Of a DNA stretch of 64,000 nucleotides, positions 1 through 64,000 are shown in pieces. Source of the DNA: Mobula birostris (taxonomy: Eukaryota); NCBI RefSeq assembly GCF_030028105.1, contig NC_092374.1:176786057-176850056 (forward strand), given 5' to 3'. The stretch's first letter is position 1. The number at the start of each line of letters is the position of its first letter. Below the pieces are notes generated by a model, which was not told the DNA's origin, did not search any database, and was given only the letters and a program-made list of their open reading frames with translations. The position numbers were made by a program, and so were the translations under genes.

Positions 1-241
1 AGAGGAGATGTCAGGGGTATGATTTTTACTTAGAGGGTAGTGAGTGTGTGTGGAATGGGCTGCCAGCAACGCTGTGGAGGTGGATATGATAGGGTCTTTT
101 AAGAGACTTTTAGATAGGTACATAGAGCTTCGAAAAATAGGGGGCAATGGGGATGTCTAGTAGTTTCTAAGGTAGGGACCTATATGGCACAACTTTGTGG
201 GCCGAAGGGCCTGTATTTTGCTGTAGGGTTTTCTATGTTTC
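1..241 (+). mobile_element. CR1-clade LINE 3' end
   Basis: Same C-terminal ORF2 and 3' UTR sequence as the other CR1 copies (ttttactcagagggtagtgagtg...gggccgaagggcctgta...ttctatgttt). Confidence 0.8.
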
Positions 242-2522
242 AATGCCTTTTGTTGACCTGATTTATTTTGCATTCAAACTGCTGTGATTGACTTTCCAAA
301 GTGCAATGGTTATGATAAAGGCTGCAGAAAATACTCAACAGGTCAGGCCAGGGGAATTAGCAAAGTTAAAACACAGTTCAATAGCCAGGAGCAAGAGAGC
401 TAGAATGAGGGGAAAGCTGAGCATATGTACATGAAATGAAGTGATAATTCTGCCAGACAGATAAAGGAGAGACTGAACTGTTGAAAAATTTATGGTGTCA
501 ATTCAGTAGCAAAATTGCGTCAAATTACAGTGCAGAGCAAATGTCAATTTATGAGTTCACAAGCAGCATAGATTAATTGACAGAAATCATAATAAGAAAG
601 GAAATCCAGGCGAAAGGAAGGGCTTGACTCATGCTTTTGTTTTTTTTTGTTTTGGCTGGAAATGTCAACAGAGCCCACTGAATCAGAATCAAATCTTTTT
701 TAATTATCTGTGACACGAATGAAATTTGTTGTTTTGCAGCAGCGGACAGTGTCATACATAAAACTTGTTACATTACAATAATAAATATAAAATTACATAC
801 TTATGTGAATAAATAGTACAAACAGAGAGCAAGATTGTGAGGTAGTATTCATGTATTGTGGGTCATTCAGAAATCTGATCATGGAGAGAAAGAAGCTGTT
901 CATAAAATGTTGAATGTGTATCCTGAGGCTCCTTTAACTCCTCCCTGCTGGTAATAATGAGAAGAGGACATGTCCTGGATGTTGAGTGTCTATCTTTGCA
1001 AGTAAACTATGTTGTTAAAAAAGTAGCAACTACCCTTGAAAATGCACTGTGATTTGTGATTTAATTTTATAACCTATACCTTTTCCATGATATCAAGATC
1101 AAATTGTGGAGGTGTGCAACAATGACAGAAATGAAACGAGTATCTACTGTATGCATTAGTTTTCTTAAAACACCTGAAACATTCTCTATGCACTGAAAAC
1201 ATTGTTCCTAGTCCAAGGGACAATGAAAGCTGATGTATCCCTTGACTCAGAACTTTTATATATCAAAATTAATCATGTTTGCTCCACAATAATTGAAGAA
1301 TAAGAGCATCCCAAATCAAGATATGGACACAGTGGTGCAGATAACAGAGCTGCTGAATCACGGTCAAAATCAAAGTTGAGCTTGTTGTCATAAGCACATG
1401 TGTAATGCAGAACTTGCAGCAGCATCACTGGTACATAGCGCCATCTAGTAGCATTCACAATCAAATCATAAATTAAACATAAATCACACACAGAAGAAAG
1501 AATAAAATCCATTATAGTGCAAAATAAAAAAAAAGAGTGGTCATTGTGTGGCCAAACTTAATTGATGAATAATACGGATCCCAGCACCATGCCCATGGTA
1601 CACCACTAGTCACAAGCTTCCAACCACAAAAACAGCCAGCCACTATTACTCTCTGTTAAACCAGTTTTGGGATTAAATTTGTTATCTTGCTGTAGGTCAT
1701 CTATTCTCATCTTTTGCCTAGTCACTCTTGTGAGCCTTGCCAAATGCCTTAATCAAGTCCATATAGAAGGAATTACTGCTACAGGAAATGTCTCATATGT
1801 TGTACAGAGAAAAAAGGCTATAATTGAGCATGAGATGATGACCACAACCTGCAAATACACATTTGTGATTTGCTGCCATCCAGGTAGCCTGGTCAGCCAA
1901 GGCACAAGTTCTCTCTGGTCTCCAAACACGTACTGGTCAGTAGGATGACTGTTTTCTTCTCAAGGAGGTATGATGTTTGCCACAATTTACAGCCCCCAAA
2001 TATTGTGCAGTCACATAAATTATGCACAAAATTTAGGTCCTGCTCTGCAACTTTCTCAATAACTTTGACTTGCCATTGCATACCTCACCTTATGTACAAT
2101 TTTGTGGGTAGAACTCCCAAAGTTCATCAGGAATTGCCAATTTTAATTAAAAATTCCTAGGGTCCCACTGATAATATTTGTCTGATTTTACATCAGAGAA
2201 GGGATCATTTCACCCTTCAAGTCTAATCTGGCTCTGAGATCACCTCAGGCACAACTTAATTTAAATTTATATCAAAGGTTTCAAAGGTACATTTAATGTC
2301 AGTGTAACATATAAAATATACATCCTGAAATATTTTTCACGACCATCCACAAAAACAGAGGGGTGCCTCAAAGAATGGATGACAATTAAATGTCAGAACC
2401 CCAAAGCTCCACCCAGCTCCCCCCTCCAACACGTAAGCAGCAACAAAGCAATGACCCCACCTCCCCAAAAGCAAAAATACCGTTTAATTAATATTGTTAA
2501 CTAATCAAAAGTACTGTTCATA

Positions 2523-2717
2523 NNNNNNNNNNNNNNNNNNNNNNNNNNNNNNNNNNNNNNNNNNNNNNNNNNNNNNNNNNNNNNNNNNNNNNNNNNNNNN
2601 NNNNNNNNNNNNNNNNNNNNNNNNNNNNNNNNNNNNNNNNNNNNNNNNNNNNNNNNNNNNNNNNNNNNNNNNNNNNNNNNNNNNNNNNNNNNNNNNNNNN
2701 NNNNNNNNNNNNNNNNN
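2523..2717. other. Assembly gap (195 N)
   Basis: Run of N characters. Confidence 1.
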
Positions 2718-3319
2718 TTATGGTTTTTTATATATCATAATGTACTGTGATATAATTTTCTTTAAATTGCACTGTACTACTGCTGCAAACCAATGAATTT
2801 CATGACATATGCCAATGACATTAACCCTAATTCCTACCAGTCAGCTGCATTAAGGGTAATTTATAATGACTGATCTCCTAATAGCCAGAATATTCCTGGA
2901 ATAGAGAAGAAGTCAGAACCCAAGGGGAAATCTATGTATGCACAACAAAAGTGTAAAAACTCCACACAGGCAGCTGTTGAACCCTGTGGCTGGAGCTGTG
3001 AAGCAGCCAGACTACCGGCAGCATCATTACACTGTCAGTTAGTGCAGTTACAGTGGCAGATTCTCATCCCTTGCTCATTCCCTCCAAGTATTTGTGGGGT
3101 CACAGACGCATAACAAGAGCATGGAAACAGGCTCTTCAGCCCACAGCTTCAGTACCAATCAACATACACCCATTTTCACATTGAAGTAATGTACTTCTGC
3201 ACAAATTCCCCCTTACCTATTGTTCTGCCCAGCTATGTAACCTCTTCAAGATTTTTTTTGAAGGTTTTGAAATCTCTGTACCCCTAATCCTGAGCAATTG
3301 CACACCCTATGTTTCACAC

Positions 3320-3655
3320 CAGAACAACAGCATGACAGTGTAGTAGTTAATGCAATGTAAGTGATCAGATAAATAGGGTTCAATTCTCTCTGCTCTCTAT
3401 AAGGAGTCTGTACATTCTTCCCATGACTGCATGGACTTCCTCTAGGTGCTTCTGTTTCCTCCAACGTAGCAGAGTCAAATGTGTTAGGGTTAGTAAATTG
3501 TGGCCATGCTATGTTGGCATAGGAATCATGATGACAATTTTGAAATGCCCCAGCGCATCTTTGGACTAGGTTAATTGTTGATGCTAACAACATATTTCAC
3601 TGGATGTGTTGATCTTCAAATATACATGTGACAATAAATCTAATCTTTATTTTTA
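3320..3655 (+). mobile_element. V-SINE/HE1-like tRNA-derived SINE, degenerate; related copies at ~35868-36110 (+), ~37040-37290 (+), ~43690-43895 (-) and ~56930-57110 (-)
   Basis: Box-B-like gggttcaattc, then the V-domain-like ggagtctgtacattcttcccatgactgcatggacttcctctaggtgcttctgtttcctcc, and a tail catgtgacaataaa. Confidence 0.6.
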
Positions 3656-3809
3656 TCTTCATTCTACCACATCATTTATTATTCTTCTCAACAACCACAT
3701 CTTTCACAACCACTCCAATGTCACCATTCCCTTTCACCCCAGTCCCATTCACCTTCTTCAGCCTCTTCCCGTTCCCCACTTCTTGACCCCTCCCTCCATC
3801 CCTTTCTAT

Positions 3810-4680
3810 GCTTTCTGTGAAGCAGGAATTGTTCGCAAGCTATTTGGAAAACAACATTAAGAAAGCTGCAGGCCCTGATGCTGTCTCACCTAGTAACTCT
3901 AAGGCACTGTGCAAACAACTAGCATCGGTCTTCACACCTCTCTGCAACTATGCAAAGTTTGGACTGCCTTCAAGTTGCTACAATTATGCCCGTTCCCAAG
4001 AATGACAAGATCACTAGATTTCATGATTATAGGCCAGTCACTCTGACTTCAGAATATATGAAAACCTTTGAATGTCTGGCCTGCCTTAAGTCCATGATTG
4101 ATCCTCTTATTAACCACTACAGTTTGCTTTAGAGCAAATTGCTCAGTTGAGGATGCAGCTAATTTGTGCCTTCATTACATTCTTCAACATTTGCATTCCT
4201 CCCGTCACCTCTGTGAGGACCCTGTTTGTGGATTTTAACTCCACCTTCAAGACTTTTGTTCCAGAGTTGCTCCACAGCAAACTAACGCAGCTAGCTGTAC
4301 TCTACAGTATCTGTCAGTGGATTACAAACTTGCACAAGCTCTCCCCAAGTTTGTGTTCTTTTACCTCTCCTGTTCTCACTTCACATAAATGAAGGTACAT
4401 CCACAGACAAATCCATTAAAATCCTAAAGTTTACAGATCACATGACTGTAATTGTTCTTATCTCTAATAATGATGCGATCTGCTATCAAAGAGAAGTAGA
4501 CCTTCTTGCAAAATGGTATGTTCATAACAACTTGGTGCTTAATATTTTCAAGACAGTGGAAATGAGGATTAACTTCAGACAACATCCCCCCAACCTACCC
4601 TCTACCCTTGGAAATTAATGGTCAGGCATTGTCTGTGATCGAATCATTCAAAATCTTGGGGACTACCAATGCCAACACAT
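3810..4680 (+). mobile_element. Rex1/Babar-like LINE RT fragment, degenerate
   Basis: KKAAGPDAV; TIMPVPK...DYRPVTLTS..MKTFE; VRTLFVDFNSTF. Confidence 0.7.
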
Positions 4681-4719
4681 TGATGTGTGACAAGCAGATC
4701 ACACTCCTCACCGAAATAA

Positions 4720-5230
4720 AAAAAGTAGTGAGGTAGTGTTCATGGGTTCAATGTCAGAGGGGAAGAACCTGTTCCTGAATCGCTGAGTGTGTGTGTTCAG
4801 CCTTCCTTACCTTCTTCCTGATGATAACAGTGTGAAGAGGGAATGTACTGGGTGGTGGGGATCTTTAATGATGGATGCCACCTACCAAAGTTAGCTCTCC
4901 ATGCTACATTTGTAGAAATTTCTGAGTATTTTAGCTGACAAACCAAATCGCCTCAAGCTGCTAAAGAAATATGGCCATTATCTTGCCTTCTTTATAGCTG
5001 TGAACAGGTTAATTCCTCAGAGATATTGACACCCAGCAACTTGAAATTGCTTACCATCTCCACTTCTGTTCCCTCTAAGGGAACTGGCTTTTGTTCCCCT
5101 GTTTTATCCTTCCTGCAGCCCAAAATTAGCTCTTTGGTTTCGGTAGCGTTGAGTGTAAAGTTGTTGTTGCGACACCACTCAACTAATTGGTGTATCTCAC
5201 TCCTATACACTCTTTTGTCACTGTCTGAAA
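4720..5230 (-). mobile_element. Rex1/Babar-like LINE RT C-terminal fragment
   Basis: ORF 4992..5210 YRSEIHQLVEWCRNNNFTLNATETKELI...VSNFKLLGVNISEEL. Confidence 0.7.
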
Positions 5231-5843
5231 TTCTGCCAACAATTAAGCCAATTAATTTAGTTAATAATTAATGAGAGTGTTTTTCAATAAGTTCTAATAA
5301 GTAAAGAAACATGTTGCAGTCTATTTATGTATAGGTTGCAGTCTGTATAACACACTTGGGATATTTTTAACTTTGTGGTAAGGGGAACATAGAACAAAAC
5401 AGAGAACATTGAAATCTACAGCACATTACATGCAATAGAATTTCCCCAGCACAGAACCATCTATTTTTCTAAGCTCCATGTACCTATCTAAAAGGCTTGT
5501 AAAGACCGTATTATATCCGCTTCCACCACCACCACCGGCAATGCATTCCACGCACCCACCACTCTCTGTGTGAAAAAATTACCCCTGGCATCCCCTCGAT
5601 ACTTATTTCCAAGCACCTTATATCTATGCCCTCTCATGTTAGCACTTTGAGCCCTGGGGAAAAAGCCACTGGCTATCCACATGTTCAATGCTCCTCATTA
5701 TCTTATACACCTCTATCAGGTCACCTCTTATCCTTCGTTGCTCCAAGGAGAAAAGGCCAAAGTCACTCAAACTACTCTCATAAGGTACACCCGCCAATGC
5801 AGGCAGCATCCTTGTAAATCTCCTCTGCAGTCTATCTATAGTA

Positions 5844-6603
5844 TCCACATCCTTCCTGTAGTCAGATGACCAGAACTGAACACAGTACTACAAATGGGGT
5901 CTGACCAAGATCTTATATAGCTGTAACATTACGTCAAGGATCTTGAAGTTAATCCCATGACTGATGAATGCCAACACACCATATGCCTCCTTAACCACAC
6001 TGTAAACCTGCTCAACAACTTTGAGTCGCTGCAGAAAAGGAGGAAGTCATGGAGAGATTATCTACTGAGTCAGTGTGGGTGGAAATTAAAAACAGGAAAG
6101 GGGCAATAATTCTATGGGGTATTTTTTATAGACCTCCCAATAGTAACAATGATATTGAGGAGCTGATAGGGAGGCAGATTCTGGAACAGTGGAATAATAA
6201 CAGGGTTGTTGTGATGGGAGATTTTACTTTCCCTAATATTGATTGGCATCTCCTTAATGCAAGCGGTTCAGATGGGGTGGAGTTTGTTAGGTGTATTCAG
6301 GAAGGTTTCCATACACAATATGTAGATAAGCCAGCTAGCGGAGAGGCTGTACCTGATCTGGTAATGGGAAATGAACCTGGTCAGGTGTCAGTTCCCATGG
6401 TGGGAGAGCATTTTAGAGGCTCCACATCCTTCCTGTAGTCAGATGACCAGAACTGAACACAGTACTACAAATGGGGTCTGACCAAGATCTTATATAGCTG
6501 TAACATTACGTCAAGGATCTTGAAGTTAATCCCATGACTGATGAATGCCAACACACCATATGCCTCCTTAACAACACTGTAAACCTGCTCAGCAACTTTG
6601 AGT
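5844..6603. repeat. 183-bp direct repeat pair (5844-6026 and 6421-6603)
   Basis: tccacatccttcctgtagtcagatgacc...caactttgagt occurs twice, with 2 mismatches seen. Confidence 0.93.
6027..6420 (+). mobile_element. Inverted CR1 APE-endonuclease fragment
   Basis: ORF 6049..6438 ESVWVEIKNRKG...GIFYRPPNS...VVVMGDFTFPNIDW; flanked by 183-bp direct repeats. Confidence 0.88.
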
Positions 6604-7191
6604 GTCCTATGAACATGGACCTCAAGATCTTGCTGATCCTCCACACTGCCAAGTGTCTTACCATTAATCTTATATTCTATCTTCAAATTTGACCTACCAC
6701 AATGAACCATTTCACACTTATCTAAGTTGAAGGCCATCTGCCAATTCTCAACCCAGTTCTGCATCCTATCAATGTCCCGCTGTCACCTCTAACTAACCTC
6801 CAGACTATCCACAACACCCTGATCCTTTTTGTCATCAGCAAACTTACTAACCCACTGTTCTACACTCTTCATCCAGGTCATTTATGAAAATCACAAAAAG
6901 GAGGGGTCCCAGAACAGATCCCTGTGGAACACCACTGGCGCTGACCTCCATGCAGAATACAAATTATCTACAACTGCCCTTTATCTTCCGTGGAAAGGAT
7001 CCACAAAGCAATGTCTCCTTGGAGCCCATGCCTCCTTACATTCTGAGGGAGCCTTGCATGGGGAAACTTATCAAATGTCTTACTGAAATCCATATATACT
7101 ACATCCAGTGCTCTACCTTCCTCAATGTGTTTTGTTACTTCCTTAAGGAGGTAAGGCATGACCTGCCCTTGACAAAGCCATGCTGACTGTC

Positions 7192-9602
7192 TCATGGATC
7201 CATAATGCATTCATAAATCTGGTCACTGAGGTTAGAAATTGTTCCTAAGACATTGATCATGGGTCTTCAGGCTTTTGTGCTCCCTCCCCGATAGTAAAAA
7301 TGAACAGAAGGCATATCTCAAATAGTGAAGGAGCTTACTGAGCACAGCCTCTTAAAGATATCCTTGATGGTGGGGAGGGCGGTGATCATGATGCAGCCTC
7401 TTTTAAATTGGTGCAATGGAGCCAGGGTGTAATGCAGCCAGTCAGAATACTTTCCAACATATATTGAAAGAAATGTGCCAGAGACTTTGGTGACAGAGCA
7501 ATTCTCAAACTAGTAATGAAGTAGAACTACAATGCATTGGGCTGAGGATAGATCTGCTGAAGTTTGACACCTAGAAACTTGGATGTCTCAGAAGCAGGAA
7601 TGGCTGCTGAGTGTGCCGGGCTTCAGATGTTTCAAAAAGGACAGAGAGGGAGGCAAAAGAAGTGGGGGTGTGGCATTGTTAATTAGGGATAGTGACAATC
7701 CTTCAGCCATGCATTTACCTTCCACCTCATTCCATTCCTATACCCACTGTTTTGTGGCACAGGCAGCAATCCTACCTTCTCAGCTTCCTTCCTAACTCCC
7801 TGTATTCTTATTTCTGAACCGCCAAACTTTTTCTGCCTATTTCATTGATACCAATATTCACCATGACCTCTGGTTGCTCACACTCCCATTTCAGGATATT
7901 GTGGACGCACTGAGAAACATTACGAACCTTGACACCTGGGAGGTAAACTATCATCCTTGTTTCTTTTTTGTGCCCACAGAATCACCTATCTGTCAGCTAA
8001 CTATAGTGTCACCTATTACCATTACCATCCTTGTCCATTCCCTACTCTCTGGCCACCGTTGCTTCCCCCAATGACACTAAAATGTAGCATATTGTTAAGG
8101 GGGACAGCCTTAGTGTTGCTCTTCACTACCTGATACCGTCTCTTCCCTCTCCTTATGGTCATCCACTTATCTGTCTCCTGTGGCCCTGGGGTGACAACCT
8201 GCCTGTAGCTCCTGTCTATCACCTCCTCACTCTCCCTAACAAGCTGAAGGTCATCGAGCTGCATCTCCAGTTCCCTAACATAGAACATAGAGCAATACCT
8301 CCGCATCCCTCCCATTATGGGGTGACAAAAAGTGAATACAATACTTCAGATTTGTCCTTAAATGTTCCAGAAGTGGCATTGGTAAGCAACATTGTCAGAA
8401 TGCCCCTCTAGTAACTTTGAAAAATCTTGAAATAATTAGCATAATGGCTAATTATTTCATAGAATTCAGATAACATTGAGGTATTAGATCTCAACAAGAA
8501 CAATACTGATTTTCTGCACTAAATTTAAAATTGCACTCATTGTTGCTTCAGTCCATGTGTAAGTTACAGTCAATAATTATTTCAAAATTCATTTGTCCAG
8601 AACTAGAGTGCTTGGGTTAAAGTTGATAGGTGAAATATTTAGAAAAGGTCCTGAGGGGCAAATTCTTTCTGCATTGGGAAGAGCATACACAGCATGAACT
8701 GCCAGGTAAATTGGTTTATTGACAGTAGGTACAATAACATTTCAAAGGTTCAAGGCTTCAAATGTCCAATTTAATGTCAGAGAGATGTACACAATATACG
8801 TCCTGAAATGATTTTTCTTTGCAAACATCCACAAAAGCAGAGAAGTGCCCCAAAGAATGAATGACAAACTTATGTTAGAACCTAAAAGTCCCCCTCAGCT
8901 CCCCTTCCTCCCAATCATAAACATTTAAAATATATTTAAAATGAAAAGTGTTTGTATAAGAGCTGTTTACAGGGATATAGGACAAACATGAGCAAATGGC
9001 ATTAGCCTTTGACTAGCACAATGGTCATCATGGACAAGATGGTTGAAGGTCCTGTTTCCAGAAATAGAGTCAGAATCAGGTTTACTAACATTGACTTGTT
9101 TTGTGAAATTTGTTGCTTTGTCGTAGCAGTCCAGTACAAGACTTAAAAAAGTCCCATACATTACAAAAAAATAAAAAATGCAAACAGTAATGATGAAATC
9201 ATGTTCATGGATCCATAATGCATTCATAAATCTGGTGACTGAGGTTAGAAATTGTTCCTAAGACATTGATCATGGGTCTTCAGGCTTTTGTGCTCCCTCC
9301 CCGATAGTAAAAATGAACAGAAGGCATATCTCAAATAGTGAAGGAGCTTACTGAGCACAGCCTCTTAAAGATATCCTTGATGGTGGGGAGGGCAGTGATC
9401 ATGATGCAGCCTCTTTTAAATTGGTGCAATGGAGCCAGGGTGTAATGCAGCCAGTCAGAATACTTTCCAACATATATTGAAAGAAATGTGCCAGAGACTC
9501 ATTTCTTCAAAAATGTGCCAGAGTCTCAAACTAGTAATGAAGTAGAACTACAATGCATTGGGCTGAGGATAGATCTGCTGAAGTTTGACACCTAGAAACT
9601 TG
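7192..9602. repeat. ~390-bp near-identical direct repeat pair (7192-7581 and 9205-9602)
   Basis: tcatggatccataatgcattc...gacacctagaaacttg occurs twice. They differ by 2 substitutions plus one short replaced segment after gtgccagagact. Confidence 0.93.
7582..8290. mobile_element. CR1 fragments: endonuclease N-terminal piece (+, 7582-7696) and ORF1 piece (-, ~7860-8290)
   Basis: [32 protein letters not shown] on the plus strand; [32 protein letters not shown] on the minus strand. Confidence 0.8.
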
Positions 9603-9730
9603 ATGCTGCTCTCCCTTTCATCCACTGAACCCTCACTGATGGCTGGTGCATGTTCTCCTGACATGCCCTTCCCAAGTTACAGTTGGTTTATTGTTCTTTC
9701 TGATAATGAGTGCAAAGCTGTTATGCTACC
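9060..9730 (-). mobile_element. Rex1/Babar-like LINE 3' fragment (source of the 7192-7581 copy)
   Basis: Shares the tail (agagtcagaatcaggtt...tcatggacc) and the RT C-terminal sequence seen in the other copies. Confidence 0.6.
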
Positions 9731-10269
9731 GCAGTCCGATACAACACAGTATTGCCATCTGAGGTTCAGAAGCCCAGGTCTTAAAGCTTGCTGATAAGCA
9801 CTAAAGGGGTAACATAGTTGAACTCTGAACAGTAATTGGTCAGCAGCAGCCTGTCGTATGTTTTGATGTTATCTTGGTGCTCCAAATCAGAGTGAAGCAG
9901 CAGTGAGAATTTAGATGCTGAGACCTGGTGTAGCAGTAGGCAAAATGCACCACATCCAGGTCATTGCTCAGATAGCAGTTATTTCCAGCCAAGACCTACT
10001 TCACAAAGCACTTCATCACACTGGATGTGAGTGCAACCAAGCAGTAATGACTTAGGCAGCACACTTTGTTCTTCTGGGGCATCGGTATGATTGCTGTCCC
10101 TTTGAAGCAGTGAGAGTTTATTGAAGATGTACCTGAGAACTCCATCCTGGTTTTTAGTAGCCAGTCAGATACATAGTTAAGACTGTTTGGAGTTTCACCC
10201 TTTTGAGGAATAGATATTCTGGCATTGGAATCCTAATAGGGTCATGGGATGCTGTGGGGATTTATATAG

Positions 10270-11570
10270 AATATAAGATATAGGAGCAAATTAGACCATG
10301 TGGCCTATCGAGTCTGCACTGCTATTTCATCATGGCTGATCTATTTTGCCTCTCAACTCAGCCCCAATCTTTTGCCTTCCACCCATATCTCTTCATGCTC
10401 CAGCTAATCAAGAACCTAATCTCTGCCTAACATGTATATAAAGACATGTACATAAAGCTGCCTGTGGCAATGAATTCTACAGATTCACCACTCTCTGGCT
10501 AAGGAAATTCCTCCTTATTTCCATTCTAAAAGGATGACACTCTATTCTGAGGCTGAATACCCTAGTCTTAGACTCTTCCATCATAAGAAACATCCTCTCC
10601 ACATCCATTCTATCAAGGCCTTTCACCATTCAATAGTTTTCTATTTGTAATCCATTCTTCTGAATTCCAGTGAATACAGACATAGAGCCATGAAACACTC
10701 TTCATAAGACAAGCCATTTAATCCTGGAATCATTTTTGTGAATTTCCATTGGCTCCTCTCCAGTTTCATCATACCCTTTCTAAGATAAGGGATCTAAAAC
10801 TGCTCACAGTACTGCAAGTGAGGCTTTGACAGTTATTTATGAAGTCTCAACATTACATCCTTCCTTTATATTCTAATCCTCTTGAAATGAATGCTAACAT
10901 CATAATTGCCTTCCTTGCTAGAGTATCAACCTGCAAATTAATCTTTAGGGAATCCTACACAAGGACTCCCAAACCCCTTTGTGCCTCAGATTTTTGTACT
11001 TTCTCTCCACTTATAAAATGGGCAACCTTTTCATTTCTTCAACCGAAGTGCATTACCATGCATTTCCTGACACTGTATTCCATCTGCCACTTCTTTGCCA
11101 ATTGTCCTAATCTGTCCTTCTGTAGTCTTTCTATTTCCTCAAAATTACCTGGCCCTCCACCTATCTTCAAATTGTCTGAAAACTTTGCAAAAAGGCCATT
11201 GTCCAAATCATTGACATTTAATGTAAAAAGGGACGGTCCCAAAGGACACCTGTGGATCACCTCTTGAAAAGGCTCTGGTTTATTCCCACACTTTGTCTCC
11301 TGTCAATCAGCCACAGCTTTCTCCATGCTAGAAAGTTCCTGTAATACCATGGCGCTTCCTGTAGGGCACCTTGTCAAAGGCCTTCTGAAAATCCAAGCAT
11401 ACAACATCATCCGGTTCTCCTTTGTCTATCCTGTTCGTCATTTTTTCAAAGAATTCCAGCAGATTTTTCAAACAAGGTTTTCTCTTGAAGAAACTATGTT
11501 GACTATGGCCTGTTTTATCATTTGCCTCCAAGTATCCCGAAACAATATCCTCAACAATCAACCCCAAAAT
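10270..11570 (-). mobile_element. CR1 LINE (second subfamily) 3' portion
   Basis: ORFs 11328..11567 ([15 protein letters not shown]) and 11039..11260 (FSDNLKIGG...KCMVMHFG). Confidence 0.82.
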
Positions 11571-12829
11571 CTAATATGGTCTGGGATGCTTAAAGAATAT
11601 TTCTTGATTGTAAGGCCACCATTTGTTTGATTTTTCTTGCAGAAATGCTGAGCTTGATACCAGGTTTCCTGAATTTGTCTGTAATCCATATCAGGCTGTT
11701 GAACAATTAGCCATCCTGTCCTTTAGCTGAGTGTTTAACAGTGTGGGTAGGGTGTGTGCAATCTCCTGTTAATGAATAATAGCTTTTCTACATTCCATGT
11801 GGAAGTTTAAAGGACTTTAGGTCAATCATGTAAGAAGTATTACTAGCTCTTTACAACTGATATCCTTGGCATTATCTTTATTTTGATTGCATATTGTTTC
11901 TTTATTTTGATTTCATATCTATTATTATAGATTACATATTAGATTTAGTTTGTCTTTGCTTGTTATGTATAATTTTTCATAAAATTCTATTGTCTTTCTT
12001 TCAACTGTAATGATTCTCAAGAAAGTATATGCTGATATGTATGTACTTTGATACTAAAATTACTTTGAACTTTGAATTTACCGTGGATACGAACACTCCT
12101 TGAAGCTAAAACAGAGCAAGAATTCATTGCACTTTTACCAGGACAAAGAGATTTTTAAAAATCTGCATCATTGCAGTTTCCATCATTATGTAATGGAAAA
12201 CATCTTAATTATAGTTTAGTGAATCAAGTATGGCATGGACAAATATTGATAGAAAATAAATAGGTTCATACATGATAAATGTTGATTAAGGCAAAGTAGT
12301 CATATAATTCTGAATGGGGGTGGGAAGCAGTTGTATCAGGAACCTATTATCTGCATTCGCGATATCAACAATCAAGTTAATATGTGTTTTATTATCAAAT
12401 TATTACATATTATAGTCCTTACACATTTCTACAGTCCTTTTAGACCAGTCTTCTCATCTGTTAAAGGATCACGCCATTGCACTCCTGTTCCCTAGTGTCT
12501 GGAGATATGTATTTCAATGTTCAAGCTGCATTATTAATACAAATTTGTTCTTCCTCACATTAAAATGTGGAGTTTTTTATTTGAGAACAAAGGTAGAGGT
12601 GTTCTACAAAAGTAGATAGCCATCAATAGCAGCCTTTGCAGTTGTCAAACTCATCAATTCAAATAAAAACAGAAAATGTAGGAAATACACAGCAAGTCAG
12701 GCTACCTCAGGAGAAAGAGAAAAAGAGCACACATTTCAGGATGATAGGCATTTCATAAGGGCCACTCAAACAGAAATGTTAGCTTTGCTTCTGCTAATTA
12801 ACTCTGCTGACAATACTACATTAATTAGC

Positions 12830-13650
12830 CTTATCTCAAATAAGAATGAGGCAGCCTACAGAGAAGAAGTCATCACCCTGACATAGGGATGTCAAGAAAA
12901 CAGCCTCTCCCTCAATGTTGCAAAAACAAAGGAGCTGGTTGTGAACTACCAAAGGAGCTGGTTGTGAAGAAATTAAGACTGGCTAACCCCCATTGATATC
13001 AATGGATCTGGGGTCGAGAGGGTGAACAGCTTTAATTTCCTCGGCATACACATCACTAAGGATTTCAATGGTCTGTATGGCTGTGTGGTGAAAAAAGCAC
13101 ATCAGTGCCTCTTTCAACTTAGATGGTTGAAGAAGATAGGCATGAGTCCCCAAATCCTAAGGACTTCTACAGGGGCACAATTGAGAGTATCCTGACTGGC
13201 TGTATCACTGCCTGGTATGGGAACTGTACTTCCCTCATTCACAGGACTCTGCAGAGAGTGGTGTGGACAGTCCAGTGCATCTGTAGATGTGAATTTAGCA
13301 CTATTCAGGACATTTAGAGACAGGTGCATAAAAAGGGCCCGAAGTATTTTCGGGGACCCGTGTCACCCCAACCACAAACTGTTCCAGCTGCTACCATCCG
13401 GGAAAAGATACCACAGCATTAAAGCCAGGACTAACAGGCTCCAGGACAGCTTCTTCCACCAGGCCATCAGACTGATTAATTCACACTGACACAATTGTAT
13501 TTCTATGCTATATTGACTGTCCCATTGTACATACTATTTATTACAAACTACTATAAATTGTACATTGCACATTTAGATAGAGACGTAACTTAAAGATTTT
13601 TACTCATGTATTTGAAGGATATAAGAAATAAAGTCAATCCAATTCAATTG
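12830..13650 (+). mobile_element. Rex1/Babar-like LINE 3' end
   Basis: FYRGTIESILTGCITAWYGNC (DUF1891-like); GDPCHPNHKLFQLLPSGKRY...RLQDSFF; AT-rich tail with aataaagtcaat. Confidence 0.72.
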
Positions 13651-13727
13651 AACTCAATTCTTCCTACAGATGTTGTCTGACCCACTGAGTTAGGGAAATT
13701 AATTTGCTAAGGAAACTCGCTTAAAAT

Positions 13728-13965
13728 TGATCACAAGTAAATGAGACATGGACTTCACAGTAAAGAGAGCTTTATTCATGATATCGTTGGTGCGGAGTGG
13801 GTTTTGAACTCCAAGTAATGCAGAGAACACAGCTTATTTTATAAATGATAGATAATTGTCTCTGTTAAAAGCCAAGACCATATCTAAAACAAACAAAGCT
13901 GCAACTACTTTCCATATTCGAAGAGCCAATATTAAACCATTGTCTATCAAAATCTTTAAATCACA
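13728..13965 (-). repeat. Candidate short ERV 3' LTR (~238 bp)
   Basis: Follows the purine-rich tract AAAAATGAGTGGATGGTGGAGGAAAA. It starts TG, contains TATAAAA (~13845-13838) and AATAAA (13776-13771), and ends ...TGTGATCA. No partner LTR in the window. Confidence 0.5.
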
Positions 13966-14145
13966 ATATTTTCCTCCACCATCCACTCATTTTTGATCTG
14001 AAGATCAACCATAAATATCTGAGTTTGCAAATGGGGTCTTATAACCCCGTGGTAAGAGTATAATTTTTAAACATTCTTTCTTCATTATACTCCAGGTCAT
14101 GAGTATCAGTGTTAACCCGAGGGAACATAGAAATGGGGAGGTTCA

Positions 14146-14586
14146 TTAAACAGGGTAGGGTTGCACATATGAGTCGAGTGGCAAAACACACACTATTACT
14201 ATAATGATAATAATTCTGTCATGTACTAACGTTCCCCACCAATGACCAAAGGTGTTCCCAAAGGGCCCCCAGCCCCCAGGAGGGTTATAACTATGGAAAT
14301 ATTCTCTAGTCTTACATATCCATCTTACACTTCTACTTCTCTGGATATTGCTGGCCAAGTGGGTAATGTTTTCAGATTCATTGGGATATAGGTACAACAT
14401 TCTTGCCTACAATGGCACACATTCCTCATTTCTCAGCTAAAATAAGATCTAAGACCAGCCTGTTTTTCAGGGCCACATTTCAAGTGGCTACTACTTCAGC
14501 AGTTAAGCCTAAGTATTATAATCACAGATAAGTCTAGATGCAAAAGCAATAAGGCAAATAAGTCCATATATCGTTAGCCACTTCAT
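14146..14586 (-). pseudogene. env: ERV env remnant: signal peptide joined directly to the TM subunit, disrupted
   Basis: MKWLTIYGLICLIAFASR starts 40 nt after the IN stop. It is followed by the ISD-like ALKNRLVLDLILAEK*G, a CX6CC motif CAIVGK(E)CCTYIP (two -1 shifts), then NESENITHLA, GWGPFGNTFGHWWG and the TM IIIIIVIVCVL. Confidence 0.85.
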
Positions 14587-14625
14587 TTTCCTTCAGTTTT
14601 CCTTCTTTTCCAGTACACTATCGGG

Positions 14626-15270
14626 CTACAGAAGAGAGAGCTGATACAGATTACACTTGGTTTTGTGCACCCAGTGGGCTTTGCCTTTTACCTCGACCAC
14701 ATTATGAGTGATTAGCAGCATTTGATAGCGTCCCTTCCACCAAGGAAAGAAAGCGAGTCTTTTCCATTGATTACATTTCTACATAATCATCTGGCTTAAA
14801 TGGATGTGTTTTTCCCTCCCCAGGTTTGGACACTTGTAATAGGAGTCTAGAACCATGGGGTAGGTCTTCCGATCAATACTTCAAAAGGGGTCAGTTTGGT
14901 AGTCCAATTAATATATTTCTTAAAGTACACAGAGCAGTTATCATGCCATTATCAATCCCAAATCTTAGCATACTTTGGCCAGAGTGTCTTTAAGTACTCA
15001 TTCATCCTTTCCAGCAATCCTGATGGTGGTGGTTAGTGGGACACATGCCACTCCCAGGAGAATCCCAGAAATTTCGCCAATGCTTTAATTAATTTCCCCA
15101 TAAAGTACGTTCCTCTATCACTGTTAAACTTACAAGGAATTCCAAATCAGGGAATAATTTTCTTCATCATTAATTTAATTACTGTACTAGTGTCATTTTT
15201 TTCATGTAGGAAAGGCCTCTATCCATTTAGAACATATGTCCACTATTACGAACAGATTCTTACTTCACCC
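14626..15270 (-). pseudogene. pol: ERV integrase (rve core and C-terminal domain), disrupted
   Basis: LFVIVDICSKWIEAFPT; IIP*FGIP..FNSDRGTYF; LGFSWEWH; SGLLERMNEYLK; LTPFEVLIGRP; HPFKPDDYV; WKGRYQMLLIT; GKAHWVHKTKC. Contains stops and frameshifts. Confidence 0.9.
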
Positions 15271-15561
15271 ACTTACTGACATATATACAAATTCATATAT
15301 ACAAATGCATATTTATGAATATATGCAGATTCATAAATAGTATAGACATTCACAGTTTTACTTTCATATAAGATGCAAGTTCTAGTGAGTACAAATAGCT
15401 CAGTGGCTTGCAATGATGTTCCTGAAGGGAGGAACCCACTTCCAATACCTCAGAAGGAGTCAGCACAGCATATTCAGTCAGTATCTCAAAATCATTAGGT
15501 TTCCACAATGAATCATTAGTAAAAACAATCAGGTCTGGGTTTCCTAAAGGAGTAGAACACA

Positions 15562-15720
15562 GGCTACGACCACACTAGACCGGATAATTTTGAAAAAGCT
15601 GGCTTTGCGTAAAAAACGACAGGTGTCCACACTAGGCGTTTTTAAAAATACCTCTGTCCGCATTAAAACAGATATTTCGGCGAATCTCCTCCTACTGGGC
15701 ATGTGCAGGACACACAAAAA
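15562..15720. mobile_element. Orphan terminus of a PIF/Harbinger-like DNA transposon or MITE
   Basis: Begins GGCTACGACCACACTAGAC, with an internal repeat GTCCACACTAG, and is locally CpG-rich. No matching opposite TIR was seen; family assignment is from memory of TIR motifs. Confidence 0.5.
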
Positions 15721-15799
15721 ACAAGCAAAGAGGGAACGATATACTTGGTGCACGTTTATTCAGTTACAGACTAGAAAAACTTAAAAGGAAATGATCTTG

Positions 15800-16160
15800 G
15801 AGTTTTGAACAATGTGAGGGGATTTCACAAGCCAACCAAATATTAAAATGACTGCATAGAGTGGATATGAAGAAGATGTTTTCAATAATGAAAGAGTCAA
15901 GGACAGAGCCTCAGAATGGAAGGATGTTGCTTTCGAATACAGAAGAAGAATTTCTTTAGCCAGAGAGTGGTCCATCCATGAAATTCATTGTCAGACATGG
16001 TTGTGAGGCTAAGTTGTTAATTAAGAGGTTCTTGATTAGTCAAGATATCAAAGGTTACCAGGAGATGGTAGGCTAATTGTGTTGAGAGGAAAAATAAATC
16101 AGCTATTATCAAATAGCGGAGCAGCTGCAATGGGCCAAACAATCTAATTCGGCTCCTATA
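15800..16160 (+). mobile_element. CR1 LINE 3' end, degenerate
   Basis: aagagtcaaggacagagcctcagaat...aagaatttctttagccagagagtgg...aatgggccaaac...aattcggctcctatatct. Confidence 0.7.
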
Positions 16161-16939
16161 TCTGATGATTTGTATTCTTATAAACAATGAAAATTTTTGA
16201 AATTAACAAAATCTTATGGTCTACAAAGCACAGACTAATTGTCCAGAGCAGGTGGATGCTCAAAAGTTGTGGCTAGCAAACTAAAGTGGCCATGAGACGT
16301 TGCCAAGTGCATTAGCCAGATGTAAGCCAATCGGAGTAGATATCAAGCACTTTCAGTTTAAGTTATTTAGCACCTTTACAACTGAGATCAAGGACACTTC
16401 CAGACCACATACTGTGTAACTTAGCACATCAAACACTGTCATTGGCTTATTTGCTATATTAGTAATTGCGATTATTTATGCACTAGAAATTTGTCCTCAA
16501 AATTCTATTTCAGGTGTCTGGGGTATCTGTCCTCAAAAACTTTATGAAACATCCATGTGAATTACAATTTCTCAGAGAAGGTATCTGAAAATTCAGAGCT
16601 TTCTTGTTAGTTGCAGTGTGCTTTCTTTTTAAGTATGTACTGTGATTATACAGAATCATCTGTCAGACTCAAACTATTACACTATGTCATTGTAGTAATT
16701 GAAATAGTGTTGAAAGATCCACTGTTATGTGTATTCTTCGGAATATAAATATCTGATGTGTTTTTGAGTTCAGGGAGACTCTACTGAAAGAATATCCAAG
16801 AGAATGATGCTCTTCATAATGACTGTGAAGATTCTGTATGGTAGAAATACTCTGTTCTCTAGGTTCCATCCACTAATGGACATGGAGGGGCTGTGTTGGG
16901 TAAGGATGCCCCTCAAACAATGAAAGTGTGTATCGTTTC

Positions 16940-17470
16940 ATGGAGCCACAGATAACTAATTCACACCATTACATTGAATATATTAGGTTATGGCAATGCA
17001 CGTTTTACTGGCCTTCTGAAGAAATTTATTGATAAACCAACACATTCAGAATGCCACTGCTACACTCTCAGCTAAAACCAGGATAAGGGAGCACATCACT
17101 CCTATCTTAACTACTCTGCATTGGCTTCCTGTGTTTTTTGGAATTGATTTCAAAGTTCTCTTACTTGCTTATAATGCTCTCAGTGCTCTGAGACTTGTGT
17201 ACGTCATAGAATCACTATTGTTTTATAATCCTGTTCAATCTCTCAGGTCTTCTTCCACTGCTCCCTTAAAATTAAACAATCACCCTCAAAAGCTAATTAG
17301 CAGATCAGCTTTTTAAAATATGCTCCTAAACTTTGGAACTCAATATCTAAATCTATAATGAATGCAGATTCAGCTGACATATTTAAATGCCTAAGTCTGT
17401 TTATTTAACCCTGCTTTCAAATAGCAACTTTTTGTCTTTACATTTGCACTTTATCCCATCTTAAAGCACA
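16940..17470 (+). mobile_element. L2-clade LINE 3' fragment
   Basis: ORF 17029..17316 REHITPILTTLHWLPV..IDFKVLLLAYNAL...YNPVQSLRSS, the diagnostic L2 C-terminal motif. Confidence 0.82.
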
Positions 17471-17604
17471 TTGAACTACATCATTTGTAAGAGAACTGCT
17501 CTATATATTAAGTTACTATTTAGTGTTAATACTATCGTATGAATTGACCTAATGATACTAACAAAGTAAAGAATTTTGCAATGTTTCTCTTTTAGTCTGC
17601 ATAA

Positions 17605-17610
17605 TTTATT
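17605..17610 (-). terminator. Candidate poly(A) signal of the MHC-I-like gene
   Basis: First AATAAA I found on the minus strand downstream of the stop; it would give a ~1.4 kb 3' UTR. No transcript evidence. Confidence 0.3.
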
Positions 17611-19018
17611 ATGAATAAAGATTATTTTTGAAATTATGAAAGCTTGGCATGATAAAGACATTTGGCTTCAATCAGCTTCCGGTCTCCTGTGACTCAGTCA
17701 CAGAACCAGCATCTGTAGTTCTTTTAAATATTATTTTGCCATCAGCTTAAAGATGTTGCTGAAACTATAGGATGTCAACAGTACAGCACACTACAGGCCC
17801 TTCAGCCTGTGATGTTGTACTTTAACTTCCACCAAGATCAATCTAACCCTTCTCTCTGTTTTTTTTTTCATCCATGTTTCTATCTAAAAGTCTCAATGTT
17901 CCTTTGGGTGCACCAAATATTATAGACAAGGTGAGCTTGGTAATTGGAAATGCTCAGATCTTTAGGCAGCTGTAGACAAACATCCGGTTGATGTGAGGTG
18001 AGAGATGGGTTCTGCACCTCTGCTTTTGGATAATGATCTCCTCGCTTTGTAATGACGGAATAGTCAACCGGTCAAAAAGAGGAAAATATAAATTGTAATT
18101 ATTCAACATAGAAATACACATCTCCAGACAGGTATTTCAAGGCTGGTTAAAAAGTAAACTTGCTTATATTCTCTTTGACTAAAGAAACTTCATGCAAATA
18201 CAGCACTGCAAAAGTAAAATAAAAAAATCTCATTACTCTGTTAGCAATGACAGATGTCTCGCTCAGATATAGTGTGCTTTTTTAAAATCAATCCTCCCAA
18301 AGACTACTCTAATAAATTATAAAAATCAGAAGCAATGCTCATTGGAAACATAATAAAACTGTGTACAATGCATGTAAAAGATATTCACAGTTATTGCAAC
18401 ACCACACACTTAGACACTGAGTTTTGTTGCCAGTCTGCCCTCCAGACAGCATTCCACAACTAGGCCCAGCACACATTACATTGTTCAATAAAAACACGCA
18501 TGACATGGTCCAGGATTAAAACAAAGATAGCCCTTAAGGCTAGCCCAAAAAGTACACTGAAGTATGGTGAGGAGTTAAAAGCAACATAAAATTAATTCTC
18601 CACTGTACCATCAAGTAGCTGATGAAGTAATGCAGAGTATGTTGTGGAGAGTCTTGACAAATGGGCAAGTGAACTAGGAGCAGGAATCAGTTGTGAGCCC
18701 CTTTCAACACGTTCTATCATTCAGTGAAATTATGGACAGTCCGATACTGAGCATTTTTCTACATAATTTCCCAAATCCTTGATTAACCTATGTTCCAAAA
18801 ACCTGAATTTCACAGTCTTGGAAACATTCATTGAACCTGACACTGGAGCAAGAATTGAAATTGAAGAAATTCATGTGTCTCTGGAAGGAAATTCCACCTC
18901 ATTTCTATTTTAAATGGATGAACCCTTATAACAAATCTATGCCCTATTAACAGGTTTGGAACATCAGGGAATAGGTAGTAAATACAACAATCACAACACT
19001 AATGGATGAAATGAAAAG

Positions 19019-19236
19019 CTAATTGTCAGCGCTGAGGAAGCCTTTGTCTCTCCTGGTCACAACAGTACACTGTTGATCATGGTTGATTTCAGCAGGTCCT
19101 TGCTGGTTACTCAGAGGTTTGCTGTAATTCTTCTTCCTCCAGAAGCCAATTCCAATGATGATCCCGAGGAGAATGAGTGGAATGATTGCAACTCCAGCCA
19201 CAGTTACTGTCTTTGTATCTTTCTTTGTTGTCCTCT
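19019..19236 (-). CDS. MHC-I-like exon 5: connecting peptide, transmembrane helix, cytoplasmic tail and stop
   Basis: Acceptor ttctctatgtatccacag, phase 1. Encodes [35 protein letters not shown], stop-transfer RKK and a tail ending at TAG 19021-19019. Confidence 0.88.
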
Positions 19237-22200
19237 CTGTGGATACATAGAGAATATTTCAATTTTTTTGATAACCACTTTGTAACATTTTATTATCTGC
19301 ATTAAACTTGTACTGTTCACATCAAGTTATAATGTAATTTAGACATAGATACAGAAAATATAGAAACATACAAAATCTACAGCAGAATACAGGCCTTTTG
19401 GCCCACTATGCTGTGCCAAACATGTACTTACTTAGAAACTACCTAAGGTTACCCATAGCCCTCTATTTTTCTCAGCTCCAAGTACCTATCCAAGAATGCC
19501 TATGATCTTCTGCAGAGCTATGTTTAAAATAAATCAATGTAAAAACTTTTAAGTTCATATTAACATTGAGACATCATTTACAACTTCGGGTAGGATTGTG
19601 GCATGAGTGAAAGTAATTGCTTCTTGGGGGCCAAGAAAAGATATCTTTTTCTTTGTAAAATTTGCTTTTAACAATCCAAAGACAATTTTACTCCAAGAAT
19701 TTTGAGTACTGCAGGGCTACTCCATCAGTGAACTACTCATTGATCACAATAGCTGCACTGCTGTTGGAAGTGGCGTAAGCTGAGATATTGCAGGGACCGA
19801 CTGGATGTGGGAGAAGGAGCCAGTTGAGATATCAGGAAAGGAGATGATCAAGATGTTAGAGGAGCCAGTTTCGGTATGAAAGAGCTGACCTGGCTGAAGA
19901 CCGTGTTCCTGTCTGCTACTTGGAAGCATCGGAATTAGTTCAATATAACCGTGGGAGATTGTCTTGGTCATTTCATTTGCAATCACAAGACGCTGATCAA
20001 CAGTGATAATTTAAGTTGCCACAGGCCTGTTACCCTTGCCATGATGGAATGGTGGAACAGACCTGATAGGCCAAATGGCCTTTCTCTATAGTCTTATGGT
20101 CTAAACCAGAACATCCCAAATATAGCCATCAGCATTTGCCTCGCTGTTGACCTGGCTCCATGGCTGTAGCCTATTGCCAGTCTCTTTATAGAAACATAGA
20201 AACAGTGAAAAAACCTACAGTACAATACAGGCACTTTGGCCCACAAAGTTGTGCCGAACATGTCCCTGCCTTAGAAATTACGAGGCTTACCTATAACCCT
20301 CTATTTTTCTAAGCTCCATGTACATATCCAAAAGTCTCTTAAAGGACCCCATTGTATCCACCTCCACCACGGTTGCTGGCAGTCCATTCCATGCACTCAC
20401 CACTCTCTGAATAAAAAACTTACCCCTGACATCTCCTCTGTACCTGCTCCCCAGCATCTTAAACTGGTGTCCTCTTGTGGCAACCATTTCAGCCCTGAGA
20501 AAAAGCCTCTGACTATCCACATGATCAGTGCCTCTCATCATCTTATACTCCTCTATCAGGTCACCTCTCATCCTCCGTCGCTCCAAGGAGAAAAGGCCAA
20601 GTTCACTCAACCTACTTTCATAAGACATGCTCCCCAATCCAGGCAACATCCTTGTAAATCTCCTCTGCACCTTTTCTATGGCTTCCAAATTCTTCCCGTA
20701 GTGAGGTGACCAGAACTGAGCACAGTACTCCAAGTGGGGTCTGACCAGGGTCTTATATAGCTGCACCATTACCTCTCAGCTCCTAAATTCAATCCTACGA
20801 TTGATGAAGGCCAATACACTGTACACCTTGTCAACCACAGAGTCAACCTGTGCAGTTACTTTGAGCGTTCTATGGACTCGGACCTCAAGATCCCTCTGAT
20901 CCTCCACACTGCCAAGAGTCTTAACATCAATATTATATTCTGCCATCACATTTGACCTACCAAAATGAACAACGTCACACTTATCTGGGTTGAACTCCAT
21001 CAGCCACTTCTCAGCCTAGTTTTGCATCCTATCAATGTCCTGCTGTAACATCAGACAGTCCTCCACAATATCCACAACACCTTCAAGCTTTGTATCATCA
21101 GCAAACTTACTATCCATTTCCTCCACTTCTTCATCCAGGTCATTTATAAAAATCAAAAAGAGTAAGGGTCCCAGAACAGATCCCTGAGGCACTCCACTGG
21201 TGACCGACCTCCATGCAGAATATGACCCATCTATGACCACTCTTTGCCTTCTATGTGCAAGCCAGTTCTGGATCCACAAAGCAATGTCCTCTTGGATCCC
21301 ATGCCTCCTTACTTTCACAATAAACTTTGCATGGGGTACCTTATCAAATGCCTTGCTGAAATCCATATACACTACATCTACTGCTCTTCCTTCATCAATG
21401 TGTTTAGTCACATCCTCAAAAAATTCAATCAGGTTCGTAAGGCACGACCTGACAAAGCCATGTTGATTATTCCTAATTATATTATACATCTCTAAATGTT
21501 CATAAATCCTGCCTCTCAGGATCTTCTCCATCAACTTACCAACCACTGAGGTAAGATTTACTGGTCTATAATTTCCTGGGCTATCTCTACTCCCTTTCTT
21601 GAATAAAGGAACAACATCCACAACTCTCCAATCCTACGGAACCACTCCCCTCCCCATTAATGGTGCAAAGATCATCGCTGGAGGCTCGGCAATCTCCTCC
21701 CTCACCTCCCACAGTAGTCTGGGGTACATCTCATCCAGTCCCGGCAACTTATCCAACTTGAAGCTTCCGAAAATCTCCAGCACATCCTCTTTCTTAATAT
21801 CTACGTGCTCAAGCTTTTCAGTCTGCTGCAAGTCATCACTACAATCACCAAGATCCTTTTCCACAGTGAATACTAAAGTATTCATCAAGTACCTGTTCTA
21901 TTTCCTTCAGATCCATACTCACGTCCTCACTGTCACACTTGATAGGTCCTATTCTTTCATGTCTTATCCTTTTGCTCTTCACATACTTGTAGAATGCCTT
22001 GCAGTTTTCTTTAATCCTTCCTGCCAAGGCGTTCTCATGGCCCCTTCTGGCTCTCCTAATTTCCTTCTTCAGCTCCTTCCTATTCGCCTTATAATCTTCT
22101 AGATGTCTAAAATTACTTAGCTCTTTGAACCTTTTGTAAGCTTTGCTTTTCTTCTTGACTAGATTTATTACAACATTGTTACACCATGGTTCCTGTACCT

Positions 22201-25200
22201 TACTATAACTTCCCTGTCTCATTGGAACATACCTATGCCGACCTCCACACAAATATCCTCTGAATATTTGCCACACTTCTTCTGTAGTTTTCCCTGAGAA
22301 CATCTGTTTCCAACTTAAGCCTCCAATTTCCTGCCTGATAGTCTCATAATTCTCCTTACTCCAATTAAGCGCTTTTCTAACTTGTCTTTTCCTATCTCTC
22401 TCCAATGCTATTGCAAAGGAGATAGGATTATGATCACTATCTCCAAAATGCTTTCCTACTGAGAGATCTGACACCTGACCAGGTTCATTTTCCAATACTA
22501 AATCAAGTACAGCCTCTCCTCTTGTAAGCTTATCTACATATTGTGTCATGATACCTTCCTGAACAGACCTAACAAACACCACCCCATCTAAACACCTTGA
22601 TCTAGGGAGATGCCAATCGATATTTGGGAAATTAAAGCCTCCCATCACGACAACTCTGTTATTACTACATTTTTCCAGGATCTGTTTCCCTATCTGTTCC
22701 TTGAAATCCCTTTTACTACTGGGCAGCCTATAAAAAAACCCAGTAAAGTTATTGACCCCTTCGTGTTCCTAACCTCCACCCACAGAGACTCCATAGACAA
22801 TCCCTCTACAGTGTCCAACTTTTCTGCAGCCGTGACACTATCTCTGATCAACAGTGCCACACCCCTACTTCTTCTGTCTCCCTCCCTGTCCTTTCTGAAA
22901 CATCTAAAACCCGGCACTTGAAGTAACTGTTCCTGTTCCTGAGCCATCCAAGTCTCTGTAATGGCCACCACATTGTATCTCCAAGAACTGATCCACACTC
23001 TAAGTTCATCCACTTTGTTCACAACACTCCTTGCGTTAAAATAGACGCAGCTCAAACCTTCGGTCTGAGCGTATCCCTGCTCTATCACCTGCCTATCCTC
23101 CCTCTCACACTGTCTACCAGCTTTCTCTATTTGTCAGCCAACCTCCTCTTCCCCAGTCTCTTCAGTTCAGTTCCCAATCCCCAAAAATTCTAGTTTAAAC
23201 TCTCCCCTGTAGCCTTAGCAAACCTCCCCACCAGCATATTGGTCCCCCTGGGATTCAAGTGCGACCTGCCTTTTTTGTACGGGTCACACCTGCCCCAAAA
23301 GAGGTCCCAATGATCCAGCAATCTGATTCTCTGCCCCCTGCTCCAATCCCTCAGCCACACATTTATCCTACACCTCATTCTATTCCTATTCTCACTGTCG
23401 CGTGCCATAGGCAGTAATCCCGAGATTACTACCTTTGTGGTCCTGCTTCTCAACTTTCTTCCTAACTCCCTGTAGTCTTTTTTCAGGACCTCTTCCCTTT
23501 TCCTACCTATGTCATTGGTACCAATATGTACCACAACCTCTGGCTGTTCTCCCTCCCACTGCAGGATATCTTGGACGCAATCTGAAATATCCCAGACCCT
23601 GGCACCTGGGAGGCAAGCTACCATCCTAGTTTTATTCCTGCATCCACAGAATCGCCTGTCTGACCCCCTAACTATAGAGTCCCCTATCACTACTGCCTTC
23701 CTCTTCTTTTGCCTACCCTTCTGAGCCACAAGGGCAGACTCTATGCCAGAGGCACATCCACTGTCGCTTCCCCCAGGTAGGCTGTCCCCGCCGTCAGCAC
23801 TTAAACAGGAGAACTTATTGTCAAAGGGGTACAGCCACAGGGGTACTCTTTAGTACCTGACTCTTCCGCTTCTCCCTCCTGACTGTGACCCACTTGTCTG
23901 TCTCCTGTGGCCCCGGTGTGACCAACTGCCTATAACTCCTTTCTATCACCTCCTCGATCTCCCTGACCGGGTGAGGGTCATCGAGCTGCATCTCCAGTTC
24001 CCCAACTCAGTCTCTTAGGAGCTGCAGCTCGACACACCTGGTTCAGATATGGCTGTCCAGGAGACTGGGAAACTCCAGGACCTCCCGCATCTGGCACCAT
24101 GCATACTTCCTCCTTTCCACAAATAACACAGGTAAACCTACCTCTACTTACCGACCCTTGTCTGGTGGTGGGATAGAAGACATGGAAGTTGTGTGGCCTT
24201 GGTTCTAGTGAGGGCTAGGTTTCAAGCCTTGGGCTTGCCTGCTACTGCAGACCAGGGGAGAACCGTGGCATCTATGCTCGGCTGGGACTTGGCCCCTTCC
24301 ATTGCTGCTGTTCGTCCATGTTTGAGAGGTGGAATGACAGGCTAGATTGCATGCATCTGCATGCTGTCGGGACGCTGTACCATGATTGCCGGACTTTGTC
24401 GCTAAGGTTCTTGAACTATATACATGTTTTTTTGAATGAATGTGCTTCTTCACTGGCTATGTTGAATCATGTTACTTACTCTTTTGAATGCTTGCTTGCT
24501 ATCATGAATGCTTTGTACATTGGCCCCAGAGGAATGCTGTCTCATTCGGCTGTATCTATGTATGGGTTGAATGATGATTAAACTTGATTTGATTTGATTT
24601 GAACAGAAACAGTTTTGCTATCACTGGCATAGATGAGGTGAAGTTATCAGCAGCAACACAGCATATAAACATAAAATTGCTTTAATTTACAAAAAAAAAT
24701 GCACAGTGCAAAAAAGAAGAATAATGGGGTAGTGTTCATGGGTTGATGGACATTTCAGCAATTTGGTAGTGGAGGGGAAGGAGATGTTTTTGAATCACTG
24801 AGTGTTGGTCTTCAAGATTATGTACCTCATCCCCAATGGTAGGAACAAAAATAGAGCATCTCCAGGGTAATTAAAATTTCAGAGAAACAAACAAGTACCA
24901 GAAATATATAGATTAGTGTTCAGTTGTGAAGTCAATAAAGATATTTCCTTCTTATGTTTTTGGACTGCAAAGAAATTTACTAAAACAAATGGAAATAAAG
25001 AAGTTTATAACTATAAGACTTCAAAAGCTTTAAGCTCTGTTGACACATTGCAATTCGGTGGTCTCTCTCTCCCTCTTTCCCTCTCTCTCTCCTTTCTTTC
25101 TTCCCTCATTCTGTATCTGTCTATCTCTTACATAAACACACACATGGATAAAGTTACAATCAGTTTGTACTGATCAGCTATCTTCAGAACATCAGAAGGG

Positions 25201-28200
25201 CCCTGGAGAGTGCAGTATGAAATCTTTACAGAACTTATCTGTGAAGCAAGTTCATAGGTTATGAAATAGGTGCAGCATACTTTTGCTTGATGTGTCGTTG
25301 GGATTAGCTCCCTTTAAGTTCAGAACTTAACTGGATGCCATAGCAAGATAAGAGTCCTCAGATGGGTGCAATCTGTTTTGCTTCCTCTGTTCCTACATTT
25401 AGATTAGATTATGAGGATACTCAGTCCTCGTTTATTGTCATTTAGAAATACATGCATGCATTAAGAAATGATACAATGTTCCTACAGAGTGATATCACAA
25501 AATAAGCTGGACAAACCAAAGACTAACACTGACAAGACCACATAATTATAACATATAGTTACAGCAACAGTTAACCATTTGGATGGTTAAGTAGGGTGTT
25601 GAATTAGTACTTTACTTTAAAGTCACTTGAGGTCTTTTCAACTTATTGGCTTACTTCATTTCAACTCCAAAAAGAGGACCTGACCAGTGGAATTCAAAAT
25701 TAAGCTGCCTACTCCTCGTTAAACCAAATTACTTCATCTGTTTTATGTATTAATTCATTTAGTATGGCTGCCTGTCTGTGAGCTAATATGACCACACATT
25801 TCTGCAGTCCTCTCCAGGGAATGTGTTGAGATAGAGTCAAAACTTTCTATACAATAGATGGATCTCTGCAGAAAAGAGTATTCAGCAGAGCTCGGAAAAG
25901 TGAAGAATATATGTACAGAAGAGATAATTTCATGCTGGGGGAATCAAGAAATTGTAACCGTGCAGACTTGATGAGCTCTAATATACACAGGAAGGAATTC
26001 AGGAGAAACATCTTTGGTAGGACAAAGGGAAAGAATGAAAAAATACTTTCAAAAGTGTCATTCTTTTAATCAGGATGCATTTTTCAAGAACGTGGACAAG
26101 GACATGAATGAGAATGGGTGAAGGACTATACAAATACTCAGAATAGTGCAGAGTGTGAATATAAACATGGACTATTTGGATTTTTTTGCCTGTTTCATGT
26201 AATCTATATTATTCAGTGTAACCAAGCTTCCATTCGTTGATTGGGATCAATGACAGTTGTGCTCACTGTGCTTACATTCTTTAAAGTGAGTTGTCTTGCC
26301 ATGATTCAGCAGTGTCTCTTCCAGATTCTTCTACCTGCAATTTCTTCTGTCTGCAAGCATAAACAATCCACTTCCCTCTTCGTTGCTGCCTGACCCTCAA
26401 ACCTCTTGCTGTAATATTTTGTTGTTCAATATTCCAACAGCTGCAGTCAATTTTGTCTGCCTCCCCAGCATCTGTCACTAGTCCTGCTTGCCTGTATTTC
26501 ATGTGCTTATCACCTGTCCTCAACGGCATCCAATTATCACCCCAGCCACCAAGGTGATACTTTCTTCTTGCTGCTGCCATCAGAAGGAAAGTACAGGAGT
26601 TTCAGGACTAACACAACCAGGTTCAGGAACTGTTATTACTCCTCAACCATCATTCTCCTGAATCTATAGAATGGTGAAAGGTCTTGATAGAGTGGACGAG
26701 AAGGGAACGTTTTCTATGGTGGGAGTGCCTAAGACCAGAGAAAACAGCCTCAAAATAGAGGACCATCCTATTAGAACAGGGATGACGAGGAATTTCTTTA
26801 GCCCAAGGGTGTGAATCTGTGGAACTCGTCACAGACAGCTGTGAAGGCCAAGTCTTTATGCATATTTAAGGCAGAAGTTGATAGATTCTTGATAGGTCAG
26901 GGCACAAAGGTATATGAGGAGAAGGCAAGAGATTGGGGCTGAGAGGAAAAATAGATCAGCCATGATGAAATGGTGGAGCTGACTCCATGGGCCAAATGGA
27001 CTAACTCTGTTGCTATATCATATGGTCTTGTGGTCAAAGAGGATGACTTCACTCAACTTTACTTGCCACATTAAAATGTTCCCACAACCAAAGGAATCAA
27101 TTTCAAGGAATCTTCATCTCATGTTCTTGGTACTTATTGTCTGTTTGTTTGTTTATTTATTTATTTATTATTTTTTGTTTTTGTTAGTATTTGCACAGTT
27201 TGTTGTCTTCTGCACACTGACTGAAGGCCATGTTGGTGCAGTCTTTCATTGATTCTGTTACAGTTATTATTCTATTTTGGATTTATTGAGTATTCCCACA
27301 AGAAAATGGATCTAATGGTTGTATATAGTGACATATATGTAGTTTGATAAAGGTTGAGCTAAAATATTAAATTTCCATTTCGCTCCACAGATACTACTTG
27401 ACCAATCGAATTCCCCCAACAACTTGTTTGTTACCCTACATTCTAGTATCTGTATTCTCTTACGTCTTCACAATTCAGTAGTGGATTTGTCCAGATAGGA
27501 GCTAATCTAAGTGACCCAAACTATGAGTAATGTCAGATAATTATAGTGCAGGGCCTCTCTACCAGTACATTTAACACCAAATTAATCCTTTCATAAGTAC
27601 ATAGTGCAATCAACCAATCTATACTATGTGGTAATGTGGAAAACCAGGAATTCTTGGACAGGAGAATTCTGCCACTTCTTCTATGGTCAGTTGAATTATC
27701 TTCATCACTCAGTCTGTCTCATCCTGGCTTGTAAATCATCACTGGTTAAAAATGTAGGAGATGGAACCTCCGCAACACCTGAGGCAGGAAATACTTACTG
27801 CCATTATTGGCAGGTAATAAAAAGTAGCTGACTGTTGGTCATAAATCTCATTCATCTGCCCTGACAGATTAGTGAACTTCAGAGGGGACAGTACTTTGGG
27901 AGTTCTTCACTGCCAGAGTACTTAACATCAAATAGCCTCCCTATCTGCACTTTCAGGGGATATAAATATTTCACACCTGTATACTGAGAATACTGTTGAT
28001 ATCCATTAAAATTTCAGAAAGAAAACCACTGGCTACTTATTGTTACATTGTTACCTACAGGAACATGTTGGATGCTTTCATATCAACAGTGATGAAATGG
28101 TTTGAGAGGCAGGTCATGACTAGACTGAATTCCTGCCTCAGCAAGGACCTGGACCCATTGCAATTTGTAGGTCGATGGAAGATGCAATCTTAATGGCTGT

Positions 28201-31200
28201 CCACATGGCTTTAGACCACCTGGACAATACTAACACCTACTTCAGTGTGCTGTTCATCCACTATAGTTCAGCATTTAATACTATCATTCCCATAATCCTG
28301 ATTGAGAAGTTGCCTGGGCCTTTGTACCTCCCTCTGCAATTGGATCCTCGACTTCCTAACTGGTAGACCACAATCTGTGTGGATGGTTATTAGCATATCC
28401 TCCTCACTGACAATCAACATCAGCGCACATCAGGGCCGTGTGCTTAGCTCACTGCTCTGCTCTATATACAGATGACTGTATGGCTAGGGATAGCTCGAAT
28501 ACCATCTATAAATTTGCTGATGATACAACCATTGTTGGTAGAATCTCAAGAGGGCATACAGGAGTGAGATATGCCAACTAGTGGAGTGGTGCTGCAGCGA
28601 CAACCTGGCATTCAATGTCAGTAAGACGAAAAAGCTGATTGTGGATTTCAGAAAAGGTAAGACGAAGGAACACATACTAATCGACATAGAGGGATCGGAA
28701 GTGGAGAGAGTGAGCAGTTTCAAGTACCTGGGTGTCAAAATCTCAGAGGATCTAACCTGGTCTCAACAAATTGATTAAGTTATAAAGAAGGCATGATGCG
28801 GCTATACTTTATTAGAAGCTTGAAGAGATTTGACATGTCAACAAATACACTCAAAAACTTCTATAGATGTACCGTGGAGAGCTTTCTGACAGACTGCATC
28901 ACTGTCTGGTATGGAGGATGGGGGACGGGGGATGGGGGATGCTACTGCACAGGAGTGAAAGAAGCTGCAGACGGTTGTAAATCTAATCAGCTCCATCTTG
29001 GGTACTAGCCTACAAAGCATCCAGGACATCTTCAGGGAGCAGTGTCTCAGAAAAGCAGCGTCCAATATTAAGGACCTCCAGCACCCAGGGCATGCCCTTT
29101 TCTCACTGTTACCATCAGGTAGGAGGTACAGAGCCTGAAGACACACACTCAGTGATTCAGGAACTGCATCTTCCCCTCTGCCATCCAATTCCTAAGCGGA
29201 CATTGAATCCTTGGACACTACCTCACTGTTTTTAGCATACAGTATTTCTGTTATTTGCAAGTTTTTTTTAATCTACTGTAATTGATTTACTTGTTTATTT
29301 ATTATTATAATTACTTTTTTTTCTCTTCTGGATAATGTATTGTATTGAACTGCTGCTGCTAAGTTAACAAATTTTGTGTTGCACGCTGATGATATTAAAC
29401 CTGATTCTGATTCTGATTCTGTGAGGCAGTAACTAGTCTAGAAGTGCTAATATATTAGGTCAGGAAGCACTGCATCAAGAAAGCAGCATATGTCATCCAA
29501 TATCCCTGCCATCCGGTTCATGCCTTATTCTTCCTAATAGCATCAGGCAGGAGTTACAGAGCCTGTTGCTCCACACCATAAGGTTGAGGAACAGCTGCTT
29601 TCCTTCAGTCATCAGGTTTTTGAATTGAACTGTGCAACCTTAAGCTACATCAACAACAGAACACTGACCACCTCTCCCATTAGCATAGACTTGCTTCTGA
29701 TTGTGTTTTTCCTGATTGTCTTGCACAGTCTTTGTTTTTTTCTCTTCACTGTATTGTACAATTTGTAAATTAATCATATTCTGAATGTTGGCTGAATCTA
29801 TGTGCCCGGCATGCTGCTGCAAGCAGGTTTTTTATTGCACCTGTATGTCACTGTACTTCTGTATGTGAAAATAAACTTGACTTGATGTGTATTAACATTC
29901 TGTTATTTGTCTGGCATTTCGTATTCCACAGAATATCATTATTCCTGACCAATTAGAAATTAAGCAGTACATATGAAAACATGTGTTTTAAGGCTCTTAA
30001 TGTATTCTGCATTGTTGCTTGCCCCAAGTGATCAGCCTGAAGCAACAACAAGGATCTCTGACTTGCCACTTACCCTGTGGTATATTGAGTCCCTGCAGGA
30101 GGGTGGCATGCTCGATGTAACAGGAGTATTTTGCCCCCTCAGCTTCATTCAGTGTAATCATTTTCATCACCTGATAAGTCCCATCATGGTTGGGTAATAC
30201 ATCACTGGATCCAATCTCGGGGACCCACTCACCATCTCTCAGCCATGAAACATCGATAGCCTGTGGGTAGAACCCTGTGACAAGGCAGGAGAGTCTCAGC
30301 GGTTGAAATCCATCACTCCTAATACTGATAAACACTTCAGGGATTGCTACAAATGTAAAGAGTATCAACATCAGTGAAAATATGAAAAAACAGTTTTAGT
30401 TGTGACATCAATTCTACTCCCCTCTCTTCCAACTAGAGTTTATCTCAGTGTACCCAAAGCACCTTTTCACCAGTGTCACTATTTACTGAGGGTTTGCCTA
30501 TCCCTGGTGTTGTGGAAGATAGGCCTGGCAGCATTATCCATAACATTTCGGTCTGCTGGACATTGGTACTCTACTTGTCCTTTGTTAAGAACACTTCCAG
30601 GTAAACACCTTTGACCACAGTTACATCAGGTAGTGGTCAGCATGAGACTTCCTTCAGGTACTATGACATAGGGACACTGGATAAGATAATGTTGTTCCCT
30701 GACCGTCCAGATCTTCTGGTGGAATGTCTCATTACCAAATCTCACCACTGAGCAATAAGACAGTGCTTGGCTGGCAGTGAGAAGGACAATCTCAGTCAGA
30801 TACTCTCTGTACAGATGTCATATCATCCCCAATACCTGCTGCTCTCAGGATACCTGTGGTGGGAAGTATCTGGTCACCCACCTTTGTCCAGATTTGCTAG
30901 GAGGGAATAGGGAAGAATGCAAAAGTCTCTGTTCTGGTTCATTCCCAGCAGTTGCATAACAGAGGGCTGTCTGATCTACAGAGCGTTTCCAGGGTCACAT
31001 ATCAAGAAAGACTCTGCTGAATGACAGCACTAATTATTTTAAGAGATAAGTCAAGAAAAATATCTTTAATTAGAATACTGTTAGAATTACTCGCAATTTA
31101 AGCAGCATTCCAGCCAAATGATTTTGCTGCATTTAAATGAGGCAATGTAAGACAATTACAAACTTAACTGGATGCCTTAGCAAGGTAAGAGTCCTTCGAT

Positions 31201-34200
31201 GGGTGCAATCTGTTTTGCTTTTAGATTTGCTTTGTTCCTACATTTAGATTAGATTATAAGGACACTCAGTCCTCATTTATTGTCATTTAGAAATGCATGC
31301 ATGCATTAAGAAATGATACAATGTTCCTCCAGAGTGATATCACAAAAAAAAAACAGGACAAACCAGGGAACAACACTGACAAGACCACATAATTATAACA
31401 CATAGTTACAGCAGCAGTTAACCATTTAGACAGTTAAGTAGGGAGTTGAATTAGTAAATTACTTTAAAGTCATTTGAAGTCTTTTCAACTTATTGGGTTG
31501 TTTCATTTCACCTGCAAAAAGAGGACCTCCCCAGTGGAATTCAAGACTAAGCTGCCTACTCCTCTTTGAGCCAAATTACTTCATCTGTTTTATGTATTAA
31601 TTCATTTAGTATGGCTGTCGGTCTATGAGCTAATACGACCACGCATCCTGAACTAATATTAACATACACAATTGGATTGGGGACTGGTGCAGAATTCATT
31701 CCTCATAAGCATTTCTAACCCGTCTGCCTTATCTAATGGGTACATTGTCAGCTCTCTCATTGATTTCCTGTCAATGAACAATTGTTTAAGGGACAGCTCT
31801 TGATCTCACAATTTACCTCATTGTATTTCACTATATTTTATTCAGAGTTTGAAGAGATTTGATTTGGCACCTAAAACACTCAAAAACGTCTATAGATGTG
31901 CCGTGGACAGCATTCTGACAGTCTGCTTCACTGTCTGTTATGGGAGTGCTTCTGCTGAGGATCAAATAGAGCTACAGGAATCTGTAAACTTCTTGAGCTC
32001 CATCTTGGGTACCAGCCTCCATAGTATCCAAGTCATCTTCAAGAAGCAGTGCCTCAGAAAGGTGACACCCACTATTAAGGACCTAATCACCCAGGGACTG
32101 CCCTCTTCTCATTGTTATTATCAGGAAGGAGGTACAGAAGACTGGCGGCACACATTCAATGTTTCAGCAACAGCTTTTTTTCCCCTCTGTGATATGATTC
32201 CTAATTGTACATTGAACCTATGAACACCAACTCACTTTTTAAAAATATGCATTATTTCTGCTTTTGCACTATTTTTAATCTATTCAATATACATATATAT
32301 GCTCACTGTAATTGATTTACTTGTTTATTTATTTACTCATTCTTTATTTATTATCATTTGTTGCATTGTACTGCTGCTGCTAAGTTATCAAATTTTATGA
32401 CACATGCTAGTGACAATAAATCTGACTCTGATTCTGATTATGGCCCATACACTTCATTTGTTTATTTGCTCTGCTCTCTCTCTGTAACTGTAACTGCAAC
32501 AATATATTATGCATTTCATTCTTTAAGGTTGTCACAGTTGGAGCGGTAGTGGTGATAAGCTCTTACTAACTATTAGATGCTCCCATTGGCATGCATCTCA
32601 AATAGTCTCTGACAAACAAATTCTTCTCCTGGCCTTTATGTGGGATAAAGCTAAAATTCCAGCAGAACTGTTTCTACCGTCAGGAGAAAGGTGGGTTGCT
32701 GGCATCTTAAAACTAGTCACTTTGGCAGATGTCAGCCTTGGTTGACAGCTCACCTAGGAGAAGTAAAACTCTGATCTCCAACCTCTGCTGCCTTGTGGCT
32801 AGATTCACTCTTGGGGAAGGTTTTGGGAGTAATTCGTGAGGAAATATCCAGAGCTGGTCCCTAAGGCAGTGTGATGTTGAGTTCTAAACTGACTGGCAAC
32901 TCCTGCAATGCTGTTGGTTCCAAGCTGTATCAGTCTCTGCCATTCCTTGAAATTTAAGAGACTGCTAGACAGGTAAATGGAGGAATTTAAGATGGGGGTA
33001 ATATGGGAGGCAGGGTTTGAGGGTCGGCACAACATTGTGAGCCGAAGGGCCTGTACTGTGCTGTACTATTTTATGTTCTATGTTTACAGTTTTGTGTATC
33101 ACCTAGTCACTTAGAATGCAATATCCATGGTCAAATCCCCAACCAACAGAGGACCTGTATTTTGTATTTGATTAGTTCTTTTCTCTTTATACTATCTCAA
33201 TATACTAATGTTTGAGATGATCTGCATGGATGGCAAGCAAAATATTTTTTGTCCAGAGTATGTGACAATAATACTCCAGTTAACAATTACCTGAGGTTTG
33301 CCACATTTCTCACCTGGGCTATCTGGAGTATTTCCCCTGTACCCAACATTCAGAGTACCCAGGTATTATACCTCTCTGCCGTAGCGCTTCTTGCCCACAC
33401 TCAAGATATATCAGCAGCCACTTCACACAGTCCTTCTCCAAGAGAGCTTTGAAGTATTTGTTCATGAGCATGTTGACGTTCCACCGATCTGCAAGCACTT
33501 GGAACTGTGGATTTAGCACAATCCAACTCATTGCTTCCTTGTCAAAAACACATGCATCTTCGCCATCGTAGCCCAGTCTTATGAACCCATCTGTGGAGTT
33601 ATCATTCTTCAATTCACAGCCGCAAACCCCCTGGACAAAGAAATCAGCTGGGACTGAGGGAAGGGTAGGGGGGAAGAGGCAAGTGAAAAATAAACTGATG
33701 TGGCATGTAGGCATATAAGAAAGTAGAAGCATGAGTATCTCTTCTATTTTGTGCACGTCTACCCTAAACCCATCATCCTGCAGCCCCAGAAGCAATAGGG
33801 TTTCTCTTGGCTTCACCTACCACCCCACCTGCCTCCACGTCCAGCACATAATTCTCCATAACTTCCACCATCTCCAACAGGATCCCACATCCAAGAACAT
33901 CTTTCCCTACACCTATCCCCCTCGACTTTCTGCTTTCCACAGGAATCACTCCATATGCAACTCCCTTGTCCATTCGTCCCTCCCCACCGATCTCCCGCCT
34001 GGTACTTATCCTTTCAAGTGGAATAAGTGCTACACTTGCCTCTAGACTTCCTCCCTCACTACCGTTCAGGGCCCTAAACAGTTTTTTTCCAGGAGCAACG
34101 ACACTTCAGCTGTGAGTTTGTCGTGCCCATCTCCTGTGTCCAGCACTCCCAATGTGGCCTCCCACCCGATGTAGATTGGAAGATTGCTTCGCCGAGCACC

Positions 34201-37200
34201 TACGTTCCATCCACCAGGAAAATCAGGATCTCCCCGTGGCCTCCCATTTTAATTCCACTTTCTATTTCCATTCTGACATTTCAATCCATGGCCTCCTCTG
34301 CTGCTGTGTTCAGGACATACTCAGGTTGGAGGAGCAAAACCATATATTCCGTCTGGGCAGCCTCCAACCTGATGGCATGAACATCGATTTCTCTAACTTT
34401 CGGTAATGACCAACCCCCTTACCCCCTTCACCATTTCCCTTCCTCTTTTCCTCACTGACCATACCTTCTCGCCTGCCCGTTGCCTCACTCTGGTGCACCT
34501 CACCCTTTTCTTTCCTGCATGGCCTTCTATCCTCTCCTATTTGGTTCCCCCTTCTCCAGCCCTGCATCTCTTTCACCAAACAACTTCTCAGCTCTTTGCT
34601 TCACTCCACCCCCTCCCAGTTTCACCTATCACCTTATGTTTCTCACTCCCCTCCCCCCAACCTTTCAACTCTAATTCCACATCTTTTTTTCCTCTAGTCC
34701 TGCTGAATGTTCTCAGCCCAAAGCATCAACTGTATTCTTTTCCATAGATATGGCCTAGCCCACTGAGCATTTTTTGTGTGTTGTTTGGATATCCAACATC
34801 TGTAGATTTTCTCTTGTTTGAGGATGAGTAGGAACTACTTGAGCCAGAAAACATGGCTAATCCGCCCCAGATCTCAGTTCTTCTTTTTTACCTCCGCAAG
34901 CACTCAACTCCTCACTATTTCAGCATTTTATTCTACATTTAAAAATGTCGAATGGTCCAAGCTTCACACTCATAAGTGTAGAGAGTTCCAGAGAATTCAT
35001 TGCACTTCAAGAAGAAATACCATAGAGCCTCATTATTAAATTACTGCTCTCTAACCTTGTAATATTCTCTCCTCATTTAAAATTCTCCCAAGAGTGGAAA
35101 CTGTTCAACATATAATTACCTACAGATGTAGCACATAAATCATCACATCCATTGGTAACACAGCTTGTTATTGTAACTGCTCTACCCACCAATGCAAGAA
35201 GTTGCAGAGTACTTTATGAAAATCCGCCTGCCTTCCATGCACACCTTCTTGAGAAATCAGTCAACATATCAAAGTCACCTCCCATCCTAGTCATTCTCTA
35301 TTCTCCCCGCTTCTTTAGGCAGAAGATAACTACTACCAGGCTCAAGGGCAACATCTATCTTTCTCTTAATAGACTCTTGAATGGGCCATAAAGATAACTC
35401 TTGACCTCACCATTTACTTCAAAATAGTCCTTACATCTTATGGTTTGGCTGCACGACACTTACATGTAACTATAGCATAACATTCTGAATTCTGTTATTG
35501 TATTTCACTTTGTTCTAATGCAATCTATTTATGTTCTGAAATAATCTATATGGAAAGCATGCAAAATGAGTGTTTCAATGTAACTCAGTACATGTGAAAA
35601 TATTAAGCCAATTACACCTTCCCGTATACCCTTGAATTCTTTTTGTTTCAAAAAGTTCACTCCTCATTCTTCTGAATTCCAGTGAGTACCCATCTGGTAT
35701 TGTTAGCCGTTTATGATTTGACAGCCTTCTAATCCCAGGGATTAGTAAATGCTTCCCTTCTGCATCACCTCCAATGCCATCACATCCAGAAACAAACACA
35801 AATGCGCCTTAAATACAGTGACATTTTTCAAACAAGATCTTGTATTAGTGGCTCAATAGAACATATTAGGAAGGCACAGCATTGCAACTAGTAGAGGTAG
35901 AACCTTACCTGCCTCTAATTCTGAATGTTTGGAGTTTGTTCCCTCTGCGACCTTGTGAGTACTCCAGTTTCCTCCCATATCTCAATGATAATTTGCGTTC
36001 ATAGGATAATTGGCTAATGTATACTTGCCCAAATGTTTGGGTAAGTAACAAAAAAGCTGGGAGAGTTGATTAGAGTATGGAAAGAATAAAAATGGGATTA
36101 GAGCAGGACTATTGTCATCCTGCCAAAGGGTCTCAGGCAAAGACGTGGACTGTACTTTCATCTGGCAAATCTCAGTTTAGCATAACCTGTCCTGCAATTA
36201 TTGTTGCTAAAGTGAAGGGATGTTGATTCTACTCTTTTCCATAGATGCTACCTGCCCTGTTGAGTTCCTCCAGCATTTTGTGTGTGTGTGTTACTTGGTT
36301 TGCAGCACCTGTAGATTCTCTTTTGTTTGCTATTGCTGTTGATAGTCAGCAGGGGACAGTGGGCTGAAGGGGCAGCTTCCATGCTGTATGACCTGATGGC
36401 TCCAGGTTTACATATGGTAGACATGGAATACCCCCAAATATTAAGTGCCATACTTGGAGAATATTGAGAAAGCAACACTGAAGAAATTCCAGCAACACAC
36501 ACAAGATGCTGGAGGAACTCAGCCGGCTAGGCAGCATCTATGGAAGAAAGTACAGTTGATGTTTCAGGCTGAAACCCTTCAGCAGGACCATATTTTTTTT
36601 TCCATAGATGCTTCCTGGCCTGCTGAGTTCCTCCAGCATTTTGTGTGTGTTGCTCAGATTTCTAGCATCTGCAAAGTTTCTCTTGTTTCTGAAGAAATTC
36701 TGCTATGTCACAGCTACAATATCAGATGGGCAAAACTGTTGGAGAGGCAATATTGAAGGCCGAAGACAGAGCAGCAGATTAGGACTGTGGGAATGAGGCA
36801 ACATAGATGGAAAGTGCAGGCACTTTGGGGAATTGGACTGAGAGAGATCATTGCAATATCACAGGATCACTGTCAGTACTGAGGGTTGGCTACATTAATA
36901 GAACATTATAACTGAGGGAATACTATCAGTGATACAAATGTTCAGATAGAGTCAGGATCCTATCTTTGCACTATTGGGACACAAATAAACCAACGATTTC
37001 TCTTTCACTGCAGTCCAGCTAATGTATAAGATCCAACGTAGTGTAGGATTAGGGTGTAGGTCTTGCCAGTGCCTGTAACGGGTTTGTACACTTTCCCCAT
37101 GACCACTTTAGATTCCTTCCACTTTCCAAAAGGATACCGATTAGGATTAGTGAGCTGTGGGCATGTTGTGTTGACACTGAAAGTGTGCTGACATTTGCAG

Positions 37201-40200
37201 GCTGCCCCAGCACAATTCCCACAGATTTGATGCAAAATAACATATTTCACTGTGTGTTCCACTGCACATGTGACAAATAAAACTGATCATTTAATCTTAA
37301 TCCATTCACTCATTGCAGCTGTTGTGACAAAGGCTAGACCTTATAAGAGACCATCACCTGCTAACTGGGTGTGCAGTGATAAGGACACATTAAACTAAAA
37401 AGATAAGGCTTTGACTTCATGCAAGTCCATCTGTACAGTCATTGGGTTTTGTTAGGTCACTTACCACTGTGCTGTTGGTAAACAATCTCAACATTCCCTC
37501 TGATTATCCCATGAAAACCTGCCACTGTGATTGCTATTGCATCCCAGTGTTCACTCGGGAAAGAGTAAGCCATCCACCATTGTCTGGGAACAGCCCTATG
37601 CAGCGTACTGTCAAAGTACACTATCTGCTGGTCATCCAGCGTTGCCACCATGCTATATTCAGTCAGCTCACTCCTTCTGTGGTTCAACAAGTAGTAAAAT
37701 GCAAGGCTGTGAAAATCTGCAATATAGAAACACAAATTAGTGATGCAAAGTGATGTGAAATTAGTTATGTGTCACTCTGGGTTTTCAGCATCTACAGAAT
37801 ATCTTGTGTTGGTGATGTAAAGACCACAATGCAGAAAGGCATTAATTAATATTAAAACTGATTACAACTTAGGAACATTGGATCCAGGGTATGTCAGGTG
37901 GTTCTTAGGCCGTGTCCACCAATCATGATTCCACTTCTAAATGATCTGCATTAACATACTATACATTTGCCTTTTTGCAATGTCTCCATCTTGAAAAATC
38001 TGTCCATCTTAGTCATTCATGTGTTCATCTATTAAACATTTCTCTGGTTAATGTTTTACGAATTTTACTTTACCCACCACCCTTTCCAAGCCATTAATAC
38101 TCATTTCAATCCCCTCCCCTTCCCAGTTGCATCCATCCATTCATTTACCTCACCAACTCTCTCTTTCCCCAGCTGCTCCTGGTTTCATATGTCCTTCACC
38201 TCCCTCATAATGGTTCCACAATCATCTTCCTGACTTATCAGATCTCAGCACTTCTATCCATTTTTCTTTATAATTATCAACCTCCATGGTCTTTACCTTA
38301 GCCTCACCTCACCTCCCCCTTCCTGGCTTCATCTTTCTTTTCTCTATTGCCTTTCATCCATCATGTAAACAACTCTTGTCTTCTGACTCCATACTCACCC
38401 TCCCCTACGCTGAACCTTCTGCCCATTATCTTTTATCTCCAAACTCGCCCTTTGCCCAATACACCATAATGTCTTGCTTCACTAATCTCTGTATCGATCC
38501 TTCCTCTTCATTTTATGAGTTATCTCCCTCCTTTCATCACCAATTCCTTTCCCATGACAGATGCTTGTCAAACTGCTCAGTTCTTCCAGCAGACAGTTAC
38601 TCCAGATTCTGGTACCTACTGTCTCTTGTGTCTCATCAGAATATTAAGATGATATTTGGATATACAGTACTGTGCAAAAGTCTTCAGAAAATATATATAC
38701 ATATATGGCTAATTGGTTGGCATTTATCTGTCTGGAAGGACAATGGGTGATGATGATCATCATCACAAGCATGTGCGGAAGGTATGGAGATCCTAAGATG
38801 CCCAGTCATTAAGGTCACCCTCTCAGCCTCACCAGCATAGTCCAAAGGAAAGTTTATGAAGCAACACTTAGCTTGCACAGGAGAGTTTGGAGATAATCTA
38901 TCAGAGTTACAGGGAAGTAATCAGTCCTAAGTTGCAGAGGTGAGTAGCAGGGTGACTGTCAGAAGAAATAGAAATGTGAATAGGCATTTAGCGCAGAGCA
39001 TCCCTATGGCCGTTCTTTTCAATAATAAGTAAACCACTTTGGATACTGCTGTGGGGGATGACCTCCCAGGAGAATGCCATGGAGACTGGTTTACTGGCAC
39101 TGAGCATACGTCCATTATGCAGAACTGAAAGAGGGAGAAGAGGGTAGTGGTAATGATAGGGGGTTCAACAGTCAGGGGAACAGACAGGAGATTCCATGGA
39201 GATGAACAGTACACTAAAATGGTATGTTGCCTCCCTGGTGCCAGGATCATGGACATCTTGTGTCATGTCCACAGCATTCTGGAGAGGGAGGGAGAGTAGC
39301 CAGATGTTTTGGTACATATTGGTACCAGTGACAGAGGAAGGAAAAGAAAAGAGGTCCTGAAAATATAATTTAGAGAGCTAGGTAGAAAGTGGATAAACAG
39401 GACCAACAGCATAGTAATTTCTGGATTACAGCTTGTGCCACACACCAGTGAGGGGAGAAACTGGATGATTTGGTAGATTATTGTGTGGCTGAGAAGCTGA
39501 TGCAGAGGGAAGGGCTTCAGGTTCTTGGATCTTTAAGATCTCTTCTGGAGGAGATATGACCTGTTCAGAAGTGAAGGGTTGCACTAGAACCGAAGGAGGA
39601 CTACTATTCTCACCAGCAGGTTTATTAGAGCTGTTGGAGGGGTTTTAAACAAAATTGTTAGGGAGGTGGGAACCAGAGTGAAGGACTCAGGATAGGATAG
39701 ATGGTAAAAAAGCAAAGTTTGCATGCAATCAGTCTGTCAGGAAGGGCAGACAAATGATAAGATGAAATTGCAGCCGGCAGGGAGAGTATCAGTGCATTAG
39801 GGATGTAGAATCGAAAAGCGTAGCAAATACAGAATTCAAAGTGTTATATCTCAATGCACAGAGTATAAGAAAAAAGGTAGATATCTTGTTGCACTATTAC
39901 AGATAGTCAGGTATGATGTTGTGGCCATCACTGACTCGTGGCTAAAGGGTGGTTGCAGTTGGGAGCTGAATCTCAAAGGTTACACATTGTATCAGATGGA
40001 TAGGAAGGTAGGCAGAGGGGGTGGCATGGCTTTGCTAGTAAAGAATGGCATCAAATCAGTGAAAAGCTGTGAAATAGGATCAGAAGATGTTGAATCCTTG
40101 TGGGTTGAGTGAAGAAATTGCAAGGGTAAAAGGACTTGATGGCAGTTCAGTACAGGCCTCCAAACAGTAGCTGAGATGTGGACCACAGATTACAATGGGA

Positions 40201-43200
40201 AAGAGAAAAGGCATATCAAAAGGGCAATGTTATCATAGTCATGGGAAATTTCAGCATGCAAGTCAATTGGGAAATCCAGGCTGGTAATGGATCTCAAGAG
40301 AGTGAGACTGTTGAATATCGATGAGATGGCATTTTAGAGCAGTTCGTCAATGAGCTGAGTAGGATTAGGTATTACGTAATGAACTGGAGGTGATTAGGGA
40401 GATTAAGGTAAAAGAGCCCTGAGGAAGCAATGATCACAATATGATTGAATTCAACTTGATTTGATAGGGAGAAAATAAGGTCTGATGTTGCTGTATGTCA
40501 GTGGATCATACAGTTGTATGAGAGAGAAGTTGGCCAAAGTAATTTGGAAGGAAATGCTGTCAGGGATGACAGCAGGGCAATAATGGCGTGATTTTTTGTG
40601 AAAAATACAAAGGTGCAGGATACATGTATACTAAAACCAAAGAAATAGTTAAATGGTAAAATAAAGCAAAAGATTGGGCATACAACAATTCAAAAAATAG
40701 TGGTAAGACAGATGGTTGGGAAGCTTTTAAAAACCTACAGAGAGCAACGAAAAGAATCATTAGAATGGAAAAGATGAAATATGAAAGCAAGCTCGCAAAC
40801 AGTATCACAGTGGATAGTAAAGATTTTTCGAGTATGTAAGAATAAAAAAAGATGAATGTGGATATAGGACCACTAGAAAATAAGGCCACAAAAATAATAA
40901 TGCGGACAAGGAGATGGCAGAAGATCTAAATGAGTATTTTGCATTAATCTTCACTATGGAAGACACTATTAGTGTGCCAGATGTTGAAGAGTACCAGGGA
41001 AGAGAAGTGAGCAGTTTCTATTACAAGGAAGAAGGTGCTCCAAAAGCTGGAAGACCAAAAGGTACATAATTCACCCAGGCCAGATGAGTTGCACACTAGA
41101 CTTGTGAAAGAGGTAGCAGTACAGATTATGGAGGCATTAGTAATGATCTTTCAAAATTCATTGGAATCCAGCATGGTGCCAGAGGACGGAAAAATTGCAA
41201 ATGTCACTCCACTTCTTAAGAAAGGAGGAAGGAAGCAAAGAGGAAATTATAGACCAGTTAGCCTGACCTCAGTGGTTGGGAAGATATCAGAGTCAATTGT
41301 TAATTATGAGGTTATGGAGTATTTTGTGACACAGGTCAAGATAGGACAAAGTCAGCATAGTTTCCTTAAGGAAAGATTTTGCCTGACAAACCTTTGGAAA
41401 GTTTTTGAGGCAATAGAAAGTAGCATAGATAAAGGGGATGTAGTGGATGTTGTATACTTGGACTTTCAGAAGGCATTTGACAAGGTGCCGCACATGAGGC
41501 TGCTTACCAAGTTAAGTACCCATGGTATTAAAGGTAAATTACTGGTATGGCTGTCTGGTAGGATGCTGTGATTCGGAAGAAAATGATCCTTTTCTGGTTG
41601 ACTGCAAGTGCTTCTTTTTATGCTGTATATCAATGACTTAGATGATGGAACATATGGCTTTGTTGCCAAGACTGCAGATAATACAAAGATTGGTGGAGGG
41701 GCAGGTAGTGTTGAGGAAAGAGATAGGCTGCAGAAGGACTTAGACAGATTAGGAGAATGGGCAAGAAAGTGGAAAATGAAATACAATCTTGGAAAATGCA
41801 TGTTCATGCACTTTAGTAGAAGAAATAAATGTGCAGACTATTTCTAAATGGGAAGAATATCAAAAAATCAGAGATACAAAGGGACTTGGGAGTCCTTGTG
41901 CAGAATATCTTAAAGGTTAACTGACAGGTAGAGTTGGAAGTGAAGAAGGCGAATGTAATTTTAGCATTCATTTTAAAAGGTCAAGAATACAAGAGCAGGG
42001 ATGTGATGCTGAGACTATATAAGGCACCAGCTGAGGCTTTACTTTGACTTTTGTGAACAGTTCTGGACTCCTGATCTAAGAAAATATGTGTTGGCGTTGG
42101 ACAGGGTTCAGAAGTGTTTCACAAGGATGTTTCTGGGAATGAAGAGGTTATTATATGAGAAATGTTTGATAGCTCTGGGTCTGTACACACTGGAATTTAA
42201 AGGGATGAAGGGGGAATCTCATTAAAACCTTTTGAATGTTGAAAGTCCTAGACTGAGAAGATGTGGAAAAGATGTTTCCCATGGTGGGGACTCTAGGACA
42301 AGAGGGCATATCCTCAGAATAGTGGGGCATCCATTTAAAACGGAGACATGGAGAAATTTCTGTAGCCAGAGGATGGTGACTTTGACGAATTTATTTCAAC
42401 AGGCAGTTGTGGAAGTCAGGTCATTGGATGTATTTAAGGCAGAGCTTTCTAGGCTTTTGATTGCACAAGGCATCAAAGGAGAAGGCCAGTAGTGGGGCTG
42501 AGGAGGGAAAATAAAAGGATCAGCCATGATTAAATGGCCAAATGGCCTAATTCTACTCCTATGTCTTACAGTCTTATGGCTTTATTATGGTCAATACGTT
42601 TGACACCAGCTTGGCTGCAGGAGCTGCCAGAAGAATGTTCAATGACGTCCATCCACCTTAAGAGCTCCACTCTGGATTTGTTGTCTGAGTTTACTCCCGT
42701 AGCCTTCGCTGCCCACAAGGCAGTGGGGCTCTTTACCCTTAGCTGGAGATGTGTTTCACGAGCACCAAGGTGTGTCCAGACACCACTGGGCCTGCGTGCA
42801 ACGTGTACAGGGGCTGGACCTGCTCTCCGTCCTCTGTGGTTCAGCCTGAGTCTGAACGAAGTTCATTTCCCGTGTGTCGCCAGTGAGGAGGCACAACATG
42901 AGGCTATGTACAGGCAGGGAGTGACTTACACATTCCACTCTCTTTTTCGCAAGACTGCTAACCAGTGGTGGAAACTGAAAGTGAGAGTGACAAAGAATAC
43001 CCACAACACTACCACACTAGATGCATCACAACAACCATAGATAGATAGCTAGGATGCTTAAGATTTATGTACAGTATTTGTCAACGTGGAGCAGAAAACG
43101 GGTTTGTAAATATGGTGGGAAGAAAAGGTGTTGGGAATGGCAAGGGTGGAGCACTATGGAATGCGTGTGACAGCGGGCACAGAAGGAATGCCGGAGGTTG

Positions 43201-46200
43201 TGGTGGGGGTGGTGCAGGTGCAGACTCACCCAGCTTTGAGACACCAGGCAAGTATATTGTATTCCAAACATCTGGTATATTGATCACTACAGAATGTCTC
43301 TCTGGTGCTTCCTGCTCCCGCTCCTCTCCCTTCACATTTACCCAGCCATGAATCTCCTCTCCCTGCTCCCTTCCCACTCGCAGTCCACAATAGAGACCCA
43401 TATCAGAATCAGGTTTATCATCACTCACATAAGTCATGAATTTTTTTGTGCAGCCACAGTAGACTACAATACATAAAATTACTACACTACTGTGCAAAAG
43501 TCTTAGGCACCCTAGCTATATATAAGTGCATAAGACATTTTCACAGTACTGTGATATTTAGGAGGCATTATAGAATCAAAGAGAGATATAACATGCATAC
43601 AGGCTATTCAGTCCAGCAAATCTCTGCCAACCATCAAGCACCTACTTAGATTGATCTTTCTCTAAATTATTTCAGTCTCTCCATTCTGCCATTAACTCCC
43701 ACTGGGGCAAAATCACAGCAGTCAATTCACATCGTAATCTCACACCTGTTGGCTGTGGGACGGGACAAGAACATTCAAAGGAAACCCATGTGATCACAAA
43801 GATAACACAGAAACTGCAAAGAGAGAGCCCTGGAATTTAGGATTGAAGCTGGAACATTTGAGCCATGAGGCACCATTTTTACGGACTGTACCACTGGGCA
43901 ATTTATGCTACGGAAGAGGTGTCCTTAGGATTTCCACAGCTGGGTAAAGTCTAATGTTGGGATCCTTGACATTTTACCAATGATAAAGGGTTTTGGAAGC
44001 CAAAGAAAATCAACACCTCCCCCCATGATCAGGTTAGTTAGTAATTGCAGAGTGTAAACTTTGCAGTTATACTGGCTGAAAGAGAATTGGAAATCAGGAA
44101 CATTTATTTCAATGGAAGGATGTCTGCATACAAGGCCAGGATATCTTCTCTACTCCAGCAATCCACGTTGAAAATTCTCAACTGTAATTCTCCAGACAAG
44201 GCTCAGAGTGGGAGACAGCAACTTTCTAAGTGATTTTCTGAAGCAATCCCCAGCTAAGGAAATGTTCTTTTTTCCATAGGGAATTATTACTTCAACATTA
44301 GAAACATCATTATATGTAATTTTATTCCACAAAAGTTTGAGAACTAACTTCTAATTACAGATTAATAATCACCAAACAATAAGACCAAAAGTTCGTATGA
44401 CATAGGAGGAAAATTAGGCCATCCAGCCTATTGAGTTTGCTTCGCCATTCCATCATGGCTGCTCTCAGATCCCACTCAACCCCATACACCTGCCTTCTTG
44501 CCATATCCTTTGATGCCCTGACCGATCAGGAAATAATCAACTTCTGCCTTAAATACACCATGGAATTGGCCTCCACCGCAGCTTGTGGCAGAGCATTCCA
44601 CCGATTCCCTACCGTCTGGCTAAAAAAATATCCTCCTTGCCTCTGTTCTGAAAGATCACCACTCAGTTTTGAGGCTGTGCCCTCTAGTTCAGGATATCCC
44701 TATCACAGGGAATGTGCTCTCCACATCCATCCTATCTAGACCTTTCAATTTTCGGTAGGTTCCAAAGAGATCCCCCCCACATACTTTTAAATTCCAGTGA
44801 GTACAGGGACAAAGCTGGCAAACACTCTTCATATGTTAATCCTTTCATTCCAGGAATCATCCTTATTAATCTCTTCTGGACTCTCACCAATGACAAGATA
44901 TCCTTTTTGAGACATGGTGTCAAAAACTGTTGACAAAGATGTTTGAAAGAAGGAGAACTTAGGGGAAGTTCTAAATTAGAGAAAACCAGTTATAAATTAG
45001 AAACAACATGAAAGGGCAATGGTCAGAAGCACTTAGTCGCACAAGCAGCTAATGGAAATCTGTAAGTTTCTCAACAGGAAAATACCTGTAAAAGCTGGGC
45101 ACCGATTGAAAATTTTAAGATTGAAATCGATAGCTTTCTCCTATTTAAGTATGTAATGGTCTAGGGCCAAAATGGTAGATAGAGCTGATCAGTTTAATGG
45201 TAGAATAGACTCAAAGGGTTTAATTGTGTGTTGCTTGTACCTTGGAGGTAACTGTAATCCACAGCATTTGACATGACACACTCTCAGTTTACTCTACAGG
45301 AGGAGCACTCAGTTCCCCATTAACAGCGGAAGCCTGAAGGAAATGTTTAAGATGTAAGAAAATCAGAGAAATGGAGTTTTGTTGATGTATTGCACAGAGA
45401 GAAAGAATGCAATGGTCATGCTGCAACAGAGAGCAGATTGGGGTAGAAAAATAGCATTCTTAATCCAGGCATGTGTGAGGAGACAAACATTGGGAGAGCA
45501 AATTCAAGTGGAAAACATACAGTAAATGAGAGAGATGTTCTGGTGCACATCGCTAGCTCTCCAAAAGAGGCAATACACGTAGACAGAATGAAGGTTTAAG
45601 ACTAAAGACTGCAACAGATAGTATCCAGCTGGTGTACTGAGAATGATGAAATATATTTTTGTTCTCTGGCGATCAACGGTAGTGCAATAGAGAGGAAGAG
45701 TATAATCAACTAGAATAAGATGTCAACATTTTTAACAACTGCGCATATTGATCAGTTAATACAGGCTGATTCTCATCATTGTTCCGTTGTTAAATATCAG
45801 CCAATGAGAACCCTGTGAAGTGGAATATATATTAATGAAGAAATTGCTTCATTATGGAAAGTACCCATTCCACTCTTAAGATTCAAGGTACATTTATTAT
45901 TAAAGAATGTATAAATTATACTGCCTTGAGATTTGTTTGCTTACGTGGAACCTCAAAGCAGGAAATCTGCAAGAACTCAAATGAAAAAAAAAGACCAATC
46001 CTATTGCAAAAGAGAAAGGAAATCAGAACACAAATCATGCAAACAATTTAACCAAACGACAATATTCTGAACCAATTGAGTCCTTAAATCTGAACCCCGG
46101 GGTATCCCGGAGTAGGCTCAAAGCCTCGCTTATCAGTTTATCATATTAGTGGGCATGGAGCACAGCAGCCGGGGCATTCTTTGTAGCCGCAGCACCATGA

Positions 46201-46992
46201 AGAAAGGAGTGACCATAGCGATGAGCGGGTGAAATAGGCTATTGCCTCAGATCCTGACACCCTGTCTTTTCAGTTTTTCTGAGCCGACATTTAAATTGAC
46301 CCAATAATGGAAGAGCAAAAGGCTCCAACGTAGAGCGGAGTGGAGAATAGAGTGAACATTGCAAGAATGAATGAAATTGGCTCTCGCTCCACTCAGCACC
46401 CAGAACAATCCAAAATGGCACCTGGGCCGCTGTACGAGCATCAGAATTCCACTGTCCCAGCGTCTCCTGTCCAAATGGCTGGCTCACTGCATCTACATTG
46501 ATTCTGCAACGTACTTTCTCAGCTCATCCCCAGATCTTGCCTTGTCATCACCTGCCTGCTGACTGTTTGCAGCAATAATTTAACACTATTTACCTCAGAA
46601 ACGACGTTCTTAGATGTTTTTAGTCAAATTTATTGCCTTTTCAACTACCAGTGAGCTGTCACACATGTTCGATAGAGCCACCTTAACTGGAAATGGTATT
46701 CTGTTGTACTTGTGTTGCAACTTACATTGTATTCTTTTCTGTTCCTCAGCGTAATACAAAAATATCTGTAATACAACTTCTCACAAGGTCTTTACAGCAG
46801 CACAGGGATCGCTGTTTCTCTCAATCATTCATACACTTAAGACAGTGACCCAGTAAAAACTAAGGGACTGCTCAACAATATATTAAATTTGCAACTGCAA
46901 TAAATCTTTGTGGTTCCTTTAAAGAAGTTAAGTTACTTACCGGAAGAGACTGTGGCTACACAGTAAATGTTCAGTAAAGTAAAAAGCAGCAT
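19019..46992 (-). CDS. Nonclassical MHC class I heavy-chain-like gene, 5 coding exons, 1071 nt CDS, 356 aa. Domains: leader [17 protein letters not shown]; alpha1 DFHSLAFYY...VYQQHS; alpha2 [11 protein letters not shown]...EALRQR; alpha3 AIPEV...NIPQ; CP/TM/CYT ERTTKK...LSADN
   Basis: Exon lengths 52+252+276+273+218=1071 nt join in one open frame through four phase-1 GT-AG introns. Class I motifs are present: HSL.F, LDD.Q..YFDS, PRQ.W, E.W, Q...GC, GYDG.D, W133, RW, DC..WL..YL, C1-set [25 protein letters not shown] and YSC.IEH. I cannot assign a lineage (UBA/UCA/UDA/UEA or other) without a tree, so no symbol is given. Confidence 0.93.
20188..24097 (-). mobile_element. Near-full-length CR1 LINE in MHC intron 4, same strand as the gene; ORF1 SGNH/GDSL-esterase-like and ORF2 EN-RT; frameshifted
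   Basis: ORF1 23190..23729 ([18 protein letters not shown]); EN 22690..23088 and 21845..22648; RT 21016..21621 ([25 protein letters not shown]); C-terminus 20287..20769; (catagaaa)n tail. Confidence 0.95.
26670..27030 (+). mobile_element. CR1 LINE 3' end
   Basis: gaaaggtcttgatagagtgg...ggaatttctttagcccaagggtgtgaatc...atgggccaaatggactaactctg. Confidence 0.78.
28060..29420 (+). mobile_element. Rex1/Babar-like LINE, RT plus 3' end, disrupted
   Basis: MKWFERQVM...LDPLQF; [13 protein letters not shown]; KFADDT; [19 protein letters not shown]; tail ending (tctgat)n. Confidence 0.78.
30074..30346 (-). CDS. MHC-I-like exon 4, alpha3 Ig C1-set domain (91 codons)
   Basis: Acceptor ctctttacatttgtag; donor G|GTAAGT; C1-set motifs [22 protein letters not shown] and YSCYIEH; lies inside ORF 29997..30371. 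Confidence 0.96.
31830..32440 (+). mobile_element. Rex1/Babar-like LINE 3' end in MHC intron 3
   Basis: ORF 31849..32223 [21 protein letters not shown]; same tail as the 28060-29420 copy. Confidence 0.72.
33372..33647 (-). CDS. MHC-I-like exon 3, alpha2 domain (92 codons; alternative in-frame acceptor at 33653)
   Basis: 276 nt, the typical alpha2 exon size; C101-C164 equivalent pair; acceptor cccag after a long pyrimidine tract; donor AG|GTATAA; lies inside ORF 33319..33816. Confidence 0.94.
33740..34810 (+). mobile_element. Penelope-like element 3' part (RT thumb/linker, GIY-YIG C-terminus, pLTR), ~90 bp from the alpha2 acceptor
   Basis: TYHPT...[13 protein letters not shown]; PPGTYP...KCYTC; [21 protein letters not shown]...[23 protein letters not shown]; then a pyrimidine-rich pLTR. 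Confidence 0.82.
36491..36654. repeat. Penelope-pLTR-derived hairpin (55-bp arms, 51/55 complementary, 54-nt spacer)
   Basis: 36491-36545 agcaacacacacaagatgctggaggaactcagc...ctatggaa is the reverse complement of 36600-36654, with 4 mismatches. Confidence 0.9.
37465..37716 (-). CDS. MHC-I-like exon 2, alpha1 domain (84 codons)
   Basis: Acceptor ctaatttgtgtttctatattgcag with a CTAAT branch-point-like motif; donor G|GTAAGT; lies inside ORF 37457..37735. Confidence 0.95.
38930..42580 (+). mobile_element. Degenerate near-full-length CR1 LINE (second subfamily) in MHC intron 1, antisense to the gene
   Basis: Esterase-like ORF1 remnants at ~39130-39620; EN 39921..40112; RT 41035..41571 ([24 protein letters not shown]); 41608..41847; 3' end ~42560. 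Confidence 0.88.
42590..42960 (-). mobile_element. Interspersed repeat resembling an RTE-clade 5' region; related copy at ~32700-32940 (+)
   Basis: Shared core aaggc(t)(t/a)(c/t)gggagtaa...aaatccagag...ctggca(g/a)ctcctgca. Clade assignment is tentative. Confidence 0.4.
43483..43553. mobile_element. Tiny Tc1/mariner-like MITE (28-bp TIRs, 23/28 match, 15-bp core); a solo TIR of the same family at ~38663-38685
   Basis: tacactactgtgcaaaagtcttaggcac ... gtgcataagacattttcacagtactgtg. Confidence 0.7.
44385..44930 (-). mobile_element. CR1 LINE 3' end
   Basis: ORF 44732..44923 [29 protein letters not shown]; CR1 3' UTR. Confidence 0.8.
46941..46992 (-). CDS. MHC-I-like exon 1, signal peptide [17 protein letters not shown]
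   Basis: ATG at 46992-46990; 17 hydrophobic codons plus one G, then the consensus donor GTAAGT (46940-46935). Phase 1 matches exon 2 (G+AT = Asp). Confidence 0.88.
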
Positions 46993-47064
46993 GCCTTAAA
47001 TGAGGTCAGGGCATTTATTAACCAGGTGACTAACAGCAGTAACAGTAACTTGATCTCTTGTGCA

Positions 47065-47192
47065 TTTTAACAGAACTCTGGCGTGGAGCTACTTATTGGT
47101 CCGGGTGTATAGCAAACCTGATAACCGCATCCAATGGGAATGAAAGGGATGGTTCTGGTCACTAATTACCAGTCAATGGAGTCTGAGGATCC
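47065..47192 (-). promoter_or_regulatory. Putative class I core promoter with an SXY-like module
   Basis: On the minus strand: GGATCCT (47192-47186, S-like, weak), CTGGTAAT (47172-47165, X1-like), TGACC (47161-47157, X2-like), a 21 nt spacer, ATTGG (47135-47131, Y box), CCAAT (47099-47095) and TTAAAA (47070-47065, TATA-like). The TATA-like element ends ~70 nt upstream of the ATG. Confidence 0.65.
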
Positions 47193-47889
47193 GAATTTAC
47201 ACCGGCATTACAGAACAACATTCATGTCAACTACTCTTCCCAGAGCATTTTAAAGACGAAGAAGTGCTTTACCAAGTGTAATTACTTTGCCAAGCACAAT
47301 GCCATCAATTCTACAAACGGAGCTTTGCGATTAACAGGAATATCTTCCTTCGTGTACTGCTTGAGAAATATTTATGAATCAAGATGTTACAAAGAATTTC
47401 CTTGTTATTCTTTGATGTAGCATCATGGCATCTTTCTATCAGATGAGAGGACAGACGGGAGCTCAGGTTAAAATTTTATCCAGGTGTAAAAGTGTAGATA
47501 TCAGCCAATACTGCCTCACCCTCAGTACATGATCCGATTTACACTGGTATTTACAGAACAACATTCATCTCAGCTACTCTTCCCACAGCACGTTAAAGAC
47601 AAAGAAGTGCTTTACACTTTAAAGACAAAGAAGTGTAAATATTTAGACAGGCACAATGCCATCAACTCTACAAACAGAGTTTTGGGATTAACAGGAATAT
47701 ATCTTCTTTAGAGTACTGCTTGAGAAATATTTATGATTCAGGATGTTGCAAGGAATTTCCCTGTTATTCTTTGATGTAGTGTCATGGCATCTTTCTGTCA
47801 GATGAGAGGACAGACGGGAGCTCAGGTTAAAATTTTATCAAGGTGTAAAAGTGTAGATATCATCCAACACTGCCTCACCCTCATTACAT
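47188..47889. repeat. Two-copy tandem duplication immediately upstream of the promoter (47188-47530, 343 bp; 47531-47889, 359 bp)
   Basis: Both copies begin gatccga(a)tttacac and share acagaacaacattc, gcacaatgccatcaa, tactgcttgagaaatatttatga and cagatgagaggacagacgggagctcaggttaaaattttatc. Copy 2 has an internal repeat of taaagacaaagaagtg. Confidence 0.95.
47752..47761 (-). promoter_or_regulatory. Possible NF-kB site GGGAAATTCC
   Basis: Exact match to the kB consensus GGGRNNYYCC, 760 bp upstream of the ATG. A 10-mer match can arise by chance. Confidence 0.3.
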
Positions 47890-47954
47890 GGATTTCTCAA
47901 TGATCCTTATACTGATTACTGGGCAGATTCAGATTCTGATAGGCTTATTATCAT

Positions 47955-50700
47955 TTAAAACCATAAGACAAAGGAGCGGAATTAAGCCATTCAGCCCATC
48001 AAGTCTGATTCACCATTTCATCATGGTTGGTCCATTTTCCTTTCAACCACATTCTCCTGCCTTCTTCTCATAAACTTTCACACCCTGACAAATAAAGAAC
48101 CTATAAACCTCTGCTTTAAGTGCACCCAATGACCTGCCCTCCACAGCCACCTATGGTAATGAATTGCACTGATTTGCCACCCTCTGCTACAGAAATTTCT
48201 CCTCAACTTCATTTTAAATGGAATTACCTCAATTCTGAGCCCATGCCTCTAGTGCTACTATAGAACACATCCTCTCCACATTGACTCTATCCAAGCCTTT
48301 CAACATGCAATAGGTTTCAATAAGATCCTCCCTCATTTTTCAAAATTCCAGTCAGTACATGACCCAAACCATCAATCTTTTCTCAAACAATAACCCTTTC
48401 AAACCCAAGATAATTCTTGTGATCCTCCTCTGAACCCTCTCCAATGATAGTTCATCCTTTCTTAGATAAAGGGCATAAAACTGCTCACAATACTCTAGGA
48501 GGCCTCACCATTACATCCTTGCTTTTATATTCCAGTCCTCTTGAAATGAATGTAAACATTTCATTTGCCTTTCTCAACACTGACTCATACTATAAGTCAT
48601 CCTGTAGAGAATCCTAACCAAGCAACTCCCAAGTCCCTTTGGGCCTCAGATTTTTGAATTTTCTCCTCACTTATAAAACAGTCTTTGCTTATATTCCTTC
48701 TCTCAAGGTGCATATACATACATTTCCTGAAACTATATTTCATAATGCCATTGCATTGCCCATTCTCCTAATCTGCCTATGTTCCTCTGCAGCATCCCTG
48801 CTTCCTCAACCCTATGTGCCTCTTCACCAAGCTTCATGTTATCTACAAACCTGACCATAGAATCATCAAATTCATCATCTAGCTCATTGAAATATAACAT
48901 AAAAGAAAGCAGTCCTAACATCGACCCATGCAGAACACCACTAATCATGACCAACCAACAAGAAAAAGCTCCCTTTATTCCCAGTCTTCCTCTCCTGCCA
49001 TTCAGACAATGCTCTATCCATGCAAGTGTCCTTCCTGTAATACCTTATCTTGTTAAATAGCATCAGATGCAGAATTTTGTTAAGTGCCTTCCGAAAATCC
49101 AAGTATGCACCCTCCACCAATTCTCCTTTGTCTATCCTGTTTGTTATTTCCTGCAAGAATTCCAACAGATTATTCAGGCAGGAGTTCCACTGAAGGAAAC
49201 CTTGCTAACTTCAGCCTATTTTATCATGTGTCTCTAAGTACCCTAACACCTCATCCTTAACAATTGGCACCAACATTTTCCCAGCCACTGAGGTCAGGCT
49301 AACTGACTTAGAATTTCCTTTCTGCTGCCTCCCTCCCTTTTAAAAGTGGAGTGATATTTGTAAATTTCCAGTCCGCTGGAGCCATGTCAGAATCTGGTGA
49401 TTCTTGAAAGTTTTTTTCTAATGCCCCCACAGTCTTTTCAGCTACCACTTTCAGACTGCTGGGGTCCATCTGGTCCAGCTGCCTTACCAACCTTAGGACT
49501 TTTCAGATTCCCAGGTACCTTCTCCCTAGTAAGAGCAACAGCACTCACTTCTAGCCCTACACTCTTGAGCTTCCAGCACAATGCTAGTATCTTCCAAAGT
49601 GAAAATTGATGCAACTTACTTATTTAGTTAATCAATCATTTCCTTAATACTTCTCTAAGATCATTCTCCAGTGGTCCAATATCTACTCTTGCCCTTCATT
49701 TACTCCTTATATATCTGAACAAAAAGTTTCAACAGACTTTGATATTATTGGCTAGCTTCATATCTCACCTTTCCCCTCCTTACGGCTTTTTAGTTCTGTT
49801 GGTTTTTAAAAGTGTCCTAATCCTCTAACTTCCTACTAATTTTTTTCTCTATGGCATGCCCTCTCTTTTGTTTTTGTATTGTCTTTGACTTCCTTCTCAG
49901 CCATCGTGGTGTCATCCTGCCTTTTGAATGCTTCTTCTTCATTGGGATGTATCTATCCTGTGCTTTCTGAATTGCTCCCAGAATCTCCAGCCATTGCTGT
50001 CCTGCCATCATCCCTGCCAGTGTCCCCTTCCAATCAACTTTGGCCAGCTCCTCTCTCATGCCTTTATAACTACCTTTACTCCATGCTAATAATGATATGT
50101 CTGGCTTTAGATTCACCCTCTCAAATTGCAGGGTGAATTATGTCATATTATAGAACATTCAGCCCATAGGGTTGGCCAACTAGTAAAAAAGCAAATCAAA
50201 AACATCCAAACACTTATCCCTTCTACCTACACAATGTCAATATCCCTCCAACTTCCTTACATTTATGTACCTATACAAATGTCTTTTTAAAGCATTGAAT
50301 GTATTATGTCACTGCCTTCTAGGGTTTCCTATCTTTAGCTCGTTCATCAAATCTGGTTTATTGCACAATACCAAATCAGGAACAGCCTTTCCCCTTATGG
50401 GCTCCACCATAAGCTGCTCTGAAAAGCCACCCTAGTTGAGCCCTCTAATCTATCCTGCCGGAGCACCGCTGTAATATTTTCTCTGACAAGCAATGCAACA
50501 CCTCCCCTTCTTGTCCCTCCAATTCTATCACACCTGAAGCAATTAAATCCAGGAATATTTTGTTGCCAATCACATCCGTCCTGTAACCATGTTTCACTGA
50601 TAGCTACCACATCATACTTCCAGGTATCAATCCATGCTTTAAGCTCACCACCTTTCTTATAATACTCCTAGCATTAAAATAATGCTCCTAGCATTAAAAT
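47955..50700 (-). mobile_element. Degenerate CR1 LINE(s): ORF2 body to 3' end (47955-50135) and endonuclease fragment (~50350-50700)
   Basis: ORFs 48733..48954, 48941..49165, 49308..49490, 49817..50116 and 50395..50610. Confidence 0.8.
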
Positions 50701-50859
50701 AAATAACTAATTTTCTCACACTCTCTTTTCAGAGCACAGTGGATTTCATGATGCTGATGGTTGTCTTCAGCCAAGAGTCAACTGAGCCACAAACCTTGGC
50801 AGTGTGTACCAAGCAACTATTGTGCTAGGAAAGATTACAAGCAAGAAGGGTGGGATCAT

Positions 50860-53090
50860 TGTGCTCTTTTCTAAGGAAGGTGGGACCTGTACAGATGAGA
50901 AGGTTTTCACCTGACCTGCAGGAGAACTCATATTGCAGTGGGAAAGTTTGTTCATGCTGCCCAGTGGGCTTTAAATGAAAGTTGCAGGGGGATGGGAATC
51001 AGAGTGCCAGAACAGTTAGTGGAGAATTTGTGGAAGCAGATATTGGTAAGACCTCAGACAAAGTCAGGAATCAAAATGTTGTGCATGGTGCAACCCGTAT
51101 CCAGAGCTGCATATATTTCAATGCAAAAAGTATCACAGGAAAGGAGGAGGAGCGTGGGGCATGGATGAGCATCTGGAATAATAACATTGTAGCCATTAGT
51201 GGGACTTGGTTTTCAGGAGGGGTAGGGCGGGCTGCTCAGCGTTCCGGGGTTGTGTTGTTTCAGATGTGACAGAGTGGGAGGGTTTAAGGGAAGAGAGGTG
51301 GTGTTATTAGTCAGAGAAATGGTTATGGCAGTGATCCATCAGGACAGACTGAAGAATTTGACTAGTGAGGCTTTATGAGTAGAACTTAGAAATAAGAAAG
51401 ATAGGACCACATTAATGGGGCTATATTACGGATCATCCAACCGTCCTAGGGATTTAGGGGAACAAATTTGTAAAGAGATCACAGACTTTTGCAACAAACA
51501 TAAGGTTGCTATAGTCAGTCTTCTTAACTTTCTACATATTCACTGGGAATCCCATACTGTAAAAGCAATATATGGGACAGAGTATGACAAATGTACTGTA
51601 TTTGGGAAAGTTCAGTATGTAGAAATCTCAACAAGAGAGAATGCAGTACTGGATCTGCTATTAGGGAATGAGACAGGACAGGTGTCTTAAGACAGGTGTC
51701 TTAACACGTTGCATCCAGTGACCACACTGCCATTAGTTTCAAAGTAAATATGCGTAAAGATAGGTCTGGTCCACAGGTTGAGATTCTAAATTGGAGAAGA
51801 AGGCCAATTTTGATTGGAGGCCTGTGACTACTGCAGTATCTCAGGGATCATTGCTATGTTTGTTCTTGTTTGTCATCTATATCAATGATCTGGGTATGAT
51901 AATGTGATTAACTGCATCAGCAAATTTGCAAATGACATCAAGATTTGGGGTGTAGTAGACAGTTAGGACAAACCTCAAAGCTTGCATTGGGATGTGACCA
52001 GTTGGAAGTATAGTCTGAATAATGGAAGATGGAATTTAATGCATACAAATGTGAGGTGTTGATCCCTTGTGAAGCACAACCATAGTTGATCTTACACAGT
52101 GAGTTGTAGAGAAATGTGGAGTGCACCTGAACAAAAGGATCTGTGAATACAGGCCCATAATTCACTGAAGGCCGGCTGGTGGCGCAGTGACATCAGAGCA
52201 GGGCCCTGGAGCGAAGGTTCCCGAGTCTGAACCCAGTTGGGCTGCTCCTGGGCATGCTTTCCATCTGTGCCTTGTTGAGTGTCGAGCTCACAACTTGGCC
52301 TCGTAAAAAAAAATATGCACTGGGACAAGGACATGGGGGACCACTCACAGAATCTTCCCTCCAAGACAACCACCTGAAAAGTGGTCGCCGAGGCTCTGGC
52401 AGAGTATGGCACAAAAAAAAATCACTGAAAGTTGTATCGCAGGTAGATTATGGCTGTAAACAGAGCTTTTGACACATTGGCCTCATGGATCAAAGTACTG
52501 AGTACAGGTGTTGGGATGTTCTGCTGAAGTTATAGAGATATTGATGGGGACGAATTTAGAGTATTGTAGCCAACTTTAGTCACCTACATTTAGGGAAGAT
52601 GTAAATAAGATTACAGCAAAAATTTACAAAGATGTTGCCAGACTGATTTGGACTGAGTTGTAAGGAAAGAGTGAATAAATTAGAACTTTACTCCCTAGAA
52701 TGTAGGAGATTGAGGGAGATTTGATAGAAGTATACAGAATTTTGAGAGAATAGATAAGATAAATGCCAGCAGGTGTTTCCATTGAATTTTGGGTGAGATT
52801 GCAACTAGAGGTCAAGGGGTATGGGTCAAAGGTGAAATGTTTACAGGGAACATGAGGGAAAACCTCTTCACTCAGAGGGTGGTGAGAATGTGGAACAAGC
52901 TGCTAGCACAAGTGCTGGATGCAATTTCATTTTCAAAGTTTAAGAGAATTTTGGATAGGTTCATGGATGGGAGGGATATGGAAGGCTATGGTTTTGGAGC
53001 AGTTTAATGGGACAAGGCAGTTTAAATGGTTCAGCACAGAATAGATAGGCCAAAGGTCCTGTTTCTCTGGTTAGATTTCTATGACTCTAT
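50860..53090 (+). mobile_element. Fragmented, degenerate CR1 LINE (ORF1 end, EN, RT pieces, 3' end)
   Basis: ORFs 50982..51269 (CIYFNAKSI), 51415..51690 (LDLLLGNETGQV) and 52789..53007 (ENLFTQRVVRMWN). Confidence 0.75.
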
Positions 53091-53160
53091 AACTCTATGG
53101 CTATAAATAGTTAAGATACATATAGTTTAGAAAACAAATTTTACCTTTCAGAATAAAAAT

Positions 53161-55350
53161 AACCAGAGAACCATAGAACCATAGAAACTACAGCACAGAA
53201 ACAGGCCCTTTGGCCCTTCTTGGCTGTGCCGAACCATTTTCTGCCTAGTCCCACTGACCATATCACTCCTTACACCTCCCATCCATGTATCTGTCCAATT
53301 TATTCTTAAAGGTTAAAAAAGAACCCGCATTTACCACTTCGTCTGGCAGCTCATTCCATACTCCCACCACTCTCTGTGTGAAGAAGCCCCCCCTAATGTT
53401 CCCTTTAAACTTTTCCTCCCTCACCCTTAACCCATGTCCTCTGGTTTTTTTCTCCCCTTGCCTCAGTGGAAAAAGCCTGCTTGCATTCACTCTGTCTATA
53501 CCCATCATAATTTTATATACCTCTATCAAATCTCCCCTCATTCTTCTACGCTCCAGGGAATAAAGTCCTAACCTATTCAACCCTTCTCTGTAACTGAGTT
53601 TCTCAAGTCCCGGCAACATCCTTGTAAACCTTCTCTGCACTCTTTCAACCTTATTTATATCTTTCCTGTAATTTGGTGACCAAAACTGAACACAATACTC
53701 CAGATTCGGCCTCACCAATGCCTTATACAACCTCATCATAACATTCCAGCTCTTATACTCAATACTTCGATTAATAAAGGCCAATGTACCAAAAGCTCTC
53801 TTTACGACCCTATCTACCTGTGACGACACTTTTAGGGAATTTTGTATCTGTATTCCCAGATCCCTCTGTTCCACTGCACTCCTCAGTGCCTTACCATTAA
53901 CCTTGTATGTTCTACGTTGGTTTGTCCTTCCAACGTGCAATACCTCACACTTGTCTGTATTAAACTCCATCTGCCATTTTTCAGCCCATTTTTCCAGATG
54001 GTCCAAGTCCCTCTGCAGGCTCTGAAAACCTTTCTCACTGTCTACTAGACCTCCAATCTTTGTATCATCAGCAAACTTGCTGATCCAATTTACCACATTA
54101 TCATCCCGATCATTGATATAGATGACAACAAACAATGGACCCAGCACTGATCCCTGTGGCACACCACTAGTCACAGGCCTCCACTCAGAGAAGCAATTCT
54201 CTACCACCACTCTCTGGCTTCTTCCATCGAGCCAATGTCTAATCCAATTTACCACCTCTCCATGCATACCTAGCGACTGAATTTTCCTAACTAACCTCCC
54301 ATGCGGGACCTTGTCAAAGGCCTTACTGAAGTCCATGTAGACAATATCCACTGCCTTCCCTTCATCCACTTTCCTGGTAACCTCCTCGAAAAACTCCAAC
54401 AGATTGGTCAAACATGACCTACCACGCACAAAGCCATGTTGACTCTCCCTAATAAGCCCCTGTCTATCCAAATGCTTGTAGATTCTGTCTCTTAGTACTC
54501 CCTCCAATAACTTACCTACTACTGACGTTAAACTCACCGGCCTATAATTTCCCGGATTACTTTTCGATCCTTTTTTAAACGGAACAACGTGAGCCACTCT
54601 CCAATCCTCCGGCACTTCACCCGTAGACAGCGACATTTCAAATATTTCTGCCAGGGCCCCCGCAATTTCAACACTAGTCTCCTTCAAGGTCCGAGGGAAC
54701 ACTCTGTCAGGTCCCGGGGATTTATCCACTTTAATTTTCCTCAAGACAGCAAGCACCTCCTCCTTTTCAATCTGTACAGTTTCCATGGTCTCAGTACTTG
54801 ATTCCCTCAATTCCATAGATTTCATACCAGCTTCCTTAGTAAATACAGACGCAAAAAACCTATTTAAGATCTCCCCCATTTCCTTTGGTTCCGCACAAAG
54901 CCGACCACTCTGATCTTCAAGAGGACCAATTTTATCCCTTACAATCCTTTTGCTCTTAATATACTTGTAAAAGCTCTTTGGATTATCCTTCACTTTGACT
55001 GCCAAGGCAACCTCATGTCTTCTTTTAGCCTTCCTGATTTCTTTCTTTAAGTATTTTCTTGCACTTCTTATACTCCTCAAGCACCTGATTTACCCCCTGT
55101 TTCCTATACATTTCATACAACTCCCTCTTCTTCTTTATCAGAGTTGCAATATCCCTTGAGAACCAAGGTTCCTTATTCCTATTCAATTTGCCTTTAATCC
55201 TGACAGGAACATACAAACTCTGCACTCTCAAAATTTCCCCTTTGAAGGCTTCCCACCTACCAATCACATCTTTGCCAGAGAACAACCTGTCCCAATCCAC
55301 GCTTTTTAGATCCTTTCTCATTTCTTCAAATTTGGCCTTCTTCCAGTTCA
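53161..55350 (-). mobile_element. Young 5'-truncated CR1 LINE with an uninterrupted 605-aa RT/C-terminal ORF
   Basis: ORF 53263..55080 ([44 protein letters not shown]); one frameshift to 55025..55321; (aaccatag)n tail. Confidence 0.96.
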
Positions 55351-55829
55351 GTAAATCTACTTATTTTGCAAGAAATTTAATTCATGTAACTTCGCTGAAG
55401 GGTGAATATCAAACGAAGCACTTTGTTGTCCACTTGCATCACAGCCCAAATGAATGGGCCCTCTAGACAAGTTGCATTATCAGTTGCCTAGTGTATGCTT
55501 CCCCTGAGCATGATCTGCACAGGAAATCCCCGGCCGAGCTTGAAGGTTGAGCAGGAAGGCCATATGGCAGCGGTGACCTCCAAGTGATTTATGCCTCCTA
55601 CTGGCATGCATGCTGTCAACAGCCATCCAGTGTTTCCTTATACAAACTCCAATTGCCATCAATGCAACACGCCCCTGATGAAGGAATAATAAGCTCCACA
55701 GCTACTTACAGCATTTCCCCTGACTTATCACACCACCATAAAGATGCTGCCTTGTGAGCTTCCTAATTTTTGAGATATCGCACAGAAACAGTCCCTTTGA
55801 CTCAGCAAATCCACATTTACATTGAAGAG

Positions 55830-56411
55830 AATATCTGCAGATGCTGGAAATCCAAGCAATGCGCACAAAATACTGGAGGAACTCAGCAGGCCAGACAGCA
55901 TGTATGGAAAAAAGTACATTTGGTGTTTCAAACTGACACCCTTCATCAGGACTCAGAAACAAAGATGAGGTGTCAGAGTAAGAAGTGGGGGAAGGGGAGC
56001 AAAAACCAAAAGCTGATAGGTGAAATGCGGGGGTGAAGATTGTGTGGTGGGGTGGGATGAAGTCAAGAGCTGGGAAGTTCATTGGTGATAGAGATACAGG
56101 GCTAGAGAAAGGAAAGTCTAAAAGGAAAAGACAGCAGGCTATGGAAGAAAGAAAAAGGGGAGGAGAACCAGAAAGAGGTGTTAAGGTGAGAGAGAGAAAT
56201 GGGAATGGCGAATGTTGAAGGTGAGGCCAGACCCTCTGTCCCAGTGGCCACACATTTTAATTCCACTTCCCATTCCCATTCCAACATGTCTGCCCATGAT
56301 CTCCTTTACTGTTGTAATGAGGCCACACTCATTTTGGAGGAGCAACACTTTATATTCCATCTGATAGCCTCCTGCCTAATGGCATGAACATCGATTTCTC
56401 AAACGTCCAGT
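55830..56411. mobile_element. Penelope-like element: inverted pLTR (-, ~55830-56210) abutting a GIY-YIG C-terminal fragment (+, ~56228-56411)
   Basis: PVATHFNSTSHSHSNMS...LEEQHFIFHL; the inverted arrangement is typical of PLE insertions. Confidence 0.78.
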
Positions 56412-58010
56412 AAAGCCCCTCATTCATCGACTTCACCATTGCCCATTGTGTGCGTTGCTCTCATTAACATTATCATTATTCAGAGGTTCAAAGGTTTATC
56501 TATTATTGAAGTATGCAACTCTGAAATTCTTCTATTCTTCTTCTGTGGGTAGCCATAAACCCAAGAAAGAAATTAAAGGGAGTACAGACATCAGTCCCCT
56601 AATCCCCCCTCCCCACTCAATAACAAATCAAGCAAAAATGGAACAGGCTCATCAACCCCCAAATCCATCTCCCTCCCCCATAAAAAAGTGCAAAGATATG
56701 GCAAAAACATAGAATATAAGAACTATATGACTGAAAAAATGTCTATATTCCAAGTTCACATCTAAAACACAGAAAACCTGGGCAACACTCTCTGGGCACT
56801 ACGGTAGGTTCTGCCCTCTCTGGTAGCAGAGTAATCAAAGGACAGGCAGCTGACACTCACCGTTTGCACAAAGTGTTCTCCTCACTTTCCCATCAATTTC
56901 AGATTCTGCTACTCCATCATAGTTAGGGCAGTTTACAGCGGCCAGTTAACCTAATAACACATAACTCTTTCGGATGTGAGAGGGAATCAGAGAATCTGTG
57001 TGAAATCCACATGGTCACAGTGAAAACATAAATACTCCAAACATATTGAAGGATCAGGATCAAACTCAAGACCCTGGAGCAATGAAGCAGAGGTCCTACG
57101 AACTGTGTTCAGATGCATGAGAAGTAAAAATCTTTATGCTGTGTCTCCATCTAAATATGCAATGCGTAATTTACAGTAATTTGTTAGAAATAGTATGTAC
57201 AACAGGACAGTCAATATAACATCTATTGTGCAGATCTTACAAATCAAACCTAGGGTGTTCAGACATGTCATTCAGCTAATCAATGGGTCAGCTCAAGCAT
57301 GTGCCAGACTAACAGACATTAAAGCACCAACATTTGGCACCCTAAACCAGAGTTAACCCCACAGTTGATGCCTCACATGCTGAATAATTAAGGCATCTTC
57401 TGCTTATATTCTTGGGATTGAGAGTACTCTGCTGCATTCATTGCACTGAGCTCAGTATGTAGTTGCAAACAGAGAGAAACAATGCAAGCTCCCAGATGTG
57501 GTACCAGCTCTGCAGTTTAAGATTTTGTTCTCAAGTGTTTGCTTGAGTAGAATGGGCCCAAGATGACATATCAGCCAATCAGAGAGCCACACTGCACAGA
57601 TTATCCATATAAGACATCTTGAAGTAGAATCATATAAAAGGGATAACAGTTGCATTTGAAGCAGGATATAAAGCAGGATACAAAAAAGGTGTTTTTTAAG
57701 TTATGCAAGGAGTGAAAGAAAGATGAGTTGATTTTGGACAAATGAAAAAAGATGCTGCTGACTTAGTAATGGGGGATAAAGAAGTGACAGATGAACTTAA
57801 TGGTTACTTCTCATTAGACTTCACTGTGGAACACACCAGCAGTGTGTCTGAGGTCCGTGAGTATCAGGGAACAGGAGTGAGTGCCATTGCTATTACAAAG
57901 AATAAGGTGCTTGGCAAACTGAAATGTCTCAAGATCGATTTGTCACCTAGACCACATGCGCTACCTGCCAGGGTCCTGACAGAGGTTGCAGAATAGATAA
58001 CGAATGCATT

Positions 58011-60787
58011 AGAAACAGAGAAAACATACAGCACAATACAGGCCCTTCAGCCCACAAAGCTGTGCTGAACATATCCCTCCCTTAGAACTACCTAGACTTT
58101 ACCCATAACCCTCTATATTTCTAAGCTCCATGTAGCCATACAGGAGTCTCTTAAAAGACCCTGTCATTTCCGCCTCCACCACTGCCACCGGCAGCCCATT
58201 CCACGCACTCAACACTCTCTTCATAAAAAACTTATTCCTGACATCTCCTCTGTACCTACTTCCAAGCACCTTAAAACTATGCCTTCTTGTGTTAGCCACT
58301 TCAGCCCTGGGGAAAAGCCTCTGACTATACACACGATCAACGTCTCTCATTATCTTGTACACTTCTATTAAGTCAACTCTCATCCTCTGTCAATCCAAGG
58401 AGAAAAGGCTGAGTTCACTCAACCTGTTCACATAAGGCATGCTCCCTAATCCAGGCAACATCCTTGGAAATCTCCTCTGCACTCATTCCATGGTTTCCAC
58501 ATTCTTTTTATAGTGAAGTGACCAAAACTGAGCACAGTGCTCCAAGTGAGGTCTGACCAGGGTCCTATATAGCTGCAACATTACCTCCTGGCTCTGAAAC
58601 TCAATCCCATGATTGATGAAGGCCAATGCACCATATGCATTCTGAAACACAGAGTCAACCTGCATAGCAGCTTTTAGTATCCTATGGACTCAGACCACAA
58701 GATCCCTCTGATCCTCCACACTACCAAGAGTCTTACTATTAATACTATATTTTGCCAACATATTTGACCTACCAAAATGAACCACCTCACACTTATCTGA
58801 GTGGAACTCCATCTACCACTTCTCAGCCCAGTTTTGCATCCTATCAATGTCCCGTTGTAACCTCTGACAGCCCTCCACATGATCCACAACACCCCCAACC
58901 TTTGTGTCATCAGCACATTTACTAACCCATGCCTCCACTTCCTCATCCAGGTCATTTATAAAAATCACAAAGATTAAGGGTCCCAGACCAGATCCCTGAG
59001 GCACACCACTGGTAACTGGTTTCCATGCAGAACATGACCTGTCTACAACCACTCTTTGCCTTCTATGGGCAAGCCAGTTCTGAATCCGTAAAGCAATGCC
59101 ATTGGATCCCATTCCTCCTTACTTTCTCAATAAGCCTTGCATGGGGTACCTTTTCAAATGCCTTGCTAAAATCCATATACACGACATCTATGGCTCTACC
59201 TTCATCAATGTGTTAAGTCACATCCTCAAAAATTCAATTAGGCTCATAAGGCTCGACCTACCTTTGACAAATCTATGCTGACTATTCCTAATCATGTTAT
59301 GCTTCTCCAAATGCTTATAAGTGCCTCTCAGGATTTTCTCCATCAACTTACCAATCACAGAAGTAAGACTCACTGGCCTATAATTTCCTGGGCTATCCCT
59401 AATCCCTTACTTGAATCAGGGAACAAAATCCGCAACCCTCCAATCCTCCCGTCCACACTGATGATGCAAAAATAATTGCCGGTGGCTTAGCAATCTCCCC
59501 CCTTGATTCCCACAGTTGCCTGGGGTACATCCCGTAGGGTCCTGGTGACTTATCCAACTTGATGCTTTCCAAAAGCTCCAGCACATCCTCTTTCTTAATA
59601 TCAACATCCTCAAACTTTTTCAGTCCACTGCAAGTCATCCTTACAATCACCAAGATCCTTCTCTGCAGTGAATGCTGAAGTAAAGTATTCATTAAGTACC
59701 TCTGCTATTTCCTCCGGTTCCATACACGCTTTTCCATTTTCACACTTGATTGGTGCTCTTCTCTCACATCTTATCCTCTTGCTCTCACATACTTGTTGAA
59801 TGCATTCAGGTTTTCCTTAAATCTGTCCGCCAAGGCCTTCTCATGGCCCCTTCTGGCTCTCCTAATTTCATTCTTAAGCTCCTTCCTGCTAGCCTTATAA
59901 TCCTCTGAATTCATATCATCACCTAGTTTTTTGCAACCTTTCATAAGCTTTTCTTTTCTTGACTGGATTTAAACAACCTTTGTGCAGCACAGAACTTGTA
60001 CCCTACCATCCTTTCCATGTCTCGTTGGAACGTACCTAGTCAGAACCCCACGCAAATATCTCCTGTACATTTGCAGGTTTCTTCAGTACATTTCCCTGAG
60101 AACATCTGTTTCCAATTTATGCTTCCAAGTTTCTGCCTGATAGACTCATAGTTCCCCTTACTCCAATTAAATATCTCCCCAACTTGTCTGTTCCTATCCC
60201 TCTCTAATGCTATGGTAAAGGTGATGGAATTGTGATCACTATCTCCAAAATGCTCTCCCACTGAGAGACCTGACACCTGACCAGGTTCATTTCCCAATAC
60301 CAAATGAAGTACAGCCTCTCCTCTTGTAGGCTTATCTACATATTGTGTCAAAAAACCTTCCAGAACACACCTAACAAACTCTATCCCATCTGAACACCTC
60401 ACTCTACGAAGGTACCAATCAATATTTGGGAAATTAAAATTTCCCACCACAACAACTCTGTTGTTATTACTCCTTTCCAGAATCTGTCTCCCCATCTGCT
60501 CCTCGATGTCCCTGATACTACTGGGTGGTGTATAAAAAACACCCAGTAGAGTTATTGACCCTTTCTTATTCCTAACTTCCACCCACAGAGACTCCATAGC
60601 CAACCCCTCCATGACTTCCTCCTTTTCTGAAGCCGTAAAATTATCTCTGATCAACAGTGTCACACCCCCACCTCTTTTGCCTCCCTCCCTATCCCTTCTG
60701 AAACATCTAAAGCCTGGCACTTCAAGTAGCCATTCCTGCCCCTGCACCAACCAAGTCTCTGTAATGGCCACAGCATCAGATCTCGAA
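58011..60787 (-). mobile_element. CR1 LINE ORF2 (EN to 3' end), 5'-truncated, frameshifted
   Basis: ORFs 60040..60822 ([25 protein letters not shown]), 58813..59112, 58483..58665 and 58099..58383. Confidence 0.9.
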
Positions 60788-60974
60788 GTCATGATCAATG
60801 AAGAATCATTTGATTCTGGCATGGCCCCAGAGGACTGGAAATTTGCAAATGTCAGTCCACTGATTAAGAAGGAAGGAAGTGAAAAGAAAGGAAATTATAG
60901 GCCAGTTAACCTAACCTCAGCGGTTGGCAAAGTGTTGTAGTTTATTATTTAGAATGAGGCTTTGGAGTACATAC

Positions 60975-61405
60975 AACATAGAACTTAGAAATTTACAGCC
61001 CGCAATGTTGTGCCGACCATGTAACCTACTCTATAGACTGCCTAGAATTTCCCTAATGCATATTTCTCTATATTTCTCAGCTCCATGTACCTATCTAAGA
61101 GGCTCTTCAAAGACCCTATTGTATCGGTTTCCACCACCATCACCGGCAGTGCATTCCATGCACCCACCACTCTCTGTGTAAAAAACTGACCCCTGACATC
61201 CCCTCAGCACCTATTTCCAAGCACCTTAAAACTATGCCCCCTTGTGTTCACCATTTCAGCCCTGGAAAAAAAGCCTCTGTTTTCCACATGAACAATGCCC
61301 CTCATCATCTTAAACACCTCTATCAGGTCACTTCTCATGCTCCAAAACTCCAAGGAGAAAAGGCCTATTAGTCTCAACCTATTTTCATAAGGTACGTCCA
61401 CCAAC
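60975..61405 (-). mobile_element. CR1 LINE 3' end
   Basis: ORF 61204..61404; acatagaac tail at ~60977. Confidence 0.8.
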
Positions 61406-61969
61406 CCCTATCTCAGAAAAGAGGTGTTGTCATTGGAGGGAGTCTAGAGGAAGTTCACAAGGATTATTCTGTGAATGAAGAGGTTAACATATGAGGAGAA
61501 TTTGGTAGCTTTGGTCCTGTACTCACTAGAATTTAGAAGAATGCGAGAGGATCTCATTGAAACCTACCGAATGTTGAAAAGACTAGATAAGGTGGATGAG
61601 GAAAGGATGTTTCTTATGGAGGGGTATCCAGATCTAGAGAGCACTGCATTAAAATCAAGAAGCAACCTTTTAGAACAGAGATAAGGAGGAAGAACTGAAC
61701 CTGTAAAGCAGTAATTTATTGAAATACAGACAAGAGTAAAGTGCTAGATACAATGAAATAGATGGTTTAAAGACAGTGTATTTTAATACAGGAGTATTAT
61801 GGGTAAATGTGATGAACTTAGACCATCCATCAACATACAGAATATCATGTTGTGACCATTACATGAACTTTCCTGAGAGAGCAACAGGAGCAGATGCTAA
61901 ATATACCATGATTTTGATGCTTTAGAAAACATAGAGAGCTTGGTAATAGTTGGTGGGTGGAGTTAGACC

Positions 61970-63050
61970 GTAAGACCATAAGACGTAGGAGCAATCTTAG
62001 GTGATTAACCCAGCTAGTCTGCTCCATCATTCCATCATGGCTGAATTATTTGCCCTTTTAGCCCCATTCTGCTGCCTTTTCCCCATAACCTTTGGGACCC
62101 TGACTATTCAAGAACATAAAACAATTCTATTTTAAGGATTGGCCTCCACAGCAACCAATGGCAATTAATTCCATAGTTTCACGACCATCTGGCTAAAGAC
62201 ATTCCTCCTCCTCTCTCTTCTAAATTGATGTCCTCTTATTTTGAGGATATGTCCTCTGGTCCTAGACACATCTATCATAGGAAACATCCTCTCCACATCC
62301 TGTCTATTTCAGCCTTTCAAAACTTAATAGGTCTCAATGAGATCCCCTCTCATTCTTCTGAACTCCAGTATGTATAGGCCCAGAGCCATCAAGCATTCCT
62401 CATACATTAATGATTTCAGTCCAGGAATCATTCTCATGAAGCACCTCTGGGCCCTCTCCAATGCCAGAACATCTTTTTTTATGTGAAGTACCCAAAACTG
62501 CTCACAATTCTCCGTGCAGTCCAATCAATGTCTTATAAAGCTGCAGCATCACATCCTTTCTCTTATATTCTAGACTGTTTAGAAAATAGTCTACACATTT
62601 ATTCCTTCAAAAGAAGTGCTTGACTATACACTTCCCTATATTGTATTCCATCTTCCACTTCTTTGCCCATACTCCCAATCTGTCTATGTCCTTCTGCAGA
62701 TGCCCTGCATCCTCAACACAATCTTACACCTTCAAACTATCTTAGTATCATCTGCAAACATGGTCATAGAACCATTCAAATTGTTGACATATAAACTGAA
62801 AAGAATTGGTCCCAATACTGACCCCTGCAGAACATCACAATTCACCATCATCCAACCAAAATAGGACCCCTTTATTCCCTTTCTTTGCATCCTGGCAGTC
62901 AGCTAATCTTCTATCGGCACTAGTAGCTTTCCTGTAACGCCATGGACACTTAGCTTGATAAGTAGCCTTGTGTACAGCGCCATGTCAAAGGCCTTCTTAA
63001 AATCCAAATTAAAAAAGTCCACTAACTCTCCTTAGTCTACCTTGCTTGTT
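61970..63050 (-). mobile_element. CR1 LINE (second subfamily) 3' portion
   Basis: ORF 62324..62524 KKDVLALERAQRCFMRMIPGLK...[13 protein letters not shown]; (ccataaga)n tail. Confidence 0.8.
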
Positions 63051-63659
63051 ATTTCCTCAAACTTGCACTACTAATCAGTGAAAGTGTAACAACTGCACTC
63101 GAGGGAACGTGACGGAGGACTCGTCCACTTAGTCTGTATAGGATAAAAACTCCATGGCCTGATGGGATATATCTCAAATCATTGAAAGAGGCAAGAGTTG
63201 AGATTGCTGGGGTCTTGATGTCATGCTGTCTCTTGCTACAGGTGAGATCTAGTTGGAGATTTGTGATGTATATAAATGACCTGGATAAAAATGTAGCTGT
63301 GTGGTTTAGTAAGTTTGTAGATGATGCGATGACTGATGGAGTTATGGATAATGTAGAGATCTGTACAATAATGTATCTGCACAAGTACCACATACACAGA
63401 CCGAAAAAAAACTTGCACAGATTCAAATTGGTTTATTGTCATGTACACCAGGGTACAGAGATGTTTCTTGTTCACATTAAGCTCACAGAATAAACAGAGT
63501 ACATGGTAATACTAAATACACCAACAAATAGGATGAGTGCAGAGCAACAGAATGGTGTAAAGACTGTGTTGCAACCTGAAGTAGTGCAAAAAGAAATGTC
63601 AAATTGACAGGAACTTGGGAAAATCCTCTTGGACATGCCAAATATCCTCAGACATCTAA

Positions 63660-64000
63660 GAAAGTCAATGCACACCCATTATGTAAAGCCTTCCCTCAGA
63701 TCTTTCCACACCATAAAATTGCTCAGAGTCCTCCCCAGCCAAAGGCCCTGAATGAACCATTAGGTCTGCATATCTTCTGAGGACCGAATAAGTGGCATTC
63801 AAGTCTGGTGACCAAAAAAGTTGCAAGAGATCCAGGTATAATCTTTGGAAAGCAATCACACAGGCAAAGTGGGAATTCAGACTAAACATGAATCAATAAA
63901 GGATACACAGTTTTGGCAAGGCTTGAATTCTGTTACCTCTTACAAAGTGAAACCAAGCAACATGGATGACATCAGGGTGTTGCACTGAGTAGAGCTCAAT
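63660..64000 (+). mobile_element. Rex1/Babar-like LINE fragment (inter-domain region upstream of RT)
   Basis: Degenerate K.F..Q.PWMN, AFKSGDQ, LWKAI..AK and LWQGL...T.YK.KP motifs. Confidence 0.55.

Follow-up and report, generated by a model that had tools for sequence, protein, structure and literature searches.

For the evolution of adaptive immunity, it is an open question whether the presentation of lipids is as old as that of peptides. CD1 is, to our knowledge, found only in mammals, birds and reptiles. Two shark lineages, UFA and UGA, have been reported as CD1-like lipid binders from crystals and mass spectrometry, cited as unpublished data or personal communication (PMC10751288, PMC12562908), and have begun to answer the question of the age of lipid presentation for sharks. 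The structure 9ch4 is entitled a shark nonclassical MHC class I, UGA, and 8gm8 is UFA from the nurse shark. Two further class I-like molecules serve as comparisons here. Chicken YF1*7.1 (Rfp-Y class I) has a narrow, apolar groove and belongs to an offshoot of classical class I that is confined to birds. By published accounts, MR1 is restricted to mammals, and a review names none in cartilaginous fish.

The window analyzed here, a 64-kb stretch of DNA from the giant manta ray, Mobula birostris, contains a complete five-exon gene on the minus strand, encoding a membrane-bound MHC class I heavy chain. The 358-residue open reading frame comprises, in order, a signal peptide, the α1, α2 and α3 domains, a transmembrane segment and a short tail, and every splice site is GT–AG. 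We refer to the lineage of this gene as X. The features are as follows:

47065..47192, minus strand: putative promoter, just 5′ of the leader exon, with ATTGG/CCAAT boxes and a TATA-like TTAAAAT, identified by eye
46941..46992, minus strand: exon 1, leader: start codon, signal peptide (17 residues) and base 1 of codon 18, with the donor gtaagt
37465..37716, minus strand: exon 2, α1, 252 nt, 84 codons, phase 1, AG/GT borders
33372..33653, minus strand: exon 3, α2, 282 nt, 94 codons, phase 1; upstream acceptor ccctcag
30074..30346, minus strand: exon 4, α3 Ig C1-set domain, 273 nt, 91 codons, phase 1
19019..19236, minus strand: exon 5, connecting peptide, 21-residue transmembrane segment, 40-residue cytoplasmic tail and stop codon TAG

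A preliminary description of this DNA had proposed an intact class I gene between 30074 and 37716. The limits of the α1, α2 and α3 exons were exactly as it gave them, and the gene is indeed intact, extending further in both directions through the added leader and transmembrane/tail exons that complete the reading frame. The leader peptide is a close match to those annotated for the orthologues in Pristiophorus (P0063) and Heptranchias (P0065). Exon 5, located by a hydrophobicity scan, is in phase with exon 4 and has a homologous segment in all orthologues. The RefSeq protein P0062, named "MR1-like" and mapped to CM057560.1 at 176.805–176.824 Mb, is 100% identical to residues 40–358 of our model, including all of exons 4 and 5, and its borders for α2 agree with ours; the RefSeq model lacks exon 1 and begins at an internal methionine. 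A downstream α2 acceptor, tttgtccag, was rejected: it would delete the first β-strand, and P0062 and all orthologues use ccctcag. No further class I exons were found in the window by tblastn.

Expression support for the manta gene consisted of a single low-depth contig. This 168-nt contig, from RNA run X1, matches 33372–33476 with no differences and stops exactly at the α2 donor. The depth of the same run in the bin of the α3 acceptor equals that of the 63 letters of the contig left unplaced, and we infer that the contig is spliced α2–α3 RNA with no mismatches. The last exon and 3′ UTR were present in none of the RNA runs examined. Runs X2–X4 were rejected as RNA evidence, as they represent genomic DNA of related species, with contigs that cross introns and diverge by ≈8%.

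The encoded chain has the plan of an MHC class I heavy chain, with a platform and a C1-set α3 domain, one domain per phase-1 exon, and both conserved disulfides. Pfam recognized α2 as MHC_I (4e-16) and α3 as C1-set (3e-17), while α1 matched MHC_I at 1.6e-4, under the cut-off. The cysteines at mature positions 97/160, both in exon 3, and 199/254 correspond to the C101–C164 and C203–C259 pairs. Residues were numbered after the HLA-A2 sequence: from about residue 54 of α1 onwards, this adds 2 to the mature number, and in α2, it adds 4 around C101 and C164 but 5 between Y118 and W147. The α1 domain is colinear and ungapped with that of the shark classical (UAA) chain 6lup, and MHC_I outscores the CD1-type model MHC_I_3, in agreement with the earlier remark that α1 is class I-like rather than CD1-like. 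The N86 glycosylation site of classical class I is absent; in its place is a sequon at mature N103 in exon 3, which is NST in 11 of the 12 orthologues and NTT in Mustelus. Exon 3 also carries an extra, conserved Cys99. The structural comparisons used an AlphaFold (AF2) model of the sawfish orthologue, 75% identical to the manta protein, which had a pLDDT of 90.3, the usual strands and helices, and Z-scores above 25 against many class I chains.

In a careful maximum-likelihood tree, X and UGA were each supported at 100/100 and their grouping at 97/94. When UFA was added, the topology was ((X,UGA)88,UFA)85, with UFA a separate 100% clade. The topology inside X largely follows the species tree, rays and sharks forming separate groups. 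X and its sister UGA arose before the shark–ray split. X also stood apart from the UAA-like clade and from a large shark-only clade. Whether this was a known lineage or an undescribed one had been left open; X is a separate lineage in tree and groove comparisons that covered UGA, UFA and UAA-like sequences, and we found no published name for it. As regards UCA, UDA, UEA and UBA, the evidence is indirect: the 86 matches to the X query included no sequence from Squalus acanthias, the source species of UCA.

Two identifications with described lineages were considered and rejected. X is not UGA: the clades are separate, 9ch4 matches the UGA protein P0004 at E = 1e-138 over the whole chain and the X protein P0068 at 4e-66, and M. 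birostris has a UGA protein of its own (P0157). X is likewise not UFA, which forms its own clade (P0037, P0161–P0183); P0037 served as UFA representative, and nurse shark P0168 falls in the clade holding 8gm8. The latter is 32% identical to X in structural alignment (Z 21.8). P0118 and P0079 were rejected as members of the 8gm8 lineage since they match shark UAA 6lup instead, as was the teleost P0141, which gave no match.

X is a nonclassical, single- or low-copy lineage of the elasmobranch MHC class Ib region. It occurs once in nearly all shark and ray genomes examined, with one copy (rarely two) per species across 12 elasmobranch species. In the manta genome, separate UFA and UGA genes lie on the same chromosome as X; five UFA-type products are encoded elsewhere on that chromosome (two map to 178.48 and 178.74 Mb), against a single X. 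Within the class Ib region, X has UGA-type genes as neighbours, and in Mobula, Pristis and Heptranchias the two are found on one chromosome or contig. The orthologue in the sawfish, LOC127585976, is located in the class Ib cluster that B2M/BRD2 and RXRB flank.

The most distinctive feature of X is its groove. Classical UAA chains have the invariant set of peptide-terminus anchors Y7, Y59, R/Y84, Y123, T143, K146, W147, Y159 and Y171. In X, these read F7, H59, Q84, A123, L143, R146, W147, L159 and Y171, as previously listed, so that only W147 and Y171 are kept, plus the conservative K146R change, which bears out its nonclassical status. F7, H59, Q84, A123, L143 and L159 are invariant across the lineage. 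The apolar residues listed earlier (I63, V67, F70, I73, I74, I80, V81, I114, L116, M152 and F156) and the small floor residues G97 and C99 were all found as well. At 36 pocket positions, the manta protein has A, V, I, L, M, F, W or C at 26 and a charged residue at two (R146 and D163). The mean Kyte–Doolittle value over these positions was 1.68 for the manta gene and 1.56 for the lineage, compared to 0.90 for UGA and 0.3–0.7 for the remaining class I sequences of chondrichthyans and teleosts, making X the most apolar among the chondrichthyan class I molecules in this comparison. Invariant polar residues are found near the rim: H59, T66, N77, Q84, R146 and D163. We assumed from the sequence that the groove is open; the α1-helix glycines G69, G72 and G76, conserved in X, could equally permit helix closure.

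Across the 12 orthologues from sharks and rays, 19/36 pocket positions and 77/178 positions of α1/α2 are invariant, and the residue pattern is therefore not due to chance. Mean pairwise identity in these species is 73% for α1, 75% for α2 and 64% for α3: the platform has been held more constant than α3 since the split from UGA. Conservation of the pocket does not significantly exceed that of the remaining platform (19/36 vs. 58/142 invariant positions, p = 0.26).

UGA (P0004, P0002 and P0147–P0159, which include the manta protein) is the nearest relative with a solved structure. 9ch4 was the best structural match of the X model (Z 28.4) and the best PDB match of both the α1 exon (E = 7e-18) and a full-length orthologue. 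Both lineages have the same domain plan and occur in sharks and rays, and they have in common the groove residues L5, Y9, T66, G69, F70, G72, I/L73, I/V74, G76, G97, L/I114, L116, A123, M152, Y155, F156, L159, L160 and D163. However, UGA retains Y7, Y59 and the N86 sequon, where X has F7, H59 and no N86, and its positions 63, 67 and 80 are polar or charged and accompanied by W81, F99, F143 and L167, where X has M/I63, M/V67, I80, F/V81, C99, L143 and W167. Its platform is also less invariant (38/178 positions), in addition to its less apolar groove. Because of these many groove differences and an identity to X of only 37–42% (37–38% for 9ch4 and the X model in structural alignments), the function of UGA is not simply transferable to X. 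UFA resembles X in being an MHC-linked elasmobranch class Ib lineage, reported as CD1-like, that groups with X and UGA at moderate support, and its α1 shares the motifs LDD..I.Y.DS and PRQQWMA. Its α2 is far more diverged and was absent from the top 60 of the 550 PDB hits to the α2 exon of X (E up to 1). Among the three lineages, X is the most apolar and the most conserved.

CD1 provides a working analogy for X, as a class I-like chain that is nonpolymorphic, has an apolar groove and carries small residues on the groove floor. Chicken CD1-1 and human CD1d matched the X model structurally (Z 25.2 and 23.1), but specific sequence kinship was not detectable: the CD1 model PF16497 scored 25.6 bits on X, under its cut-off of 35 and under MHC_I, and the sole CD1 sequence in the trees was distant from X, at the end of a very long branch. 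CD1b, CD1c and CD1d have a tyrosine-based endosomal sorting motif, whereas the tails of the 12 X orthologues have no conserved YXX-hydrophobic or dileucine motif.

Taken as a whole, the sequence suggests, with a probability of about 0.6, that manta X is a class Ib chain displaying a non-peptide, most likely lipid, ligand in the manner of CD1. The heavy chain would pair with β2-microglobulin, and the groove would hold the hydrophobic part of an amphipathic ligand. A non-peptide ligand is proposed because the clamps for the peptide ends are replaced (Y7F, Y59H, R/Y84Q, T143L, Y159L and Y123A), the floor residues G97, C99 and A123 are small, and nearly all of the groove wall is apolar. The polar residues of the rim may be placed to hold a head group, and, much as with CD1, T cells or other lymphocyte receptors would then meet the complex on the cell surface. 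X would then add at least one lineage to those that bear on the age of lipid presentation.

Several other explanations must be weighed against lipid display. X might instead present hydrophobic or lipid-modified peptides, such as N-acylated peptides or amino acids, as YF1*7.1 does. Behind UGA, the structures of YF1*7.1 with N-myristoylated or N-palmitoylated ligands ranked among the highest matches to the model (Z 26.5–26.7, 29–30% identity in structural alignment), and X retains W147, Y171, R146 and Y9 along with a class I-like α1. The Z-scores are blind to class I subtype, however, with chicken BF2, MR1 and HFE nearly equal, and T143, R/Y84 and Y123, which hold the peptide C-terminus, are all replaced; we therefore consider this unlikely. 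It is also unlikely that the groove is closed or empty and that X serves as a ligand of NK-type or other receptors or, like HFE, FcRn, ZAG or MIC, has a role other than presentation. HFE, ZAG and FcRn fit the model nearly as well as open-groove molecules (Z 24–25), the three helix glycines are conserved, and conservation spans the whole platform, not the pockets alone. On the other hand, about 25 exposed apolar side chains would be odd to keep invariant at a collapsed groove, the small floor residues enlarge rather than fill the cavity, and bound lipids are reported for the sister UGA as well as for the related UFA.

The automatic RefSeq name raises the idea that X presents small metabolites in the style of MR1, which we regard as improbable. 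MR1, the source of that name, tops the PDB sequence matches of the X α2 exon (E = 2.6e-17, ungapped), and the platform is strongly conserved between distant species in both molecules. However, the Schiff-base lysine of MR1, K43, aligns with Ala in X, and of its aromatic cradle (Y7, Y62, W69 and W156) most is missing, the residues in X being F7, A/M62, G69 and F156. In trees whose sequence set did not include MR1, X falls together with UGA and UFA of sharks, and the name, which rests on similarity alone, is misleading for the X genes. Finally, X could be an unexpressed or decaying copy, in line with the thin RNA evidence and the first exon missing from RefSeq, but the intact reading frame, canonical splice sites, strong conservation throughout elasmobranch evolution and the inferred spliced contig make this highly improbable.

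A more specific scenario can also be drawn, which we put forward tentatively and consider doubtful: X may be an undescribed third CD1-like class Ib lineage, predating the shark–ray split and exceeding UFA and UGA in conservation and apolarity, that restricts NKT-like T cells. X would then be an essentially single-copy, monomorphic restricting element, and the T-cell population in cartilaginous fish would be invariant. On the question of invariant lipid-reactive T cells in these animals, X provides a well-defined target.

Read on the minus strand, the boundaries that the preliminary description had given for the gene fall on exon ends: 37716 opens an alpha1 exon and 30074 closes an alpha3 exon. 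With a leader exon upstream and a last exon found by a hydrophobicity scan of the downstream strand, the five joined exons form an ORF of 358 amino acids.

Exons of the window gene, in order of transcription (window positions)
46992-46941, minus strand: leader exon, with ATG, 17-residue signal peptide and gtaagt donor, phase 1
37716-37465, minus strand: alpha1 exon, 252 nt, phase 1, AG and GT borders
33653-33372, minus strand: alpha2 exon, 282 nt, phase 1, AG and GT borders
30346-30074, minus strand: alpha3 exon, 273 nt, phase 1, AG and GT borders
19236-19019, minus strand: connecting peptide, transmembrane and tail exon, frame continuing from alpha3, phase 1

The lengths of the three alpha exons are all multiples of three. 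The alpha2 acceptor is the upstream ccctcag, which is preceded by a long pyrimidine tract; a nearer cag was ruled out because its use would remove the first strand of the domain. By Pfam, alpha2 was recognized as MHC_I (4e-16) and alpha3 as C1-set (3e-17), and alpha1 matched MHC_I at 1.6e-4, below the model cut-off. In the last exon the connecting peptide is followed by a transmembrane segment of 21 residues, a tail of 40 residues and the stop codon. The proposed leader is very similar to those annotated for the orthologues in Pristiophorus and Heptranchias. A tblastn search with the 358-residue protein found no further class I exon in the window, and the leader and tail exons were assigned to this gene since there is no other class I gene in the window to own them. 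The introns measure 9.2, 3.8, 3.0 and 10.8 kb, with LINE debris throughout. Long LINE-type ORFs (reverse transcriptase, endonuclease-like) occupy the introns and the flanking DNA, at 20287-23729 (minus), 41035-41571 (plus), 53263-55080 (minus; 605 aa, apparently near-intact) and 60040-60822 (minus). A run of 195 Ns at 2523-2717 is either an assembly gap or a masked stretch.

The alpha1 exon was searched against 1.8 billion representative proteins, and the best match was then used in a named search. This recovered P0062, a Mobula birostris RefSeq protein called "MR1-like", which matches residues 40-358 of the window protein at 100% identity and is encoded at CM057560.1:176,805,075-176,823,707 on the minus strand. 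The gene is already in RefSeq, under an automatic name that is misleading. The annotation of P0062 begins at a Met internal to alpha1 and thereby omits the leader and 22 mature residues at the N-terminus; its exon borders are otherwise those of our model. For expression, two run searches yielded little, and the evidence is one low-depth contig. Four runs were compared over 29500-34000, three of which (X2-X4) proved to be genomic DNA, from related species. The remaining run, X1, is labelled as RNA and gave a 168-letter contig at depth 2.8, of which letters 64-168 match 33372-33476 with 0 differences, the match ending at the alpha2 donor to the base. In the bin with the alpha3 acceptor the depth is 1.17, exactly 2.8 x 63/151, which places the remaining 63 letters on alpha3 bases 1-63. 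From this depth we infer the joint, and with it a correctly spliced alpha2-alpha3 transcript.

For each of 12 elasmobranchs (Mobula, Hypanus, Pristis, Leucoraja, Pristiophorus, Heptranchias, Scyliorhinus torazame, Mustelus, Cetorhinus, Stegostoma, Hemiscyllium and Chiloscyllium), the named search returned a single full-length relative, the identities to the window protein being 54-89%. Leucoraja and Pristiophorus have two extra partial models between them, which may reflect second copies or mis-assemblies. In maximum-likelihood trees these relatives, which we call lineage X, form a single clade (100/100), whose internal branching mostly follows the species tree, with rays apart from sharks and the orectolobiforms together. 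Pairwise identity within X averages 73% for alpha1, 75% for alpha2, 64% for alpha3 and 48% for the transmembrane segment and tail. Stronger conservation of the ligand platform than of the Ig domain is typical of monomorphic presenters such as MR1 and CD1d; classical class I does not show this pattern. No conserved endosomal sorting motif was found in the X tail. The sawfish (Pristis) orthologue, LOC127585976, lies between B2M/BRD2 and RXRB, with two more class Ib genes following within 150 kb; a 2023 map marks it merely as 'MHC-Ib' (Verissimo et al. 2023, PMC10751288). A single 530-kb contig of Heptranchias carries both X and UGA.

The preliminary description had allowed for either a known chondrichthyan lineage or an undescribed one. 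The best PDB match of the alpha1 exon was 9ch4, the shark nonclassical class I molecule UGA (E 7e-18), with 8gm8, the shark nonclassical UFA, lower in the list. A structure search used the AlphaFold model of the sawfish orthologue (P0061:72-343, pLDDT 90.3), which is 75% identical to the window protein; it gave Z 28.4 and 37% identity for 9ch4 and Z 21.8 and 32% identity for 8gm8. Structural Z scores fail to tell class I relatives with an open groove from those with a closed one. That X is UGA was rejected: 9ch4 belongs with the P0004 lineage (E 1e-138), which has its own members in the X species, and the Mobula birostris member, P0157, is on the same 210-Mb chromosome as X. That X is UFA was likewise rejected: 8gm8 is nurse shark P0168, a member of the P0037 lineage, and Mobula birostris has five UFA-type proteins (P0174, P0175, P0178, P0180 and P0181). 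Two manta UFA-type genes lie at 178.48 and 178.74 Mb of CM057560.1 (loci L003 and L002), 1.7-1.9 Mb from the window gene. In the careful tree X and UGA were sisters (97/94), each on a long stem of ~0.5 substitutions/site, and adding UFA gave ((X,UGA)88,UFA)85. X is therefore a distinct clade, sister to UGA and neither UGA nor UFA, the two named and solved CD1-like lineages. Three Callorhinchus milii proteins (P0092, P0101 and P0107) formed a long-branched clade of their own, weakly outside X+UGA (80/87), and may be the holocephalan counterpart of X+UGA, possibly with UFA; they were also weakly placed as outgroup when UFA was included.

For UCA, UDA and UEA such evidence as there is points against identity with X, which is probably distinct from them. 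UCA reportedly rests on a sequence from Squalus acanthias, a species absent from the matches of the X query in the named search. UDA is said to retain eight of the nine anchors, and X does not; UEA is described as multicopy and confined to sharks, and neither applies to X. The X query also returned many 'F10 alpha chain-like' proteins (within P0075-P0136) that form one large 52-row clade of sharks only, without rays, a composition that would fit the multicopy, shark-only UEA family. A literature search found no published name or description of lineage X. We place the window gene among the cartilaginous-fish nonclassical, hydrophobic-groove class Ib genes.

No gaps were needed to align alpha1 to 6lup, the classical chain of the nurse shark, or alpha2 to MR1; residues are numbered as in HLA-A2. 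All residues named in the preliminary description were present: the anchor positions F7, H59, Q84, A123, L143, R146, W147, L159 and Y171, the groove positions I63, V67, F70, I73, I74, I80, V81, I114, L116, M152 and F156, and the small floor residues G97 and C99. Among the 12 orthologues, F7, H59, Q84, G97, C99, A123, L143, R146, F156, L159 and Y171 are invariant, and at 63 (M/I), 67 (M/V), 73 (L/I), 74 (V/I) and 81 (F/V/I) every variant is apolar. The classical N86 glycosylation site is missing and is replaced by an alpha2-loop sequon at mature N103 (NST in 11 orthologues, NTT in Mustelus).

Lineages were then compared by mean Kyte-Doolittle value at 36 pocket positions, following the published A-F pocket list of HLA-A2.

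Pocket hydrophobicity (mean Kyte-Doolittle; apolar positions; charged positions)
Window protein: 1.68; 26/36; 2 (R146, D163)
Lineage X: 1.56 (range 1.35-1.70); ~25/36; 2.0
UGA: 0.90; ~21/36; 4.2
Large shark-only clade: 0.31; ~20/36; 4.3
UAA-like clade: 0.37; ~19/36; 6.7

At the level of sequence the apolar groove proposed earlier was borne out, the pocket set of the window protein being exceptionally apolar. X shares with UGA a glycine-rich alpha1 helix (G69, G72, G76) as well as G97, A123, M152, Y155, F156, L159 and L160; it differs in having aliphatic residues at 63, 67 and 80, where UGA has polar or aromatic ones, and in carrying F7, H59, C99, L143 and W167. Conservation at the pocket positions of X did not exceed that of the platform elsewhere (p = 0.26).

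Two close relatives have been described as lipid binders. UFA, which was placed in the class Ib cluster, is very similar to CD1 in its antigen-binding region according to unpublished data (Verissimo et al. 2023, PMC10751288), and a 2025 review cites a personal communication that UFA and UGA are CD1-like and single- or low-copy, and that both bind lipids by crystallography and mass spectrometry (PMC12562908). UFA is multicopy in the manta, in contrast to that description.

The window gene, intact and conserved, encodes a class I fold that has lost the peptide-end clamps. On these features, the apolar pockets and the reported behavior of the relatives, we consider it probable (about 0.6) that the X heavy chain associates with beta2m and that its groove encloses the acyl portion of an amphipathic ligand, most likely a lipid. 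The head group would be held by the invariant polar rim residues H59, T66, N77, Q84, R146 and D163, and could then be recognized at the cell surface. The same apolar groove might instead present peptides that are either lipid-modified or very hydrophobic, in the manner of chicken YF1*7.1. We regard this as unlikely, and a closed groove serving as a receptor ligand or in another role seems slightly less likely again. Small metabolites of the MR1 type are improbable, as X is without K43 and most of the aromatic cradle. That the gene is dead, given its intact and conserved frame, is very improbable. Against a firmer reading count the lack of extra conservation at the pockets, the tail without a conserved sorting motif and the inability of the Z scores to tell open from closed grooves.

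C99 (mature 95), on the groove floor, is an invariant unpaired cysteine beside the C101-C164 pair and also occurs in nurse shark 6lup. The rays alone have extra cysteines in X alpha2, at HLA positions 124 and 174 (mature 119 and 170).

Follow-up and report, generated by a model that had tools for sequence, protein, structure and literature searches.

The window analyzed here, a stretch of 64,000 nucleotides from the giant manta ray Mobula birostris, contains an MHC class I gene of five exons on the minus strand. The domains encoded by exons 2–4 were identified by searching the stop-free stretches of the minus strand against Pfam. Exon 1 (46941–46992) encodes a 17-codon hydrophobic leader from the ATG at 46992 plus one base; its last base, at 46941, leaves the exon in phase 1 and precedes a GTAAGT donor. 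Exon 2 (alpha1, 37465–37716) matches Pfam MHC_I and is flanked by AG/GT splice sites, exon 3 (alpha2, 33372–33653) matches MHC_I with an E-value of 1.9e-15, and exon 4 (alpha3, 30074–30346) matches the C1-set Ig domain with an E-value of 7.6e-17. The transmembrane and cytoplasmic region and the stop codon are encoded by exon 5 (19019–19236). All of the internal exon junctions are AG/GT, and translation of the intact spliced model gives a product of 358 amino acids with a single terminal stop.

The NCBI model for this gene in M. birostris (P0152, 319 amino acids) starts at an internal Met of alpha1, and its entire sequence recurs unchanged within the spliced product, at offset 39. The public model therefore lacks exon 1. 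The leader exon is real despite a first intron of 9.2 kb, because the N-termini of the orthologs from Pristiophorus japonicus and Heptranchias perlo, which read MLLVTLLNVYCVP(T/N)VSS followed by (A)D(Y/F)H, match the leader and its junction with exon 2. The leader exon thus corrects the public gene model. The Hypanus model P0154 likewise starts at an internal Met of alpha1 and misses the leader exon. The Pristis model P0151 has a 70-residue N-terminus that lacks a signal peptide, and the true leader exon is found inside the gene range (L002:12581). Long LINE-type retroelement frames, which are reverse-transcriptase/endonuclease-like, appear at 20290–23849, 53266–55089, 60043–60894, and elsewhere in the window; the flanks of the gene and its large introns, of 9.2 and 10.8 kb, are filled by them. 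Positions 2523–2717 consist of 195 consecutive N, either an assembly gap or a masked stretch.

Orthologs were searched for using the alpha2 exon as the query and subsequently the full-length sequence. One ortholog each was obtained in most of the 12 elasmobranch species matched, with extra partial matches in Leucoraja and Pristiophorus. Relative to classical ray and shark sequences, five of the eight residues that contact the peptide termini are replaced (Y7F, Y59H, T143L, K146R, and Y159L), and the encoded protein is 37% identical to the classical class I proteins of manta and sawfish. Judged from its predicted product, the gene is a nonclassical MHC class I gene, with a class I fold, replaced terminus-binding residues, and orthologs across taxa. 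It is probably a single-copy gene with one-to-one orthologs in rays and sharks. The first-pass annotation of this DNA, made from the letters of the window, had proposed an X1-X2-Y-CCAAT-TATA promoter array upstream of a nonclassical class I gene, and the assignment of the gene is borne out by these data.

The motif array is located on the minus strand at 47192–47065, which is 73–200 nt upstream of the leader ATG at 46992 and on the same strand as the gene. All of the motifs quoted previously are present there: CTGGTAATTAGTGACC at 47172–47157, CCATTGG at 47137–47131, ACCAATAAG at 47100–47092, and GTTCTGTTAAAA at 47076–47065. The boxes of interest lie 143–195 nt upstream of the class I leader ATG in the sense orientation of a proximal promoter. 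A BLAST search with the manta promoter returned a single ortholog, situated upstream of the leader, for each of the loci from H. perlo (sevengill shark, L001), Pristis pectinata (sawfish, L002), Leucoraja erinacea (little skate, L003), and Stegostoma tigrinum (zebra shark, L004). The copy from L. erinacea is partial, ends just after the CCAAT box, and does not cover the S-X-Y portion; the counts of invariant columns given below thus refer to the four-species alignment of manta, sawfish, sevengill shark, and zebra shark.

The farthest upstream element in this array that is conserved is an S-like sequence, CTCAGACTCCA (47177–47187, minus strand), which lies 5 nt upstream of X1 and is invariant in 8 of 11 columns. 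The consensus is CA(G/A)ACTCC, and the form found in zebra shark, CAAACTCC, is the same 8-mer that is located 15 nt upstream of X1 in both of the classical modules of sawfish. The sequence proposed earlier as the S box, GGATCCT (47186–47192, minus strand), is common to manta and sawfish only and has no invariant columns out of seven; it does not belong to the conserved module.

The X1-like box CTGGTAAT (47165–47172, minus strand) starts 11 nt before the TGAC of X2 and is invariant in 4 of 8 columns. The hexamer GGTAAT inside the manta X1 matches five of the six positions of the RFX half-site RGYAAC, and the corresponding GGTAAC of zebra shark is a perfect match. The forms of X1 among the orthologs are CTGGTAAT, CTGGTACT, CTGGGACC, and ATGGTAAC. 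The X2-like box TGACCAG (47155–47161, minus strand) follows X1 after 3 nt and is invariant in 5 of 7 columns. TGAC is exact and TGACC is invariant in the four species, versus TGACG for the CRE half-site. The Y box, an inverted CCAAT (ATTGG, 47131–47135, minus strand), follows 19 nt after X2 and is invariant in 4 of 5 columns. The pentamer is ATTGG in manta and sawfish and ACTGG in sevengill and zebra sharks. The spacer between X2 and Y is 19 nt in three of the species and 17 nt in zebra shark.

The sequence GGTTATCAG (47118–47126, minus strand) is positioned between Y and the forward CCAAT box, and all nine of its columns are invariant. On the other strand it reads TGATAA, a GATA-type motif; the consensus for GATA factors is WGATAR. 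The forward CCAAT box ACCAATAAGTAGCT (47087–47100, minus strand) is invariant in 12 of 14 columns, with CCAAT itself unchanged in the four species; in three of them (manta, sawfish, and sevengill shark) the box starts at −108 relative to the ATG. The TATA-like element TGTTAAAA (47065–47074, minus strand) is located 24 nt after CCAAT and is invariant in 6 of 10 columns. It includes TTAAAA at 47070–47065, 24 nt from ACCAATAAG, and the pair reproduces the CCAAT plus TATA-like arrangement of a class I core promoter. The core around the predicted start (47039–47064, minus strand) is invariant in 15 of 26 columns and contains tandem TTACTG motifs that are initiator-like. The near-invariant sequence in this segment is GC.CAAGAGAT.AAGTTACTGTTAC. 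Another conserved block, similar to CTGCTGTAAAAT, is found at 47200–47215, approximately 215 nt upstream of the ATG. Directly upstream of the promoter core there is a tandem duplication of approximately 345–360 nt (47208–47531 and 47551–47890), the copies of which are 87–92% identical; in sawfish, the corresponding sequence occurs once. Nothing relevant was found in Rfam.

The only colinear matches between manta and the two sharks across the 35 kb of the manta gene are the promoter with exon 1 and exons 2–4; the introns do not align. The promoter block (47187–46933) is 74.5% identical to that of Heptranchias and 67.8% identical to that of Stegostoma, compared with 69–77% for exons 2–4. Invariant columns make up 50–100% of the boxes versus 0–33% of the spacers. 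The spacer values are 0/4 for S to X1, 5/19 for X2 to Y, 5/17 for GGTTATCAG to CCAAT, and 2/10 for CCAAT to the TATA-like element. Relative to the ATG, the boxes of manta, sawfish, and sevengill shark all start at −195, −180, −169, −143, −134, and −108, and this stretch is thus free of insertions and deletions among these lineages, which have been separate since sharks and rays diverged. These identical distances argue that the promoter is real and constrained. On the strength of the alignment, the minus-strand segment 47187–47039 is the proximal promoter of the nonclassical class I gene, conserved from rays to sharks, and the difference between boxes and spacers at fixed spacing constitutes a typical phylogenetic footprint of a functional promoter.

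The best conserved elements are GGTTATCAG, ACCAATAAGTAGCT, the S-like element, and TGACC, and X1 is the least conserved of the boxes. The alignment of orthologous promoters across sharks and rays had been suggested as a check of the original proposal. The box spacing is kept in three of the species and TGACC and CCAAT in all four, but X1 is variable, the Y position is ACTGG in sharks, and GGATCCT is not kept. A second copy of the promoter is found in Heptranchias at L001:13054–13291, in intron 1 and 3.3 kb downstream. This copy is 99% identical, has ACCAACAAG in place of CCAAT, lacks a leader exon, and has two possible origins, a recent duplication or an artifact of assembly.

The classical (GSHSLRY-type, UAA-type) class I promoters of sawfish and skate were used as the reference for SXY in place of HLA-A. 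The promoters from P. pectinata (L005:2640–2880) and L. erinacea (L007:2690–2890) each contain an ISRE (CACTTTCGGTTTC and CACTTTCGATTTC, respectively), two tandem X1-X2-Y modules, and a CCAAT box. In each of the four modules, CCRGMNAC is followed after 3 nt by TGAC and a further 3 nt, and then, beyond an 18-nt spacer, by ATTGG. One of the skate modules has a non-CRE X2, TGACTCC. The sequence ACCAATCAG is located 17 nt after the proximal module. These spacings agree with those of the mouse NLRC5 module, in which S to X is about 16 bp and X to Y is 20–22 bp, depending on how the boxes are delimited (PMC4374748). The design of the ray classical promoters, as read from the motifs, is strikingly similar to that of mammals, with the SXY unit duplicated. 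No paper was found in the literature on this combination of an ISRE, a duplicated SXY, and CCAAT in rays. For the classical class I gene of sevengill shark, no recognizable SXY was found within 700 nt, and a satellite-like repeat of about 46 nt lies directly upstream of the ATG (L006:2581–2940). This gene likely has an unannotated 5′ exon.

Orthologs of CIITA and NLRC5 have been described in the whale shark (PMC8455134). SXY is older than the split from bony vertebrates, as the first-pass annotation had argued, because exact X1-X2-Y modules are present in the classical genes of sawfish and skate and because the whale shark possesses CIITA and NLRC5. It is the classical genes that carry this argument. 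The ray classical promoters further indicate that jawed vertebrates inherited the ISRE-SXY-CCAAT design from their common ancestor.

Comparison of the manta promoter with these classical modules reveals a common framework. X1 starts 11 nt before TGAC in both, the gap between X1 and X2 is 3 nt, TGAC is exact, and ATTGG is present in the rays. The spacing from X2 to Y is 19 nt in manta and 18 nt in the classical modules. The order X1-X2-Y-CCAAT-TATA that had been proposed for the manta array is thus the order of the ray classical class I promoters, but the distance from Y to CCAAT is 30 nt in manta and 17 nt in the classical promoters, and the additional 13 nt hold GGTTATCAG. Neither this sequence nor a GATA-type motif is found in the classical ray promoters. 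The manta ACCAATAAG resembles the classical ACCAATCAG, with ACCAAT(C/A)AG in common and the same preceding GG in rays. The S-like element, CA(G/A)ACTCC or CAAACTCC, is also common to both, but it lies 5 nt from X1 rather than 15 nt. The shift is exactly 10 nt, or about one helical turn.

The classical ray promoters differ from that of manta in being CpG-rich, in having an ISRE, tandem modules, and an exact CCRGMNAC for X1, and in lacking a TATA-like element. Their GC content is 0.61–0.63 with 43–51 CpG, whereas that of the manta nonclassical promoter is 0.40 with few CpG. Over 700 nt, the promoters of manta, sawfish, and sevengill shark are free of ISRE, kB, and GAS sites, and that of zebra shark has a single loose GAS-like site only. 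The absence of ISRE and kB sites noted originally therefore extends to the orthologs, and an ISRE is present in both of the ray classical promoters.

The similarity to SXY was evaluated against chance using the consensus CCRGMNAC N3 TGAC N3 N17–19 ATTGG, which was derived from the four ray classical modules only. The candidate has three mismatches to this consensus, all of them in X1 (5/8 match), with a 19-nt spacer. At three mismatches, the two strands of 64 kb would yield approximately 4 such hits by chance, and the resemblance in sequence is therefore not significant by itself; for any particular 250 nt on the correct strand, the corresponding figure is approximately 0.008. Pairs of CCAAT and ATTGG are common as well (6 found versus 7.8 expected). 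These numbers would allow the array to be a set of short motifs upstream of a gene with no regulatory meaning. The orthologs contradict such an explanation: the block is among the few noncoding sequences of the loci compared that are colinear between manta and sharks, its conservation is similar to that of exons, the boxes contrast with the spacers, and the spacing is fixed. The candidate is above chance because it lies directly upstream of a leader exon confirmed by orthologs and because its boxes, and not its spacers, are conserved in four elasmobranchs. Pure chance is accordingly very improbable. Another pattern, RGYAAY N2–4 TGAC N20–24 ATTGG, gave one hit versus 0.027 expected and was discounted, since it was constructed after the sequence had been seen. 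An alternative placement of the S-like element at the 15-nt spacing, with CCAGAAC as X1, was rejected; no TGAC follows and the spacing to Y fails.

The manta promoter cannot be classed as a canonical SXY module, given that 5 nt, and not 15–16 nt, separate its S-like element from X1 and that Y is not an inverted CCAAT in the sharks. We consider it likely that the promoter descends from SXY. The order S, X1, X2, Y, and CCAAT is that of the ray classical promoters, the register of X1 and X2 is identical, and the distance from X2 to Y is off by 1 nt. The overall explanation that we favor, and regard as probable, is a remodeled descendant of a class I SXY-CCAAT promoter. The remodeling would have moved S closer to X1 by 10 nt, lengthened the segment between Y and CCAAT by 13 nt with the gain of a GATA-type motif, allowed X1 to degenerate, and removed the ISRE, and Y would have been lost in the sharks.

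The same data may be read as a promoter specific to this lineage, in which the likeness to SXY is a relic or partly coincidental. NF-Y would then act at CCAAT, a GATA-type factor at GGTTATCAG, and other factors at TGACC(A)GAAC and CA(G/A)ACTCC, with no role for RFX or for NLRC5/CIITA. Such a promoter would fit an old gene lineage in which the best conserved elements are GGTTATCAG, ACCAATAAGTAGCT, the S-like element, and TGACC and not X1 or Y. It would also fit the ACTGG found at Y in both sharks, the mismatches of X1 to the classical consensus at three of eight positions, the noncanonical spacing of S, and the missing ISRE. Nonetheless, four species retain both the X1-N3-TGAC register and the distance from it to Y, three of them with no insertions or deletions, ATTGG is exact in both rays, and the S-like 8-mer is common to the classical modules. 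A lineage-specific promoter is a substantial possibility that we judge somewhat improbable; descent from SXY would be consistent with it, and only present function distinguishes it from the remodeled SXY-CCAAT promoter.

For the remodeled SXY-CCAAT promoter the factors that may bind can be proposed from the motifs. NF-Y requires all five bases of CCAAT. The Y position is thus a possible NF-Y site only in rays, because it reads ACTGG in both sharks, and NF-Y binding at Y is by this prediction not a feature of the entire lineage. The forward CCAAT box is probably the main NF-Y site, located about 55 nt upstream of the predicted start of transcription. This start is placed near 47040 using the TATA-like TTAAAA only, and the TTACTG repeats look initiator-like. 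A GATA-type factor could bind at GGTTATCAG, and other factors could bind at the S-like element and TGACC. In rays it is conceivable, if somewhat doubtful, that X1-X2-Y remains able to assemble RFX together with an X2 factor and NF-Y, and hence to respond to NLRC5 or CIITA. Given that no ISRE is present, the gene would not be driven directly by IRF or interferon. A design that is non-CpG, TATA-like, and GATA-containing suggests an expression that may be restricted rather than ubiquitous. The original interpretation of the locus, in which an SXY enhanceosome would be retained on a nonclassical gene, is sustained in part: the nonclassical promoter, the order of the boxes, and the age of SXY stand, and the Y box in sharks, X1, and the proposed S box are weakened or not supported.

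A more extended scenario is offered as speculation, and we think it unlikely to hold in full. An elasmobranch-wide nonclassical lineage, possibly lipid-presenting, would have kept a rewired enhanceosome since approximately the shark-ray split, with S shifted by 10 nt, a GATA-type site inserted, and the ISRE deleted. A ubiquitous, interferon-driven promoter would thereby have become tissue-gated, perhaps with continued use of RFX and NF-Y together with NLRC5 or CIITA in rays, and the complete ISRE-SXY-CCAAT promoter would already have been present in the ancestor of jawed vertebrates. The alignment of orthologs provides a testable map of the constrained promoter elements in an old nonclassical class I gene, and it hints at the way in which a change in gene function can lead to the remodeling of a classical class I promoter.

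In mammals, SXY modules and their NLRC5/CIITA enhanceosome have been studied in detail, and they have also been noted in teleosts. No searchable paper was found that describes SXY or NLRC5-CIITA modules in cartilaginous fish. The mammalian SXY is bound by RFX5/RFXAP/RFXANK, CREB/ATF1, and NF-Y, and is used by NLRC5 (PMC4374748; PMC7281430). The manta promoter has in common with it that a class I leader exon is preceded, on the sense strand, by S, X1, X2, Y, CCAAT, and a TATA-like element in that order. A gap of 3 nt separates X1 from X2, the distance from X2 to Y is within 1 nt of canonical, and the inverted CCAAT is exact in two rays. It differs in that S is located at 5 nt rather than 15–16 nt, X1 is degenerate, X2 is TGACC rather than TGACG, and the ISRE and enhancer A are missing. 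Spacing is described as critical in the mouse targets of NLRC5, in which S and X are 16 bp apart (PMC4374748). In mammalian S-Y modules, conservation is highest in X and Y, and mutation of X abolishes activity (PMC1802633), whereas the orthologs examined here differ from one another in X1 and at the critical T of Y.

For the class I promoters of teleosts, W/S, X2, and Y motifs are mentioned in PMC7573153, which cites earlier work, and the interferon-gamma response in salmon appeared to be driven by IRF1 rather than by the enhanceosome (PMC7573153). The manta promoter resembles those of teleosts in having SXY-like motifs outside the tetrapods, and it does so without any ISRE. The mouse nonclassical genes H2-T10/T22 are occupied by NLRC5 with Y located 48 bp and S located 45 bp from X (PMC4374748). 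The manta class I gene is likewise nonclassical, and in its SXY-like module, too, S and Y are off the canonical distances. In manta, S is closer than canonical and the conserved CCAAT lies 54 nt beyond X2. Nonclassical genes with unusual spacing can be targets of NLRC5, because H2-T10/T22 are occupied with Y at a distance of 48 bp (PMC4374748).
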